Virus record (IMG/VR): IMGVR_UViG_3300031519_004866
Direction: 5' to 3' (one strand)
Origin: a virus
Length of the DNA stretch: 64,000 nt
The notes below the pieces were generated by a model. That model saw nothing but the letters and a program-made list of their open reading frames with translations, had not been told where the DNA came from and ran no database searches. The stretch's first letter is position 1, and every line of letters starts with the position of its first letter. Both the position numbers and the translations under genes were made by a program. This document shows, in pieces, positions 1 through 64,000 of the stretch.

Positions 1-867
1 ACCTTTCTGAAATGCCATTTTTGCAACATGCCCTGCGGTTGCGGTTTGTTCTTCTTCTCTAGCACCAACGGGCATTACCCAAATAGGAAAGTCAACATCT
101 ACTTCACGAAATTGTGCTATAGCTGCCTCCATGTCATCCCACTCACGTTGTAAACTACCAACAACAAACTTTAATTGTCCTTTGCTAGATAATTTACGAT
201 ACTGCTCAACTACTTCGGGTCTAATTGCTTTCTTAGCAAGTTCGCCTGATGTGCTAAACAGTTTAGGTGATACACTAAAGAATAATTCAATTTCTGTTTC
301 TTGTTGCCAGAAGTTAATAAACTCTTGTGTAAGATTTTGTGTACCGTTAGTTTCAAATGTAATACTAGCGGGTAAATTATTTTGTGCTTTAAGCTCTCGC
401 ATAATACCTATAAACGCTTTCTGACTTTGTGGCATCATAGGTTCGCCGCCTGTAACACAGAAGTGTTGCCTCTGTTGCGATACAGGATGTAAGAATAACC
501 CTTCCGGGTTACTCTCTGTTTTTAAGATATCAATAATCTTATGTGCTAATGCCTTAGGAGTTTCTTGCCCCATTAAGTGTTTATATCGTTTAGCCCATGT
601 GTAACTGCTGTCACAACCTTTATCCCAAACAGGTAAGTCTTCTACTTTATCAATTTTAGATAAATCAAAAGTTTCAAACGGAAGTTCGTATGTATCAGGA
701 TTAGTTGGATCTAATTGTCCAAACCCGTTACATTGCAAGTTACATAAAAAGAATCTAATCCAAGCAGTAGGAACACCAGTGTATTGTCCTTCACCTTGAA
801 TACTGTGAAAAATTTCACTGTAGTAATACTTCTTAGTATCTTCGGTAGTTGCGATTGTTTCATTCAT
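1..867 (-). CDS. queE: 7-carboxy-7-deazaguanine synthase (radical SAM), 3' end runs off the window
   Basis: Not in the ORF track; translated by hand: MNETIATTEDTKKYYYSEIFHSIQGEGQYTGVPTAWIRFFLCNLQCNGF...WDKGCDS...TGGEP...ETNGT...SVSPKL. These are QueE motifs with a long insert in the Cys motif. Confidence 0.9.
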   Translation of the reverse strand, partial: MNETIATTEDTKKYYYSEIFHSIQGEGQYTGVPTAWIRFFLCNLQCNGFGQLDPTNPDTYELPFETFDLSKIDKVEDLPVWDKGCDSSYTWAKRYKHLMGQETPKALAHKIIDILKTESNPEGLFLHPVSQQRQHFCVTGGEPMMPQSQKAFIGIMRELKAQNNLPASITFETNGTQNLTQEFINFWQQETEIELFFSVSPKLFSTSGELAKKAIRPEVVEQYRKLSSKGQLKFVVGSLQREWDDMEAAIAQFREVDVDFPIWVMPVGAREEEQTATAGHVAKMAFQKG

Positions 868-873
868 ACTACT

Positions 874-903
874 ATTATACCTTCTTTTCATCGGTGTTGT
901 CAA
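874..903 (-). promoter_or_regulatory. sigma70-type promoter TTGACA-N18-TATAAT, 6 nt before the queE ATG
   Basis: Minus strand reads TTGACA acaccgatgaaaagaagg TATAAT agtagt ATG. Confidence 0.7.
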
Positions 904-1063
904 CCTTTTTCTTTATTGAAAAGGTGCCATTAAGATTGTCATCCCAAATAAGAGTATCACCAAAATCCCATCCCATTTGGCTGAGAAGATCCGGCGGAAA
1001 AGGTAAAATTACCTCTCCTGTCTCCGGGTCTTCTTCTACTTTAACTGTCCATTGCTTAGACAA
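875..1063 (-). CDS. AbrB/MazE-like small DNA-binding protein
   Basis: VILPFPPDLLSQMGWDFGDTLIW fits the AbrB swapped-hairpin pattern. Confidence 0.55.
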   Translation of the reverse strand: MSKQWTVKVEEDPETGEVILPFPPDLLSQMGWDFGDTLIWDDNLNGTFSIKKKVDNTDEKKV

Positions 1064-1262
1064 AATATTTGTCTAACATTTCTAGACGATCGTGTGCAGA
1101 AGCCATTTTATCTAGTTCTTTTTGGATCGTTTCGATAATATCCGAATGTTCTCCAATACCTACAACTTTCTGCATGTATACTTCTACATTTGTTTTGTGT
1201 AGTTCAATTTCAGCTTCAGCGTGTTTACGTGCTGCATTAATCATTTGCTGTCTCAATTCCAT
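1056..1262 (-). CDS. hypothetical protein (helical, 68 aa)
   Basis: ORF with SD-like AAGGA upstream; start trimmed to MELRQQ. Confidence 0.6.
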   Translation of the reverse strand: MELRQQMINAARKHAEAEIELHKTNVEVYMQKVVGIGEHSDIIETIQKELDKMASAHDRLEMLDKYFV

Positions 1263-1275
1263 ACCCTTTCCTTTT

Positions 1276-1650
1276 TTAGTATTGTTGTTTTGACGGAATG
1301 ACGCCTCGAACGCCGCCCTTAGGATCTTCCGTATCACCGTCTCTACGAAAGATTAAATGTACATGCGGATACATAACAGTTTGTCCTGCACTCTCACCTA
1401 CATTTAAACCAATATTGTAACCTGTGATATTAGTCTTATCACTGATTACGTTATCGTACCCCATAGTAACAGCAAAGTTAAAACATTTCATAATGCCTTC
1501 ACTGTCTGCTGTTTTAGGTACAATTAATGTGTGACCTTCAGTAACCGGATACTTGTCACGAAACACTGTAAAATCTCTAGTGTCAATTTCAATGTCATTC
1601 CAAGGAGCACGGCCTTCGCTTTTTGCTAACTCTAATGTATCAGCTTTCAT
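1276..1650 (-). CDS. HIT-family nucleotide hydrolase
   Basis: DKYPVTEGHTLIVPK...NVGESAGQTVMYPHVHLIFRR; first His of the triad appears replaced by Tyr. Confidence 0.85.
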   Translation of the reverse strand: MKADTLELAKSEGRAPWNDIEIDTRDFTVFRDKYPVTEGHTLIVPKTADSEGIMKCFNFAVTMGYDNVISDKTNITGYNIGLNVGESAGQTVMYPHVHLIFRRDGDTEDPKGGVRGVIPSKQQY

Positions 1651-1873
1651 AACGACCTCGTCCAGTTTTTACTTTAAATTCTCTTGGACCCGGTGTAGTA
1701 AATTCCATACCAGCCATTCCGCCGACGTATGTTTTACCATTCCATCGCATGTGAATTTTATTTGTTGCAATATATACTTCAACAAACTCTTTAGATTTAA
1801 AATTGCCAACTTCTGCATCTACAACTTTGTCGTTGTGTGTGCATGTTACTGCGCATTGATCGTCATAACTCAT
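1640..1873 (-). CDS. hypothetical protein
   Basis: ORF whose ATG overlaps the upstream stop (ATGA). Confidence 0.55.
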   Translation of the reverse strand: MSYDDQCAVTCTHNDKVVDAEVGNFKSKEFVEVYIATNKIHMRWNGKTYVGGMAGMEFTTPGPREFKVKTGRGRYES

Positions 1874-2418
1874 GTGTACTCTCCTACATTTTCCCAAGGA
1901 TAAACAAGCCAAACATCTTCTTCAAATTTGTTTATTTCGTGACATGTGTAACTAACAGGAACTGTAGCGTCACTTGCTAGATTATTAGTTAGGGTAGCAA
2001 ACCGAACGTTACTATACCAAACTTTCTCCCATCTCGGATCATCAGGCAAACAACTAGCAGGCCAGTCTTCCTTAATCCAATTGAAAGTAGCACCAGTATC
2101 GTTAATGTCGTCTACAATAAGGATTTTCTTTGCTGTAGTAGGACCACCAATATTTGGATCACTTGCGTATCCGTATGCATCTTCTGCCATCCATAAGTTG
2201 CTTTCGCTTTGACTGTTATCGTCACGTAGACTTACTTTAAGTGCTTCGCAACGTATGCCAGTCATGTTGCTAATAATAGTAGCAGGCACATTTCCGCCTC
2301 GTGTTAGACCTACAATGTAATCAGGCCGCCAACTGTCAGCGTACATCTGATTAACAATGCTTACACACATTTTTTCTACGTCAGCCCAGCTATAATAATG
2401 TTTCTTAATATCACCCAT
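1870..2418 (-). CDS. type I phosphoribosyltransferase (xanthine/guanine PRT-like)
   Basis: IVGLTRGG, PRPP-binding loop ILIVDDINDTGATF, C-terminal WLVYPWE. Confidence 0.85.
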   Translation of the reverse strand: MGDIKKHYYSWADVEKMCVSIVNQMYADSWRPDYIVGLTRGGNVPATIISNMTGIRCEALKVSLRDDNSQSESNLWMAEDAYGYASDPNIGGPTTAKKILIVDDINDTGATFNWIKEDWPASCLPDDPRWEKVWYSNVRFATLTNNLASDATVPVSYTCHEINKFEEDVWLVYPWENVGEYT

Positions 2419-2839
2419 GATTTAAATAATCCTCGTTGTGTATCCATTTACCATCTTTAACAAAACCCCATTCTTGAGCTTTCTTGCCCATATAAAAAAT
2501 GCTCCAGCATGGAATTTCGTTTCCGTCTGCGTCTTTAGCAAGTTCTAACCAATGCAAATCTTTTGCTGTTCTAAAACGTATACTACCAGGCCCACGCCAA
2601 AACTTACCTTCTGAAGTGTGTTCCCAATAGCCACCTTTAATAATTAATGCTCCCCAACTCCACGGATGATCGTGTAGTGTAGGTTCGTCACTTACTAGTA
2701 CTTTGTGCATAGTAATATTAAACGGAAAGTTTTTTCTGTCTTTTAAAAATAGATAGTATCTAATTAGATACGGAATTGTGTTATCTCTATCGTAGATAAT
2801 ACGCTCTCGTCCAATTAGTTTTAAAAACTTAAGAAACAT
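2411..2839 (-). CDS. cupin-fold protein
   Basis: LHDHPW...GGYWEH...DLHWLEL metal-binding pattern. Confidence 0.55.
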   Translation of the reverse strand: MFLKFLKLIGRERIIYDRDNTIPYLIRYYLFLKDRKNFPFNITMHKVLVSDEPTLHDHPWSWGALIIKGGYWEHTSEGKFWRGPGSIRFRTAKDLHWLELAKDADGNEIPCWSIFYMGKKAQEWGFVKDGKWIHNEDYLNHG

Positions 2840-3035
2840 CTGTTAGCCAATCCGTTTTAATATTTTTATATAACTCAACAACTCTGCAATTATATTCATC
2901 TTCGTTAACAGCAAGATCGTTCAGTTTTCTTTTCCACATTCCTTGAACACCTTCATCCAATTGAGGATTAGTGTCGAGTAATGTTTGAATAGATTTTGAT
3001 CTACGCAATTGTACTTGTTCGTTCCACGGTCCCAT
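2829..3035 (-). CDS. hypothetical protein
   Basis: ORF in a tightly packed operon. Confidence 0.5.
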   Translation of the reverse strand: MGPWNEQVQLRRSKSIQTLLDTNPQLDEGVQGMWKRKLNDLAVNEDEYNCRVVELYKNIKTDWLTDVS

Positions 3036-3228
3036 GATTTAGATCCTTCCTGCTTAGTTTTAAACGGTTAATAGTCATTCCGTGCCTCTCAGTCATATCA
3101 ACTAACGGTATTCCTCGAAGATTGTACATAAACGCTTCAGCCGGTGTAAGTATCATACAGTCGTTAGCTGATGTTGGCGGAACAACGGAATAGACTCTTT
3201 TTTTGTGTAAATCTAATTTGTCTTGCAT
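3001..3228 (-). CDS. hypothetical protein
   Basis: ORF in a tightly packed operon. Confidence 0.45.
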   Translation of the reverse strand: MQDKLDLHKKRVYSVVPPTSANDCMILTPAEAFMYNLRGIPLVDMTERHGMTINRLKLSRKDLNHGTVERTSTIA

Positions 3229-3413
3229 AATGGCTTACTGGACGACCTATCGTTCCAGTCATCTTTATTTTGTGAATACTCACGAGTGTGAATTTGACGT
3301 ACTAGTAACCCGTTTATAATTTTATGGATTACTACTTCTTTCATTAGGACCCCGTCATCTAAATTCTCTTCAAGTGCTTTTGCAAATGGTCCGTCTTTAA
3401 CTTCAATTAGCAT
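3213..3413 (-). CDS. hypothetical protein
   Basis: Start trimmed to MLIEVK after SD AGAGGAG. Confidence 0.5.
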   Translation of the reverse strand: MLIEVKDGPFAKALEENLDDGVLMKEVVIHKIINGLLVRQIHTREYSQNKDDWNDRSSSKPLCKTN

Positions 3414-3628
3414 TAAACTATCTCCTCTAATATGCCAAGTGCCTCTGCAATTACAAAGCCTACTCCGGCGATTATAAATGGCGTACCCCAATATTCTAAG
3501 TAGTAGCCTCCGTATATCATTGACACTCCTGCCACAATGCGTACTGCACTTTTAACAAGGCTTACGTAAAAGTGTCCCATGCTTGGGTCTTTTGTTGCTG
3601 GCATAATTATTCTTTCTGGTATTGGCAT
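3413..3628 (-). CDS. small membrane protein (2 TM)
   Basis: Two hydrophobic segments; directly downstream of folE. Confidence 0.6.
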   Translation of the reverse strand: MPIPERIIMPATKDPSMGHFYVSLVKSAVRIVAGVSMIYGGYYLEYWGTPFIIAGVGFVIAEALGILEEIV

Positions 3629-3636
3629 ACTATCTC

Positions 3637-4326
3637 CTATTTTCCACAAGCAAATTCTTGCTGTAGTTTAATGTTATCAAAAAATTCCTTCTTAGTGCCA
3701 GCGTCATCTTTAAACGCACCTTTTAAAACAGTTGTCTGTGTAAGACTGCTATTTGCCATAATGCCTCTGTTCTCACAACACCCGTGTGTTGCTTGGATGT
3801 AAACACCTACGTTAGTAGATCCAGTTGAACTCATAATCTCTCTAGCAATATCATTACATAGTTCTTCTTGTAATGTGCCACGTCTAGCACACCATTGTGC
3901 AATACGTGTATATTTGCTAAGTCCAATTAAAGTTTCTCCAGCAATAATTCCAATATATGCAACACCAGTTACGGGTTGATGATGATGTGAGCAAACACTT
4001 TTAAGCTCACTGCGTACAACTAGCATACCTTCGTATCCGTTATCTATGTGATTAGGAAATGCAGTTGCATTAGGCATAGGATCATATCGACCTGCCATTA
4101 ATTCATTTACATACATTTTTGCTAGGCGTTTACCAGTATCCATACTGTTAGGATCTGTATAACGATCAATTACAAGACCGTCTAATACTGCTTCGAACTT
4201 AGGTGTAAGTTCTTCAATTAATAATTGTTTGTCGCCCTCTTGCAGGACTTCACTAATGTTGTCGCCAGCCCAAAATCTAACGCCTGCGTCTTGTAGTTTT
4301 GTTTTAATTTTTTCACTTATACTCAA
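3637..4326 (-). CDS. folE: GTP cyclohydrolase I
   Basis: SVCSHHHQPVTG, GLSKYTRI, QEEL, HGCCENRG Zn-binding T-fold motifs; TTG start after SD GGAG. Confidence 0.95.
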   Translation of the reverse strand: MSISEKIKTKLQDAGVRFWAGDNISEVLQEGDKQLLIEELTPKFEAVLDGLVIDRYTDPNSMDTGKRLAKMYVNELMAGRYDPMPNATAFPNHIDNGYEGMLVVRSELKSVCSHHHQPVTGVAYIGIIAGETLIGLSKYTRIAQWCARRGTLQEELCNDIAREIMSSTGSTNVGVYIQATHGCCENRGIMANSSLTQTTVLKGAFKDDAGTKKEFFDNIKLQQEFACGK

Positions 4327-4369
4327 TTTTATTCTCCGATGTTTAGGCAGTGGATTGCCAACTTTTATA

Positions 4370-5419
4370 TTATTTTAACACATTTAATAGATCTGAGCAA
4401 CTAAAATATTGCTCATTTAGTACTTGTACCTGTTTATTTAGGCGAGGTAAGTACTTTTTATAATTTTCCATGTAATCTATAATTTGTGCAACCACTTGTT
4501 CTTTGTGTTCTTTGTATGCAGCAAATGACGTTGTCCAATCACTAGGATATTTAAACTCGTCTAATGCCATTTCAGTATAGCTTAAACGGTCCGGAACCAT
4601 AGGAATAGTGTCTACAAGCGCACCCTCATACCAACTAATGCCAAGTGTTTCTTGCAAATTAGCACTGAATACTAGTTTAGCTTCACCTAATAAGTTGTGG
4701 TATTCGTTCTTCGATAGTTGCTTTTCTTGACAAACAACAAATTCATATTGCGGAAGTGCTTCTCTAAGATCTTCAAATATGTCAACTTGCTTCTCAGGAG
4801 CAACACGATGCGGAAACAAAATAAGATCTCGTTTCGGCATACCTTTGTACATTGTTAATGTATTTGCCATATACTCAAATGGCCAACCAGTTCTAATTGC
4901 TTTGTCCATGTCAACACTGTAGTTGTCATTAAACGCTTCTAAAAACATGTCAATGTGAAAGTTACTTGCAAAAAAGTTATGATTATAACATTCATACATT
5001 GACATTTCAGCATGTCTTACCCACGGTTTGTCTCCGATCAGTCTGCCTAAAAAATCAGCAGGGTCATAACTACCAGCATGCCATAAGCCACCAATTCGAA
5101 TGTCCACGCCCAACAGTTCAGCCATGTAGCGCAACTGAATAACAGTTGGGTTCCACGCATCCGTATATAGGAAATAATCTCCATCTTTTACTTCTCCTTT
5201 ACAAAATGCTTCAGCAATAATTTCTAACTGCTTACTTTTGTAAACATTAGTTCCACCGAAGTTGAGGAACGCCCCAGGAGTTGTTGCCTGAGGCGTATCC
5301 CCACCGTTGACTACGGTTACTGTATGGCCATGTCCTCGCAACAGATTTGGAAACTGCGTTTTCCACTGCTTAGTGTAACGTGTTTCTACTGCTTCTAAGT
5401 CAACTAGCCATATGTTCAT
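4370..5419 (-). CDS. GT-B fold glycosyltransferase, candidate DNA-base glycosyltransferase
   Basis: Ex7E motif ETLGISWYE; FPHRVAPEK donor-binding segment; LNFGG and FLYTDAWNP recall NFFGG and YLFTDIRLP of T4 beta-glucosyltransferase. Confidence 0.75.
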   Translation of the reverse strand: MNIWLVDLEAVETRYTKQWKTQFPNLLRGHGHTVTVVNGGDTPQATTPGAFLNFGGTNVYKSKQLEIIAEAFCKGEVKDGDYFLYTDAWNPTVIQLRYMAELLGVDIRIGGLWHAGSYDPADFLGRLIGDKPWVRHAEMSMYECYNHNFFASNFHIDMFLEAFNDNYSVDMDKAIRTGWPFEYMANTLTMYKGMPKRDLILFPHRVAPEKQVDIFEDLREALPQYEFVVCQEKQLSKNEYHNLLGEAKLVFSANLQETLGISWYEGALVDTIPMVPDRLSYTEMALDEFKYPSDWTTSFAAYKEHKEQVVAQIIDYMENYKKYLPRLNKQVQVLNEQYFSCSDLLNVLK

Positions 5420-5620
5420 TTAGTTTCTCCGTTTATTAAATTTCTTTTGGAATGACTTCTTATAGCCATGGCGGTTTTCAAACGCTCTAAAAGCTCTACT
5501 TTCTCGCTTATAAAGATCACGTTCATCAAATTTAAAACCGTTGAATCGACAAAATTCTTTGTACGCTTCGAGATCCGTAAAGATCTTAACCACGTCTGGC
5601 CGATCTGCAAAATAACCCAT
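5420..5620 (-). CDS. hypothetical basic protein
   Basis: ORF with SD AAGGAG. Confidence 0.55.
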   Translation of the reverse strand: MGYFADRPDVVKIFTDLEAYKEFCRFNGFKFDERDLYKRESRAFRAFENRHGYKKSFQKKFNKRRN

Positions 5621-5632
5621 TGTAGGTCTCCT

Positions 5633-6094
5633 TTAATACTTTGCATATTCAATATGGGCACCGTTTTCTCCGTCTTCGGAGACATCGATGTGGACTTCAC
5701 GTCCGGGGTGTTTTGTTGTGATTTGTTCATACAAATCATCTGACATCATTTCACAAGATTTATAATCTACATTAAGTTCACCTTCATACAGTTTCTCAAG
5801 CCAACGCTTGAATTGAATAAACTCAATATCTCTGTCGTTATGTGTTACAGTGATACCTACTCTAAAATGAAAGATGTGTCTGTGGGGATAACCCAAAAAA
5901 CTAACATCGTATTCATCACCTGTTGCAAGACTAGGATCATCTAGTGCCGCAGGATACTTATGGATACCTTCTTTAGTGAAAGTAACCCAAATCATTCGCT
6001 TTGCATTTTGCATAGCATTTTCTTTATCGTTTGCCATATTTTCTTCTTTCATACGTCTTAACATATAGTTGTAATAAGATTCACGTTGTTGCAT
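5633..6094 (-). CDS. QueD-like T-fold protein, DpdL-like
   Basis: LGYPHRHIF matches LxxxHRHxF rather than the CxxxHGH of QueD; also IEF...SCE...VSEDGENG T-fold features. Confidence 0.7.
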   Translation of the reverse strand: MQQRESYYNYMLRRMKEENMANDKENAMQNAKRMIWVTFTKEGIHKYPAALDDPSLATGDEYDVSFLGYPHRHIFHFRVGITVTHNDRDIEFIQFKRWLEKLYEGELNVDYKSCEMMSDDLYEQITTKHPGREVHIDVSEDGENGAHIEYAKY

Positions 6095-6121
6095 TTAGTA
6101 TAACACCTTTCTTGATTGAAG

Positions 6122-6652
6122 TCAATCAATAAGTTTGTCTTTGTCATATTCACTCCAATGAGTAAATTTAGTATGATCCATAAGGTCACGAACCCTATGA
6201 CACCAAACACCTGGATTAGATGCCTTAAAGCCTTTGTCATCAATTTTTAGCATAGCGTTGTAACCAAGTTGATCAACATACGGCAATGGTACACGGATCT
6301 GCGGAATAAAGTAGATATTTTCTACTAATCCACTGTCCATAAAGTCTTCTACAGCAGCAATTGGAATATCTAAGCTACAAAAAATTTCGTCATTAACGAA
6401 CACTTCGATCATGTCTTCCCACTCTTCCCAGTCTGCAGCTACCCACGACTTTTGTGGATCAAAGCTATGATTAGCACCAAAAAAGATATGTTCACAGCCA
6501 TATGTGCTAAACATGTCACGAATGTCAGATACATCATGAATACCGGTAACGAACAATGTTTTCTTTCCAAATGCAGGAGTTTTTTCAACTTCTACACCTA
6601 CAAAAAATTTTGCTGTACTTGATACGTGACCATCTTCGTATGTACGTTCCAT
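6122..6652 (-). CDS. hypothetical protein in the deazaguanine cluster
   Basis: 176-aa ORF between dpdA and the DpdL-like gene; motifs GVEVEKT, HIFFGANHS, DDKGFKASNPGVW. Confidence 0.7.
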   Translation of the reverse strand: MERTYEDGHVSSTAKFFVGVEVEKTPAFGKKTLFVTGIHDVSDIRDMFSTYGCEHIFFGANHSFDPQKSWVAADWEEWEDMIEVFVNDEIFCSLDIPIAAVEDFMDSGLVENIYFIPQIRVPLPYVDQLGYNAMLKIDDKGFKASNPGVWCHRVRDLMDHTKFTHWSEYDKDKLID

Positions 6653-6653
6653 A

Positions 6654-8201
6654 TTATTCTCCTGTTAACTCAGTTTCTAATTTAGCTAGTTCGTCATCTT
6701 CTCTGTCATCAGTCCACGGAACAATTTCGTCACCTGCATCGTCAACTTCAACAAACAGCGAGTTAGCAATGTTTGTAACACCACCACGTAGTCTAGAACC
6801 TTCACAGTTCTTAAGGAACGCATCAGCTTCTTTAATCATTGCAAATGCTGCTTCTTTTGTAGGCTGTTCAAATAGTTCTTCAACAAAACGATCGAAGTAA
6901 AGAATATTACGTGGTACCCAGTCAGAGTACTCATCACTCTTATCTGCTTCTTTAACTTTTCTCCAATGTCTCCAGTCTGGACGTTCTTTTGCTAATTCAA
7001 TATCTGTTAAGTTGTTAGCACGTTGTACAGCAACAATATGTTGATACACGTTGTGTGACATCATTAGTGCATAACCAAAGCTATCCCAACTTGTTTTACC
7101 TTCTTTACCAATCTTGTTAAGCATACCTGGTGCATAATGACAAATGTCTGCAACACTTAAACGCCTACCAATTTCACTTTCAAACGGAAACGGAATGTCA
7201 TGTCTGCCAGCAAGTGCTTTATTATCCATTGCTTTGTCCATAATAACTGACCAACGCTTTGAAGTGTGTTGACTGTTAGTGTAAACAAGACCATGTGCAG
7301 TTGCAATAAACGGTGATGCACAATCAAAACTTACTGTAAAGTTAGGATTAATATGTTTACGTACTTGTCTTTGAATACTAGTTAAGTAACATGACCAATC
7401 AAGTTGTGCAGTACCTAAGAAGTGCATCCAGTCTTTACCTTCTAGCATACCGTCAAATTTCATTGTCATAAGTCTGCGTAGTGTAATAGGCATCTTGCAC
7501 ATATTAGCACCACCCATTGCCCAGCCTTCACAAGCCTTGTCACCCCAAATAGCAGGATCACTAAACTCTTTAACACCTTCGTACCACTTTTCAGCAGTGT
7601 CCCAGTCTGAGCCTTGTAGTACATTTAAAAACTTAGTTACGCCTAGTCTACGCTCTAACCAATACTTGTTATTAAAACGTGTTTTATCTAAGCAGTCTTG
7701 AAAGTCTTTAAGTCCTGTTTTAGGAGCATGAATATGATCACATGCCCAAGTCGGAACATCAAGTAGCATTGACCAATCTGCTGTAAGCTCTAGCCAATTA
7801 AGAATGTCATCTCTAGTCTTGTTTGCAGCAGGACCATCAAAGTTTAACCAATCAAACTTAAGAACACCTTTACCAACCTGATATCCACCCGAGTCACCTA
7901 AAATCATTGTTTTACCACGATCTCTATCTTGTACCATAGCATCTTGTACCATAGTCTTTTCAAGATTCAATTGTGCGTGACCTGCTGAATACAAACCATA
8001 CTTGTATGTAAAGTATCCTTGTTCTTCGTTTAAGAAGTTCATGCCTTCAATTCCGCGGTCAAAGCCCGCAGGAATTCTTTCTTTTGGAATAAATTCACCT
8101 AGTCGCTGTTTAGCAACGTAGGTACTATAGAAAGAACTAATAGCTGGCAAATACACAGCGTAGTCTTTCTGTAATGGTGATAAGTTGACTGGTTCTTTCA
8201 T
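6654..8201 (-). CDS. dpdA: TGT-like DNA 7-deazaguanine transglycosylase (DpdA/DpdA2-like)
   Basis: GDSGGYQ, LDVP, NVLQG, GWAMGG, HFLG and SFDCASP are TGT/DpdA barrel motifs; context of folE, queE and DNA polymerase. Confidence 0.8.
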   Translation of the reverse strand: MKEPVNLSPLQKDYAVYLPAISSFYSTYVAKQRLGEFIPKERIPAGFDRGIEGMNFLNEEQGYFTYKYGLYSAGHAQLNLEKTMVQDAMVQDRDRGKTMILGDSGGYQVGKGVLKFDWLNFDGPAANKTRDDILNWLELTADWSMLLDVPTWACDHIHAPKTGLKDFQDCLDKTRFNNKYWLERRLGVTKFLNVLQGSDWDTAEKWYEGVKEFSDPAIWGDKACEGWAMGGANMCKMPITLRRLMTMKFDGMLEGKDWMHFLGTAQLDWSCYLTSIQRQVRKHINPNFTVSFDCASPFIATAHGLVYTNSQHTSKRWSVIMDKAMDNKALAGRHDIPFPFESEIGRRLSVADICHYAPGMLNKIGKEGKTSWDSFGYALMMSHNVYQHIVAVQRANNLTDIELAKERPDWRHWRKVKEADKSDEYSDWVPRNILYFDRFVEELFEQPTKEAAFAMIKEADAFLKNCEGSRLRGGVTNIANSLFVEVDDAGDEIVPWTDDREDDELAKLETELTGE

Positions 8202-8209
8202 AATATTAT

Positions 8210-8947
8210 TTAGGCCGCCTGTGCTGGAATGATATATTTGTATGTTGCTAAACCACTGTCTAATTCGATCTGGATAGCACCTTCGTTACTAAGACTCATC
8301 TTAGTGTTGTTTACATCTGCAATTTTAAGAATTGCTAAGATACTTGCAACAGGCCAAGTCCAACCACGATCCAATGTACCTATAGTGTCAGTAGCAAACA
8401 CAAACTCGCCACCATGCGAACCTGCATCACCAAAGATAAACTTCAAATTGCCGTCCTCAGTTTTAGCTAAGAATGTTGGATGCTCACTATTAGCACCTGC
8501 TTGGAAGTTAAAACGTTGCACACCAGCAAGTGATGGAACAACTTCTACATCCCACTTAACACCGCGGAACTTAACAGTTTTCATCTTCTCATTAATAATT
8601 TCCATAAGCATAAACTTATAGTCGTTTTTAAAATCGCCTGTTGCGTTTTCAAATTTAATTCCTGTTGGAATAGTTTGGTCGTTACGCACACCAGTTGTTA
8701 CACTAATCTTAGCGTCAGTTTTATATTCACTACCATCTAGCAAATACTTTAACTTTTGAAGCTGTGGCATACCAAACGTGCCAAGCATGTCTGGATAAGG
8801 ATTGTGCGTCTTTGCTTCCATAATAACTGATCTATCATCAGCCATAGAAAACATTGTAGTTTCACTTTCTTCACCAGATACCTTGACAGTTGTCAAGAAT
8901 CCCAAGTTCTGTGTGTGATCTACGATATCTTTTAGTATGTCTTTCAT
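8210..8947 (-). CDS. DNA polymerase sliding clamp (gp45/PCNA-like)
   Basis: 245 aa, adjacent to polB; beta-alpha clamp pattern ending ATYKYIIPAQ. Confidence 0.7.
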   Translation of the reverse strand: MKDILKDIVDHTQNLGFLTTVKVSGEESETTMFSMADDRSVIMEAKTHNPYPDMLGTFGMPQLQKLKYLLDGSEYKTDAKISVTTGVRNDQTIPTGIKFENATGDFKNDYKFMLMEIINEKMKTVKFRGVKWDVEVVPSLAGVQRFNFQAGANSEHPTFLAKTEDGNLKFIFGDAGSHGGEFVFATDTIGTLDRGWTWPVASILAILKIADVNNTKMSLSNEGAIQIELDSGLATYKYIIPAQAA

Positions 8948-8974
8948 TTTTAGAGTTCTCCGTTTGTTATATAC

Positions 8975-9003
8975 ATTATATTTAGGTTTTTGTTAAAGAG
9001 CAA
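8975..9003 (-). promoter_or_regulatory. sigma70-type promoter TTGCTC-N17-TATAAT for clamp-dpdA cluster
   Basis: Hexamers with 17-nt spacer, followed by SD GGAG. Confidence 0.55.
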
Positions 9004-9020
9004 GAATTTTTTTATCCAAA

Positions 9021-11690
9021 CTACTCAAAGTCAAACAAGCTATTAAAGTTATTATCACTTCTAGTAGATTTAATATCCCAATCCAATACTCCAATAAGGT
9101 TGCCAAGTTTTTCGTCAATGACTGCATTTTCCATAGCCTCGCCATCAAATGGCAGTTCTTTAAACCATTGCGGTATTCTTAGTTCGTCTACAGGATATGC
9201 AATACTTGTATAGCCCATAGGATTCTGTTTAACTTTACAAACAATAACTTTAGCACCGTCAGTGATAGTAATAGAATACTTGTCATCATTCATACGCTTT
9301 AGCGTGTTCCAGTTAATACTTGCTCGAACATGTCCGGGCATGTTAGCTTTACCTTGCTTCTTTTCTTTAGCTTGGTATTCAGTAACTTTGTTTGCACGTT
9401 TAGGTGATCCTTTCTCCCAACCAGGTCTTGCTTTAAATTCTGTTCTAAATTCAGTAATGTAATCTAGTACATTTTGTTGTTCGGCACCTGCAAGTACACG
9501 AGTCAACACTTCATTTAAAAATTCCTGAATAATAACAGGAGTATCCGAACGTTTAAGATCTAAGCCCATTGCTTTAATCTTTCCGTCTTTGCCGTCTACA
9601 TCTGTACGTTTGCCTTCAATATCGTAATACAATACAGCATAACGCTTTTTAGTAATAAACAGACCTTTGGTTGCAACAATTTCTCTAGCTGCCGCAATAA
9701 CATCTGAACGACTCTTTGGACAATGGAATGCATCCATCATAAACTTAGGAAACGTTGTATTGCAGTTGTCGCCTATTGTGTCATACAAGTTCATAACACT
9801 TTCACGATCCCACGGAATATTACCTGCATCTATCTCATCTTTAAGTGTGCTATATGCACTAAAGTATGTAGAGTCAGTATCACCATATACAATTGACTTG
9901 CCAGTGTGATCATACTCGCCAGTGATAATTTCGTTAATCTTTGCAGCCATATGTTTAACAATAGCTCTGCCACTTAGTGTTGTTGATTGTCCAATACGGT
10001 TATCAAAGAATCTACAACCTGGATTAAGAATAGCACCATATAAACTGTTAAGCAAAATCTTTTTAACTAACTGCCTTTTAGCCCAGTATTCTTCTTCAAT
10101 TGGATTATTTGCAGAAATAGCATCACGCATCTTGCCTTGCATTTCTTTACGTTCTTTATACCAACGTTTTAGTAGTCCAGGAATGATACCTTCTTTTTCG
10201 TGTGTAAAGATAGTACCGTTAGCACTAAGCATCCATGGCTGGTTACTTTCGTAAATTAGATCGTATACCTGAGCAGCACTAAGAGTGTCTTCACCGCCGC
10301 CTTCTTCCCAATCAATAGTAAGTTGTCTACCAACTTCTTTAGCCATTACAGCTTCGTATTCTACAGAACCAAACTGACCTTCCCAAGCACTAGCAAAACT
10401 TTTACCTTTAGCCATCTCAGCCTCAATACGTGCTTTAGTACCATCTTGACGTAGTTGACCAACAATAGTTTCTGGACCCATGTTTAACGCACGAATCACA
10501 CTAGGATATAGTGAGTTCAAGTCAACACTACCAATCCACTCGTGAATACCTTTTTTAGGATATGCTACATAAGCACCAGCTGCTGGCTCGCTGCCTGGCT
10601 CTCTGCGAATTCTGTTTGGAACAATAAAGCCACGTCTGTGTGCTTCGTTAATAATGCCTTGTTCTGTAACAGCAACAGCACCCATAGTTGTTTGAATAAG
10701 AACTGTGTTTTCGTGTGCAATAGTATTTGCAAGATCAATAAACTTCAGTTTCTTATCTAACTTGTCTAGTAGTGCAGTATCTTGAATGTTATATTCAATA
10801 AACGTTCTAAAATTGTTGTTGTATAGTGCATCAAGTGAACCATCATAAACAGTTTTGTTCTCACCGATCTCTAACTCACCAATAGCATCTAGTCGATATG
10901 TATGGCGTTCTTCATAATTATATTTTCTATATAGTTCTAATGAGTCTACATGCACTCGTCCAATTAAATCATAAGTTACAGATGTTTTACCAAACTTCTC
11001 ATACTCACGCTTTTTAGGATATTGATTCCAAAGACACAACCGTTTTGTATCTTCTTTGCTTAATGTTTTAGTAATACGATTAACTGTGTACGGAATATCA
11101 AAGCCTTCGCTGTTCCATCCACTTAGTACATCAGCTTCTTGAATTACATCAAGAAATGCATCAAGCATTTCACTTTCTTTCTTAAACAGCATTACATTAG
11201 GAATGCCTTCGATAGCTTTCTCTGCTTCTTCCATGCTTAGTGTCTTAGGTGGAATTGCAAAACACACCATTGTTTCCATCCACTGCAAATACACAGAAAC
11301 AGATGTAATTGGCATAAACGCATCTTCTGGTGAAGCGTATCCACGCTCGGGATCAAAGTCAACCTCAATATCAAAAAACGCAACGTTTAGTTTAGGAGCG
11401 TCTTGATTGAGATAGTTATCTTCAAGCATTCTGTAAATTGGATTAATATCGCTTTCAAACAGTTTTTTGTTGCTATGGATAGCAAGTTCTTTGCGAAGCT
11501 CTTTGATGTTTTTACAAGTTACCCTTGATAGCGGTTGTCCATATATACTCTGGAACTTACCTCTAGGGTCTGCGTAATAAAAAATATGTCTTGGGTTGTA
11601 TTCTCGGTAATGTCTATTACCTTTTGCATCACGTTCAACAACGTTAATAACGTCCTGATCGCGATTATAGAAAGCGTCTACGTAACTCAT
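9021..11690 (-). CDS. family B DNA polymerase (T4 gp43-like)
   Basis: Exo FFDIEVD, WNSEGFD, YNIQD; Pol DLNSLYPS, KILLNSLYG, YGDTDS; C-terminal clamp-binding-like NSLFDFE. Confidence 0.97.
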   Translation of the reverse strand: MSYVDAFYNRDQDVINVVERDAKGNRHYREYNPRHIFYYADPRGKFQSIYGQPLSRVTCKNIKELRKELAIHSNKKLFESDINPIYRMLEDNYLNQDAPKLNVAFFDIEVDFDPERGYASPEDAFMPITSVSVYLQWMETMVCFAIPPKTLSMEEAEKAIEGIPNVMLFKKESEMLDAFLDVIQEADVLSGWNSEGFDIPYTVNRITKTLSKEDTKRLCLWNQYPKKREYEKFGKTSVTYDLIGRVHVDSLELYRKYNYEERHTYRLDAIGELEIGENKTVYDGSLDALYNNNFRTFIEYNIQDTALLDKLDKKLKFIDLANTIAHENTVLIQTTMGAVAVTEQGIINEAHRRGFIVPNRIRREPGSEPAAGAYVAYPKKGIHEWIGSVDLNSLYPSVIRALNMGPETIVGQLRQDGTKARIEAEMAKGKSFASAWEGQFGSVEYEAVMAKEVGRQLTIDWEEGGGEDTLSAAQVYDLIYESNQPWMLSANGTIFTHEKEGIIPGLLKRWYKERKEMQGKMRDAISANNPIEEEYWAKRQLVKKILLNSLYGAILNPGCRFFDNRIGQSTTLSGRAIVKHMAAKINEIITGEYDHTGKSIVYGDTDSTYFSAYSTLKDEIDAGNIPWDRESVMNLYDTIGDNCNTTFPKFMMDAFHCPKSRSDVIAAAREIVATKGLFITKKRYAVLYYDIEGKRTDVDGKDGKIKAMGLDLKRSDTPVIIQEFLNEVLTRVLAGAEQQNVLDYITEFRTEFKARPGWEKGSPKRANKVTEYQAKEKKQGKANMPGHVRASINWNTLKRMNDDKYSITITDGAKVIVCKVKQNPMGYTSIAYPVDELRIPQWFKELPFDGEAMENAVIDEKLGNLIGVLDWDIKSTRSDNNFNSLFDFE

Positions 11691-11703
11691 TTATTCTCCT
11701 GTA

Positions 11704-11721
11704 TGTCACTTCTGGCTGACA
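11704..11721 (-). promoter_or_regulatory. 5-bp stem/8-nt loop hairpin just 5' of the polymerase SD (candidate autogenous operator)
   Basis: mRNA UGUCA GCCAGAAG UGACA UAC AGGAG AAUAA AUG. Confidence 0.4.
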
Positions 11722-11782
11722 AATACCCATTAAGCAGTTTATGGCCTGCGATTACCTTCTTCACTTTTATTTACCCTGTGTA

Positions 11783-12028
11783 TCATAACGTGTACAACAA
11801 TCCGGCTAACCCTACTACAGTTAAGATTGCATTAGTAACTATTAATGCTGGTTCTTTCCACATAATGCTGACACTAAGCCAAATAGCACTGCCAACTGTT
11901 AATATAGCAGGACCTGCAGGATAATAGCCTAAGGCATTAACTCCAGTTCCAAAAACTAAAATTACAGTAGCTAACCATTTTAAGTAGTGACTCATGCTTG
12001 TAAAAAAGCTATTATTGTGTTTAATCAT
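11783..12028 (-). CDS. small 3-TM membrane protein
   Basis: Three hydrophobic helices; preceded by a consensus promoter. Confidence 0.65.
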   Translation of the reverse strand: MIKHNNSFFTSMSHYLKWLATVILVFGTGVNALGYYPAGPAILTVGSAIWLSVSIMWKEPALIVTNAILTVVGLAGLLYTL

Positions 12029-12034
12029 ACTTGT

Positions 12035-12063
12035 ATTATAGCATGATTAACGCCGGGTGTCAA
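12035..12063 (-). promoter_or_regulatory. sigma70-type promoter TTGACA-N17-TATAAT, 6 nt before ATG
   Basis: TTGACA cccggcgttaatcatgc TATAAT acaagt ATG. Confidence 0.75.
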
Positions 12064-12069
12064 GTAGTT

Positions 12070-12351
12070 TTATATGATGTGTGTAGCAACAAGATATCCG
12101 TAGATGTTTACTATTCCAAAGTAGCCTGTTAGTAGCATTACCCATGCCGCTCCCCTTCTATAAGCAGCGTAGCATTGTGTTGTGCTACCTACAAAAAAGA
12201 AAGGATATATGAGCGACATGTTAGGGTCTGTTGCGTTCATAGCAAGTGTGAGACTTGCAGCAACAGTGAATACAAAACTAACAAGTTCAAATGCAAAAGC
12301 AACTTTATCAGATTGATAGCTATCAATCCAAAATGATTTGATCTTGTTCAA
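12070..12351 (-). CDS. small 3-TM membrane protein
   Basis: Three hydrophobic helices; TTG start. Confidence 0.6.
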   Translation of the reverse strand: MNKIKSFWIDSYQSDKVAFAFELVSFVFTVAASLTLAMNATDPNMSLIYPFFFVGSTTQCYAAYRRGAAWVMLLTGYFGIVNIYGYLVATHII

Positions 12352-12356
12352 GTGAA

Positions 12357-12626
12357 TTATTCTTTATCGTCGGGGAGGTTTTTGGTAATACCTAAGATAC
12401 CTTCAATTTCTTCCCACTCTTCTAATTGGGAATTCCAGCTATCTTTGTGTGCAATTTTAATTGCTTTATTAATAATACTCGGTTTAATTTGCAGTTCTTC
12501 TGCAACTGCTTTTACAGTGTCTTTTAAGCCTTCGTTCAAATCTTCTACTTCACGTAGTACATTGGAACCTTCTTTAATTAGACGTTCAAGTTTTGCCTTT
12601 TCTTCGGGCCCGTACATTTTTGACAT
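12357..12626 (-). CDS. dsDNA-binding protein (T4 DsbA/GapR-like)
   Basis: REVEDLNEGLKDTVKAVAEELQIKPSIINKAIK coiled coil plus helix-turn pattern. Confidence 0.55.
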   Translation of the reverse strand: MSKMYGPEEKAKLERLIKEGSNVLREVEDLNEGLKDTVKAVAEELQIKPSIINKAIKIAHKDSWNSQLEEWEEIEGILGITKNLPDDKE

Positions 12627-12650
12627 AAGTTATCTCCTAGTTGAAGTTAT

Positions 12651-12679
12651 ATTATATAGTCATAAAAAAAGCCAGTCAA
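12651..12679 (-). promoter_or_regulatory. sigma70-type promoter TTGACT-N17-TATAAT overlapping a terminator
   Basis: Hexamers at 12679-12674 and 12656-12651. Confidence 0.6.
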
Positions 12680-12697
12680 CCTGCAACTGGCTTTTTT
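12664..12697. terminator. bidirectional intrinsic terminator
   Basis: AAAAAAA GCCAGT caacctgca ACTGGC TTTTTT. Confidence 0.8.
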
Positions 12698-12720
12698 ATG
12701 TAGAATTGGATAAATTCTTT

Positions 12721-13878
12721 TTACTTGTCTTCAGCTAGTACGTCAAACATTTTAAATGTTCCACCGTTACGCTCGTAAATTAGTCCTGCAAAAATTTCTG
12801 CTTTGTTAGACTCTTCTACTTTAGAAGCAGCAACTCGTTGTGCCCATGTCCAAAGTACATCGTCTACTGGATCAATTTGTTGTTGTCCGCCGCTCTCTTG
12901 TACAAGTTTAATCATTTCCTTGTAAGTTAGATTGGAAGGATCTTTAATTACTTCAATTGATTCGTTAGTTTTTGTTTTCTTTGCTTTAACTTCAGACATA
13001 CATGCTTCAATCATTTCTTTTAGTTTCTTTTGATCGCAACCTGAATATTCTTTGCAAATTGCTGACTTAGTCATTCCCTTGCCGCACATCATTAAAATCT
13101 TTTTCTTGTTAGGCATTTTTTCTGCTGTAATTACTTCGGCAGCTTCTTCAACTGATTCTTTCTTTTTGCCAAAGAATTTTTTCTGCTTATCTGACATTTC
13201 TTTTTTGCCTTTAGGTGCATCTTTCTTAGCATCCTTAGCAGCTTTCTTCATTGGCTCTTTTTTATCGCCGTCTTTGTCAATGTCTAAGAAGTCTGGCTTA
13301 CCAGCTTCAGCTACCATGTTTTCAAACTTGCTACGGAACTTTGATTCATTGTTCATTGGATCATTGTCAGCTTGAGCTTCGCCTGTACCATCACACTTTT
13401 TACAATCTTTAGCACCATGTTTACCTGTGCCATCACAATGATCACAATCCATATCACGGCCACCGCCTTCTTTAACTGCTGTATCTTTGGACTTTACATC
13501 TTCTTTTTTGGCTTTCTTCTTCTTAGCACCGTGGGACTCAGTAACTAAAATTTCCATATCAGAAGCTGGAACTTTCTTTTCAATACCATGTTTAAACTGC
13601 ACATCGTACCATGCAACGTTACCGCTATCATCTGGAATAGCATGGCTTTCGTAAACTGGTTTACCTTTACCGTACACAGAATGTACTACTGTTGTTGCAC
13701 AGTCGTGGTCTTTAGAATGACATAAGTCTCTAATCTCGTTATCAGTATAACCTTCAAACACAACTTTTTTATATGCGTTGCCTGATGATTCAACTAATTG
13801 CTGTAATGAACCGCTATGTGTGTTAGCGTTTTTACTTTCTTCCTTTGGAAGTTTATTTAATATATCTCTAAAGTCCAT
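12721..13878 (-). CDS. modular, highly charged putative internal head protein
   Basis: Many xxE-S/A junctions; CDHCDGTG...CKKCDGTG DnaJ-like Zn finger; DIDKDGD EF-hand-like loop. Confidence 0.6.
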   Translation of the reverse strand: MDFRDILNKLPKEESKNANTHSGSLQQLVESSGNAYKKVVFEGYTDNEIRDLCHSKDHDCATTVVHSVYGKGKPVYESHAIPDDSGNVAWYDVQFKHGIEKKVPASDMEILVTESHGAKKKKAKKEDVKSKDTAVKEGGGRDMDCDHCDGTGKHGAKDCKKCDGTGEAQADNDPMNNESKFRSKFENMVAEAGKPDFLDIDKDGDKKEPMKKAAKDAKKDAPKGKKEMSDKQKKFFGKKKESVEEAAEVITAEKMPNKKKILMMCGKGMTKSAICKEYSGCDQKKLKEMIEACMSEVKAKKTKTNESIEVIKDPSNLTYKEMIKLVQESGGQQQIDPVDDVLWTWAQRVAASKVEESNKAEIFAGLIYERNGGTFKMFDVLAEDK

Positions 13879-13882
13879 AATT

Positions 13883-14176
13883 TTATCCTTTGGTTTTGTC
13901 CCATTGCTCTTTTAATTTATTGCGAATACTTTCACAAGCATTAGCTTCGTACTCACGTGGTCCTTTTTCTCTAGTGCTGTTAGCCTGAAAGTCATAGGAC
14001 ATTTTTTCGTGAACGGAATTAATATGATCATTAGATATAGTAATATAACTGCTAACCCATCCGTCAAGTTCGTCACCTTCTTCAATCATCTTAAATAGAT
14101 CCATAGCGTTCTTAGCAATGTTTACTAATTCCGATTTGGCCATTTTAGCTTCGTGATCTGGGTGTTTGTTTTCCAT
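13883..14176 (-). CDS. hypothetical protein, putative head-associated
   Basis: DHEAKMAKSEL...LDGWVSSYIT; TAAATA-N5-ATG upstream. Confidence 0.6.
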   Translation of the reverse strand: MENKHPDHEAKMAKSELVNIAKNAMDLFKMIEEGDELDGWVSSYITISNDHINSVHEKMSYDFQANSTREKGPREYEANACESIRNKLKEQWDKTKG

Positions 14177-14184
14177 ATTAATAT

Positions 14185-14574
14185 TTATCTCTTTATCGCC
14201 GCACCGCCACCAAAAATGTTGCCCTTCATATCGAGCCCATTTTTAGCTGTTCCATTAGCAGCTTTTGGTTGCTTTACTTTAGGTTGAGGTGGAGCTTTTG
14301 TGCCTGATTTGCCGCCCCATGGGTCGCCTGTATAAGACTTTTTACCACGTGCTTTGCCTGGACTTAAATGAGGTGCTTCTACACTAGCAATGTTTCCTGC
14401 TGCTGTAGCGCCTGCTGTAGCACTTTCTTCTACGCCTTTATTCTTTTCATAGCAGTCACAATGTTTGCAGTCTGGTCCACAAGAACATTCTGTTACAGGC
14501 TTACCGCAACATGCTTCTGAGCACATTTCGACTTTAGCTTCGAGCTTAACTGCAAATAATTCACTTAATAACAT
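14185..14574 (-). CDS. putative internal head protein with a metallothionein-like Cys cluster
   Basis: MLLSELF N-terminus; CSEACCGKPVTECSCGPDCKHCDC; basic tail. Confidence 0.6.
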   Translation of the reverse strand: MLLSELFAVKLEAKVEMCSEACCGKPVTECSCGPDCKHCDCYEKNKGVEESATAGATAAGNIASVEAPHLSPGKARGKKSYTGDPWGGKSGTKAPPQPKVKQPKAANGTAKNGLDMKGNIFGGGAAIKR

Positions 14575-14578
14575 ACTA

Positions 14579-15454
14579 CTATTTACCTTTCTTCTTGGCC
14601 TTACCAGCTTTCATATTGGCCATCCAATGAGCCATACGTTGTTTTTCACCGCTTGAACTTTTAGCAGTCTTTCTTAAACTACCAACACTAGCTTTAGTGT
14701 TTACTCCACTGCGCTTGGCTAGACCTTTACGCCCTGGCTTTTTACCATCAGCAAAGTTTTCAGTTGCTGGCTCTTGCATATGTTGTTTAATTTCTTTAGC
14801 TGTGCGCTCAAACTTATGATCTTTATGTTTGAATCCAATACCGCCAGCTGCTTCCCATGCATTAATGTTAACACCGTAATCATCAATTAATATATTAGGT
14901 GCACCATCGTTTGTTTTAGCAAACTGTGGCTTGTCGTGTGTAATGTGTATATTCTTAGGTGGAAAAAATGCTAAATTCTTTTTAATCCATTCACGCTTAT
15001 GCGGTTCTGAATTTGGATCATTTGCTAACGGACTTGTACAAATGTTGTATTCGCCTTTGACTTCTTTAATTAATGACAGTAGTTTTTTTGCTTCTGGAAG
15101 TAATGGTAACTTTAACCAAAAGTCATCTGTTGCTCTAATTTTTGCAAGTGCAGGACCAGGGTCTTTAATATCACGGAAACTATCTACACCCATTAGTTTA
15201 GCCCAGTCACCAAAAAAGTCTGCAAGTACTCCGTCCATATCTACATATATTTCAGTAGAAGGATCTAGTTCTCCTAGTTCTTCTGTAAAGTTTTTAAGTT
15301 TAAAGTTTTCTACAATAAAAGATTTCATCATGTTGATGAAAACAGCTTCGTTAGCATGTATAGCAGCTTGTTGCTTTTTGCGCTTAGGATGACCTTTGCC
15401 GTGGATACCTTTCTTACGCCCGTCGCCTTCAATCATTATTTCAGATATTTTCAT
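14579..15454 (-). CDS. HAD 5'(3')-deoxyribonucleotidase flanked by basic peptides
   Basis: VDMDGVLADF, TSP, LIDD HAD motifs; MKISEIMIE leader; K/R-rich termini. Confidence 0.8.
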   Translation of the reverse strand: MKISEIMIEGDGRKKGIHGKGHPKRKKQQAAIHANEAVFINMMKSFIVENFKLKNFTEELGELDPSTEIYVDMDGVLADFFGDWAKLMGVDSFRDIKDPGPALAKIRATDDFWLKLPLLPEAKKLLSLIKEVKGEYNICTSPLANDPNSEPHKREWIKKNLAFFPPKNIHITHDKPQFAKTNDGAPNILIDDYGVNINAWEAAGGIGFKHKDHKFERTAKEIKQHMQEPATENFADGKKPGRKGLAKRSGVNTKASVGSLRKTAKSSSGEKQRMAHWMANMKAGKAKKKGK

Positions 15455-15651
15455 ATCGCTTTTTCGCCTGTCAACTTAGGTAATGAAAACCATAGTTTAA
15501 ACCATTCAGGGGTGCCTGGTTTAATATCATGCTGTTTCATTAGCTCGCCTTTTTCATTTCCACTAATACTAATATTGCTGCCTTCCCAAGGAGTATATCC
15601 TTTGAATTCATTAATGCCGGCAAGTCTAACAATATCGTCTAGTTCAGTCAT
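15451..15651 (-). CDS. hypothetical protein, putative head-associated
   Basis: LDDIVRLAGINE leader; IKPGTPEWFKLWF. Confidence 0.55.
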   Translation of the reverse strand: MTELDDIVRLAGINEFKGYTPWEGSNISISGNEKGELMKQHDIKPGTPEWFKLWFSLPKLTGEKAI

Positions 15652-16862
15652 TACATTTTAACACAGTTGTCTACAGTCTTGCCACCTTTTTTCTTGGTGC
15701 CCATACGCTTGTAGCCTTTCCAGCATACTTTGCCGTCAACGCCTTTTTGTTTTTCTTCGTTAACAGTGCTGTATTGCTTTTGAATTGACTCTGGCATAGC
15801 AACAAATCTAGGCTTGTTACATTCTGAACACACTGATTCATTTGTGCCGTTTACTGCACTATACAGATCTTCTGCAAATTCGCCCACTTTGTCAACAGCA
15901 TAATGTACGTCTAAACTGTTTGCTAGGTCTATTGCTTTAAACACTGCGTCTACTAGTTCTTTATCAGTTAAGTTAGCACTTTCTTTAACTGCTTCATTTG
16001 TTCTTTGTAGTGCTTTTGCAACACTAGGATGATCTGCAAGGCCGGGTGCAATTTTGTTAATCACTTCAACAGCACCTGAATAGTTACCTCCCTTGTATCT
16101 CGGATCGTTTAAAACACCATATGCCATTTTAATTTGTTTATCTGTAAAGCCCATATTGTCTTTACCTTGCATATCTTCGTCAAACTCTCCATCTTCTCCA
16201 TCTGGTTCATCGCTTGGTTTAGGATCTTTAACTTTAGATATGCTAGTATCTTTTTGTGAATCAGCCCATGACATGAGTTTCATAATTTTTGCTTGAGGTA
16301 ATTTTGTTCTCTTCTCAAGCTCTGCAATATCTCTTGCTCCGCCTGGTGCGCCATAACGTGTTAGCTCGTCTCCAACTCTTGACAGTACATTTGATAATGC
16401 ATCGTCTTTAGTTGTAATTGCTTTGTCCATAAGTATTCTACCAAGACGTGATAGCTTCGCTCCTTCTGGATGATCGTACGCATCTGTAAGTTTTGCCTTG
16501 TCTTTTTCTAATGCGTTTTTGCGTTTAATTAATTCTTTTCTAAGTTCTGGATCTTTTGAAGTTTCAGGATCTAACTGAATACCTTGTAAGACCTTTGCTT
16601 TAGCATCGTAATCATCTTTGTCTTTTGTAGGAGTGTACGATTCTTTTTTCATTGCGGCAAATCTATCTCTTTGTGCTTTTTTAGCGGCTTCATCTTCATC
16701 ACGCATCCTTGCAACACCAGCATCTTTATCTGCTTGTGAACGTTTCATTTGCCCGGGTTTTTTATTTTGCTTACCGATACTCTTGCCACCATTATAAGCG
16801 CCAGCTGCTGCCGCTTGGTCTGATGCACTTGATCTAGCTTCATTTCTTATTTTATTATTCAT
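15651..16862 (-). CDS. modular putative internal head protein
   Basis: Repeated NEA/KES/NES junctions; C-terminal CWKGYKRMGTKKKGGKTVDNCV. Confidence 0.6.
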   Translation of the reverse strand: MNNKIRNEARSSASDQAAAAGAYNGGKSIGKQNKKPGQMKRSQADKDAGVARMRDEDEAAKKAQRDRFAAMKKESYTPTKDKDDYDAKAKVLQGIQLDPETSKDPELRKELIKRKNALEKDKAKLTDAYDHPEGAKLSRLGRILMDKAITTKDDALSNVLSRVGDELTRYGAPGGARDIAELEKRTKLPQAKIMKLMSWADSQKDTSISKVKDPKPSDEPDGEDGEFDEDMQGKDNMGFTDKQIKMAYGVLNDPRYKGGNYSGAVEVINKIAPGLADHPSVAKALQRTNEAVKESANLTDKELVDAVFKAIDLANSLDVHYAVDKVGEFAEDLYSAVNGTNESVCSECNKPRFVAMPESIQKQYSTVNEEKQKGVDGKVCWKGYKRMGTKKKGGKTVDNCVKM

Positions 16863-17469
16863 TGTCTTCCCCTGTGTTTTCATCTTTAATACCTAGTCCT
16901 TTTCTTACTGCGCTATAAAGTTCGTCAGCAAATTCACCTGCACCAGTATGTTGTGCAAATTTATTTATGTCACCATTAGCAGCATCAGCTCTTGCTAGTG
17001 TACCACTAATACCTTCTACACCTTCAGCACCATCTTCTCTTTGACCACTGGATTTAAGATCGATTGTTTCAAAATTGTAATACCCATGAGGGCCTTCTTT
17101 GCCGTTATAATCTTTAAGTAGTTTGCCCATAGCTTCAACTCTATCACTACCAGCAACAAATGTTACATGATTATAATTTTGGTCTTCTAACGATACTGCT
17201 ACTTTAAGAATGGTATTAAGGTTTGTATCTTCAACTACGTTATCAGCATATGAAGGATGTATTTTACGAATAAAATTTACTTTAGTAGCATAGTCTAGGG
17301 GATCTTTTTTATTATTTTGGGTTTGACTAGTATAGATTTTATAATCGCCACCAACACTTTTTAAAGTGTCAAACACTTGTTTATGACCTAAGGTAGGTGG
17401 ATTAAAACGTCCAAAGCAAAAAGACACATGCTTGTCTCCAGCAGCTTCGAATAGATCTCTAATTCTCAT
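16855..17469 (-). CDS. HIGH-superfamily nucleotidyltransferase (cytidyltransferase-like)
   Basis: FGRFNPPTLGH, FVAGSDR, ISGTLAR; leader MRIRDLFEA. Confidence 0.8.
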   Translation of the reverse strand: MRIRDLFEAAGDKHVSFCFGRFNPPTLGHKQVFDTLKSVGGDYKIYTSQTQNNKKDPLDYATKVNFIRKIHPSYADNVVEDTNLNTILKVAVSLEDQNYNHVTFVAGSDRVEAMGKLLKDYNGKEGPHGYYNFETIDLKSSGQREDGAEGVEGISGTLARADAANGDINKFAQHTGAGEFADELYSAVRKGLGIKDENTGEDNE

Positions 17470-17797
17470 AATCACCATTCTCTATATGTTCGTCTTGTTC
17501 CTTAGCCATTGCTCTAGCAAGTGAAATAAGGTTTTCTCTAGTGAACTTTTCTTCAGGGTTTTGAATATCAAATTTAATGCAGTACATTTCTTTGCACTGT
17601 TCTAAAGGTCTAATATAAATTTTATATGCGTTTGGGTGACCTTTAAATTTTTGATGTTTCTTAATAGCAGGAAATAACACGTTGGTCATTGCTTCGTTGT
17701 CATTGTCAATAAAGACTCTTAAGTCGTCATGCCAATTAACTTCTTCACGTTCGTGTTCTGCTCTACCAATACTTGAGAATAGTTCGTTTAATAACAT
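17459..17797 (-). CDS. hypothetical protein, putative head-associated
   Basis: Start trimmed to MLLNELF. Confidence 0.6.
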   Translation of the reverse strand: MLLNELFSSIGRAEHEREEVNWHDDLRVFIDNDNEAMTNVLFPAIKKHQKFKGHPNAYKIYIRPLEQCKEMYCIKFDIQNPEEKFTRENLISLARAMAKEQDEHIENGDYEN

Positions 17798-17798
17798 A

Positions 17799-18572
17799 TT
17801 ACCACTTCCTACATGACCAGTAACGTGCTTTAGTACGCGGTCCTGGATTATCACAGTTGTGTCTTGCTCTAAAGCTCTTGCGTCTTTTTGGATTATTCTT
17901 TTTAATGCTCATAGCTTTACCTTTAACACTGCTTCCGCCGTGTCCAAAGTTTACTTTTTTAACATTACCTGTTTTAGGATCTTTAACATAAACTTTAAAC
18001 TTCTTAACATCACCTTGCATTGGCTTGCCAAGTTTAACTGTACGTCCTTGATACTCTGCTTCGTCTATGATGTCATCTTCATTGTACCACATTTCACCAT
18101 ACGCTTCATAGAATGCATCATCGTCATCATATGTTTCATCAATATTAGTATCTTCGTTAGTTGATTCATTACCGTCACTATTCATTACCTGATCAATTAT
18201 TTTTGCGTTATCTTCAAGGTCATCATTGCCTGTAATTGCTTCAAGCTCATCTATACATGCTTTTGTGATTGGCATCTCATCAATAAATGACATCGGATCG
18301 TTTTCAAATTTATCTTCGCCATGTTTTTTTATCATTGCGTCAGCTTCATTAGTTTCAACAAAGTCTGTAGTGATGCCTGAGTTTAATGCCCACTGCAAAT
18401 AGCCTTCTGGTAATGTGTCGCCATTGCCACCAATGTATGTGTCAAACGTAGCAATCCACGCACCAATTTTGTCTCTTATTTCAGATGACACTTCTGTTTC
18501 TTCAACAGCAAAAGTTTCTGTATCGATTACAGCACTTTCTAGTAGTTTAAGTTTGTTCAATAGATCCCGCAT
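17799..18572 (-). CDS. modular putative internal head protein (acidic N-half, basic C-domain)
   Basis: MRDLLNKLKLLES leader; IDEAEYQGRTVKLGKP...RARHNCDNPGPRTKARYWSC. Confidence 0.6.
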   Translation of the reverse strand: MRDLLNKLKLLESAVIDTETFAVEETEVSSEIRDKIGAWIATFDTYIGGNGDTLPEGYLQWALNSGITTDFVETNEADAMIKKHGEDKFENDPMSFIDEMPITKACIDELEAITGNDDLEDNAKIIDQVMNSDGNESTNEDTNIDETYDDDDAFYEAYGEMWYNEDDIIDEAEYQGRTVKLGKPMQGDVKKFKVYVKDPKTGNVKKVNFGHGGSSVKGKAMSIKKNNPKRRKSFRARHNCDNPGPRTKARYWSCRKW

Positions 18573-18622
18573 AGTATAATCCTTTAATAGAGTTATACTG
18601 TATTTAGCTGTTTAATGCAAAC

Positions 18623-18985
18623 TTAATAGTTATAAAGAACTTGGATAATACGCCCGTCTTGTACATTATGTCCTACACGTAACCAGATAAATTTACCTGT
18701 AAAGGTCTGTGTACCGATGTAATCTGCTGAATCATTAGCAGAGTAGTATGCACTATCTCCACCCCATTCAATTACATCTACCCAGTCATACTCACCTGGA
18801 TCTTCGGCTAATGTTCCCTGGATTTTAATAGTTCCAGTGAAGGCGTTCACTTGATACGCTACAGTATGTACACCGTCGTTATTACGATGATACCCTGCGC
18901 CTTTTGATTTAGACCCGTACGTATACGCTGAGTCGGATACTACCGAATCAATTAGGCCTAATAATTGTCTACTCTCATTACTCAT
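18623..18985 (-). CDS. hypothetical protein (beta-rich, possibly virion)
   Basis: ORF with TAAATA-N5-ATG. Confidence 0.6.
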   Translation of the reverse strand: MSNESRQLLGLIDSVVSDSAYTYGSKSKGAGYHRNNDGVHTVAYQVNAFTGTIKIQGTLAEDPGEYDWVDVIEWGGDSAYYSANDSADYIGTQTFTGKFIWLRVGHNVQDGRIIQVLYNY

Positions 18986-18989
18986 ACTA

Positions 18990-19721
18990 CTATTTACCTG
19001 TTTCTACATATTTACAAACTGTGCCTATATTGTCAGAACACCTTAATTTAAGTAACATTAATGTTTGTTCGTCTTGTACATAGATGTATCTTCGAGTCTG
19101 CATATAAGGGCGATTAACATAAAACCATTTTTTAATAGATTCTGTAAATGTAATACGTGGACGTTGTGCTTCAAAAAAATTGCATAATTTATCTATATCG
19201 TCCCATGCTAATTTAGTTGGCCACTTTAAATCAACTCGATAATTATATCGACCATACGGCAATTTATCTACAAATATCTCTTTTGTACTATTAAGTAGAA
19301 TGTCTTCCATACCAGCAGCAGGTTGCGATCTTTGGAGTGTTATATCATTAAATTGCTGGCTTACTTCATTATATAAACTAACATCGTTTGTATATACGTC
19401 TACACTTTCACCTTCAACTCGAAACGAAAGATCTTTTTTTGGCACTCCAGAAAATAAAGATATAATTTTAGACCAAGTTTTGGCGTTGTTGTGTATTGTA
19501 TTGCCTACTTTTACTCTCCAGTCCATATAGCCTCGATTAGGAACAGGTTGAAAATGGCTATGTGGCGGTGGAACAGAAATAAAGTTAATAATTTGAGCAT
19601 ATGAAAGCAGCCGAAGAGCGCGAGCTCCCGGCAACTTTAAACTAACTTTATATATAAACTTATTATAAAATTTCTTATTGGTTATCTTGGGTTTCTGTAA
19701 CACTCTTAGTAGCCTCTTCAA
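18990..19721 (-). CDS. hypothetical protein
   Basis: 243-aa ORF; exact start uncertain. Confidence 0.6.
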   Translation of the reverse strand: MKRLLRVLQKPKITNKKFYNKFIYKVSLKLPGARALRLLSYAQIINFISVPPPHSHFQPVPNRGYMDWRVKVGNTIHNNAKTWSKIISLFSGVPKKDLSFRVEGESVDVYTNDVSLYNEVSQQFNDITLQRSQPAAGMEDILLNSTKEIFVDKLPYGRYNYRVDLKWPTKLAWDDIDKLCNFFEAQRPRITFTESIKKWFYVNRPYMQTRRYIYVQDEQTLMLLKLRCSDNIGTVCKYVETGK

Positions 19722-22032
19722 TTTTAGCTTTAGCTTCTAACTTTTTTGCTTTACGTTGATCTTTAGTTAAAGGCTTTGGCATCGGCGTTACTTTAAATTC
19801 AGGTGTATCATTTACAATGCTAACAGCAACCTTGCCACCCTCTGCTAAATCACCAAACAGCACTCTTCGACTTAGAGGCGTTTTAATATTAGTATCAATA
19901 ACTCTTGCTAACGGTCTTGCACCCATCTTAGGATTGTAACCTTTCTTTGCTACCCAGTCAACAGCATCTTTATCTAATGTAATTAAAATGTTTTTCTCTT
20001 TGAGTTGAGTATTAAGTTCAGCAATAAATTTACCAACAATGCTCTTAACAACAGTTTTAGAAAGTTTAGCAAATTTAACAGTGCCATCAAGTCTATTTCT
20101 AAACTCTGGAGCAAAGAACTTTTTAACTGCTTTATCGTCTTCAGTATCTTTTTCATTGTCAGCAAAACCAATAAGTTTTGATTCGTTATCAGCAGCACCT
20201 AAGTTTGATGTCATAATAAGAATAGTATTACGTCCGTCTGCTTTCTTACCATTTGAGCCTGTAACAAATCCATTATCCATAAATTGTAACAAAATATTTG
20301 ATACATCCTTATGTGCTTTTTCAATTTCGTCTAATAGTAATACTGCATTAGGAGTTTCTTGTAGTTTATTAATTAGCTGTCCAGCATCATCATCGTAACC
20401 TACGTACCCTGGAGGCGCACCAATTAATCTTGCAACACTATGCTTTTCTTGGTATTCACTCATATCAAATCTAATAAGTGTCATGCCCATTTTATCAGCA
20501 AGTGATTTTGCAGTTTCAGTTTTACCTGTGCCAGTTGGGCCTAAGAATAAAAAGCTACCAATAGGTTTATTAGGATCTTTCATTCCACTTTGTGCAACAA
20601 AGATTTTATCAAGAATAGATTCAACTGCGGTATCTTGTCCAAACACTGCTTTCTTCATAGCAACATCAAGTCCTGCAAGGTTACCACTTTCTTTTTGTGA
20701 TACAGTTTCTAAAGGCATACTGATCATTTTAGAAAGTTCAAATGTAACTTGTTCAATATCAACTAACTGAACGATGCCTTCATTTTCTTTAGCATCATTA
20801 AGTTTGTACCTTGCAGATGCACAATCAATAATATCAATTGCTTTGTCTGGTAATTTCTTATCAGCCATATATTTAATTGAAAGATTTACTGCTTGTTGGA
20901 TAGCATCGTCAGTAATTTTAACATTATGATGTTGCTCATAGTACTTGCGTAGTCCTCTAATAATCTTTACAGTAAGTTCAGGTGTAGGTTCATCAACAGT
21001 TACACGTTGGAATCGACGCATTAATGCACGATCCTTTTCAAAGTACTTGCGATACTCTTCCCAAGTAGTTGAAGCAATAACTTTCATGTTGCCTTTAGTA
21101 AGTGCAGGCTTTAACATGTTAGCAAGATCGTTTGAACCTTGTGATGCTGATCCAGCTCCGCTCATCATATGTGCTTCGTCGATGAACAAAATAATATTAC
21201 CTTTGCGTTCTAATGCTGTTAATACTGCTTTAATACGTTCTTCAAAGTCGCCTCTATATTTACTACCAGCAACTAATGCACTAATATCTAAACTAAACAC
21301 AAGGTGGTCTTGAATAAACTTAGGAACTTTCTTTTCAAAAATCTTACGTGCAAGGCCTTCTGCAATAGCAGTTTTACCAACTCCTGGATCACCAACCATT
21401 AGTACATTTGCTTTATTACGTCTAGCTAGTACTAATTCAATTTTTTCAATTTCATCATCACGCCCGATAACAGGATCAATTACACGCTGTTTAGCTTTCA
21501 TAGATAAGTTAGTACAGAATTGATTAATAATCCTGTCAAGCTGATCTGGACTCAAATTAACTTCTCCTTCGTCGCCTTCAAAAAATTCTTCGTTGTTTAC
21601 GTGATGCTTTTGGAAATGCTGGACAAATTTTTCTTTATTAATTCCGCCTTTTGATAAGAAGTAAAATGCAAAAGAATTCTTTTCACTCATAACACTAATA
21701 ATAACATCAGCTGTTTCAATTTGATTACGTCCACTGAATAACACTTGTGTAAAGCATCTATTTAAAACACGTTCGACTGATGCAGTTTTTTTAGGTACAA
21801 TTTGTGGATCGTTAGATGTAATATCAGCTAAATTATTTTTTAGATAGTGCTCTAAGTTAGTTTTAATAAAATCAACATCGGCACCAAACTCTTGTAGTCC
21901 TGCTGCGGTTTCAGTATCACTAAAAATAGCACATACTAAGTGTTCAATAGTAATGTTGGTATGTGTATACTTTTGTGCAATACTAACTGATGAGTCAAAA
22001 ATTGCTTGTAGTTGTTTACTAGGTTCAATCAT
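19675..22032 (-). CDS. clpA: ATP-dependent Clp protease ATPase subunit ClpA
   Basis: Clp N-domain; two AAA+ modules (GDPGVGKT, GPTGTGKT); IGF loop for ClpP docking (KLIGFAD); no ClpB middle domain. Confidence 0.9.
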   Translation of the reverse strand: MIEPSKQLQAIFDSSVSIAQKYTHTNITIEHLVCAIFSDTETAAGLQEFGADVDFIKTNLEHYLKNNLADITSNDPQIVPKKTASVERVLNRCFTQVLFSGRNQIETADVIISVMSEKNSFAFYFLSKGGINKEKFVQHFQKHHVNNEEFFEGDEGEVNLSPDQLDRIINQFCTNLSMKAKQRVIDPVIGRDDEIEKIELVLARRNKANVLMVGDPGVGKTAIAEGLARKIFEKKVPKFIQDHLVFSLDISALVAGSKYRGDFEERIKAVLTALERKGNIILFIDEAHMMSGAGSASQGSNDLANMLKPALTKGNMKVIASTTWEEYRKYFEKDRALMRRFQRVTVDEPTPELTVKIIRGLRKYYEQHHNVKITDDAIQQAVNLSIKYMADKKLPDKAIDIIDCASARYKLNDAKENEGIVQLVDIEQVTFELSKMISMPLETVSQKESGNLAGLDVAMKKAVFGQDTAVESILDKIFVAQSGMKDPNKPIGSFLFLGPTGTGKTETAKSLADKMGMTLIRFDMSEYQEKHSVARLIGAPPGYVGYDDDAGQLINKLQETPNAVLLLDEIEKAHKDVSNILLQFMDNGFVTGSNGKKADGRNTILIMTSNLGAADNESKLIGFADNEKDTEDDKAVKKFFAPEFRNRLDGTVKFAKLSKTVVKSIVGKFIAELNTQLKEKNILITLDKDAVDWVAKKGYNPKMGARPLARVIDTNIKTPLSRRVLFGDLAEGGKVAVSIVNDTPEFKVTPMPKPLTKDQRKAKKLEAKAKIEEATKSVTETQDNQ

Positions 22033-22553
22033 TGTTTTTTTAATCTCTTTTTTAATTTCGTCATAGCTAATTGTAACTTCAATCGCCCCACTTTGTCAAC
22101 GAAACAAATGCCATTTAGGTGATCTAATTCGTGTTGAAAGCATGTAGCAAGGTATCCTTCAATTTTTGCTTCTTTTGTTACGCCTTTAGAGTTTTGATAT
22201 TGTGCTATAATTGACTTGGGTCTTTTTAAATGCAACCATAGTCCTGGAAAACTCAAACATCCTTCTTTCTGCAAAACTTTATCTTCGCTGGATTCTAAAA
22301 TTACAGGATTAAAAACAGCAAATGGTTCAGGAAAGCCTGGAACATTTTGAGAGCCAATTGTAAATACTCTCTTTCTAATATTTAATTGATTAGCAGCAAG
22401 ACCAATGCCGTTGTGATTTAACATAAAGTTACACATATCATGTTCGAGTTCTTCAGGATCTAACTCTTCTTTTTCAAAATCCCATATATCGCTTTGTTCT
22501 TTTAACGATTGATGCATACCTAACTTATAATCTAAATCTAATTTATAATCCAT
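22029..22553 (-). CDS. def: peptide deformylase
   Basis: GIGLAANQ, EGCLS, HELDH. Confidence 0.95.
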   Translation of the reverse strand: MDYKLDLDYKLGMHQSLKEQSDIWDFEKEELDPEELEHDMCNFMLNHNGIGLAANQLNIRKRVFTIGSQNVPGFPEPFAVFNPVILESSEDKVLQKEGCLSFPGLWLHLKRPKSIIAQYQNSKGVTKEAKIEGYLATCFQHELDHLNGICFVDKVGRLKLQLAMTKLKKRLKKQ

Positions 22554-23343
22554 GTTTTACTTCCATAATCTTTTTTCGTTGTTCTGGTGTTAGGTTAGAT
22601 GGAACAATTGCTTTAATTCTAACTAGTAAGTTGCCTTTCCTTCCTGTTTTTATGTTTGGTAGTCCTTCTCCGTTACAGCTTAATGTTGTATCAGGTTGTG
22701 AGCCAGCGGGTATATTAAGTCTTAACTGTCTGCCTGATAGTGTTGTAATGTCTACAGTTGATCCTAACATTAAATCCCACACAAGCATTTTTTTCTCACA
22801 TAGTATATTATCACCGTGACGTTGATAGTCTCGGTGATTGCGAATGCGAATATGCACCATTAAGTCGCCTGGTGCAATGTTTGGAACAGAATTATCGCCC
22901 ATTCCTGCATATCTGACAGTATGACCGTGATCGGCTCCTGCTGGAATATTAATATCGATTAATTTAGTTCTACCGGTTGGTAGTTGGATTTCCATTGCAA
23001 TCTGTTTACCTTCAAACACTTCTTCTAGTGTTAGGTCAATTGCAATGTCAACTTGTCTATTTTGAGGACGTCTTTGTTGTTGTTGGAACCCTTGGCCGAA
23101 CATACTACCAAATATATCGTTGAAGTTGCCATAGTTTTGCTCGAACCCCTGTGGCTGAGGACTGTCGTACTGCTGTCTTTTAACGGGATCTTTTAGAGTG
23201 CTGTATGCTTCGTTGATTTCTTTAAACTTAGATTCATCACCACCCCTGTCGGGGTGATGTTGCATACTTGATTTCTTATATGCTTTCTTAAGTTCTTCTT
23301 GTGAAGCATTTTTGCTAACGCCTAGTACAGTGTAATAATCCAT
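22543..23343 (-). CDS. DnaJ-class co-chaperone (CbpA-like, no Zn finger)
   Basis: J-domain with HPD; C-terminal GDL...GEGLP...GNLLV domain. Confidence 0.9.
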   Translation of the reverse strand: MDYYTVLGVSKNASQEELKKAYKKSSMQHHPDRGGDESKFKEINEAYSTLKDPVKRQQYDSPQPQGFEQNYGNFNDIFGSMFGQGFQQQQRRPQNRQVDIAIDLTLEEVFEGKQIAMEIQLPTGRTKLIDINIPAGADHGHTVRYAGMGDNSVPNIAPGDLMVHIRIRNHRDYQRHGDNILCEKKMLVWDLMLGSTVDITTLSGRQLRLNIPAGSQPDTTLSCNGEGLPNIKTGRKGNLLVRIKAIVPSNLTPEQRKKIMEVKHGL

Positions 23344-23372
23344 ACTAGTACTTATTTTTAAATGCTAACGGA

Positions 23373-23669
23373 CTACTTCTTACTGGTTCCAGTGTATAAA
23401 CCAAACCATGCTGCGCCAGCACCAACAACAATTGATACAAGCCCACTTTGTTCCATAGTAACTGCTGTGCCGATGCCCATATACCAAATTACTACTTTGT
23501 ATAGTAGTACAATGTAAACAGTTAGGAATGCTCTTGGAAAAATTCTCCAAGCGTCTACTGCTTTAGCAAGATCGATTAAGCCTTGATATCTATTTTTAGA
23601 ACTATCAACGATACTTGTATCAACTTCTAATTCAATATTTACTTTTTTAGTTTGTGATTCGTCACTCAT
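23373..23669 (-). CDS. 2-TM membrane protein, holin candidate
   Basis: Two TM helices; near lysis genes and downstream of a late promoter. Confidence 0.45.
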   Translation of the reverse strand: MSDESQTKKVNIELEVDTSIVDSSKNRYQGLIDLAKAVDAWRIFPRAFLTVYIVLLYKVVIWYMGIGTAVTMEQSGLVSIVVGAGAAWFGLYTGTSKK

Positions 23670-23956
23670 TTCTTCGCTCCTTTAGATTCTAACTTATTGA
23701 TTCGCTTTTCTAGTTCATCAATCTTCTTAGTTACATGCGGGTACTTTTTACGCCACGCATCATCTGGTTGTTGTAACCAAGTCCATCCCCAACGTGTAAC
23801 TAAAAAGTCTACAGTTAAATCAAACTTAGCATAAAGCCAAAGCCCAATTCTTGTACCTTTAAAATACGTTGAGAAAGCAAGTCCAAAAAGAGATCCAACT
23901 AGTGCGGTATAAATCCAAAGGCGATCACTCACCATTCTTTCAATCATTTCCAACAT
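23666..23956 (-). CDS. membrane-anchored protein, holin/antiholin candidate
   Basis: N-terminal TM and C-terminal coiled coil; SD AAGGAG; TAAATA upstream. Confidence 0.45.
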   Translation of the reverse strand: MLEMIERMVSDRLWIYTALVGSLFGLAFSTYFKGTRIGLWLYAKFDLTVDFLVTRWGWTWLQQPDDAWRKKYPHVTKKIDELEKRINKLESKGAKK

Positions 23957-23991
23957 AATGTTTTCGCTCCTTATACTGTATTTATCATTAA

Positions 23992-24318
23992 CTACTTTTT
24001 AAGAGTGAATGATTCGCCACAGCCGCAAGTTGCGTCTTCCCAAGGATTTTTGAATTGAAACCCTTCGTTGAGTCCTTCTTTGACATAATCTAGATGAGTT
24101 CCGTCTATCATTACTAGTGACTTTTTATCAACAATAATCTTTATACCGTTGGAGTCAAACACAGTATCATCATCATTAAGTGTATCAACAAACTCTAAAA
24201 CATATGCATATCCTGAGCAACCAGTAGTTTTTATCTTAACTCTAAGTCCTAGGCCTTTGCCACGAGTTTCTAAGAAGCCAGATACACGGGTTGCACCATC
24301 CTCAGTAATTGTTATCAC
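23992..24318 (-). CDS. iscA: A-type Fe-S carrier IscA
   Basis: TGCSGYAY and CGCGESF. Confidence 0.92.
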
Positions 24319-24683
24319 TTAGATTTATAATCTGCAATAGCAGCTTTGATAGCATCTTCTGCTAGTACACTGCAATGTATCTTTACTGGAGGTAGAGCAA
24401 GTTCAGTTGCAAGGTCTGTGTTCTTTATCTCACTTGCGCCTTCTAATGTCATTCCTTTAACCCATTCAGTGAGTAAGCTACTACTTGCAATAGCACTACC
24501 ACATCCATATGTTTTAAACTTAGCATCAGTGATTATGTTATCTTCTACTTTAATTTGCAGACGCATAACATCGCCACACGCAGGAGCTCCTACCATTCCA
24601 GTTCCAATGCTATCATCTATTTCCCACTTACCAACATTACGAGGGTTTTCGTAATGGTCCATCACTTTATCTGAATACGCCAC
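24315..24683 (-). CDS. iscU: Fe-S scaffold IscU (copy 1)
   Basis: [28 protein letters not shown]; GTG start. Confidence 0.95.
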
Positions 24684-24717
24684 GGCTGCGTCCTCTTAGT
24701 TAATGTATCTTTTATTG

Positions 24718-24752
24718 CTAGTTTATTACTAGCTACTAGTTTATTACTAGCT
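24718..24752. repeat. tandem duplication of a 17-bp unit containing the palindrome CTAGT-N5-ACTAG
   Basis: ctagtttattactagct at 24718-24734 and 24736-24752. Confidence 0.85.
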
Positions 24753-24935
24753 TAATTGGCCTCTACGAGTAAGTTCGTTACGTAGCTTTTGTTTAAATTT
24801 TGGAGTAGTATTGTGTGCTTCATATGCACTTGTTAACTCTGTTAACGGAGTAGATTGCATATAAAAGTTTTGAATAGATTTTTTTCCTGTAGATCGATCT
24901 ACAGTGATTTGTGTTGGTTTAAATTTAATTGGCAT
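24747..24935 (-). CDS. hypothetical basic protein
   Basis: ORF between the two iscU copies. Confidence 0.55.
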   Translation of the reverse strand: MPIKFKPTQITVDRSTGKKSIQNFYMQSTPLTELTSAYEAHNTTPKFKQKLRNELTRRGQLS

Positions 24936-25363
24936 TATTCAGGTCCTCTGTTGTGTTTGCGCTTTGCTTTCTTTTCGTCCCAATCTTGCAGGGCACGTTT
25001 AATTGAATCTTCAGCTAACACTGAACAATGTAATTTAATTGGAGGAAGTTCTAATGCAGCAGCAATATCTTTATCTTTGATCTCTAATGCTTGTGTCATT
25101 GTAAGACCAGTAAGCATTTCAACAAACATTGTTGAACTTGCTATTGCACTGCCACATCCATATGTTTTAAATTTTACATCTTCAATAACATCAGTGTCAG
25201 GATTAACTTTTAAATCAAGTTTCATAACATCACCACACGCCGGTGCTCCTGTCATTCCTGTTGCTACATTAGGATCGTTTGGATCAAAGCGGCCCACGCC
25301 ATGCTTTGCCGGATTGTTTAGAACGTCTTCAAAACGATCTACTACTTTTTGTGAATATGCCAT
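24935..25363 (-). CDS. iscU: Fe-S scaffold IscU (copy 2)
   Basis: [28 protein letters not shown]; basic C-terminal extension. Confidence 0.95.
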   Translation of the reverse strand: MAYSQKVVDRFEDVLNNPAKHGVGRFDPNDPNVATGMTGAPACGDVMKLDLKVNPDTDVIEDVKFKTYGCGSAIASSTMFVEMLTGLTMTQALEIKDKDIAAALELPPIKLHCSVLAEDSIKRALQDWDEKKAKRKHNRGPE

Positions 25364-25386
25364 AAATTTTTAGTTATTATTTTAAT

Positions 25387-25415
25387 AGTATAACAAAACT
25401 ATTCTTATTTGTCAA
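25387..25415 (-). promoter_or_regulatory. sigma70-type promoter TTGACA-N17-TATACT driving the isc module
   Basis: Hexamers at 25415-25410 and 25392-25387. Confidence 0.7.
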
Positions 25416-25423
25416 CCAATTTA

Positions 25424-25579
25424 TTAAATGTCACAACTAAATGTTGCACGAGGTGTGACTTTATCTATGTCGATCTTTTTTGCGTCTTCGACACTTACGC
25501 TTGATGAAATTTTACAGTTCTTTGCAGAGCAACTAGATATCATCGTAGATAGAAAAACTACTAATATTAGTTTTAACAT
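25424..25579 (-). CDS. small lipoprotein (51 aa, not in ORF track)
   Basis: MLKLILVVFLSTMISSC-SAKNCK...FSCDI; signal peptide with lipobox. Confidence 0.55.
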   Translation of the reverse strand: MLKLILVVFLSTMISSCSAKNCKISSSVSVEDAKKIDIDKVTPRATFSCDI

Positions 25580-25947
25580 TACTCTACGCTATCAGGTTTT
25601 CCTGATTCGTAGTACTCTTTGTATTCGTTTATAATGGCGTCTTGTTTAAGCATATACGCCCGTATATGCGCAAAGTTCTTAGCAAGGGACTCATACCCTT
25701 CATCTGTTAAACCGAACAACACAGCGTCTGTATTTTTCTTTTTAAGTTTAGCAAATACTTCTTCTGCGTTTTCGCTAGTAATAATAATAAATTTAAGTTG
25801 CTCTAACTCAGCAACTTCAGGCTTAGAAAGATTTAATGGTGTTCTTTCAATAGGTTTACTAAACACGTCTAACTGAGATACAGTTGAACAACCAGTAAGT
25901 GCTACTCCTAGTAGCACAACTAAAAATATATTTTTAATATGGTACAT
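25579..25947 (-). CDS. o-spanin (outer-membrane lipoprotein)
   Basis: Lipobox LTGC; overlaps the upstream i-spanin end; follows the endolysin. Confidence 0.7.
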   Translation of the reverse strand: MYHIKNIFLVVLLGVALTGCSTVSQLDVFSKPIERTPLNLSKPEVAELEQLKFIIITSENAEEVFAKLKKKNTDAVLFGLTDEGYESLAKNFAHIRAYMLKQDAIINEYKEYYESGKPDSVE

Positions 25948-26419
25948 AGTTTGGGTTCGCTATACTTGGGCATTCAGGATTAATTTCAGATTTCTTAGTT
26001 GCCGTTTCTTCTTTTTCGGTTAATGGAGAGCCCATCGCTATTTCTACACAACGCATGGCGTTCTTTGTTCCGGTGTTAATTGCACGTTCAATTAGTCTAG
26101 GCTTTTGTTGAGCCAAGTTACCAATGTCACGTTTCTCACCACTTGCATTTATTTTGTTAAACTTATCGTTAAGATTATTAAGTTCAGCGTTTAACACTCT
26201 AGTTTGATCTTCAAGATTGTTTTTAGCAACATTAATTGCTGTAAAATCTTTTTGCATTTGTTCTAGTGCTGCTTTTTGTTCACCTACTGCTGTTGTTAGC
26301 TTTACGTTGTTAGCTTCGCTAACAGCAAGATCTGACTTTAAAGTTTTAACGTACACTACGCCACCACCTGCACCAGCTAACATTATTAATACTATTGCAA
26401 TCTTGATTGAACTAAACAT
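25934..26419 (-). CDS. i-spanin
   Basis: N-terminal TM, long coiled coil, two C-terminal Cys. Confidence 0.7.
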   Translation of the reverse strand: MFSSIKIAIVLIMLAGAGGGVVYVKTLKSDLAVSEANNVKLTTAVGEQKAALEQMQKDFTAINVAKNNLEDQTRVLNAELNNLNDKFNKINASGEKRDIGNLAQQKPRLIERAINTGTKNAMRCVEIAMGSPLTEKEETATKKSEINPECPSIANPNYVPY

Positions 26420-26423
26420 ACGT

Positions 26424-27290
26424 TTATCCTAGTAATTTCTCAAGTGTTTTTGGACCAGCAATACCATCAGCAGTTAAGCCGTTAGTAGTTTGCCATTCTT
26501 TTAATGCACGTTCTGTGCCAGGACCAAATGCTCCGTCTGCGCCAACACCTAATGCTTCTTGCATCATTTTAACGCCTTCGCCACGTGAACCTTTACGTAG
26601 TACACCAATGTCATCAATTTCAAAATCGTCATCACCTGCATCATCTGTAAGTGTTACGGGGTTACCAAATACTTCCATTGCTTTCTTATAACGTGTCTGA
26701 CGCGACTCAAGTCCAATGTTACCACCGTTAATAATTTTAGTCATCTTTGTAACATCATCTGTGTCTGCAATGTTATTTAGGTTCTTTGCATTCCAAAACC
26801 AACATGCTGACTCTACTGCACCAGCTGGAGTTGCAACATATTCTGCTGCTTCTTCTGCTGTCATATTTACACTAGCACCAAACTTGGTGTAGTTCTCACG
26901 ACCAGTAAGTTGTTTTAGTCCACGTCCGCGGAACAACCAACCGTCACCTTCGTTTGTATTGCCCATCTTGTACTTACGATACTTGTCGAAGTAAACACGG
27001 TTTGCAATCTTTTCTGGGTTACGTGCATATTCTGCTGCACTAGCTTTTGGTGCATCACCAAAGTAACGTCCAAATACAGCAAGTAGTGATTTTTCACTGT
27101 AGTTTAAGTTTTCTTCTAAACTACGGAAGTTATTTGATTCATGAGCACATTGGCTAATAAAGTGCGCCATGCGTCTTTCTGTGTCAATACCGTATTTAGG
27201 TAGCACATCTACAAGTGCCGCATGCCATCCGTCTACATTTTTATTACCTGGAATAAGTTTTTCCAGATGCCCTTTTTCTAATTTAAACAT
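26424..27290 (-). CDS. endolysin: GH19 catalytic domain plus peptidoglycan-binding domain
   Basis: AHFISQCAHES...EENLNYS...RGRGLKQLTGRENY; C-terminal LRKGSRG...DGAFGPGT...DGIAGPKT. Confidence 0.9.
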   Translation of the reverse strand: MFKLEKGHLEKLIPGNKNVDGWHAALVDVLPKYGIDTERRMAHFISQCAHESNNFRSLEENLNYSEKSLLAVFGRYFGDAPKASAAEYARNPEKIANRVYFDKYRKYKMGNTNEGDGWLFRGRGLKQLTGRENYTKFGASVNMTAEEAAEYVATPAGAVESACWFWNAKNLNNIADTDDVTKMTKIINGGNIGLESRQTRYKKAMEVFGNPVTLTDDAGDDDFEIDDIGVLRKGSRGEGVKMMQEALGVGADGAFGPGTERALKEWQTTNGLTADGIAGPKTLEKLLG

Positions 27291-28030
27291 TAATCTGCCC
27301 TTTGTAATAACATGGCTTTGTCGCCATTTGTGAACAAGAAGTTATCGCCCATTTTGCTAATATTGTAGTCGCCTAACACTTTGCTTAACCAAAATGTTTC
27401 TGAACTGGCGCCTACATCAATTTGCGTTGGTGCATCGATCCCTTCGATTATATCTTTCGTTCTTCCTTCTTTAATCCATCTTAACTTAACAGTTTTATTA
27501 AATGGTTTATAGATAGTAATTAAGTCGTCTTGTAATTCTAAGTTATCCATTAAGGTTTTACTAAAGAAAGATTTAACTTCGTTGACTCTAAACTTTGCCA
27601 TCTTTGCTTCGTACATTTGCCCATCAGCTGGAATTACTTCTTTTAAATTTTCAGTAGTTACATCTCTAGTAGTATCGTCTTTGTAGTACTGAAACTTCCA
27701 CTCGTTAATATTAGTTAGTTTTGAAATACCGTAAATTAATTCTTTAACTTGTTCTGCTATTTGTTTACTTCTTTCAATCTCAACAAATACTGAATATTCG
27801 CCTTCTTCGTTTTCACCTGAACTAACATCTGCGTCTAGAACAAAAGAAAATCCTTTTTCAATAAACTCCATTAAATCTTTTGCAGGATATCTATCTTTAG
27901 CTTGAAACGTAACAACACATACGTCTCGGTCTTCACCCATTTTAGATCTAAACTTATCTACTTCAAAAATTGGATAGATTAGATCTTCTAAATCACCTTT
28001 GCGTAATCCTTCTTCTAATACTTTATACAT
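27290..28030 (-). CDS. hypothetical protein
   Basis: Start trimmed to MYKVLEEG to remove most of the overlap. Confidence 0.65.
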   Translation of the reverse strand: MYKVLEEGLRKGDLEDLIYPIFEVDKFRSKMGEDRDVCVVTFQAKDRYPAKDLMEFIEKGFSFVLDADVSSGENEEGEYSVFVEIERSKQIAEQVKELIYGISKLTNINEWKFQYYKDDTTRDVTTENLKEVIPADGQMYEAKMAKFRVNEVKSFFSKTLMDNLELQDDLITIYKPFNKTVKLRWIKEGRTKDIIEGIDAPTQIDVGASSETFWLSKVLGDYNISKMGDNFLFTNGDKAMLLQRAD

Positions 28031-28556
28031 CTGCTGGGACCTCTGATGTTTCTGCTGCTTGAGCTTGTTCGTCTGCAGGTTCAAGGTTCATGTTAACAGC
28101 ATTATTAGACAATATGTCTTGTACTTTGTTCTTGTCAAGGTTTTTATATCCACGGTCGATATTTTTCATTAAACGTTTTGGCATAGTAATCTTTACCATC
28201 CAAATGTCTTCGTAGTCGATCTTACCTTTTCTAGTTCCAGGACGGATATCATTTACATCTTTAATTTTTCTAACTTTAGCAACTGCTGATTCTGCAAACT
28301 GTACCTTACACCCGTACTCTAAAAGTCTCTTTCCACCCTCAGGTTCAGGCATTTCTTTGTGAGGCCACATAAATGTACACTCAACAAAGTATCTACTTTC
28401 TTTTGGACCGGCTACTAATTCACCGTCAAGCCATCCGTCAAACACATATACATCTAATTCGTCGAATACACGCTCAAAGTCTTTGAGTAGGTTTAAACTG
28501 TTGTTAGACCCGTAAATTTGTTCAATGTTTGCAATGATATCTTTAGTACTTGCCAT
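28023..28556 (-). CDS. hypothetical protein
   Basis: ORF with SD AGGGA and upstream TAAATA. Confidence 0.65.
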   Translation of the reverse strand: MASTKDIIANIEQIYGSNNSLNLLKDFERVFDELDVYVFDGWLDGELVAGPKESRYFVECTFMWPHKEMPEPEGGKRLLEYGCKVQFAESAVAKVRKIKDVNDIRPGTRKGKIDYEDIWMVKITMPKRLMKNIDRGYKNLDKNKVQDILSNNAVNMNLEPADEQAQAAETSEVPADV

Positions 28557-28727
28557 GTTAGTCTTGTCCCTATTTGTATATATGTATTTATGCTCAAAAT
28601 TAAACTAAGAGCTTTATAAATGGATAGAACGAGTAAATACTTATATGTTCGAACACGGACCTATGTCATCAATACTGTTGTTACGTCCTTGCTCGAATAC
28701 CCACAAAGCACGGAGGATATGCTTAAT

Positions 28728-29453
28728 ATGAAGTCAAAAAGAAAACAACAATCTCATCAACAAACTTCCCACTCCACATATAATAATGTAATCAACATTA
28801 ATCAAAAGAAAAAACGTGTAGTAATTACACCTAAAAACAAATCTCAAGAAACATATTTAGAAATGTTAAATGACAATCGCACACACATTGTGTTTGCAAT
28901 TGGACCAGCAGGCACAGGTAAAACTATGCTGGGTGTACAATGGGCTATTGATCAATGGAAAGATACGAATTTTGAAAAAATTGTTATTACGAGACCGGCA
29001 GTTAGTGTTGACGAGCAGCATGGGTTTTTACCAGGTACGCTAGAAGAAAAGATGGCGCCATGGACGAGACCTATATTTGATGTGTTCGGAGACAATTTTA
29101 ATCAGGCTGAAGTTGAAAGACAGATGCGTGAAAAGGTACTTGAAATTAGTCCTTTAGCATACATGCGTGGCAGAACATTTAAAAACTCTGTGATTATAGC
29201 AGATGAAATGCAAAATGCAACGCCTAATCAGATGAAAATGCTTCTCACTAGGTTAGGTGAAGGAAGCAAGATGGTGGTAACCGGTGACTTAGGACAGGCT
29301 GATAGGCCTTCGAGTAACGGGTTATTAGAGTTCCTTGGGTTGTATAACAACTTCCAGAACCATCAATATGTTGATATCTGTCAGTTTGATCACAGTGATA
29401 TCGAAAGACATGAAGCTGTAAGAGAAATTTTACAAATGTACGGCGACGAGTAA
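28728..29453 (+). CDS. phoH: PhoH-family ATPase
   Basis: GPAGTGKT, ITRPAV, GFLPG, LAYMRGRT, ADEMQN, GDLGQAD; start set at MKSK after SD GGAGG. Confidence 0.93.
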   Translation: MKSKRKQQSHQQTSHSTYNNVININQKKKRVVITPKNKSQETYLEMLNDNRTHIVFAIGPAGTGKTMLGVQWAIDQWKDTNFEKIVITRPAVSVDEQHGFLPGTLEEKMAPWTRPIFDVFGDNFNQAEVERQMREKVLEISPLAYMRGRTFKNSVIIADEMQNATPNQMKMLLTRLGEGSKMVVTGDLGQADRPSSNGLLEFLGLYNNFQNHQYVDICQFDHSDIERHEAVREILQMYGDE

Positions 29454-29458
29454 TTAGA

Positions 29459-29483
29459 TAAGGGGGGTTAAACTCCCCCTTAT
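29459..29483. terminator. hairpin terminator between convergent genes
   Basis: ataagggggg ttaaa ctcccccttat imperfect inverted repeat. Confidence 0.6.
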
Positions 29484-29593
29484 TCTTCTTGGAATCTATC
29501 GCGGAGCGAGTCTAAAAGCTCAATGAGTTCGTCTATAAGATTTTGATCTTGTTGTTGAGATGTGTCTACTTCTACTTCTATTTTAATTTTCAT
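29480..29593 (-). CDS. small hypothetical protein (37 aa, not in ORF track)
   Basis: [37 protein letters not shown]; ATG abuts the ferredoxin stop. Confidence 0.5.
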   Translation of the reverse strand: MKIKIEVEVDTSQQQDQNLIDELIELLDSLRDRFQEE

Positions 29594-29937
29594 TAGTCTA
29601 TTTGTATTGCGGGTATAGCCTTAAACAGGTGCGTCTTATCTTCTGCACTCTGAGTATACTTTTCGTATTCATCCATAGGCGGCTTTTGATCTACAATGTT
29701 AGGCCAGTTAGCTGTTTCGGAAAAATACTGATTATGCTTATACCATTTGTTTTCTGTATCATCTGTTTGAAAGATTGCATCTTCGGGGCATTCAGGAATA
29801 CACACGCCGCAATCAATACATTCATCTGGGTTAATTACTAACATGTTTTCACCTTCGTAAAAACAGTCTACTGGGCATACGCTAACACACGTTGTGTGTT
29901 TGCACATTATACATTTGTCATCTACTAAATGAGCCAC
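29593..29937 (-). CDS. FdxA-type dicluster ferredoxin
   Basis: [17 protein letters not shown] and [12 protein letters not shown]. Confidence 0.92.
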
Positions 29938-30851
29938 TATAGCCTCGCCAGTTTAATAAGTGTTGCAGCCAAGTTAATTTCTGGATCAGCAACTAATGCG
30001 TGATCAACAAGACCTTGTTTAATAATAATAACTGCTGTATCTTGTTTTTCTTCTTCACCAAATATTTCTAAGTTATCATATAACCAACGATAAATCTCTT
30101 CCATTTCTTCAGCACGTACTTTACCACACAGTAGTTTTCTAGCTTGAGTAATCTTACCTGCTTTAAATAACTCAACCATTTCAAACTTCCAGTCAGCTTC
30201 GCCCTCGTCACCTTTGCTTGGCGCACTAAGTTTAGTTCCGCTTACGTTTTGCTGTACCATGTTAATACATTTACGTAAATCTGGATACGCTACTTTTACA
30301 TAACTGTCAAGAGTGTCAAGATCAAAGTCAATATTTTCAGTTACAAGAATAGTTGCTACACGAGCAGTAAACTCTGTTTGGTCAATCTTTTCAATATGAA
30401 AGCCTTGACAACGACTATGGATAGCAGGAATAATTCTATTAGGATAGTTACACGTTAAAATAAATCTTGATGTACTGTGATACTCTTCCATTACACCACG
30501 CAATGCTGCTTGTGCGTTAGGACTCAAGTAATCAGCCTCATCAAGCAATACAACTTTGAACGGACCAAAAGGAATCATTTGTACAAAGTTTGTAATCTTA
30601 TCTCGAATGTCATCAACTGAATTGTTTCTTGATGCGTTAATTTGTAATACGTCAAACTCTTCAATGCCTAGTTCATTAACTAGTAACTTAGCCATTGTTG
30701 TTTTACCAATGCCTGCACTACCGCTAAACAACAAGTGCGGAATACTTACATCGCTAACCCATGCTTGTACTTGTGCTTTCTGATGATTGTCCTTAAACAC
30801 ATAATCATCTATTGTATTAGGACGATACTTTTCTACCCAAAGTTCTTTCAT
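29937..30851 (-). CDS. clamp loader AAA+ subunit (gp44/RFC small-subunit-like)
   Basis: [24 protein letters not shown]. Confidence 0.92.
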
Positions 30852-31261
30852 TTGTTTGCCTCGCTTATTCGTTTTCTCAAATTAGATGTGCTAAATGAGT
30901 GTTGTCTTTTATTATAATATATTTCTATGCCTTTGTCAACACAAATCTGTTTACCAGAGAAATCTTTTTTCTTATATTCTTCACCAATAAATCTACGATC
31001 AATAGTATAAGTTAGCAGTATATCTAGTAAATCTTGCTCGGTTTCGTAAGGGATAATTTCATCAATATACGAACAACCTTTTAGTTGTACATATCTTTCA
31101 AACACACTTTGGATAGGTTTGTTCTTTTCAGGACGGTCGATAGTAGGATCCGTTTGTAGTCCTACAATTAAGTAGTTACAATGCTCACTTGCTTCTTTAA
31201 GCATAGCAACATGTCCACTATGAAATAAATCAAAACTACTAAACGTAATTCCTACTGTCAT
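30848..31261 (-). CDS. glycerol-3-phosphate cytidylyltransferase-like (TagD family)
   Basis: SFDLFHSGH, ERY, IGEEY, RQHSFSTS. Confidence 0.85.
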   Translation of the reverse strand: MTVGITFSSFDLFHSGHVAMLKEASEHCNYLIVGLQTDPTIDRPEKNKPIQSVFERYVQLKGCSYIDEIIPYETEQDLLDILLTYTIDRRFIGEEYKKKDFSGKQICVDKGIEIYYNKRQHSFSTSNLRKRISEANK

Positions 31262-31274
31262 ATCGTTGTCCTTT

Positions 31275-31685
31275 TTAGAGATCGCCATCTTTTCTGTTTT
31301 CGCTATAATGTACATCAAACTCTCCGCCCGGATAACGAGCTTTTAGTTTGTTTACATTTTCAGCAATTACTTCGTTAGGGTCAATACTAAGAGCCCTGCA
31401 GCTATTAATCCAATACCAAATAATATCGCCAAGTTCTCGTTTAGCATGAAATATAGTTTCATCGTCAAGTGGTTTACCTTGGAAGATACATTTTTTAACA
31501 ATTTCTGCAAATTCGCCTCCTTCACTCGCCATTCCAATCGAGCCTGTTAGTAGTAGTGCCATGTTAACACCACTTTGGGTTTCTAGGCTATCTAGTGTTT
31601 TTGATAGTTCAGCAGTATTATTACTTGCTGTACTAGTTACTTCTTTTACAAATTCTTGATAGCGATTTAAGTCTACGTTGTTCAA
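31275..31685 (-). CDS. MazG-like NTP pyrophosphohydrolase
   Basis: SEGGEFAEIVKK...RELGDIIWY...NKLKARYP. Confidence 0.9.
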   Translation of the reverse strand: MNNVDLNRYQEFVKEVTSTASNNTAELSKTLDSLETQSGVNMALLLTGSIGMASEGGEFAEIVKKCIFQGKPLDDETIFHAKRELGDIIWYWINSCRALSIDPNEVIAENVNKLKARYPGGEFDVHYSENRKDGDL

Positions 31686-31711
31686 CAGTCTTTCTCCTTA
31701 TGTTACTCTTT

Positions 31712-31740
31712 ATTATATAGTAGTGTTTAATAGTTGTCAA
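31712..31740 (-). promoter_or_regulatory. sigma70-type promoter TTGACA-N17-TATAAT, back-to-back with a plus-strand TAAATA at 31750
   Basis: Perfect consensus hexamers. Confidence 0.75.
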
Positions 31741-31793
31741 CCCCTAAGCTAAATATTTTTAACAGCAATCGCTGGTTAACAGGAGAACAACCC

Positions 31794-31982
31794 ATGATTA
31801 AGAATCTTTCACTAAACTTAGAAGTAGGTCAAGAAATCCTTGTTGGTAAAAACAACAAGCGAGCAATTATTACTAAGATTGAGTTTCACGAGAAGTCAGG
31901 GGAGGTCACAATAAACACGACCCAAGGTCCGCGAAAAGCATTAACCTTTAGATTAATGCCTGAAATCGCTTACGCTTATTAA
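31794..31982 (+). CDS. small hypothetical protein (SH3-like beta fold)
   Basis: TAAATA promoter and SD AGGAG upstream. Confidence 0.6.
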   Translation: MIKNLSLNLEVGQEILVGKNNKRAIITKIEFHEKSGEVTINTTQGPRKALTFRLMPEIAYAY

Positions 31983-32374
31983 TTTGCGCCGAACATGCCC
32001 GGATCGAAATTAGCAGTAGATCCGTGGCTATATTCTTCGCCGTAATATGATAGGCTAGGTTCGTAATCTTTGTCGGCTGCGACAAGGATCGATTCTACCT
32101 CGACTTTCTGAATTTCAACTTCACCAAGTTCGGGGCAGTCTACTTTCATCTTTCTTGACCAACGACCGTGTGCAATTAAAATCCAATCACCTGGTTCGTA
32201 TTCGTCTTTGTTCGCAGGACCTTTAGCATAAACTCTTGCCCAACGAGCCTTAACACCATGTGCTTTACCATCATCATTTCCAATGATAATTCCACCTGAT
32301 GTGGTTGTTTCCCCGAAGTGCATATCGTATACTAATACATTATCGTGGATTGGTTTAACTTTACCTTTAATCAT
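31979..32374 (-). CDS. groES: GroES-like co-chaperonin (gp31 analogue)
   Basis: VKPIHDNVLV, mobile loop ETTTSGGIII, KGP...GDWIL...SILVA. Confidence 0.8.
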   Translation of the reverse strand: MIKGKVKPIHDNVLVYDMHFGETTTSGGIIIGNDDGKAHGVKARWARVYAKGPANKDEYEPGDWILIAHGRWSRKMKVDCPELGEVEIQKVEVESILVAADKDYEPSLSYYGEEYSHGSTANFDPGMFGAN

Positions 32375-32390
32375 TTCTTATCCTAACTAA

Positions 32391-32612
32391 TTATTTTTTG
32401 CGACTAACAATTTCTTCTTTAATAGCCCTTGGATTTTGTTTGTAGTAGTCTGCTAATACTTCTTCTCTTGTACGAACAATTGCACCACCTGCGCCTAATT
32501 CGTCACCGCGAGCATTTACTTTTGCATTTCCTACAGCAGGAGTTTCTTCATTTCTAAGATTTAACTTTTCCATGTCAACTTCCTTGCCTCTCATACTTTT
32601 TACTAGTGCCAT
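32391..32612 (-). CDS. hypothetical protein
   Basis: ORF with SD AGGAG. Confidence 0.6.
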   Translation of the reverse strand: MALVKSMRGKEVDMEKLNLRNEETPAVGNAKVNARGDELGAGGAIVRTREEVLADYYKQNPRAIKEEIVSRKK

Positions 32613-32623
32613 AACTTATTCTC

Positions 32624-33103
32624 CTATGTTTTGGGTTCTTCTTTAAAAAACTCATTTAATGGTATATTGTATTTAATACTATCTATCTTATGGACCCCTA
32701 GTAAGTGGAGTACATAACTAGCTACGCTACTACCTCTACCAACACCCCAAACAATATTGTGTTGTCTTAGTGTGTCTATTATATATACCATTTGTTTAAG
32801 TAGTGGAAATAAATTTCTGTTTTCAAATTCTGTTAATTCAATTACTGCTCTTTGATATTGTTCTTCGTTCTGTGTCTTTGATAGTACAAAGTCAATGATA
32901 TTCATGTCTCTATATTTTTGAGGCACGAACCAATTAGAATGATCGATATCAGTCTTAGGTAATGGGTAATCTAAGAATTCTTGAGAGATTCTGTTCTTGT
33001 AAACTGTAAGGTCATCGTTACATATACAGTTTTCTAAGATGTTAGGACCATATTTTACTATGCCCTTAATTAGTTGTTCAGTAGTATTTGTTTTAGTCCA
33101 CAT
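32624..33103 (-). CDS. stand-alone fragment resembling the DNA polymerase III alpha (DnaE) palm region
   Basis: VWGVGRGSSVASYVLHLLGVHKIDSIKYNIPLNEFF matches DnaE GxGRGSxxxSLVxYxLGITxIDP...FERF. Confidence 0.7.
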   Translation of the reverse strand: MWTKTNTTEQLIKGIVKYGPNILENCICNDDLTVYKNRISQEFLDYPLPKTDIDHSNWFVPQKYRDMNIIDFVLSKTQNEEQYQRAVIELTEFENRNLFPLLKQMVYIIDTLRQHNIVWGVGRGSSVASYVLHLLGVHKIDSIKYNIPLNEFFKEEPKT

Positions 33104-33326
33104 TAATCAATTGATCCAAATCCTGGTCTTGTTCTTCAAATTTCATATTAATGGCTCTTTGTGAAAGCTCATTTCTATATATTATAACAAATGTTTGGAG
33201 TTGTGTCAATAGGTCTTGATTGCCAAAACGTGCGGCTAGGTAATATTTTTTGTTCAATTCAGACAGCTTTTGTTCAACATCAACTGTCTTCATCTCACTA
33301 AGATCTTTCTCTAATGGATGGAACAT
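33093..33326 (-). CDS. hypothetical coiled-coil protein
   Basis: ORF in operon. Confidence 0.55.
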   Translation of the reverse strand: MFHPLEKDLSEMKTVDVEQKLSELNKKYYLAARFGNQDLLTQLQTFVIIYRNELSQRAINMKFEEQDQDLDQLINVD

Positions 33327-33940
33327 TAGCTATAGATGCCCAAGTATTTCATAAAGATTGTTGTTTGGTCATGTCTCCAAACTTCAATAAACGTAGGATT
33401 AGTTGTTGATGATATTACAAGGCTTGCAGGAAAGTTAGCATCTTTCTTAATAACAGTACCACCAGTTGTTGTAAATGTAACAGCTCTATCACCTGCACCT
33501 GATGTGCGAAGTTCTAAAGTTATTTTACTTACGCCACCTTGGGTAGCAGTTTCTTCACCGTTTGCAGGATCACCTGCAAGATTAGTAAAGTTTAAGTTTA
33601 ACGCTGAAGATGCTGCAAGTATAAAGTAAGAACCAGTTTGAAAATCAATTTCAGTAACTGTTCCACCGACTAACGGCACAGTACCAAGATTATTAGTTTT
33701 TTCTCTATTGTTTAAAAATACAGATCTAGTAATTTGGTTTAACTGAAAGTCGTTAACATACGCACCACCACCTGGATTTGTTAATCTAGCAGTAGTATCT
33801 TCAAGTGCTTGTACTTCTGTTTTAGTAGTTTGCAAACTTGTTTTAATTGTATCAAAATTATCTCTAAATGTCTGAGTGTCGTTATCGGCACCAGCCACTG
33901 GAAAATTTTCATTAATGCTTAAATAATTTATATTGCTCAC
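33326..33940 (-). CDS. virion structural protein (baseplate/fibre-associated)
   Basis: INENFPVAGADNDTQTFRDNF N-terminus resembles the neighbouring fibre-anchoring segments. Confidence 0.6.
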   Translation of the reverse strand: MSNINYLSINENFPVAGADNDTQTFRDNFDTIKTSLQTTKTEVQALEDTTARLTNPGGGAYVNDFQLNQITRSVFLNNREKTNNLGTVPLVGGTVTEIDFQTGSYFILAASSALNLNFTNLAGDPANGEETATQGGVSKITLELRTSGAGDRAVTFTTTGGTVIKKDANFPASLVISSTTNPTFIEVWRHDQTTIFMKYLGIYS

Positions 33941-36411
33941 GGTCTTTTCTCTCCACGTTGCGGGAATACAATGTATTTATCCTCAATTTGCCCATCAATT
34001 ATATCTACGATATAACGATCTGCTTCAAAGTTAATAGTCTTAAAATCAAAGCCATTTGCTTTAATTCTTGCTACTACTTTTTGAGACTTCCCTGGTTTAG
34101 TATAACATAACACTAGTGCTTTAGTAAACCCAAGTTCATATGTTGCGGTATCTTGGATACTTCTCATCCAAAGCGGTAAAAATCCTCGATCTCTTTCTCC
34201 TAATGTACGTATTCTCTTACGCATGTTATTTACTGAATTAGGAAAAATTCTTTGATGATCTGAGTCGCTAACTAGCGGAACATCACTATCAATAGTAATT
34301 GCGTCATAACTTACAATTATTTTACTATTAATGTTATCTTTTAGTTCTACTACCTGCGATATACTCTTACCATTTTTTTCTAAATCATCAACAAGATCCA
34401 CATATACTACTTCATATAATGTGTTATTAGTCAATGGGTCTTTTGCTATTGCTTGTTTAATATTACCAAACGTAAAACGTTTGTTGTAGTGATTCTGCCC
34501 CATAGCAGATACAAACATTTGTGCTGTTTTACTTTCAATCCCAGCAAACAGTAGTGCTTTTAGTTCACTTTGGATACCGTAATTTTGGTCTCCATATCGA
34601 TATATTTCTTCTGCTTTAAATATTGTAGAATCTGTAATAAAATTAAACCAATTTAATCTTTTCTGCTTAGACTGTAATGCTTTAACATATATGTTTGAAA
34701 ATACTTTTTGATTGTCAGCAACTACTTTAAGTTTAAATGTTCTTAAACTTTCAGCAAAATTTGCACCGTCTTGTGCTTTAACAGTGAATCTAAATTCTTT
34801 GTCAAAACTTGTAGTTGTTTGATCAAATGTTAAACTGAAATCTCTTGACAATGTTGATGAATCTTCGCCTGCACTATCTCGATCAAAGAATCTAGTTAAC
34901 CCCAACCCTTTATTATCCTGAAATTGTTTTACTTTTCCTTGAACTAACCCTGTAGGTAGAAATTCTAATCCAGGCGGAAGTGATCCACTCTCTAGTGTGT
35001 ACAGTAATCTTCCACCGTATAACAAACTTTTTGCTTCAACGTATATGTTGCTAGGATCATTAGGTTTAATAGTACCTCTATCACTAGGGGTAATCCATGA
35101 AATTGAACTTTCAATTTCACCAATGATGTCTACATTAAATGTTCTTTCAGCTGATGAAACTCCTAGTATCCAATAATTAGTGTCAGTTGGTAATTTATTA
35201 AGGTGTGCTTCAATACAAATATAAATTAGTCCATCAACTACAACAGCATCGTTAACGTTATAAGTACGCAAACTGCTCCAGTCGCCAGTGAGCACATAGT
35301 TAATTTTTGCAAGACTTACTGGAAAGTTTACAGCTCTCATTGTAAACTTATAATTTTCAGTAACAGCAGCTTGATAAGGAACAACGCCTGATAAGTCACC
35401 TGTTACTGTATCTAATGTTAGCCCCGGCGGCAATGTACTTGGAGTGCCATCTGGATTATTAGCAACTAAAAAATATGTAATAGTTCCTGACAGGGTTGGC
35501 GGATCGTATACATCTAATGGTAAAGTTAAAAAGTTGTTAGCTCTATACTTGCCTAAGTATGATGGAGTAATCCATAGTGGTTGTCTATCTCTACTAGAGT
35601 CTGCTTGAAACAAGTTTGTGTCAACTTGCATCAATGTGTTATCTGCTTGTAAAAATTCTTCAGTTACAACATATATTTTAAATGTTCTATGTACAGCATT
35701 TATACCGTCTGTAATTGCAACACTAAATGTATAACTTCTACTTAACTTATCAGGTATTCTACTACCTTCTGAAAAGTCATACCTTGTATTATCATAAAAG
35801 TATGTGTCAAATCCTGTTGAAGTATTTTTTGCAATGTCAAGCGGAACAGTATCAAACGAGTGTGTGTCGTATGCTCCTGATTCATTTGAGTTATATGCTA
35901 CTGCTTGAACTGGCTGTGTAAACCCAGAAATGTTACCGGTTTCGGACAGTAATAATCCAGGAGGTAATAATCCACTATTAGGAACAATATAGTATTTTAA
36001 AGTTTCCCCTGCAATTAAATCTTTATCAGTTGCTTCGAGTTGAAAGTTAACTTCTGAATCATCTAGTACAAAGTATGCATCGCCGTTACCAACATTTAAA
36101 TATCCAGCAGTTGTAATCCATTCTGGAAAGTCAGCACCATCAATAGACATACTAAATGTTCTATCCATACAGCCGTCTGTACCATCATTAGCTCTGATAA
36201 CAAACTTTGATTGTGTAACTTTTGTAACTTCGCCAGGTGCTCCTTTGATAACACCATCACGTAATATACAACCTATAGGAAGTTTACCTGCAATAATAGT
36301 GTATGAAATTGGTTGACCAGAGTCAGTAGACGCTTGAATAGGAATATTTACAGTAACTCTTTCTTCAAAAGTTCCTAAATCTCCTGCAGGCGTAATCCAA
36401 GTAATTGCCAT
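33937..36411 (-). CDS. baseplate wedge protein with Ig-like repeats
   Basis: Repeated WITPxGxLG / LPPGLxLxxxGxIxG Ig-like modules. Confidence 0.65.
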   Translation of the reverse strand: MAITWITPAGDLGTFEERVTVNIPIQASTDSGQPISYTIIAGKLPIGCILRDGVIKGAPGEVTKVTQSKFVIRANDGTDGCMDRTFSMSIDGADFPEWITTAGYLNVGNGDAYFVLDDSEVNFQLEATDKDLIAGETLKYYIVPNSGLLPPGLLLSETGNISGFTQPVQAVAYNSNESGAYDTHSFDTVPLDIAKNTSTGFDTYFYDNTRYDFSEGSRIPDKLSRSYTFSVAITDGINAVHRTFKIYVVTEEFLQADNTLMQVDTNLFQADSSRDRQPLWITPSYLGKYRANNFLTLPLDVYDPPTLSGTITYFLVANNPDGTPSTLPPGLTLDTVTGDLSGVVPYQAAVTENYKFTMRAVNFPVSLAKINYVLTGDWSSLRTYNVNDAVVVDGLIYICIEAHLNKLPTDTNYWILGVSSAERTFNVDIIGEIESSISWITPSDRGTIKPNDPSNIYVEAKSLLYGGRLLYTLESGSLPPGLEFLPTGLVQGKVKQFQDNKGLGLTRFFDRDSAGEDSSTLSRDFSLTFDQTTTSFDKEFRFTVKAQDGANFAESLRTFKLKVVADNQKVFSNIYVKALQSKQKRLNWFNFITDSTIFKAEEIYRYGDQNYGIQSELKALLFAGIESKTAQMFVSAMGQNHYNKRFTFGNIKQAIAKDPLTNNTLYEVVYVDLVDDLEKNGKSISQVVELKDNINSKIIVSYDAITIDSDVPLVSDSDHQRIFPNSVNNMRKRIRTLGERDRGFLPLWMRSIQDTATYELGFTKALVLCYTKPGKSQKVVARIKANGFDFKTINFEADRYIVDIIDGQIEDKYIVFPQRGEKRP

Positions 36412-36425
36412 TTAGTTGTAACTCC

Positions 36426-37004
36426 CTATGACAATCCGCCGACATCTAAATTGATTCCCGAAGCGTATGTGAGTGTACCAAAATCAATATTAGAACCTTG
36501 TAGCGCCAATTGTATTGCGTTTTCAAAAAGACCTGACCCAACAGGCCCAAAGTCGTATGTTGTTAAGTACTCTGTAACAGGTATAATAGTTTTAAATTTT
36601 ATAGTACTGCCTACAGAAGTAACTTCAATGTCTTTAACACCGTTTTCTGATAGCGGAGCACTTGTGCCTTCAAAAGTTATTTGTTGATGCACATTAGCAT
36701 ACATGCTACCTGCATCAGTATCAATTCTAGTAAATGCATCTGGTGCTGTGCTTGAAACAACAATTGCTTCTTCACCTTGGTCTAGTTGCATTTTAGTTCC
36801 AGCCACTAATTTTCTAAATTCTAAATTAGCCCCAGTTTTTTGTCTAAAAACATTAACACCGTTTGCACCTTGGTTAGTTGCAGTTATTGTTAATTCTGTT
36901 TCTAGTGTTGAAAAGTTTGTGTTTACTTTTTGGAACGCAGTGCGTAAATCGTCACCAAGTCCGTCGTTTACAATGTTACCAATGTTAATTAAACTGATTG
37001 TCAT
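36426..37004 (-). CDS. baseplate/tail-fibre connector protein
   Basis: INIGNIVNDGLGDDLRTAFQKVNTNF, a gp9/gp10-like N-terminal motif. Confidence 0.65.
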   Translation of the reverse strand: MTISLINIGNIVNDGLGDDLRTAFQKVNTNFSTLETELTITATNQGANGVNVFRQKTGANLEFRKLVAGTKMQLDQGEEAIVVSSTAPDAFTRIDTDAGSMYANVHQQITFEGTSAPLSENGVKDIEVTSVGSTIKFKTIIPVTEYLTTYDFGPVGSGLFENAIQLALQGSNIDFGTLTYASGINLDVGGLS

Positions 37005-37014
37005 TTATACGCTC

Positions 37015-37353
37015 CTATAATCCTGCTATTCTTGATTTAAATGCTGCAAAGTCAGCACTTGCTGCTACTTCAGTTTTTAATGTTGCTAAACTTATGTAGC
37101 CTGTAATATCGCCAGTAACGGTTAAGTTACCGTCTACAGTAGTGTTTTGCGCAACTGTAATAGCACTTGAATCTGTTGTAGTCATTACACTACCTGCAAA
37201 CTCGAACGCACCTAAATTAAGTCCACCGCTATCTAATCCTAGCTCAGTATATAATTCTGTAAAGTTAGTATTAATCTTTTCAAACGCTGAGCGTATTGAG
37301 TCACCTGTTCTATCGTTTGCGGATGTTCCAATGTTTACTGTTAGTTTACTCAT
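37015..37353 (-). CDS. short tail-associated protein
   Basis: VNIGTSANDRTGDSIRSAFEKINTNFTELY motif. Confidence 0.65.
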   Translation of the reverse strand: MSKLTVNIGTSANDRTGDSIRSAFEKINTNFTELYTELGLDSGGLNLGAFEFAGSVMTTTDSSAITVAQNTTVDGNLTVTGDITGYISLATLKTEVAASADFAAFKSRIAGL

Positions 37354-37366
37354 CTATCTATCCACC

Positions 37367-39319
37367 CTATACCAAGTTAACCCAAGCACTATCTTCATAG
37401 CCTTGAAATTTATTATCAGTGGAATTGTAAATAACCATTCCATTTACCGCAGCTAGTGCATTACGCTGTGTGGTAGTTAAACTGCTAAACTGTACAAAGC
37501 CTGTGCTAACTATGTTTCCTGCGTTAATTACTGGAGCAGTTAATTCGTTTTGTACACTAACATCACTGCTAAACACTGTCATTGGTGTAACAGTAATTGC
37601 ACTACTATCTGCACTGTCAATTAAGTTTGTAAATATGTTTCCAGTGTGTGTTCCAATAACATCGCCGTATATTTTATTTTCGACCGAGTCAATAATCTTA
37701 GTAGAGTCATCACCAAATACACTACCTTTTATATCGCCTGTATGATAACCTGTTGAGTTACCTGTTAAGTTACCTACAACATTACCTGTTACATCACCTG
37801 TTAATGAAGCAATCACTTTGTTATCAACTGCATCAATCATGAGCGTTGAATCGTCTGCAAATAAACTTCCTGTTACATCGCCTGTAATGCTACCAACAAA
37901 TTGATTTGAATATACAGTATTAAATGGACTTGAAACTGATCCAATTGTAGTACTAAGCCCTGATGGTAATATTGATGTAAGAACTATATCATTTCCAGAA
38001 GTTGCAATAGGAACACTATCAATGTATAACGGTCCTTGCGTATCTACTGGACCAACAATTTTCGACAACACCCCATCAATAAGTAATGCACTGTCATCAC
38101 CAAATACACTACCGTTAATATCAATTTCTTTGTTAACAGTAAATATTAACTTGTCATTGATAGTATCAGTAGTAATAGTAATTCCATACCCATTTTCAAA
38201 CGTTAAAATATCAGCAGTATTATCTGCTGCAATGTTTGTTTGTCCATCGACTGCAATTTGTTGGAATGTTGGTACAGCTGGCGCCGAGTTTGAAACAGTT
38301 GCAACACCTGTTGCACCATCTGTTGAAACTGTAATACCAAAACCTTGTTGTACTTCTAGTACACCTGTGTTAGTAAACTGTACTGCGCCAGTTGTTGTAC
38401 TAACTGTAACACCTTCTCCCGGTGTACGTCCTGTTGCTCTAGCTGGAATGTTAGTTGTATTTTGTGCAGATGTAACACCTGTGTTAGTAATAGTTACATT
38501 GCCTGTTGCAGAACTAACTGAAATACCTGTACTAGCAATAGATTGTGTTACACCAGCATTAATAAATGTAATGCTGTCTGCATCACTACCTGCAACTAGT
38601 TGAACTCCCGTTCCACCGTAAAACGATAGTGTATCGTTAGTGTGATCAGCTTCAACAATGTCGCCATCGTCTAAGTTAATGTATCTAAAATATCTTTTTT
38701 CAGGATCAATAATTAAATCGCCTGCAATTGTTGAACCAAAAGGTAAATCAACTTTTCCTGATTCTCCTTTAATACGAGCTGTTCCTAAATATAATCCGTT
38801 ATCTTCTTGTCCAGCTACTTGTAATGTTTCAGCAATGTGTGCTTGTTTCCATTTGTGTGTAGCATCGCCAAATACATAAGTTGCATCAGTTCCTGGCTTA
38901 ATTGAAGTTGTTAATGCTTCAAGGTTAAGAGCACTAAACTCTAACAACGGTTGCGCTAATCCACTACCGGTATATGCGCCAAATCCTGTGCCGTCGGTTG
39001 GAGTAGATATTCCTGCATCGCTAAACAATCCAAACGCGATATTTGAAGCAACATCAACAAAAAATGTTTGTCCATTAAGTTGAGTCATACCAGCAGCATT
39101 TGTAATTGTTACACGCTGCCCGTCAACTAATCCGTGTGCTGCTGAAGTTGTTACTATAACTGGACTTGCTTGAGTAGCAGAAATAATAGACTTTTGCTCT
39201 CCCCCTGCAAGTGTTGCACCAATGGTTACAAAGTTTGCATTAACTTCATCTAATGCTTTTCTAAAGCTATCCCAAACTAGTGGAGGATTACCAGGTTGTA
39301 TGTTTGAATTATACGCCAT
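37367..39319 (-). CDS. tail fibre protein
   Basis: G/T/S/V-rich; FCCH-like beta module; repeated GSVFGDDSxxLID and GDVTG motifs. Confidence 0.75.
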   Translation of the reverse strand: MAYNSNIQPGNPPLVWDSFRKALDEVNANFVTIGATLAGGEQKSIISATQASPVIVTTSAAHGLVDGQRVTITNAAGMTQLNGQTFFVDVASNIAFGLFSDAGISTPTDGTGFGAYTGSGLAQPLLEFSALNLEALTTSIKPGTDATYVFGDATHKWKQAHIAETLQVAGQEDNGLYLGTARIKGESGKVDLPFGSTIAGDLIIDPEKRYFRYINLDDGDIVEADHTNDTLSFYGGTGVQLVAGSDADSITFINAGVTQSIASTGISVSSATGNVTITNTGVTSAQNTTNIPARATGRTPGEGVTVSTTTGAVQFTNTGVLEVQQGFGITVSTDGATGVATVSNSAPAVPTFQQIAVDGQTNIAADNTADILTFENGYGITITTDTINDKLIFTVNKEIDINGSVFGDDSALLIDGVLSKIVGPVDTQGPLYIDSVPIATSGNDIVLTSILPSGLSTTIGSVSSPFNTVYSNQFVGSITGDVTGSLFADDSTLMIDAVDNKVIASLTGDVTGNVVGNLTGNSTGYHTGDIKGSVFGDDSTKIIDSVENKIYGDVIGTHTGNIFTNLIDSADSSAITVTPMTVFSSDVSVQNELTAPVINAGNIVSTGFVQFSSLTTTQRNALAAVNGMVIYNSTDNKFQGYEDSAWVNLV

Positions 39320-42300
39320 TATGTTCTCCCTACCGCTACTTCAATGGTTCCAATATGATCGCTATCATATGTTTCTAATGCTTTACCAATGATAGTTCCT
39401 GCTCTAACATCACCATCGGCTGCAATTCCTACTCCGTGTATTGCTGCTGTCACTATCAAATCGCCTTTGTTAATTTTACCAACTACTCTAACTGGAATTC
39501 TGCCTTGTAATCCAACAAGGTTTTTAAGTCCAGGACATGCAGTATACATAACATATGCAGCTCTATCTGAAACAACGCCTGCTACTCTTGTATCAGCATA
39601 TCTATTAGATGTAGTAACTTCCTTGTCACCCCCAAATACTAACACTGTACCGACTTCGTATTCCTTGTCACCCTCGTAGTATTCAGCAAGGTCAGCAGCA
39701 TAAGTTGCTTCAAACCTTGATTCGCTTGGTGTTGTTCCTGTTAATGACCAACGTCCTGTAATTGTACCTGCTGTAGTATTACCACCAGTAGTTAACGCAG
39801 TAGTAAGTACTTGTGATGTTTCAATTGGAGCAAGTGAAACACCGCTTTGTGTTCTAAATCTGTGGTAATCGTTATCATAAAAGTTACGTTTATCAGATGC
39901 TAACGAACCTGTTTGTAAGTATAACCCACCACTACCGCTTGATCCTGTATAAAGTCTTGTGTAACTAGCAGTACCAGATGTACCATGCGCCATTGTTGTG
40001 TTGCCGCTGACTGTAAACGAATTTGTAGCGTTCCATATTCTTGCACTAGCATCTGCGTTACCGTCTCTTTGTATCAATGTACTTGAAGTTGAATTTGATG
40101 TTGCTTCAATTATGCTATAATCAACATCAGCAGTATTACTAGATCCACTAATTCTTCTTAAGAATCCTGTACTACTATATTGTGTTTTCTTAATAGCACC
40201 ACCGTCATCAACAATAGTAGTAAATGTTACATCGGCTGGTGTTGCAGGAGCAAGTGTGTTATTACCAATTACAGACTTAGCAGCAACATTTGTTAGTTTT
40301 GATTTTGGAATAGTACTGTTTGTAATAGTTACCCAACCGTCAGTAACAGTAAAGTATGTATTATCAAGTGCTACAATGCCTTTTTCTGCTTGTGTAATGC
40401 CAGTTGCATTTGCTCTTGTTTGGGCATTGGCCATAGCTAACTTACTTTGAGCAATCGCTGCTGATGCATTAATATCATTGTTTAAAATAACACCTGGTTG
40501 TATCTGTGCATCAATTGTACCAAGTGTTGAGTCTATGTCTAATGTAATATCACCAACTACTGTACTGTTAATAGCATCGTTACCGTTGCCAGTAAACACT
40601 AAAAGATCATTTGCTTTAAGGTTAGTAACTGTAAATTCTTGTAAGTTAGTAAATGTTAAACTTCTAAGGTTAACACCGTCTGTTGGTTGTGTAGGATCTG
40701 CAATATCAATAATCTTTTGATTACCTAGCGACATTGGAGACTTCATAGACAACGACCCGTCTAGAGCCATAAAGCCACCACTAATTGATGGTATTAAGTT
40801 AGCTTGTGTAATAGGAGCACCACTATGCGATGTACCTAGTCGTCTTTCCATATAAAGTCTTGTTGCGTTCTCTGTTGGAACAGTATCAACAGCGTTATCA
40901 GTAAATGCTGAGTCTGTTGAAAATTCACTAACTGGAACACCACGTTTAAATCCAATACCGTCCAAGTTACTCAAAGCAATAGCTGCTGAGAATGTAACCT
41001 GACCTGTACCTTGGTCAACTCTAAAGTATGGTCCAACGTTGAAGTTACCAAATTGGTCAGTGGTTACATAGAACACACGTCCCACTGTACGTTCATCAGT
41101 TTCAGTGTCAGGGTTAAATGCGTTAACCGGTGGTCCATAAATTTCTGTTGGATAGTTTGTATCAGCATATGAGCCAGTACCAATCTCAAGTAAATCGTGT
41201 GATGTAACACGAGTCAATGAAATCCTAATTGTTAGCTTACCTCTAGCACCAAGCGACCCTCTACGCACCGCTGATTTAATAGAGTATGTTGCTTCAAACT
41301 GTGTTAAGCTATCTACTAATGGACGGTCAAGTGTAAGTCTGCCCCATGGATTACCAGTTACAGTTTCATCTTCGTAGGTGTCAATTACATATATTTCACC
41401 GTTCCATACAAATGTACTACCTGCTACTCTTGATCTTTCTTGCGGTGCAACAGCAACAACTGCAAAACTACTATCTCCTACTGCCCCTGTTGGAACATGA
41501 TATGTATGTGTACCTGTTTGTGTGCCAGTTGTGTCAACTTGAACAGCGCCTGCTAGTGTTGGATATCCAACACTTACTGTAAATGTGTTTGAATCTAAAA
41601 CTGTGTGTACAAAGTAATGGTTACTTGTGTTTAACCCTGTTGGCAATGCGCCTGTGGTGTTAAGAGTAATTGGGTCACCTTGACTAAATCCGTGGCTGGA
41701 TTTTGTAATCACTCCTGGACTTGCAACCGACACTGTAAATGTCTGTGTTGTAGCAGCTTTTGCTTCACCTGGTTTGTAAACAGTTAAGTCAATGTAGTTA
41801 TAGTTTTCTCTAAGTGTTGTTCTAGTAAGACCTTCAATAATCGCACTATGCGTACCAGTACCAGTATTAGTAATTTCAACTGGCCCAGCTCCGTTAATAA
41901 TATTTGATATTTCAAAAGTTGTTGCAGTTAGATTTTCTTCTCTAATCCAATACGTTTCACCTGCAGTGATTCCTGCTGGTAATGTATTACTTGAACTAAA
42001 ACTTAGTCTATAGTTGTATAGTAGTTTGTGTGGAACAACTACTTTTAAATTAGGAGTTGCATCTGATAGTGTTACTGCACTACCGCCTGCAGATGTACTT
42101 AAAACAACGCTAGTATATGCTGGTACGTCGATAACATGGTATGTTGTACCGCCAGTTAATCCACCACCAGAGCCGTCTGGAACAATTGTATCTCCAACAA
42201 CTAATCCGTGATTCTGACTAAATGTTGCTACATTTCCGCTTGATGCAGTTGTTGATATAGTTGCTTTAAATGTAAACACACCAGGATTAGTAGCAGTAGC

Positions 42301-45300
42301 AGTAAATTCATAATTACCTCTACTATCTGTTTCTGACTCAAATTGTAACACACGATAAACATCAGTGTATTCTTGTAAAATCAAACCTGTGGATGGTCTT
42401 GTAGCAACGTTAACAAGTTCACCTGTTAACATAACCTGTGAGTTTGAACGTAATGACATCTTAGTGCCGTTTGGAATAACAGCAAATATTCCGTCAAAGT
42501 TACCAGTTGTGTCGCTGGTTAAGTTAAGTCTAACAACACCTGCAGGTAAGTCGGCAGTTGCAACCGATGTAACTGGGTATCTATAAATTAGGTTTCCGTG
42601 ATTAACTTCAAGTTCTGAATTGTTTAATGGTGTATAATCGTAACCACTAACAAACAAAAACAGTCCGCTTTGTACGTTTGCATACGATGCACTAGGGAAG
42701 TAACATTCAACTGATTGTGCTAGATCATGATACAATGTTGTTGGTGTCGGAACTTCTAATGGATCCGAGCCTTCAGCAACAAGTGCGTAGATACCATGCG
42801 CACTTGACCCACCAACGGATCTAATTTGCGCACCGTTAATTGACATATACGAAGCATAACAGTAATATGTAAACATAGATACTGCTTCTGTTAAACCACC
42901 GTTTGTTGCTAGTAGGCCGTAACCCATATCAGCAACTTGTGTAAAGTCGTTTGATAGCATTGATCTGTTACCAGGCATCAATACTTCATAAATTCTTTCG
43001 TGACTGTGTGTTCCAGACCCTGCTGTAGTTGTGTTAATGTCTACACCACCCGGCGTAGCACTAACTTGGAACGTGTTAGTAGTTATATTTGTACCAGATA
43101 CATAATAATCTTGCCCAACTACTAACGGCGAAGGTAGTGTTCCTGTTGTAGTAAATCTAACAACAGCACCTTCTTGTAGTCTGTGTGCTACTCTTGTAAA
43201 TGTTGCTGGACTTGCTTGTGAAATAGTTGTTACAACAGCACCAGCAGTTCTAGTAAAAGCAGTAGTTTCATCTAAAATAAATGATGCAGATGATCCGTTT
43301 TTATTGTATACAAAATCTCTAACATAGTTAATTCTAAAAACAGTGTCATCAACAATAAACGACGCAGGCAACTGCGGCAGTCTTTCTAATCCTGTAACTT
43401 CAATTCTTGTATTAGATGTTGATGAAGCGTGTTGAAACTGTAAGTTACCAGCAAAGCCGTCAACAAACATACCACCAGCAAATGTTTGCTTGTTAATAGA
43501 TTTACTAAATGATGCAGATTCTTGACAGTACGGTGACTTAGCAAGTATTTGTCCTTCTGGATCAAGCACCATCATAAAGCCGCCATGTCCTTGACCAGTA
43601 ACAGCTCTAATAATGTTAGCATCGTTCATTAAGAACACATCTAGTACATCATTTTCTTTTGGATAGTTAACTGAACCTGAACCGTCCATAACATCTTCAA
43701 TAGCATCAAATAATTCAGCAACTACTCCTTGTGAGCCAGTTTCTGCTATGAATGAAGTATCAATAATTTGTAGTGCAGTAGTAATTGTGCCAGGTAGTGC
43801 AACGTTGGTAAGAACATAGTCAATTGCTGTTTGGGCTCTTTCAAGACCTGCAATTGTTTGAGATAGCTGCGCACCAATAGCAACACGCCCACTCGCACTT
43901 TGATAATATTTTAAACCTGCGGAAATTGTTCTGTTATATCCACCATACTTTATATCAAAGATCATAGCGTCAACAACTAGTCCAACATCACGTTTACATA
44001 GTGCTTGATTATATGTAAATGATTGTGTAAACGGTGCAGTATTTGTAGCAATCTGCTGATTGATCCATTCAACAACTTCGTTTTGGATAAACGATTTGTT
44101 TAATTTAATAAGCGCCGCAGCCTTTGTACGTCCGCCGGCATTATCAATTTTAGGGTATACAGGTGCAGTTGAATCACTTAGATAATGATGACCGTATAAT
44201 TGTGTTGCAACAGTCAACCCGTCAACTACAGGGTCTCTTCTAAACTTCTGGAATGACCAAGGAGAACTCGATGTTCCTGGTCTTGGCTTAATTAATACTC
44301 GTCTAAATTCATCACCAATGATAGCAACGTTCTGCGGTACTTTAAGTGGATAGTTTTCTTGGTATATGCCACTTTCAATAAACAATGAAATTTGTACTTG
44401 GTTAGTAATGTCACCGTATGAAATAGCTTCGTCAATTAAGAATGTACCATACTTAATGTCAACATCAAATATTTCGTTGCCGTTACTATCTAATGCACCT
44501 GAGTGTGCTAGTATCTGTGCTAACGCTCCAGATGTTTCACCTCGTAAGTATAAACCTTCTCTAATGTCTCTAGTTCTAAATGCTACAGGAGTATCTGTTA
44601 ATACATCACCTGTGTAATCTGTACGATATCCGCCGGTTGCTAATAAGAATCTTGGTAAGTCAACTTCAACTGTTGGTACTGTTGTAAAGTTTGAACCTGC
44701 ATCTAAAATGTCAACACTAGTAATAATTCCGCCACTAATAACTGCATTACCAAACGATCCTACAGCCGGAAGTGGTGCGCTTACTCTTACTGATACTAAA
44801 CTATAACCACTACCACCAGCACTAATATCAACCCCATTGACTTTATATGTAATATCAAATGTAGCTCCAAGACCAAATGTACTATCGGAAGTAGTTACAA
44901 CTCCTACAGTTCCTGGTAATACTGTATAATCACCTTGTGCTACTAGTTGAAACGTTGTAATTGCACCTGGAGAAGTTGCTGTTGAAAGCACCTTAATAGT
45001 TGCACTTGTTCCTGTACCACCTGACAGTGTAATAATATCGCCTGCTTGATAGTTTGCCCCAGGAGCATTCATTGTAACTTTGTCAACACTCATTCTAGCA
45101 GTACCAGCAAATCCAGTACCTGAATCAGGTGAAGTATCAATTTGTGATAGTGTTACAATTCCTGAACCGTTATTGTAAGTAAGTTGTTTTTTGTATGGAC
45201 CAATATCGTCTAATGATTCTAAAACAATTTCTTCTGCACGTTTTAGAGCAGCTTCAATTGTTTTGTATGCATAAGCAAGAGCTCTACCTTGTAGTTCTTC

Positions 45301-45975
45301 ACTTACACCTACTCTTTCGTCTTGTCCTGATGTAGCAACATAAAGATTTACACTACTACCAAACGCTGCACCATCAACATATTGTTTTGTTGCAGCAATT
45401 AAGCCGTCATATAGCTCGTCATCTTCTGGCTCTGGGCTTCTGCTTAAAATTAACGGCCCTGTCATAGTACCAAACGCTACGTTTTGGTTGCCTGTAGCAG
45501 GGTCAATAGTACCAACACCTGCTCTTGAAATTTTAGTATCTGCGTATCCTTTAGAAGCAGCCTCATCTGAAGTTACCGGAGTATCTAAGCCTTGAATTCT
45601 GTAGGTGTTACCACCTGATTGTACTGAAAGGTTACCACCTAGTTGTGGTGAAGTATCGCCTGAAATTTCACTAAATTCAGTGGATATAATAATTTGGTTA
45701 GAGTTTGATATATCATCAACTGTGATGCCAAGACCAGCTGTAAGTTGCTTAAACTGTACTCCGTCAGTGGTTGGATTAACCGCTAATATTGCACCTTCTT
45801 GCCCTAAGAATGACTGTGGTGTATCATCAAGAGCAATAAATGTAAGTTTATCACCAAGTCCTAATGAGCTATACAGCTCTTTGAAGTTGTCATTTGTTTT
45901 ACGAAACGAATCTCTAATACTATCGCCGGTACCGTCGTTTCCAATACTACCAATATCTACAATTTTACGTGCCAT
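39319..45975 (-). CDS. large tail fibre/baseplate protein (2218 aa) with C-terminal autoproteolytic chaperone-like domain
   Basis: N-terminal DIGSIGNDGTGDSIRDSFRKTNDNFKELY; four FCCH-like repeats; C-terminal ADLAEYY...GTVLVFGG...GVVS...GRIPV...KGDLIV...GTIIGKALE. Confidence 0.8.
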   Translation of the reverse strand: MARKIVDIGSIGNDGTGDSIRDSFRKTNDNFKELYSSLGLGDKLTFIALDDTPQSFLGQEGAILAVNPTTDGVQFKQLTAGLGITVDDISNSNQIIISTEFSEISGDTSPQLGGNLSVQSGGNTYRIQGLDTPVTSDEAASKGYADTKISRAGVGTIDPATGNQNVAFGTMTGPLILSRSPEPEDDELYDGLIAATKQYVDGAAFGSSVNLYVATSGQDERVGVSEELQGRALAYAYKTIEAALKRAEEIVLESLDDIGPYKKQLTYNNGSGIVTLSQIDTSPDSGTGFAGTARMSVDKVTMNAPGANYQAGDIITLSGGTGTSATIKVLSTATSPGAITTFQLVAQGDYTVLPGTVGVVTTSDSTFGLGATFDITYKVNGVDISAGGSGYSLVSVRVSAPLPAVGSFGNAVISGGIITSVDILDAGSNFTTVPTVEVDLPRFLLATGGYRTDYTGDVLTDTPVAFRTRDIREGLYLRGETSGALAQILAHSGALDSNGNEIFDVDIKYGTFLIDEAISYGDITNQVQISLFIESGIYQENYPLKVPQNVAIIGDEFRRVLIKPRPGTSSSPWSFQKFRRDPVVDGLTVATQLYGHHYLSDSTAPVYPKIDNAGGRTKAAALIKLNKSFIQNEVVEWINQQIATNTAPFTQSFTYNQALCKRDVGLVVDAMIFDIKYGGYNRTISAGLKYYQSASGRVAIGAQLSQTIAGLERAQTAIDYVLTNVALPGTITTALQIIDTSFIAETGSQGVVAELFDAIEDVMDGSGSVNYPKENDVLDVFLMNDANIIRAVTGQGHGGFMMVLDPEGQILAKSPYCQESASFSKSINKQTFAGGMFVDGFAGNLQFQHASSTSNTRIEVTGLERLPQLPASFIVDDTVFRINYVRDFVYNKNGSSASFILDETTAFTRTAGAVVTTISQASPATFTRVAHRLQEGAVVRFTTTGTLPSPLVVGQDYYVSGTNITTNTFQVSATPGGVDINTTTAGSGTHSHERIYEVLMPGNRSMLSNDFTQVADMGYGLLATNGGLTEAVSMFTYYCYASYMSINGAQIRSVGGSSAHGIYALVAEGSDPLEVPTPTTLYHDLAQSVECYFPSASYANVQSGLFLFVSGYDYTPLNNSELEVNHGNLIYRYPVTSVATADLPAGVVRLNLTSDTTGNFDGIFAVIPNGTKMSLRSNSQVMLTGELVNVATRPSTGLILQEYTDVYRVLQFESETDSRGNYEFTATATNPGVFTFKATISTTASSGNVATFSQNHGLVVGDTIVPDGSGGGLTGGTTYHVIDVPAYTSVVLSTSAGGSAVTLSDATPNLKVVVPHKLLYNYRLSFSSSNTLPAGITAGETYWIREENLTATTFEISNIINGAGPVEITNTGTGTHSAIIEGLTRTTLRENYNYIDLTVYKPGEAKAATTQTFTVSVASPGVITKSSHGFSQGDPITLNTTGALPTGLNTSNHYFVHTVLDSNTFTVSVGYPTLAGAVQVDTTGTQTGTHTYHVPTGAVGDSSFAVVAVAPQERSRVAGSTFVWNGEIYVIDTYEDETVTGNPWGRLTLDRPLVDSLTQFEATYSIKSAVRRGSLGARGKLTIRISLTRVTSHDLLEIGTGSYADTNYPTEIYGPPVNAFNPDTETDERTVGRVFYVTTDQFGNFNVGPYFRVDQGTGQVTFSAAIALSNLDGIGFKRGVPVSEFSTDSAFTDNAVDTVPTENATRLYMERRLGTSHSGAPITQANLIPSISGGFMALDGSLSMKSPMSLGNQKIIDIADPTQPTDGVNLRSLTFTNLQEFTVTNLKANDLLVFTGNGNDAINSTVVGDITLDIDSTLGTIDAQIQPGVILNNDINASAAIAQSKLAMANAQTRANATGITQAEKGIVALDNTYFTVTDGWVTITNSTIPKSKLTNVAAKSVIGNNTLAPATPADVTFTTIVDDGGAIKKTQYSSTGFLRRISGSSNTADVDYSIIEATSNSTSSTLIQRDGNADASARIWNATNSFTVSGNTTMAHGTSGTASYTRLYTGSSGSGGLYLQTGSLASDKRNFYDNDYHRFRTQSGVSLAPIETSQVLTTALTTGGNTTAGTITGRWSLTGTTPSESRFEATYAADLAEYYEGDKEYEVGTVLVFGGDKEVTTSNRYADTRVAGVVSDRAAYVMYTACPGLKNLVGLQGRIPVRVVGKINKGDLIVTAAIHGVGIAADGDVRAGTIIGKALETYDSDHIGTIEVAVGRT

Positions 45976-46055
45976 TTATAACCCCAATAAGTCTTTCATC
46001 TACATATATTTAGCCAATAATTTTATAAGCCTAATGTAAAAGAGTAAATAATAAC

Positions 46056-46343
46056 ATGTTCATAAAGACAGAAAGAATTAATACTCATTACACTCGGCAA
46101 AGCAAATTAGGCAATACTCACGAATATTGTCGAGCTAAAACCATTGTACATTTACAATGCGACAATTGTGATACTGTATTTACCAGAGACCTTAAGAAGA
46201 TTAATAGAACTAGATTAAGCAACAACTATTTTCATGTGTGTAGCAACTGTGATGCCAAAAGATTTGCACAACGAAAAGGTGTAGAGCAAAAGCAAATATG
46301 GGATCTTCCAATATCTCAAGACATCCCAATCTCTAAATTTTAA
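46056..46343 (+). CDS. small Zn-ribbon protein
   Basis: CDNC...CSNC pairs; TAAATA-N5-ATG. Confidence 0.6.
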   Translation: MFIKTERINTHYTRQSKLGNTHEYCRAKTIVHLQCDNCDTVFTRDLKKINRTRLSNNYFHVCSNCDAKRFAQRKGVEQKQIWDLPISQDIPISKF

Positions 46344-46395
46344 AATTATTTTTAACTAAATATACATGTGAGCGAAAATTATATGGAGAAACAAA

Positions 46396-46563
46396 ATGAA
46401 CCCTATTAATTGGATTAAAGATAGATTAGAAGAAAGAACATCATGGGACGGGACAATTTTAATTGCAGTCGGTGTGATAGTTTTAATAGCAGGACCATTT
46501 GCTAAAATAGCAGCATATGGCGCAATCGGTTATGGTGCATGGACAATTTGGAAAAAAGATTAG
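46396..46563 (+). CDS. small 2-TM membrane protein (55 aa, not in ORF track), holin-like
   Basis: MNPINWIKDRLEERTSWDGTILIAVGVIVLIAGPFAKIAAYGAIGYGAWTIWKKD; SD GGAG. Confidence 0.6.
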   Translation: MNPINWIKDRLEERTSWDGTILIAVGVIVLIAGPFAKIAAYGAIGYGAWTIWKKD

Positions 46564-46877
46564 TCTCAATCACACAGTCAGCTATCGACCACATGTCGAC
46601 TCTGATCACTGAACAAGGCCAACCTGTCGTCCGACTTCAAGTCAAGGGCGGCGGGTGCGCCGGATTTCAATACGAATGGAAGATGGAAGATGCTGTTGAA
46701 GCGAATGACGAAGTTATTGACTTACCCAATGGCAAGTTTGCTATTGATGAGTTTAGTGTTATGTATGTCGCTGGCACTGAAGTTGATTTTGTTAAAGAAG
46801 TTTTTGGATCTCAACTTGTAATTAGAAATCCTAATGCAACATCAAGCTGCGGCTGCGGCGAGAGTTTTGCTGCCTAA
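46539..46877 (+). CDS. A-type Fe-S carrier (ErpA/IscA-like, copy 2)
   Basis: GGGCAGFQY and SCGCGESF; start uncertain. Confidence 0.9.
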   Translation: MDNLEKRLVSITQSAIDHMSTLITEQGQPVVRLQVKGGGCAGFQYEWKMEDAVEANDEVIDLPNGKFAIDEFSVMYVAGTEVDFVKEVFGSQLVIRNPNATSSCGCGESFAA

Positions 46878-47891
46878 GTAATGCTCATACAATTTAATAC
46901 TCGCTAAATTCTTACATTTACTTTCACACATAATATCTGCATAGTCTAAGAAACTTAATGCCCAGTCATTAACTTTATCATTAGGATAATAATCACTGTG
47001 CGCTCTTAGTTTACCTTTTTTGTAGCCTTGTTCTAATAGTACAGGCATATCAGGCATAGTGTCATGTGCAAAGCCTTCAGGCAAGTGTTCTGTTCTGCTG
47101 TAGCTGTAATGCATTGCAGGACGTACACCGCGCCAACTATCAACTATGCGTTTAAATCTATCATCGGTGGGTAAAATATATTCACCTTCTCTTGCCCAGT
47201 GATGGTGTATGTCGAGTACAAGTGCGCAGGTATTGGCAAGCTCAAGACTGTCTGCGATTCCCCATTTGTTTTCGTCGTTCTCGATCGTAATAGTGTTTCG
47301 CGCCTCTTGAGAAAGTCTGTTGTTGACTGCATGTTTAATACCGGCTGGACCTTGCCTGCCTGATATATGGACGTTGCACTTGAAGTCTTGGAATGTGCGT
47401 CCATAGCCCATCCAGCGGATGACATCGGTGTGATATTCAAATTCTTCTATGCTCCTCTCTACTATTTCCGGACTATCTGAAGCAAGGACTGTAAATTGGC
47501 CTGGGTGCATGGAGAGTCTAACATCGAGGGCTCTTGCTTGTTTGCCAACGTTTGCAAAGTTTTTCTCACAGTACGCAACAACATCCGGCTTGCGCCAAAA
47601 ATAAGACCACTCATGCTGAGTATACACAGGAAGTACATCACTACCAAGTCTAACCATTCGTAATTCATTTGGTAAACCTCCAACATATGTAATTAGGTTC
47701 ATGTACGATTGTACATTATGAACCATAATATCCCACAACCGTTCTTCAGCAACTTCACGGGTTTGTCTATTAAGCCACTGTACTGTTGTACTTTTTGTAT
47801 TTAGTGGCCGCTGAATTTCTTCTAATACTTTCTTAGTCTGTGTTTGGTCCGGGTGCATGTATTTACATGCGAAGCCTATACGTTTAATCAT
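46842..47891 (-). CDS. uvsE: UV damage endonuclease
   Basis: IGFAC, RLSMHPGQF, NVHISG, TIENDE, VLDIHHH, HYS, HSDY, MCESK. Confidence 0.9.
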   Translation of the reverse strand: MIKRIGFACKYMHPDQTQTKKVLEEIQRPLNTKSTTVQWLNRQTREVAEERLWDIMVHNVQSYMNLITYVGGLPNELRMVRLGSDVLPVYTQHEWSYFWRKPDVVAYCEKNFANVGKQARALDVRLSMHPGQFTVLASDSPEIVERSIEEFEYHTDVIRWMGYGRTFQDFKCNVHISGRQGPAGIKHAVNNRLSQEARNTITIENDENKWGIADSLELANTCALVLDIHHHWAREGEYILPTDDRFKRIVDSWRGVRPAMHYSYSRTEHLPEGFAHDTMPDMPVLLEQGYKKGKLRAHSDYYPNDKVNDWALSFLDYADIMCESKCKNLASIKLYEHYLGSKTLAAAAA

Positions 47892-48588
47892 GTTGTTTTA
47901 ATAATTCCCAAGTGTGTTTCCAGTCTATTACAGTATAACACATTCCTAAATCATTGTCAATGATTTGTCGCTTTAAAGGATAGTCATTTCCTTCTTTGTG
48001 CATAGCATCACCAAAAAAGTGTAGTTCGTCATTAGAATCAAAGTCGCTTAATATTTGACTTTTATCATTGCCACGTGGTGCAATATCAATACCAGTTTCG
48101 CCACCTACAGTTGCTTGTAAATTTGGAAACAAATTATTGAATTCTGATGCAATTTTATTTCGTTCGTTGTGTTCGTTGTCGTAAATAGCATACAGTTTGC
48201 GTTCTTTCATTGTAGCATTACGCCCTACAATACTATAGTTTACCATACCTGTACGATTTTCAATATGTAATCCAGTGCGTAAAGGAAATGTACTTTCGAC
48301 TAACTTTCCATCTAAAAAAGACTTTTCTACTAACGGTAAAACCCAGTCTGAACTTCTAATATTCTTTCCAGCTTCCCAAACATCACTACCGCTACAATTG
48401 TAAACAGTATTAACATTTTCAACAATACTAGTACCAACTTGTTCTACAGTTTTAGGATAGTCACTGCCTGTAACAAGATGTACAGCGTTGTCGTATGTGA
48501 ACTCTAAAAACCAGCGTTGAAAATCAGCATTAATGCGCTGCCTGCTAGGTGTTAGTGTTCCGTCAACATCAAAAATAAATCGTTTCAT
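47884..48588 (-). CDS. HAD-IIB phosphomannomutase (eukaryote-type PMM)
   Basis: FDVDGTL, TGSD, RTGMVNYSIVGRNA, GGETGIDI, FFGD...GNDYP. Confidence 0.85.
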   Translation of the reverse strand: MKRFIFDVDGTLTPSRQRINADFQRWFLEFTYDNAVHLVTGSDYPKTVEQVGTSIVENVNTVYNCSGSDVWEAGKNIRSSDWVLPLVEKSFLDGKLVESTFPLRTGLHIENRTGMVNYSIVGRNATMKERKLYAIYDNEHNERNKIASEFNNLFPNLQATVGGETGIDIAPRGNDKSQILSDFDSNDELHFFGDAMHKEGNDYPLKRQIIDNDLGMCYTVIDWKHTWELLKQHD

Positions 48589-48707
48589 GGTTCAATTGTA
48601 TAAAATGGGTCCACATAAAATAACATAGTGTACACATCAGACCCGTATAAGATACAAAGTTCTGTTAAAAAAATTATAGCTAAGACTTTTAAAATATTGT
48701 TAAGCAT
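48585..48707 (-). CDS. small membrane peptide (40 aa, not in ORF track)
   Basis: MLNNILKVLAIIFLTELCILYGSDV...; SD AAGGA; stop overlaps the PMM ATG. Confidence 0.4.
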   Translation of the reverse strand: MLNNILKVLAIIFLTELCILYGSDVYTMLFYVDPFYTIEP

Positions 48708-48720
48708 AGTAGTTCCTTTT

Positions 48721-49545
48721 TTAAAGTTTAGATTTTGGATATTTCTTTTTGAAGTGCTTAAATAATTTCATTACTCTTTGTACTTTAGCAACTACGTTAT
48801 CTGTTTTAGCAAACTTGTGATGATTAGCAAACACAAATGCATCTTCAACTTCTCGTTCAATATCGCCGCCAGTGTCCACTGTTATTTCGTGTTCGTGTAA
48901 CATTGATCGACTAATTGGGATATACTGTGCTAATGGAGTGCCTGCTTTAACTAATGTCTCGCCTTCAAGTACATGCCAAAACAATTGCACAGGAATGGCA
49001 TGCATATACATTGGATCAATAATTCCGTAAGCAGCCGTAAATCTTGTTTCGTTGTTATACGAAACAGGCATCTGTAATAACAACATGTCATCACTAGCTT
49101 TTACTCTCCAAGGAGTTTCAACTTTAACTGCTGAATTATGATAGGGCTTATTTGTATTCTTAGTGTCATCTGGAATTAATGGTTCTGTCTGCCAAGGCGC
49201 ATGCCAATTAATATAGTACTCGTATCCTTGAATAGTGTAATTGCCACTATTAGGTTTTACAAAGTGAAATGGAACTTCCCAACCAAGGTTTTCAATATCA
49301 GGCCCTGTTTTAATAACAAAGTCTGCTGGCGCTCTAAGAACATATCCTGACTTCATCAACGGTTTGATACCGGGACAATTTTTAGATATTTGATTACCAC
49401 TTTCAGGGCGAACCCTTCTAGTTCCTACATCATTAAATTTACGGTCTGCATTACCTGCAGGCTCAATTGGATATAAGGTAGCAACGTTCTCATCTAGTGA
49501 GTAAAAACGTAACCAACTTTTCTTATTTCGTTTAAAGTTAAACAT
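48721..49545 (-). CDS. hypothetical protein (possible dUTPase-like beta fold)
   Basis: CPGIKPLMKSGYVLRAPADF...KVETPW...GTPLAQYIP. Confidence 0.6.
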   Translation of the reverse strand: MFNFKRNKKSWLRFYSLDENVATLYPIEPAGNADRKFNDVGTRRVRPESGNQISKNCPGIKPLMKSGYVLRAPADFVIKTGPDIENLGWEVPFHFVKPNSGNYTIQGYEYYINWHAPWQTEPLIPDDTKNTNKPYHNSAVKVETPWRVKASDDMLLLQMPVSYNNETRFTAAYGIIDPMYMHAIPVQLFWHVLEGETLVKAGTPLAQYIPISRSMLHEHEITVDTGGDIEREVEDAFVFANHHKFAKTDNVVAKVQRVMKLFKHFKKKYPKSKL

Positions 49546-49563
49546 AATATTATATTACTATCT

Positions 49564-50376
49564 TTATTGCCAGTTGTCAACTACAAAACTATCTTTTACT
49601 TGTGCTGGATTTGGATCTCCATGAAACACTGCAATTGAGCAATCTGAATGTGGTTTAATATCGTTTCTAATATCTCTAAAGTTTCGTTGTCCGTCACGCA
49701 TTGTTAATTCATCACGACTGCGTATTTCCCATTTGTAACTTTGTATCCATTCGTCAGGCCAAAATCTAAGTTCTTCCCTACACTGTTGCCAAATCCAATC
49801 TTGGTCACCGTGGAGTTTTTGAGCGTGAGCTGGATTTTCAATAAACCTTTGAAAGATTTTTTGTTGGGTTCTAGCATTCCATGCCATAACTGAACTGTTT
49901 AAATGTTTGTAACCAGGATGGAACTTTCTATTAAAATCTCTAATTCCTATAAAATCATCTAGCCACACATTACAAAATTTATCAATACTCTTGTGTACAA
50001 CAACATCAAGATCCATGTATAATATTCTACCTTCTAATGGTAATGACGGATCAAACATATGTACTTTGTGCCACCAACCTCGAGGATATCCTTTGTTTGG
50101 TATAACAATGTTGTTTACGCCTTCTATAGGTTTTGGATCATCAGTTAAGCAATTGAACGTGTATGGCACATGACAATGTCTTGCAATCATGTTGCGTAGT
50201 TTAATAACATATTCGTGTCCGTACTTGTTACCAAACCTAACACATAAAATGTTTGTTACTGGGCCATTGTCGTTTTGACGGAGTTTATCAGTATTTCTAA
50301 ACTCTTTTTCTAAACGCCTAGCTGCTTTTTGCGCTTTACGTTCTGCCTTAGTAAAGTTGTGGTTTTCTATAGCCAT
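49564..50376 (-). CDS. GT-A glycosyltransferase (GT8-like)
   Basis: WWHKVHMF, YMDLDVVV (DxD), NSSVM, GDQDWI, VFHGDPNP. Confidence 0.85.
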   Translation of the reverse strand: MAIENHNFTKAERKAQKAARRLEKEFRNTDKLRQNDNGPVTNILCVRFGNKYGHEYVIKLRNMIARHCHVPYTFNCLTDDPKPIEGVNNIVIPNKGYPRGWWHKVHMFDPSLPLEGRILYMDLDVVVHKSIDKFCNVWLDDFIGIRDFNRKFHPGYKHLNSSVMAWNARTQQKIFQRFIENPAHAQKLHGDQDWIWQQCREELRFWPDEWIQSYKWEIRSRDELTMRDGQRNFRDIRNDIKPHSDCSIAVFHGDPNPAQVKDSFVVDNWQ

Positions 50377-50379
50377 TCA

Positions 50380-51162
50380 TTAGCACTCAGCATGGCGGAC
50401 AATGCTGTCGACCACTGCTTCAAAATCTTTTAAATGTAATGCATTAGGTCCATCGCTAGGTGCGTTGTCTGGATCTTCGTGTACTTCTAAAAAGAAATTC
50501 CTAATACCCAAAGCACTTGCTGCCCGGCATAAGCCAGGAACGTAATCCCTATTGCCACCGCTACTGCTTCCGTTACCACCTGGTTTTTGTACAGAGTGGG
50601 TAACGTCGAATACGATATCAGCACTGATATTGTTAAGCATGTAATCCATACCAGTGAAATCAACGACCAAAGTATTATATCCAAAACTAGTTCCTCTTTC
50701 TGTAATCCAAACCTCTTTGGCACCTTCAGTTTTACTTAGTATATTTTCAATATCCCATGGTGCTAAGAATTGTCCTTTTTTAATATTAACAATTTTATCT
50801 GTAGCACATGCTGCCTGCACTAAATCTGTTTGTCGGCATAAGAACGCTGGAATCTGTAAAGCATCTACAGTGTCGTTAAATCCTTCTGTAATCCAATTGA
50901 TTTGTGGTACTGTATGCACGTCAGTGATTGTCTTTACAAGAAGTCTATCTTTGATAGTTTCAAAATCGTGTAGTGTAGCATTTAATCCAAGTCCACGCTG
51001 ACCGTTAATACTTGATCTATTTGCTTTATCAAAACTAGCTTTAAAGTAATATTCAATACCGTGCTTTTCACATACACGTTTACACTCTTCAGCAATTCTT
51101 AATGATTGCTTTAGTGATTCGTGCTGACACGGACCTGCTATAATTCTCATACCTTCCGTCAT
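50380..51162 (-). CDS. kdsA: KDO-8-phosphate synthase
   Basis: IAGPCQHES, KASFDKANRSS, QIPAFLCRQTD, KKGQF, FDVTHSVQ, EVHEDPDNAPSDG. Confidence 0.93.
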   Translation of the reverse strand: MTEGMRIIAGPCQHESLKQSLRIAEECKRVCEKHGIEYYFKASFDKANRSSINGQRGLGLNATLHDFETIKDRLLVKTITDVHTVPQINWITEGFNDTVDALQIPAFLCRQTDLVQAACATDKIVNIKKGQFLAPWDIENILSKTEGAKEVWITERGTSFGYNTLVVDFTGMDYMLNNISADIVFDVTHSVQKPGGNGSSSGGNRDYVPGLCRAASALGIRNFFLEVHEDPDNAPSDGPNALHLKDFEAVVDSIVRHAEC

Positions 51163-51645
51163 TTAATCTTCCTTGTATGTTTCTCTGCGTGTATGATATG
51201 GTGTATAGATTGCACTGTTTGCACCGTGTTCTGCACACTCTGCCGACTCACACCAACAACGATTGTTAGTTGCTTCACGTATAAGTTTATCTGCAAATTG
51301 CCATGCATGTTCTGCAAACTTCTCTGCACCTACACCATCAAATACTCTAATCTCTGCTAAGCCTTTAGCTTCAAGATCCATAAATGTTTCCATGTGTGGA
51401 TCTTTAACATCAATTGCTGTTTTGTGATCGAAATGATCTTCTAACCAAGCCTTCAAAGGTTTTAATCCTCCAAAGTCAACTGCCCAGTTCTTATTGTCTA
51501 AATCACTGCAACCAAATACAAACTTAAATTGTAAGCTGTATCCGTGTAGTAAATGACAATGCGAATGATCAGCATTAGGTTGTCTAAACACAGCACTCAA
51601 CCCAATGTTGTGTCCGTATGTTTTTGTTGAAAAATATTGTCCCAT
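51163..51645 (-). CDS. queD: 6-carboxy-5,6,7,8-tetrahydropterin synthase
   Basis: HCHLLHGY, WAVDFGGLK, FDHK, AEKFA, EHGANSA. Confidence 0.88.
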   Translation of the reverse strand: MGQYFSTKTYGHNIGLSAVFRQPNADHSHCHLLHGYSLQFKFVFGCSDLDNKNWAVDFGGLKPLKAWLEDHFDHKTAIDVKDPHMETFMDLEAKGLAEIRVFDGVGAEKFAEHAWQFADKLIREATNNRCWCESAECAEHGANSAIYTPYHTRRETYKED

Positions 51646-51720
51646 AATTGTAACTCCTATATATGGGCGGCAGAATTAGAAGGGTTGACGCCAAGACCTT
51701 TTGTTAATATAATAATACTA

Positions 51721-51748
51721 ATTATACACGATCTTGTGCAGAAGTCAA
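51721..51748 (-). promoter_or_regulatory. sigma70-type promoter TTGACT-N16-TATAAT for the queD-kdsA operon
   Basis: Hexamers at 51748-51743 and 51726-51721. Confidence 0.55.
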
Positions 51749-52353
51749 GATATTGATTTAAAAAATTGTTCAAAACGCACATTAGGCTTTTTCCACTGTG
51801 CTGGAAAGTCCCATTCGTGCATGTTTTTTATAATAAATTGTTTGTTAGGAAAGTGTTTAAAAATTAATCCAATTTGTCTAACCCAAAACGAAGGATCAAT
51901 TGGATGTGAATGTTCATCTGAATAGTTGTCTGTGCCTTTGTACAAGTTATTAACTTTCTCGTTTATTCCGTATAAATCAAATCCTAATAGAGTTATTTCG
52001 TCACTCTCTAAGTTTGCAGCAACTAACACTGCATACGGTCCACTGCCCCAGTTAATAGGTTGATTTTGTTTTTGTTCGTCGGTGTAAGGAAGTTCAGGCA
52101 CTGCATGAATACGTTTATCTTTTCTAACTTTACGAAAGTACTGATAGTTTTCTTCACGAACATATATCTTTGTGTCCGTTGTGTTCAACCCCTCAGTGGA
52201 TTCGTGTACCATGCGTCGATCACAACAGACAAGATGTTCAACCGTCATATCTCTATGTACAGCGTTACATCCTACTAATGTGTATTTTGGAAATAGTTGT
52301 GGTAAATCTAAGCCTTTTCGACTCTCTCCATTACCTAATACTAACGTTGGCAC
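51745..52353 (-). CDS. Maf/DUF115/GT29-like Rossmann-fold sugar transferase
   Basis: VLGNGESR...VGCNA...SGPYAVLVA...ITLLGFDL. Confidence 0.6.
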   Translation of the reverse strand: MPTLVLGNGESRKGLDLPQLFPKYTLVGCNAVHRDMTVEHLVCCDRRMVHESTEGLNTTDTKIYVREENYQYFRKVRKDKRIHAVPELPYTDEQKQNQPINWGSGPYAVLVAANLESDEITLLGFDLYGINEKVNNLYKGTDNYSDEHSHPIDPSFWVRQIGLIFKHFPNKQFIIKNMHEWDFPAQWKKPNVRFEQFFKSIS

Positions 52354-52356
52354 AAG

Positions 52357-53166
52357 CTATCGAATTTCTCCAAATGGTGCCCATATACCTGGGTTACCTG
52401 CTTGGATACATACCCAACCAATGTATGATTTTTGTCTTGCTTTAGTGTTCCAACAAATATCACCTTGATTGTAATTTCCACCTTGCGGTGCTTCTGTGCC
52501 GTTAATGTGTAATGCGTTGTTAAATTTAATTGGACCTCTAACATGTAGGTCAACCTGTGCATCAGGATTTGAAACACCTACTGCTAACTTACCAGCAATT
52601 TTTGCATCGTTTGTAATTTTAACATTGCCACCTGCTTCTACAACAATTCTATCTTGATTATCAGTTTTGATGTGTAAAGCATGACTACCGTATGTACCAA
52701 GATATGCTTTTGATGCATCTTCTGCACCTAATACAATTTCAATACCATCTTCAGCAATACTAACTTGGCCATTTGGTTGATCAGTACCAATACCTAATCT
52801 ATCAGATCCAGCATCGTAGTAAACATACTGGTTAATAGACATCGAACCGTCTACAATCAACCCACGTAATCTACCTAATGTTTTAAGGTTACTTTCAGTA
52901 ACACTGCTACCTAGTGCGCTTTGTGTTAATACGTCAAGTCCACCTACTTTGAATCCTTTGTTTTTAGCAACGTCTACATTCTCAGTTGAAAAGATATTAT
53001 CCTCCATCAACACAAGTTGTTTAGTGTAGTCGCTGCCAGCCCAAAATATGCCTTTGCCGTTAACATCGGTTTTAAACATTACTGACTGATTTGTAGCCCA
53101 GCCACCATCGTTTGTGAGTGCTGATTCTAAGTCTAAGAGTGCTTGATTAAGTTTTGTCTGATCCAT
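52357..53166 (-). CDS. virion fibre-like structural protein
   Basis: RLGIGTDQP and KLAVGVSNP beta repeats; GDICWN...GWVC C-terminus; TAAATA-N5-ATG. Confidence 0.65.
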   Translation of the reverse strand: MDQTKLNQALLDLESALTNDGGWATNQSVMFKTDVNGKGIFWAGSDYTKQLVLMEDNIFSTENVDVAKNKGFKVGGLDVLTQSALGSSVTESNLKTLGRLRGLIVDGSMSINQYVYYDAGSDRLGIGTDQPNGQVSIAEDGIEIVLGAEDASKAYLGTYGSHALHIKTDNQDRIVVEAGGNVKITNDAKIAGKLAVGVSNPDAQVDLHVRGPIKFNNALHINGTEAPQGGNYNQGDICWNTKARQKSYIGWVCIQAGNPGIWAPFGEIR

Positions 53167-53204
53167 ACTACTATTTATTCCTTTACGCAGAAAAGCTGTT
53201 TTCG

Positions 53205-54506
53205 CTATTGTACTTTCAATAATATTATATCATTATTTATGCGTCCGTTTAGCTTAATATCAACCGCTTTAATATCATCTAAGAACGTTCGCAGTTTAAC
53301 TTTACCGGATGTCTTAAACTCTTTAAGTTGTTCTTCAGGTTTACGTAAGGTCTTCTGAATACTTTCAGTTTCTTTAAACCCAGTAATAGTTGTACCTTTT
53401 ACACTAAGTCCACTACCTTCTCGACCTGCACCTAGCGGATCGATGATATCAGCAACATACTTGCCAATTTTACGTGTTTTAGTATTAAACACCCAAAGCT
53501 CGTTAGCTTTGATAATATCTTCTGGATTGATACTAGCTAATTGATACTTGTCATCAGTCTTAGCATATTTCATCTTAGCAACAAGTTTATCTGCACTGTA
53601 CACTTTACGCTTACGAGGCTTACGTGTTGCTTTACTAGATTCAATAATAACATCACATGCGCCTACTAGTCGATCTAATGCTGCAATAAACTTCTTAGCA
53701 TCAGCTTTGTTAACATGTGCATATGCTTCTTGCAATTGTGCTGCATGATCGTGATCCATTTCAGTTGCCTTCTTAGACAACTTAGTCGGTGAAACATATT
53801 CTTTCATTTCATCAAGTTCGGGCTGATACATCGATGCTATCATCCTTGCATGAGCTTGAGTAATTTTCATTACTGCAAAATGTCTTGCAAAGTCAAACTT
53901 CTTTGGATCAAACTTCTTTGGATCGTCACAAAAGTCGTCCAACCACAGGTCAAACTTTTCACACGCTGCAACAGACTGCTCTCGAATACGTTCTTGAATA
54001 GTAAGAACACGCACATTGCTTTTTGCTTTTTCTTCAGCTACCTTTTCTTCAATTTTGTCTTTGCCTTGTTCAATAGCATTATAGATTCTTTTTTCTAAAA
54101 ATTCAATTGATGATTTTAAATGCCCACTTGTACCAGCTAATGATAACCAATGTTCTGCTTCTACAGTACAATCCCTAGGTGCGCCAAGCATGTCCATCCT
54201 AGCAACAATAGCAGCCGTAACACTTAATGCTGATTTAGGAGCATTTTTTGCCCACTTAATCTGTTCTTCAGTATACGTACCTTGAGTTTTCATCCATTCG
54301 TAAACATACCCATACAAATCGTCAGGTTTGAAGTTTTCGTAGTACCAAGTTGAAGTGTGTCTACGAAACTTATGAACTTCTTCACCAGTCCATTCTTCGT
54401 ATCCTTCCCAACTAGGTTCCTTTAGCTTTGCTCCACGCATAATGCGAGGTGCCGAACGAACGGTTTTCTTTTTAGGTTTAGCTGCTGCTTTGTTAGCCCT
54501 GGCCAT
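53205..54506 (-). CDS. hypothetical protein (433 aa)
   Basis: Long ORF with SD AGGAG and its own sigma70 promoter. Confidence 0.75.
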   Translation of the reverse strand: MARANKAAAKPKKKTVRSAPRIMRGAKLKEPSWEGYEEWTGEEVHKFRRHTSTWYYENFKPDDLYGYVYEWMKTQGTYTEEQIKWAKNAPKSALSVTAAIVARMDMLGAPRDCTVEAEHWLSLAGTSGHLKSSIEFLEKRIYNAIEQGKDKIEEKVAEEKAKSNVRVLTIQERIREQSVAACEKFDLWLDDFCDDPKKFDPKKFDFARHFAVMKITQAHARMIASMYQPELDEMKEYVSPTKLSKKATEMDHDHAAQLQEAYAHVNKADAKKFIAALDRLVGACDVIIESSKATRKPRKRKVYSADKLVAKMKYAKTDDKYQLASINPEDIIKANELWVFNTKTRKIGKYVADIIDPLGAGREGSGLSVKGTTITGFKETESIQKTLRKPEEQLKEFKTSGKVKLRTFLDDIKAVDIKLNGRINNDIILLKVQ

Positions 54507-54538
54507 TTTCTGCTCCTGTATATCCTGTAGAAAAATTA

Positions 54539-54567
54539 ACTATACGCTGATATATATCATTTGTCAA
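54539..54567 (-). promoter_or_regulatory. sigma70-type promoter TTGACA-N17-TATAGT
   Basis: Hexamers at 54567-54562 and 54544-54539. Confidence 0.65.
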
Positions 54568-54581
54568 GAGATTTTTTCTCT

Positions 54582-55268
54582 TTACGATTTAATTGTGTCC
54601 ATCAACGGAAAGATTTCTGCGATTACTTTAGCACAAGCATGGGCAATTTCCATGTGTTCTTTTTGAGTGCCATTGGCTCCACGTAGGTCAATATAATGTA
54701 CCCAACTACGAATACTACCTTGCATATACAAACGTGACTTAGTTAAGCCTTCTGGCAAAACTTTACGAGCTTGTTCTTTAGCAATACCATTTTCAATTGC
54801 CCAGTCATATGCATCTTTTGCGGCATCAATTACTCTTTGTTGTTTATTTTTCCAAGTGCCTTGGAGAATAGCATGTCCATCACTTTCAGGATCTAAGTCA
54901 ACAGAGTTCTGCCTGTTCTTAGGATCTTGCAAACGTGCTTCACTTATTACAAACTGATCACCCATACTTGCTGGATCAGCATACCGTTGACTAAATTCTT
55001 GAAACGCAAAACTACGATGTCGAACAACCTGGTGTGCAATATCTCGAGTGGTATCAATTTCCAATGTGGCGTTAACCATTTCGAGTGGTGACCAATGTTG
55101 GTGTTTAATCAAATACTTAATTAAGCGTTCGCTAGTTTCCATATTGATTTGTGCTGTAGGATTTGAAACCTTTGCACAAAATGCAATAAGTTCCTGTAGA
55201 TCTGTTAAACCTTCTGCTTCAAAATCATCCGTTGCTTTTGAATAGCATACTAGACGTACTGCTGTCAT
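54582..55268 (-). CDS. thyX: FAD-dependent thymidylate synthase
   Basis: HQHWSPLE, QVVRHRSFAFQEFSQRY, EQARKVLP, TQKEH. Confidence 0.95.
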   Translation of the reverse strand: MTAVRLVCYSKATDDFEAEGLTDLQELIAFCAKVSNPTAQINMETSERLIKYLIKHQHWSPLEMVNATLEIDTTRDIAHQVVRHRSFAFQEFSQRYADPASMGDQFVISEARLQDPKNRQNSVDLDPESDGHAILQGTWKNKQQRVIDAAKDAYDWAIENGIAKEQARKVLPEGLTKSRLYMQGSIRSWVHYIDLRGANGTQKEHMEIAHACAKVIAEIFPLMDTIKS

Positions 55269-55291
55269 TTACTTTTCCTTTATGTGTAGAT

Positions 55292-55317
55292 AAAATGTAG
55301 GGCGCAAAGGCCCTACA
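55292..55317 (-). terminator. intrinsic terminator
   Basis: 8-bp stem TGTAGGGC/GCCCTACA followed by a U-tract on the minus strand. Confidence 0.7.
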
Positions 55318-55330
55318 CGTTTATGGGTGG

Positions 55331-55525
55331 TTACTGTCCTAATGCTGTATCTTTCCGTGCATTTTTTGTGTCAGTAATTTCTTTTCTAATTTCTTTAGCT
55401 GCCTTAGTGATTTCTTGTAGTGCCTTGCGAGCTCTTGTACCAGCTGCGCCGTTGCCTGCTTCAAATTTTACGTTCTCTTCCAAAAACGCCTCAAAGTTTG
55501 TTTTGAGGTTTTCTAAATTACTCAT
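55331..55525 (-). CDS. histone H1-like Hc1-family small protein
   Basis: KFEAGNGAAGTRARKALQEITKAAKEIRKEI resembles the Hc1 N-terminal domain (GNKAAAQRVR). Confidence 0.6.
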   Translation of the reverse strand: MSNLENLKTNFEAFLEENVKFEAGNGAAGTRARKALQEITKAAKEIRKEITDTKNARKDTALGQ

Positions 55526-55570
55526 ACTATTTTTCCTTTTAAAATGCGGCATTCGTTTGCTGCATGTTCT

Positions 55571-55599
55571 ATTATATAAGCCTAGACTGTGTTTGTCAA
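55571..55599 (-). promoter_or_regulatory. sigma70-type promoter TTGACA-N17-TATAAT, back-to-back with a plus-strand TAAATA at 55613
   Basis: Perfect consensus hexamers. Confidence 0.7.
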
Positions 55600-55626
55600 G
55601 CATTAAAGTGGTTAAATACGTATATA

Positions 55627-56607
55627 ATGAATGATTTTACTTTAATACCGTTTCACAATATTGTTAAGTTTGGGCAAAAGACCATGCTTGACCAGCCATT
55701 GTTTAATGTTAGCTGGATATTAGGCCGCTTTTGTAATTACAGTTGTAGCTACTGTTGGCCGTATGCAAACACAAATGTACCGGATCATCAGGAGTTTGAA
55801 ATATATACTAATGCGCTTGATGAGATAAAACGTCAGGCTAGAGATAATGGCTTTACAGAATTCCACTTTAGCTTTAGTGGTGGTGAGCCTACTGCGTATA
55901 AGAAGTTTGGTGATTTAATAGAACACTATGCCAACGATGATGATGCTAAGTATCTAAGTTTGCATCTAACAACGAATTTAAGTCCAGGTAGTAAATGGTG
56001 GAACAGATTTATTGATGCTACACAGCATTTACACCGTCGAAGTATTACTGCAAGTTATCATGCAGAGTTTGCTAATGAACAAGAGTTTGGAGATAAATGT
56101 CTTCAGCTTATGAAAGGAGGAGTTTATGTTACGATCAATCAAGTTATGGTTCCTGAAATGTTTGAGGAACTTTACGAACGCCTGGAACGATTTGCCACCA
56201 GAGGTATCAATGTCACTCTCAAACCCCAATCTGACCCCACCGCATCTTTCGTTGTACATGGATACACTGAAGAACAAATCACAAGAATGCAAAGAGGATT
56301 CCCACAGCACTGGAAAGAAAAAGAAGTAATGCAAATGTACATGGAAGATGCCAAAGGCAACGACTATGGGTTGGACCAAGCTGAACGCATGAACGCTTTT
56401 GGATTTAATAAATTTAAAGATTGGACATGTAACGCAGGATATCAAAGCTGCATTATAAGCGGTGATACTGTCAAGAGAGCATATAGTTGTAGCGATAAAC
56501 CATTAGGTACGCTACAGGGCGGTTTTACGCTGTTTAAGACACCAACTAAATGTATTACCGATACATGTGTAAGTAGTGCAGACAGTAAGATACCAAAGGT
56601 AAAGTAA
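55627..56607 (+). CDS. radical SAM enzyme with C-terminal Cys-rich (twitch-like) domain
   Basis: CNYSCSYC, FSGGEP, CNAGY...C...C...C. Confidence 0.9.
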   Translation: MNDFTLIPFHNIVKFGQKTMLDQPLFNVSWILGRFCNYSCSYCWPYANTNVPDHQEFEIYTNALDEIKRQARDNGFTEFHFSFSGGEPTAYKKFGDLIEHYANDDDAKYLSLHLTTNLSPGSKWWNRFIDATQHLHRRSITASYHAEFANEQEFGDKCLQLMKGGVYVTINQVMVPEMFEELYERLERFATRGINVTLKPQSDPTASFVVHGYTEEQITRMQRGFPQHWKEKEVMQMYMEDAKGNDYGLDQAERMNAFGFNKFKDWTCNAGYQSCIISGDTVKRAYSCSDKPLGTLQGGFTLFKTPTKCITDTCVSSADSKIPKVK

Positions 56608-57209
56608 TGAAGATTGATATTCAAGATATAAAGTTTTGGATGGACGCTATTCGCAACAGCGAAGATAGAGACCGTACACTTGAAAGTTTTTGGGGAGGCC
56701 AGTTAAAATCAAAAACTTGGTTAATTGAAACTTTAGAAAAGTCTAATCATGTTGCCAATGCTGAAGTAGTTATATTTGGTGGATGGAATGGAGTGTTAGC
56801 TAACATGCTGTTTAATAGTAGCATAGGGTTTAAACATATTACAAGTGTAGACATTGATCCTGTATGCGAAACCGTTGCATTGACAATTAACAAACGTCAA
56901 GAAATGGAAGGACGTTTTATAGCAGTAACATCAGATATGTGTGATTACGAATATACAAATAAACCTTATTTTGTTATTAATACAAGTTGCGAACATATTA
57001 GTCAACAACAATATAATAAATGGTTAAGTAATGTTCCAGAAGGCTCGAAGATAATATTACAATCAAATAACTATTTTGACCTTGAAGAACATGTTAACTG
57101 TAGTGCATCATTAGAAGAATTTGCAAGAAAGTCTAAGTTAAAAGTATTACACTCAGCTGAATTAGAATTACCTAAGTACAAAAGATTTATGATTATAGGA
57201 AACCTTTAA
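56607..57209 (+). CDS. class I SAM-dependent methyltransferase-like protein
   Basis: VVIFGGWNG, SVDID, INTSCEH. Confidence 0.7.
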   Translation: MKIDIQDIKFWMDAIRNSEDRDRTLESFWGGQLKSKTWLIETLEKSNHVANAEVVIFGGWNGVLANMLFNSSIGFKHITSVDIDPVCETVALTINKRQEMEGRFIAVTSDMCDYEYTNKPYFVINTSCEHISQQQYNKWLSNVPEGSKIILQSNNYFDLEEHVNCSASLEEFARKSKLKVLHSAELELPKYKRFMIIGNL

Positions 57210-58291
57210 TGTTTGACTTTAATGATCTAAAAACTATTCACATTGAGCTAACAACAAACTGTCAAGCAAAATGTCCAATGTGTTCAAGAAACATACACAG
57301 CGGAGTAGAAAATCCGCTATTACGAATAGTACAATGGACATTGGACGATTTTAAAACTATTATTAACAAAGAAGTACTAGACACAATTAACCGTGCGTAC
57401 TTCTGTGGTAACTTTGGCGATCCATTACTAAATGACAGTCTTATTGATATGTGCAGATATGTAAAGGACACCAGTCCTAAGACAGCAATAGGTATACATA
57501 CAAACGGTAGTTTAAGGAATGCAAAATGGTGGTCAGATCTAGCAAAAGCATTACCAGAAGACCATTGCGTTTACTTTGCTCTTGACGGACTAGAAGACAC
57601 TCATAAATTATATAGAGTTGGCACAGATTGGAATCGTATTATTGAAAATGCAAAAACATTTATTGCAGCCGGAGGCCGTGCTAACTGGACATATATCAAA
57701 TTCAAACACAACGAGCACCAAGTTGATAAATGTAGACAAATTGCAAAAGATTTAGGCTTCCAAGATTTCACAGTTAAAAACACATCAAGATTTTTAGTTG
57801 AGCCTAAGTATGATGTATGGGATAAAAATAAAATTCCACTGTATAGTTTAGAAGCACCATCTGATACCGAAACACACTTTTTACCTAAAGAAGTTATTGA
57901 CAATTATAAATCAGTTTTAGACGAAGCAGAAATAGATTGTCATGTACAACAAATAAAAGAAATATACATTGATGGTTCTAAAACAGTATTACCATGTTGT
58001 TGGTTAGCACAAACTCCAATGACTCATTATGATCCTGCACATGTTTGCGAAGATGTTATAGATATGTTAAGAGGACAATATAGTAAAATGATAAGTGACT
58101 TTGGCGGTATAAGCAATCTTGATGCAACTAAAGGAATAAAAAATATTATTGACTCTGACGTTTGGCAAAACATATGGAAAAAGAAATGGAATGAAGATAA
58201 AATGCTAATGTGTGCAAGAACATGTGGTAAGTTTAAAACATTTAATATCTCACAACCACAAGATCAATTTATTGAAAGAGAAATGTTATGA
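57209..58291 (+). CDS. radical SAM/SPASM-twitch enzyme
   Basis: CQAKCPMC, CGNFGDP, C...LPCCW...CARTC. Confidence 0.9.
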   Translation: MFDFNDLKTIHIELTTNCQAKCPMCSRNIHSGVENPLLRIVQWTLDDFKTIINKEVLDTINRAYFCGNFGDPLLNDSLIDMCRYVKDTSPKTAIGIHTNGSLRNAKWWSDLAKALPEDHCVYFALDGLEDTHKLYRVGTDWNRIIENAKTFIAAGGRANWTYIKFKHNEHQVDKCRQIAKDLGFQDFTVKNTSRFLVEPKYDVWDKNKIPLYSLEAPSDTETHFLPKEVIDNYKSVLDEAEIDCHVQQIKEIYIDGSKTVLPCCWLAQTPMTHYDPAHVCEDVIDMLRGQYSKMISDFGGISNLDATKGIKNIIDSDVWQNIWKKKWNEDKMLMCARTCGKFKTFNISQPQDQFIEREML

Positions 58292-59694
58292 CAGATTGGC
58301 ACTACGATAAAGAAGATACTAGATTAGGCAAGTTTCAAAGAGAGCTTGAATCTGTTTCTAGTAGTACGTTTTGTGTACTTCCGTGGATACACATGGCAAC
58401 TAGGCCTAACGGTGATATGCGCTTATGTTGTACTGCTAATGCTAGTGGAGCTGGAGACGATCACGAAGTTGGTCTTGTAAAAATGGAAGATGGCAAACCT
58501 GCAAACTTTGGCAAACATACTCCAATGGAAGCATGGAATAACGATTACATGAAAAGTGTACGTACAACTATGCTTAAAGGAGAGATCCCTGCAAGTTGTA
58601 AAGGATGTTTCAAAGAAGAGTCACAAGGCATTGTTAGCAAACGTATATGGGAAAGTGCAACATGGAAAAATGATGAAGGTATTGATATACCAGAACTTAT
58701 TGCACAAACACAAGAAGACGGAACCGTGCCTGAACAATTAAAATATCTGGATCTAAGATTAGGACATACATGCAATATTAAGTGTGTAATGTGTAGCCCG
58801 CATGATTCAAGTAAGTGGGTTGCGGACCATAAAAAACTTATTCCTGTACTACAAGACCCAGAAGTTAAAAGACAAATGCAATGGGATAAGAAACTTTTTA
58901 ACAACAAATGGCACGAAAAAGATGCTTTTTGGCAAGAACTCAATGCGCAAATACCTTACCTTAAACAAGTATATTTTGCTGGAGGAGAGCCGTTAATGAT
59001 CAAAGAGCATAAACGCTTTCTTAAAGAAATTATTACACAGGGCTATGCTGACAAAATTTTAGTAAGGTACAACTCCAATGGTTTGCTAGTTGACAACGAG
59101 TTAATTGATATATGGAGTAAGTTTAAGAAAGTTAAATTTGCAGTAAGTATCGACTCGTATAAAGAGCGTGACGAATACATTAGATTTCCAACTAACTTTA
59201 AACAAGTTGAAAGCACATTACATTTACTAGATAACACTCCCGACAACATTCATGTTAGCATTGCAACAGCAGTACAAATATTCAATATAAAAACTATACC
59301 CGAATTTATTAAATGGAAAGTTAATAGTAATTTTAAAAAGATGAATGTTGGTTTGATTGATGGACATATTATGGGAGGCGGCCTTTTAAATGCACACTTA
59401 GTACACATACCAACATTTTTAAATATTACAATACTGCCTGAAAAAGACAAGCAAGAAGTACGTGAAAAGTTCGCTGAACTAAAACAATGGTTATGGAATA
59501 ACTTTACACAAGACGATGAGTTTTGGAAACACAATCCTAAAGGTTGGCGCCAATGGGAAGGGTTACTAAAGCACATGGATAGTTGTGATAACAGTCATAT
59601 GTTACCTGGCTTTAAAGAGTATGTAAATAAATTAGATGCAATCCGTGGCTTGAATGCCGCATCAGTATTTCCGGAGTTATCACATTTACTATGA
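58288..59694 (+). CDS. radical SAM enzyme with N-terminal twitch domain
   Basis: FCVLPW...RLCC...CKGC; CNIKCVMCSP; FAGGEP. Confidence 0.9.
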   Translation: MTDWHYDKEDTRLGKFQRELESVSSSTFCVLPWIHMATRPNGDMRLCCTANASGAGDDHEVGLVKMEDGKPANFGKHTPMEAWNNDYMKSVRTTMLKGEIPASCKGCFKEESQGIVSKRIWESATWKNDEGIDIPELIAQTQEDGTVPEQLKYLDLRLGHTCNIKCVMCSPHDSSKWVADHKKLIPVLQDPEVKRQMQWDKKLFNNKWHEKDAFWQELNAQIPYLKQVYFAGGEPLMIKEHKRFLKEIITQGYADKILVRYNSNGLLVDNELIDIWSKFKKVKFAVSIDSYKERDEYIRFPTNFKQVESTLHLLDNTPDNIHVSIATAVQIFNIKTIPEFIKWKVNSNFKKMNVGLIDGHIMGGGLLNAHLVHIPTFLNITILPEKDKQEVREKFAELKQWLWNNFTQDDEFWKHNPKGWRQWEGLLKHMDSCDNSHMLPGFKEYVNKLDAIRGLNAASVFPELSHLL

Positions 59695-60701
59695 CAGATA
59701 TTATTAAGATTGTTAATACTAGAGAAGAAGATTATATAGCAATTACATACTTCCCTACAGATATTTGTAATTTTGATTGCACGTATTGTTTTCCAGGAAG
59801 TCACCCATCTAAATATAGATACAGAAAAGACACAGACTTTGTCATTGACAACTTTAAAAAATTATTTGCTTTTTATAAATTAAAATTTAATAAATCTAAA
59901 ATATATTTTGAAATTGCCGGTGGCGGCGAACCAACACTATGGCCGGATTTATTAAAATTTTGCAAAGAAATTAAAAAAGTTCCAGACTTATCTATAGCAC
60001 TAGTATGCAACGGATCAAGAACACTTCGTTGGTGGGACACTATTATTCCCTATATTGACGAAGTTATGTTAAGTTACCATAACGAATTTACAAAAACAGA
60101 TCATTACATCAATGTAGCAGATTTGATTTGGGAGAATGGTAAGAAAGTAAATGCTATGGTATTAATGGATTATCCTAATTGGGATAAGTGTATCGATGCA
60201 ATTGAACAAATGAAACAAAGTAAATACAACTGGTTTATAAATGCAAAAGAAGTAGTAACTGCTCCAGGGCACGATGTAGAATCATATACTTTAGAACAAA
60301 AAGAATATTTAAAACAACCTATTAAGCGGTTGCCTGATTCAAGTTATATACTAAACAATCTACAAGATTATAGAATGGTCGAAAGTGTTGCAATACTTAA
60401 TAACGACAAAGTAGTTACAGCAGGTCCTAATTATTACTTAATAAACTCTATTAATAATTTTAAAGGATGGGCATGTAACGTAATATCTGAAAAAATAACT
60501 ATTTTTCCTTCTGGCAAAATAACAGGATCGTGTAATATAGACTTTGATTATGATTTAAATTTATACTCGACCACGTTAGAAAAAGACTTAAAACAAGTTA
60601 CATTACCTTATGTAACATGTACTATGAATTGTTGTGCTTGTCTAAGTGATAATCACATTACAAAATCAAAGCCAGCTATTATTCCTGCAGTACCTTTGTA
60701 A
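59691..60701 (+). CDS. radical SAM enzyme with C-terminal Cys-rich domain
   Basis: CNFDCTYC, AGGGEP, CN...GSC...CTMNCCAC. Confidence 0.9.
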   Translation: MTDIIKIVNTREEDYIAITYFPTDICNFDCTYCFPGSHPSKYRYRKDTDFVIDNFKKLFAFYKLKFNKSKIYFEIAGGGEPTLWPDLLKFCKEIKKVPDLSIALVCNGSRTLRWWDTIIPYIDEVMLSYHNEFTKTDHYINVADLIWENGKKVNAMVLMDYPNWDKCIDAIEQMKQSKYNWFINAKEVVTAPGHDVESYTLEQKEYLKQPIKRLPDSSYILNNLQDYRMVESVAILNNDKVVTAGPNYYLINSINNFKGWACNVISEKITIFPSGKITGSCNIDFDYDLNLYSTTLEKDLKQVTLPYVTCTMNCCACLSDNHITKSKPAIIPAVPL

Positions 60702-61602
60702 GAGGTATATCAGCAGCACACGTACACCATTTACGAGTACAAGTTATCCATTCTTCAGGCTGCTCAAAACTGCCATCATAGATGTTACCTATACTTCCAC
60801 CTACTCTACAAGTAGCACGATGTACATCGCCATCCCAATTAATCATTAGGCTTTCAATTCCTGCACTGCATTTCCAACCTTTAAATTGATTTAGGTGTTG
60901 TTTAATAACATCGTTGGCATGCATCTTAGTTGTGTCGTCAATAATTACATTAGGATTTACGGTAGACGTTCTGTCTAATATCCATTCTAAATCTTTACCT
61001 TCATATTTCAAATCATCAAACACATCATGGTCACCTTCTGTCCATCGTATTCGTCTTACAACATAAGGAATACAGTGTCCATCAAACATTGTAGCACACT
61101 CTTTTACTCTATCCATAAATTGATGATGTGCCATTAAGTTAACTTGAAATGGCTTTTGTGTATACGCACCTTCATTTAATTGAGAAAACAATAATACTGT
61201 TTCTGCGCATCGTCTCCAATTTTCAGTATCTTCTACGTGCAAACTAAACACAATGTGACTTACATTAAGATCGTTGTAGTACTCGGCTGTGCGGGTTCCG
61301 TTGGTAGTTACGTTAACCCACTCAAGCTGTTGACCTTGCATTGCATGATCAACTAGTTCTACAAACTGTGGATGAACACACGGCTCACCGCCTGTGAAAC
61401 TTACACGTATTGGCTTGCCAATTTCCCCTAGTGCATCAACTGCATCTAACAATACTTTAATATTTGTGTGTGGGCTAGTGTTGTCATGAATTGCTGCTGG
61501 GCAATAACTACAATCTAAGTTACAGCGTTTACCTAAATTCCATTCAACATGAACGCTATCTTGTCGATCATAACTAGAAGCTATTTTAAACATACGGCGC
61601 AA
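60679..61602 (-). CDS. radical SAM enzyme with C-terminal Cys-rich domain
   Basis: CNLDCSYC, FTGGEP, CSAG...ATC...CTRKWCTCAAD. Confidence 0.9.
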   Translation of the reverse strand: MRRMFKIASSYDRQDSVHVEWNLGKRCNLDCSYCPAAIHDNTSPHTNIKVLLDAVDALGEIGKPIRVSFTGGEPCVHPQFVELVDHAMQGQQLEWVNVTTNGTRTAEYYNDLNVSHIVFSLHVEDTENWRRCAETVLLFSQLNEGAYTQKPFQVNLMAHHQFMDRVKECATMFDGHCIPYVVRRIRWTEGDHDVFDDLKYEGKDLEWILDRTSTVNPNVIIDDTTKMHANDVIKQHLNQFKGWKCSAGIESLMINWDGDVHRATCRVGGSIGNIYDGSFEQPEEWITCTRKWCTCAADIPLTKVLQE

Positions 61603-62914
61603 ACTCTGGATTTATAACTTCAAACGGTCCTTGCTTACGACTTTTGTCTAAGTTACGATTAAAGTTAATACAGTCTTGCCATAACTCGTCGTGTAAATCG
61701 TCTGCTTGTAAGAAGTTAATATTATCCTGAATCTGCGTTAATGTAAAATCTTTAATTCTGCTATCACTTTTTACAAGTTTGTAATCTAAAACTTTTTCTT
61801 TCATTGCTTCTAGTTTATCAATTACTTGTAGTTTTAGTTCATTAGGAATAACCTGTGCTGATAACGCCTTAGGATATTGTACTCTATGACTGTAGAATAT
61901 AATTTCCATGTTCTCCATAAAGTACTCAATTACTTTATCAATTTGCATTATATTGTTTGACTGTACAGTAAATGCTCCAACAATTCTACTAACTGTAGGA
62001 ATTGTTTTCATAATTTTAATATTTTCTTCAATCTCAATAAACTTGCCATTGCCTCTAATGTATTCATAGATATCGTGTATACCGTCTATGCTTACATTAA
62101 CAGCAACACTTTTAAACTTAGGCCAATATTCGTGTACAGTTCGACCGCCCTTAATACCAAGTGTAGTTCCGTTAGTAGCATACTTTAATTCAATGTTCTC
62201 TCCATACGGTGCTAACATATCTAAAATTTTATAATGTTGAGGATCCATTAATGGTTCGCCGCCTGCAAACTCTACTCGTCTAAAGTAGGGCAATAGTTTC
62301 TTAAAACTACTCCACCAATTATCTGTATCTTCAAATGCATCAATATATTGACCTGGCTTTTTAACCAGTGCATTAACTGTTGGAATGAGAAAGTTATTTT
62401 CTTTTTTGTAAAATTCTGTAACTTGATCCCAGTCTTTCCATTGTGTGCTATCTAACGGGTTACACATACGACATTTAAGATTACATAAGTTGTTTAACTT
62501 TACTTCCATTGTAGGTATTTCAAATGGCATTGAATAATCATCTTCTAAGGCGTCTAATGCATTAGGATATAAATTAATCCTAGCTTCTGGTATAACACCT
62601 TCTATATGTCGCTGACGTAAACTTTGAACTCCTTGGTCTTCTAACCTAAAACAAGGTGCGCATACTTCAGGTCGTTCGTCATTCATTACCTGCCGGCGTA
62701 CCTCTTTAATCTTGTCTCCGTTCCAAATTTCTTCTAGTGTGTTATCTTTGATATCGCCAATAGGAGCACTGCGGCAACAAATCTTAATTGCGCCATCTTC
62801 TCTAGTTGCTAATCCTGTAAAAGGATGCATACAAAAAGTTTTACTGTTGCATGGCATTGGTAACTCCCCATTGTCTTTCTTGGCACCAAAAACATTTTTT
62901 ACATGTTGGAACAT
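61586..62914 (-). CDS. radical SAM enzyme with N-terminal twitch domain
   Basis: FCMHPF...KICC...CAPC; CNLKCRMCNP; FAGGEP; start may be the Met of MPCNSK. Confidence 0.9.
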   Translation of the reverse strand: MFQHVKNVFGAKKDNGELPMPCNSKTFCMHPFTGLATREDGAIKICCRSAPIGDIKDNTLEEIWNGDKIKEVRRQVMNDERPEVCAPCFRLEDQGVQSLRQRHIEGVIPEARINLYPNALDALEDDYSMPFEIPTMEVKLNNLCNLKCRMCNPLDSTQWKDWDQVTEFYKKENNFLIPTVNALVKKPGQYIDAFEDTDNWWSSFKKLLPYFRRVEFAGGEPLMDPQHYKILDMLAPYGENIELKYATNGTTLGIKGGRTVHEYWPKFKSVAVNVSIDGIHDIYEYIRGNGKFIEIEENIKIMKTIPTVSRIVGAFTVQSNNIMQIDKVIEYFMENMEIIFYSHRVQYPKALSAQVIPNELKLQVIDKLEAMKEKVLDYKLVKSDSRIKDFTLTQIQDNINFLQADDLHDELWQDCINFNRNLDKSRKQGPFEVINPEFAPYV

Positions 62915-63581
62915 ATTGTCCTGGCTTGTATGTTGCGTAGTCTAATCCTTTAAACACTTCCGGATATTGCTCATTATCACCTTCGCAACTTCTTGTTATA
63001 TTGAGTAACTCGGCAATATCATATTTTATAAATTGCCCAATAATCCAATCTTTTCTAGTTTCTATAAATGGGTGACAAACTGTAACTCCCATATGTAACA
63101 TTATAGCATCTATTGATGGTGTTTGTCTATCATTTAATGCACCTTCTAACTCTACATCGGGGTTTAATGTTACTCCTGCAAACCATGCATCTAACTTTTC
63201 CTTGTGTGCTAGATACTCATTAAACGATCGTAAAATAATTCTGTTTCCAGATTTCATTTTACCATTTTCGTCTTTGATCATAGTTGTGTGTGGTTCTTCT
63301 AGATCGGGTGGTATAAAGTTTGTGTGTCTTATAAATTCAAGTTCTGGAAATTTAGCAATAAACCAATCAAACACTTCAGCTGAAATGTGTTCTTGCCATG
63401 GCCTTGTTTTCCAACAGCGTATCTGTGTACTAATATGTACCCTGCAATTTACAGGTAAATTTTTACATACCAAATATGTTAATAATGCACTGTCTGCGCC
63501 ACCGCTAAGGCTTATGCCAATATTTCTCCATTTTGGATCAATGGGGAAATCTACATGATCTATTTTAATCCACTTACGCAT
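62841..63581 (-). CDS. QueC-like PP-loop ATP pyrophosphatase with Zn site
   Basis: SLSGGADS, TRSCE...CKKCFWCQER; start trimmed to MRKWIK (TAAATA-N5-ATG). Confidence 0.7.
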   Translation of the reverse strand: MRKWIKIDHVDFPIDPKWRNIGISLSGGADSALLTYLVCKNLPVNCRVHISTQIRCWKTRPWQEHISAEVFDWFIAKFPELEFIRHTNFIPPDLEEPHTTMIKDENGKMKSGNRIILRSFNEYLAHKEKLDAWFAGVTLNPDVELEGALNDRQTPSIDAIMLHMGVTVCHPFIETRKDWIIGQFIKYDIAELLNITRSCEGDNEQYPEVFKGLDYATYKPGQYVPTCKKCFWCQERQWGVTNAMQQ

Positions 63582-63635
63582 GATAATATTTACCAAGTTC
63601 TGTACGCAGTTAATACAGTTCCGGTAAATATTAGT

Positions 63636-64000
63636 ATGCTAGAAAAAACAACATACACAGTCCCCTTGGAAATGCTTAGTTTGGTTGATGTTAACGAGCT
63701 TAACGGCAAAACTTCAATTAACAAGCCAACTGGAAATTTCTTTTACGATCCGTGGATTATATCTGCTGATTATAGAGACACTGTATGGCATAAAATTTTA
63801 CAAACACTAGATTGCTCTAATATTGGTGAAGCACGAGTTATAGTTTTAAATTCTCCAAGCTGCTATACCAAACATGCAGACATTGACGATCGCTGGCATT
63901 TAAATATATTTGGCGATCAAGGATATCTAATTGATCTTGACACTGAAATAATGCACAAAACAGAACAAGATGGCATTTGGTACAAAATGGATGCTGGTGT
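63636..64000 (+). CDS. cupin / Asp-Asn beta-hydroxylase-like 2OG-Fe(II) oxygenase, runs off the window
   Basis: Not in ORF track; MLEKTTY...ARVIVLNSPSCYTKHADIDDRWHLNI, with HxD...H iron ligands. Confidence 0.55.
   Translation, partial: MLEKTTYTVPLEMLSLVDVNELNGKTSINKPTGNFFYDPWIISADYRDTVWHKILQTLDCSNIGEARVIVLNSPSCYTKHADIDDRWHLNIFGDQGYLIDLDTEIMHKTEQDGIWYKMDAG

Follow-up and report, generated by a model that had tools for sequence, protein, structure and literature searches.

A DpdL-linked, GT4-like glycosyltransferase in a QueC-less 7-deazaguanine DNA-modification cluster of a marine giant phage, and a possible sugar-bearing deazaguanine in its DNA

The window analysed here, a 64,000-nucleotide stretch of IMG/VR record IMGVR_UViG_3300031519_004866, comes from an uncultured marine giant phage and carries a compact gene cluster on the minus strand, downstream of genes for a family-B DNA polymerase and a sliding clamp. 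The cluster runs from a DpdA-like protein through a 176-aa protein, DpdL, a 66-aa ORF, a glycosyltransferase (GT), FolE, a cupin, a purine phosphoribosyltransferase (PRTase) and a HIT-family protein to QueE (Table 1). All genes listed in an earlier note on this DNA were recovered where it had placed them, on the minus strand and flanked by clamp and polymerase, and its reading of the run as a QueC-less 7-deazaguanine DNA-modification module is supported. What that note called a small gene is best read as the 66-aa ORF, which tblastn recovered in most of 80 related contigs, although a family search with it returned no match. The clamp homologue is 37% identical to its neighbouring counterpart in PA5oct; a Pfam search gave no match, which leaves annotation and position as the grounds for its identification.

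Table 1. Genes of the modification module and its surroundings in the window
Feature	Position	Strand	Remarks
QueE, CDG synthase	1..903	-	phrog_2076, E 2.7e-45; C-terminus cut by window edge
HIT-family nucleotide hydrolase/transferase	1276..1650	-	PF01230, E 2.8e-9; marine-lineage accessory
Gpt-like PRTase	1870..2418	-	PF00156, E 2e-9
Small metal-binding cupin, 142 aa	2411..2839	-	phrog_4786, E 6e-32; marine-lineage accessory
FolE, GTP cyclohydrolase I	3637..4326	-	PF01227, E 2.9e-37; phrog_2197
GT-B glycosyltransferase, 349 aa	4370..5419	-	GT4-like, retaining type; phage-specific family
66-aa basic ORF, pI 9.9	5420..5620	-	between DpdL and GT; stop abuts GT start codon
DpdL, QueD paralogue, LxxxHRHxF	5633..6094	-	phrog_17812, E 2e-32; motif LGYPHRHIF
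176-aa acidic protein	6122..6652	-	conserved in marine lineage and ACP17, weakly in L094
DpdA-like DNA-guanine transglycosylase, 515 aa	6654..8201	-	TGT fold; type of PA5oct EST35_0316
Sliding-clamp homologue	8210..8947	-	flanks module; 32% identity to Phosso gene annotated sliding clamp
Family-B DNA polymerase	9021..11690	-	flanks module; phrog_262, E 4.5e-201
QueD, CPH4 synthase	51163..51645	-	PF01242, 47 bits, above cut-off

QueE is matched partially by the NCBIfam QueE models, and a promoter scan found a perfect sigma-70 consensus at 903-874, so that its true start probably lies downstream of position 903. QueD, 45% identical to the QueD of phage phiST, sits 45 kb from the cluster and supplies the pathway step that the cluster itself lacks. 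A distantly QueC-like PP-loop protein (62841-63596; phrog_1550, E 4e-6) makes another deazaguanine species possible for this phage. The accessory genes differ in how widely they are shared. The PRTase matches the NCBIfam xanthine PRTase model below its cut-off (E 3e-12), and its own HMM recovers PA5oct EST35_0321 (E 7e-14) and the Gpt of cyanophage BUCT-ZZ01 (E 5e-31), the family being present in those clusters too. The HIT gene is kept in most related contigs and absent from the distant clusters searched. The same absence from the distant clusters searched holds for the cupin, in which H56, H58 and H96 are invariant and which weakly matches the profile of the Mn-cupin TM1459 (E 0.011).

At the other end of the cluster, the dpdA-like gene with its DSGGYQ motif was confirmed. 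Its product matches nothing in Pfam, PHROG or NCBIfam, but the top 50 PDB matches of its AlphaFold model (AF2 pLDDT 80) in Foldseek are all tRNA-guanine transglycosylases (TGT; best E 5e-8), and both DSGGYQ (residues 103-108) and FDCASP (292-297) are invariant in 19 homologues. It is 41.6% identical to the PA5oct protein and aligns with DpdA3 of ACP17, BUDD and phiST in hhalign at E 1.8e-4. The adjacent 176-aa protein, without a match in any library searched and with a low-confidence Atlas model, is recovered by its own HMM as the ORF upstream of DpdA3 in ACP17 (E 9e-27) and in metagenome lineage L094 (E 9e-5). The T-fold protein of the earlier note is likewise confirmed and is DpdL: LxxxHRHxF is the DpdL signature (Cui et al. 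2023, PMC10516641), and H45, H71, H73, an SCE motif and E140 are invariant across 18 lineages. DpdL is the proposed CDG (7-carboxy-7-deazaguanine) decarboxylase yielding 7-deazaguanine (PMC10516641).

The gene embedded between these pathway genes encodes a real GT-B glycosyltransferase with its donor-side motifs intact. In Foldseek and VIA its model (AF2 pLDDT 96) best matches retaining GT4/GT5 enzymes over about 300 residues (VIA Z 20-25.7)—among them sucrose-phosphate synthase, BshA, glycogen synthase and PimA—and its profile matches GT chains in the PDB (E 5e-5), while the BUDD homologue clears the PF00534 cut-off. The Ex7E motif seen earlier proved to be E257-x7-E265; in a family of 1127 clusters (50% identity) whose columns average only 33% identity, E265 never varies and E257, R205 and K210 are each at least 90% conserved. 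The family is essentially confined to phages (Atlas clusters 95-100% viral), and a search for fused forms found none. A resemblance to T4 beta-glucosyltransferase (BGT), which the earlier note had read from two short segments, did not hold up: the BGT segments exist and BLASTP pairs them, but at E 0.94, and the hhalign probability of 0.3% is at chance level. The fold is GT4-like and of the retaining type. Of the two T4 enzymes put forward for structural comparison, the alpha-glucosyltransferase (AGT, 1y6f) reaches Z 18.5 and BGT falls outside the top 50 matches; the GT of HY126 (9iqz) scores 19.2. None of the structural comparisons gave a diagnostic match for the acceptor domain. The family is acidic, with a median pI of 5.5 against 9.05 for T4 BGT, but the DNA-acting DpdA-like family is equally so, which makes this weak evidence against action on DNA.

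Every readable context of the GT proved to be a FolE/QueE/DpdL/DpdA cluster, so its homologues do not occur mostly apart from dpdA, as they might have if the proposed pairing were wrong. A new point is that its tightest genetic partner is DpdL rather than DpdA: wherever the flank is long enough, in about 15 lineages, DpdL lies within 3 kb of the GT, usually adjoining it. These comprise the window, PA5oct, Phosso, ACP17, BUDD, BUCT-ZZ01 and metagenome lineages (L087, L089, L092/93, L094/95, L098, L099, L100 and L101), which differ in polymerase types and DpdA subfamilies, and the block persists throughout the 80 related marine contigs even as their DpdA identity drops to 37%. Conversely, a search with a positive control turned up five complete phage genomes that carry DpdL but lack the GT, including phiST, whose DNA carries plain dDG; in the DpdL tree such GT-minus rows are interspersed among GT-plus ones, as would be expected if the GT performed a tailoring step. 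Sugar-related genes accompany the module in several relatives: a dTDP-sugar isomerase and a UDP-GlcNAc 2-epimerase in L100, a mannose-6-P-isomerase-type cupin and an FkbM methyltransferase in L089, an SDR-epimerase fragment in PA5oct and a second GT-like gene in BUCT-ZZ01. No thymidylate-synthase-like hydroxymethylase was found in ACP17 or BUDD and no QueC in PA5oct, ACP17, Phosso or BUCT-ZZ01, so no other hypermodified acceptor base is evident.

These observations suggest, at about even chances in our judgement, a QueC-less module with a dedicated tailoring GT, such that the phage DNA carries a glycosylated 7-deazaguanine. Homology shows that FolE, QueD and QueE convert GTP to CDG and that a TGT-fold DpdA-like enzyme is available to swap guanine in DNA for a deazaguanine base. 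DpdL, following its proposed role, would turn CDG into 7-deazaguanine, and the GT may then add a sugar from a nucleotide sugar to the DpdL product, leaving sugar-bearing 7-deazaguanine in virion DNA in place of plain dDG. In this phage the host would supply the donor, whereas some relatives would make it with sugar-nucleotide enzymes that they encode themselves. Our guess leans slightly towards transfer on DNA after insertion over transfer to the free base before DpdA inserts it, but since DpdL, the GT's closest genetic partner, is believed to work on the free base, the two routes stand nearly on a par. Plain 7-deazaguanine lacks an evident hydroxyl to receive the sugar, which would have to be attached as an N2-, O6- or C-glycoside. 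Chemical precedents for the reading are HuiG, a GT4-type enzyme of the huimycin pathway, and the tRNA queuosine enzymes QTMAN and QTGAL; the failure of ACP17 dpdL and dpdA by themselves to yield dDG in E. coli also fits a need for further enzymes (PMC10516641). The PRTase would most simply recycle the guanine released by DpdA, or alternatively might phosphoribosylate a deazapurine. The GT would be an optional add-on to the DpdL pathway, much like hmC glucosylation in T-even phages, and we infer that the modification could serve against restriction. We found no description in the literature of such a sugar-bearing purine-type DNA base.

The same linkage could be read differently if the GT acted on a soluble free deazapurine or pterin whose glycoside—a storage or export form, a detoxified by-product or an inhibitor—never entered DNA, which would then hold plain dDG. 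In its favour, the GT is linked more tightly to a presumed free-base enzyme than to DpdA, the GT4-type enzyme HuiG acts on a free 7-deazapurine, the GT is acidic, and FolE, a PTPS-like T-fold protein and a GT formally make up a pterin-glycoside gene set. The BH4 glucosyltransferase 5zer, with a pterin acceptor, also matches the GT as well as DNA glycosyltransferases do (Z 20.3), though dozens of other GT4 enzymes match at least as well. Against it, QueE is a constant member of the module, as is a DpdA in all contexts with sufficient flank; the module lies among replication genes, and in PA5oct, ACP17 and BUDD has the GT directly adjoining DpdA; moreover, the catalytic Cys of the QueD/PTPS motif is missing from DpdL, and a soluble glycoside is of no evident use to a lytic phage. 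We consider this reading unlikely.

Similarly improbable is an acceptor outside the deazaguanine pathway, whether another DNA base, a phage or host protein or a host envelope glycan, the placement of the gene then reflecting only shared early or middle expression. GT4-like enzymes have very diverse acceptors, no acceptor-side signature is readable in the GT, and a related GT of the PhiXhv-12 group (E 2e-31) lies beside GlmS and a deacetylase, with no DpdL found there in a single-sequence search. Timing alone, however, hardly explains co-location with DpdL in about 15 lineages of otherwise unrelated gene content, and the essentially phage-only family and the missing hydroxymethylase-type enzyme in ACP17 and BUDD both count against such acceptors. 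That the protein transfers no sugar at all and serves as a structural or allosteric partner of DpdL or DpdA, with dDG as the final base, would fit its position close to DpdL and the finding that E. coli given only dpdL and dpdA of ACP17, minus the GT gene between them, made no dDG, from which the authors suggest that other enzymes are required (PMC10516641). Yet phiST has dDG in its DNA although it carries no GT, enzymes of sugar-nucleotide metabolism accompany the module, and the donor-side catalytic residues are conserved despite the low overall identity, so we regard a purely non-catalytic role as very improbable.

Among the closest known systems is the dDG system of Cellulophaga phage phiST, composed of FolE, QueD, QueE, DpdL and DpdA3 (Cui, Hutinet et al., NAR 2023, PMC10516641). 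Both phages combine a QueC-less CDG pathway, an LxxxHRHxF DpdL and a divergent TGT-fold DpdA beside replication genes, but phiST has no GT-family gene and plain dDG, whereas in the present module DpdL is firmly coupled to a GT4-like enzyme, and the gene set further includes a Gpt-like PRTase, a HIT protein and a cupin. The DpdA proteins are also very divergent (515 aa here, 259 aa in phiST), with an hhalign probability of only 49% to DpdA3. The T4 alpha- and beta-glucosyltransferases and the HY126-type 5-hydroxycytosine GT are phage GT-B enzymes that transfer a sugar from a UDP-sugar to an already non-canonical DNA base as an optional layer against restriction, and T4 AGT and the HY126 enzyme share the GT4-like fold, while BGT has no sequence relation to our GT; their acceptors are hydroxyls of modified pyrimidines, in contrast to the hydroxyl-free purine analogue predicted here. 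HuiG, from the huimycin pathway of Kutzneria albida, forms an N-glycoside at the 2-amino position of a 7-deazapurine in its free state (PMC7439116). It resembles the phage enzyme as a GT4-type protein, a likeness of fold class, that is encoded in a FolE/QueD/QueE cluster and transfers GlcNAc to a 7-deazaguanine-type base, but it modifies O-methylated preQ0 as a free base and belongs to an antibiotic pathway of an actinomycete, one with QueC and without DpdA. Finally, the vertebrate enzymes QTMAN (GTDC1) and QTGAL glycosylate queuosine in tRNA; although they act on tRNA rather than DNA and on a hydroxyl of the cyclopentenediol side chain, they are alike, by description, in adding a sugar to a 7-deazaguanine derivative after its TGT-mediated insertion into a nucleic acid.

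The window encodes a deazaguanine DNA-modification system with an added glycosyltransferase (GT), a combination that is widespread among phages and undescribed in the literature we searched. Its genes lie in the first 12 kb, a single, tightly packed minus-strand run in which gene ends abut or overlap—the GT start codon, for example, directly follows the stop of a 66-aa ORF—and every gene of the cluster listed by an earlier note was found there (see table). FolE, the phosphoribosyltransferase (PRTase), the HIT protein, and QueE were identified through Pfam, PHROGs, or NCBIfam, and with a canonical QueD elsewhere in the window, the pathway to 7-carboxy-7-deazaguanine (CDG; FolE, QueD, and QueE) is complete. 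The DpdA-like protein, the 176-aa protein, and the GT had no matches in the same three libraries, and a megablast of the cluster region against phage records returned none. A scan for promoters and terminators yielded no more of them than in shuffled sequence. One perfect sigma-70 consensus at the listed queE start suggests, from its sequence, a host-type early promoter, with the true start of queE further downstream. Outside the cluster, a 2218-aa ORF and its two neighbours probably encode large virion or injected jumbo-phage proteins.

Genes and other features of the window, in window coordinates
Feature	Position	Strand	Remarks
Family-B DNA polymerase	9021-11690	-	phrog_262, E 4.5e-201
Clamp homologue	8210-8947	-	
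DpdA-like, 515 aa	6654-8201	-	TGT fold
176-aa protein	6122-6652	-	
T-fold protein (DpdL), 153 aa	5633-6094	-	LGYPHRHIF
66-aa basic ORF	5420-5620	-	
GT, 349 aa	4370-5419	-	
FolE	3637-4326	-	PF01227
Four small ORFs	between FolE and cupin	-	
Cupin, 142 aa	2411-2839	-	
PRTase (Gpt-like)	1870-2418	-	followed by a 90-aa ORF
HIT protein	1276-1650	-	followed by a 93-aa ORF
QueE	1-903	-	continues past window edge; phrog_2076, E 3e-45
Sigma-70 consensus	903-874	-	TTGACA, 18 nt, TATAAT (12/12); overlaps listed TTG queE start
2218-aa ORF	39319-45975	-	flanking ORFs of 650 and 824 aa without PHROG match
QueD, canonical	51163-51645		PF01242
Radical-SAM genes	55564-56607, 57209-58291, 58288-59694, 59691-60701	+	
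Radical-SAM genes	60679-61602, 61586-62914	-	
PP-loop protein, 251 aa	62841-63596	-	SGGADS, C-terminal CxxCxxC; phrog_1550 (QueC-like), E 4e-6

Because sequence and profile searches of the PDB returned no match for the DpdA-like protein (or for the 176-aa protein), it was placed by fold comparison only: all of the top 50 Foldseek PDB matches to its AlphaFold model (pLDDT 80) are tRNA-guanine transglycosylases (TGTs; best E 5e-8). The motifs DSGGYQ (residues 103-108) and FDCASP (292-297) are invariant in 19 homologues with identity down to 40%, and we take them to be the TGT motifs DSGGFQ and FDCV.P, which bear the catalytic aspartates. Hhalign against DpdA3 of phages BUDD, ACP17, and phiST puts these motifs in register (E 1.8e-4, probability 49%), and the protein is 41.6% identical to EST35_0316 of phage PA5oct, which is of the same type. 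As modelled, it is a predicted TGT-fold enzyme of the DpdA kind, outside firm placement in subfamilies DpdA1-4. The T-fold protein carries the sequence LGYPHRHIF, which fits the signature LxxxHRHxF that defines DpdL in place of the CxxxHGH of its paralogue QueD (Cui, Hutinet et al., PMC10516641), and aligns with DpdL of phiST and ACP17; across an alignment of 18 lineages, three histidines, an SCE motif, and E140 are all invariant. By these sequence features the T-fold protein is DpdL, proposed to produce 7-deazaguanine by decarboxylating CDG; in phiST DNA this base fully takes the place of G. The decarboxylation could not be reproduced in E. coli with the genes of either phiST or ACP17, and the authors point to a possible need for further enzymes (PMC10516641).

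The GT model (pLDDT 96, pTM 0.92, from an alignment of 52 diverse members) adopts a GT-B fold, with two Rossmann-like domains and a cleft between them, and its best matches are retaining GT4/GT5 enzymes. These include the sucrose-phosphate synthase 6kih (VIA Z 25.7, rmsd 3.3, 318 residues), BshA (VIA Z 25.2), and glycogen synthase, PglA, and PimA (Z 21.3-22.6); the Foldseek comparison gave E 2e-11. Since the match list also holds a cyanobacterial enzyme that glucosylates tetrahydrobiopterin (Z 20.3), the phage HY126 enzyme that glycosylates 5-hydroxycytosine in DNA (Z 19.2), and the DNA-bound alpha-glucosyltransferase of T4 (Z 18.5), the fold alone cannot name the acceptor. A C-terminal EX7E motif is present as E257-x7-E265. 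Among the 52 sequences E265 never varies, and conservation reaches at least 90% for E257 and for R205 and K210, the basic pair expected to serve the nucleotide diphosphate; the family profile aligns this region to the solved GT chain 8xsg (E 5e-5). In the N-domain, the invariant residues are Q64, D87, W89, H114, D119, D122, and E138. The window GT has no Pfam match at E 0.01, PF00534 included; its BUDD homologue passes PF00534 with 45.7 bits against a gathering cut-off of 26.4, and several metagenome members of the family have faint precomputed matches. On its model, the GT is a GT-B enzyme of the GT4-like clan, with transfer of an NDP-sugar as the predicted activity.

Kinship of the GT to T4 beta-glucosyltransferase (BGT), which the earlier note had drawn from short shared segments, did not hold: hhalign of the family profile against BGT gave a probability of 0.3%, which we dismiss as chance, and BLASTP does pair the FGG...YLFTD segments, but at E 0.94. 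Tblastn of the GT over the phage collection found no T-even match, and BGT was not among the best 50 entries in either the Foldseek PDB or the VIA wide search with the GT model. The family itself is large—at least 8000 clusters at 90% identity in a single-sequence search, many from marine surveys including Tara, and 1127 representatives at 50% identity in an exhaustive one—and the Atlas clusters nearest to the GT are 95-100% viral. No fused forms occurred among proteins of 612-2000 aa, which is weak evidence; a predicted GT-DpdA complex scored 0.01, below the mark, and carries no weight either way. Isoelectric points do not discriminate, since the GT and DpdA-like families are acidic to the same degree.

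In the neighbourhoods compared, the presence of the GT implies DpdL, a sharper link than that between GT and DpdA. Gene order in the cultured carriers is DpdA, GT, DpdL ... PRTase, QueE (PA5oct); 176-aa homologue, DpdA3, GT, DpdL, QueE (ACP17); GT, DpdA, DpdL, QueE (BUDD); and DpdL, GT ... FolE (Phosso). A further cultured carrier, cyanophage BUCT-ZZ01, was missed by single-sequence tblastn and found by the family HMM at E 2e-40, with the order QueE, PRTase ... FolE, GT-like, DpdA3, DpdL, GT. The GT of PA5oct is EST35_0317. Xanthomonas phage X1 and Burkholderia phage BCSR5 carry the GT as well; of the carriers above, BUDD is likewise a Xanthomonas phage, Phosso a Sinorhizobium phage, and BUCT-ZZ01 a Synechococcus phage. 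Among 80 IMG/VR contigs from the broad lineage of the window, the block stays complete while DpdA identity drops to 37%. For a more distant set, we retrieved contigs of family members sharing 28-35% identity with the window GT and called DpdL by its own HMM (E 1e-15 to 1e-41): in all of these metagenome lineages (L087, L089, L092/93, L094/95, L098, L099, L100, and L101) DpdL lies within 3 kb of the GT and is mostly adjacent to it. Polymerase types differ among these phages, and FolE, QueE, and PTPS are present where the contig is long enough. Nor, over the neighbourhoods compared, does the GT occur mostly without dpdA, the pattern that the earlier note had named as counting against its proposal.

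The implication does not run the other way. A profile search with a positive control found no GT in the complete genomes of phiST, RHph_I1_18, Ahp1_CNU-2021, Bakedbeans, and D479, and in the DpdL tree sequences from phages with and without the GT are intermixed, so that at least 3-4 changes are needed; the DpdL of Ahp1 is sister to that of PA5oct with support 95/95, in a tree that is short and weakly supported elsewhere. A GT that implies DpdL, in phages where DpdL does not imply the GT, is what one would expect of a tailoring step that follows DpdL and can be left out. Here phiST amounts to a natural experiment: it lacks the GT, and its DNA carries plain dDG, the nucleoside of 7-deazaguanine, with a mass of 267 Da and a protonated base ion at m/z 151.

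Several neighbourhoods held further features. In Vibrio phage Bakedbeans (L103, 5221-6372), a 383-aa protein ends in a DpdL domain, and its 255-aa N-terminal part has no Pfam match; this natural fusion could point to the partner of DpdL in GT-less phages. After DpdL, Ahp1 (L102, 6489-7939) and D479 (L104, 6692-8094) encode an unassigned protein of about 285 aa, then a dNMP kinase, and phiST (L086, 7362-7859) encodes a kinase-like ATPase and MazG; these genes hint that dDG in the GT-less phages may arise by way of nucleotides. In Xanthomonas phage PhiXhv-12 (L096, 5669-8903), a related GT (profile E 2e-31) neighbours GlmS and an LmbE-type deacetylase; tblastn found no DpdL, and the locus may encode another kind of sugar-based DNA or other modification. 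At the end of the DpdL-GT cluster of L099 (7546-8520) lies a ParB_N-domain protein that recalls ParB-like DpdB, which we take to be the partner of bacterial DpdA.

Genes of sugar metabolism travel with the module. A dTDP-sugar isomerase and a UDP-GlcNAc 2-epimerase adjoin FolE-DpdL-GT in L100, a mannose-6-phosphate-isomerase-type cupin and an FkbM methyltransferase directly follow the GT in L089, and a xylose-isomerase-like TIM barrel accompanies the module in L099; PA5oct has a 172-aa SDR-epimerase fragment, and BUCT-ZZ01 a second, weaker GT-like gene. Such company argues, at the level of sequence, for real glycosyl transfer with lineage-specific sugars. Hydroxymethyl-pyrimidines are unlikely acceptors in ACP17 and BUDD, since neither has a thymidylate-synthase-like gene. 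QueC (PF06508) had no match in five related marine records, all of them fragments, and none in the complete genomes of PA5oct, ACP17, Phosso, and BUCT-ZZ01; in BUDD the search gave a sub-threshold match only, far from the cluster. A caveat on a QueC-less base in this phage is the PP-loop protein near the window's end, which has no Pfam QueC match and was not found in PA5oct, ACP17, BUDD, Phosso, or BUCT-ZZ01. Its gene adjoins an island of six radical-SAM genes in a row (55564-62914), unusually dense for a phage and with an N-terminal SPASM domain in two of the six, and the protein may serve a radical-SAM pathway instead of the deazaguanine module.

Among the accessory genes, the Gpt-like PRTase is common to the window, PA5oct, and BUCT-ZZ01; most simply, it would salvage guanine freed by base exchange back to GTP, or alternatively it might play a role on a deazapurine like that of TubE, which acts in tubercidin pathways. 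The HIT protein and the cupin are limited to the marine lineage in the clusters compared. As the cupin was not found in distant clusters, a role for it in supplying the GT with a hydroxyl acceptor has no cross-lineage support, and it proved unrelated to the sugar-isomerase cupin of L100. An Atlas search with the 176-aa protein gave one low-confidence model and viral proteins of unknown function; the 177-aa "glycosylase" at the same position in Phosso was rejected as a counterpart, being unrelated.

Taken together, FolE, QueD, and QueE would convert GTP to CDG, DpdL would convert CDG to 7-deazaguanine, DpdA would exchange this base for G in DNA, and the GT would put a sugar on it. The earlier note had proposed a sugar on the inserted deazaguanine; what stands of its case is the deazaguanine module with a GT-B enzyme that is not mostly found apart from dpdA, and what falls is the likeness to BGT. 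We consider the chances evenly balanced that the DNA carries a sugar-bearing deazaguanine. The one pointer to a deazaguanine derivative in virion DNA is indirect: the DNA of PA5oct resists restriction, and the authors of that study infer a modified G without naming it (PMC12191111). If the base does bear a sugar, we lean slightly, by analogy, towards its addition on DNA rather than to the free base. To our knowledge, all known phage DNA sugars are added on DNA. Glycosylation of deazaguanines has two chemical precedents: QTMAN and QTGAL glycosylate queuosine in tRNA, and the GT4-type enzyme HuiG transfers GlcNAc onto the 2-amino group of a free 7-deazapurine (PMC7439116). The adjacency of DpdL, together with the HuiG precedent, keeps glycosylation of the free base in play.

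The fuller reading—the first glycosylated purine-type DNA base, its sugar placed on 7-deazaguanine by a phage-only GT4-like family paired with DpdL, widespread in the ocean and in the PA5oct group—we put just short of an even chance. The sugar would then be a hexose, a HexNAc, or a deoxy or methylated sugar that differs by lineage, and may be attached at N2 or C7. Either the base would be glycosylated within DNA, or the free base would receive its sugar first and be inserted by a DpdA whose pocket is widened. The GT step may also explain the failed reconstitution of ACP17 DpdL and DpdA in E. coli. The question is directly testable, since cultured phages with and without the GT exist and phiST DNA is a natural all-dDG substrate. 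The family is large, and its carriers include giant phages that are abundant in the sea, a cyanophage, phages of plant pathogens, and the PA5oct group, which is used against Pseudomonas aeruginosa. For that reason the modification would bear on several fields: restriction and type IV/END-nuclease susceptibility, virome sequencing bias, phage therapy design, and enzyme tools for DNA labelling.

In full-text literature, with few subscription journals covered, we found no paper on glycosylated deazaguanine in DNA; a 2026 review treats deazaguanine in jumbo phages as prediction only, and the subject of 2026 work on glycosylated DNA bases is 5-hydroxycytosine. As far as we know, the sugar-bearing DNA bases described so far are all pyrimidines (glucosyl- and arabinosyl-hmC, glycosylated 5-hydroxycytosine, and hmU derivatives), and the eight known deazaguanine DNA bases are all sugar-free. 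Set beside these, a glycosylated deazaguanine would, if real, be a new class of DNA hypermodification.
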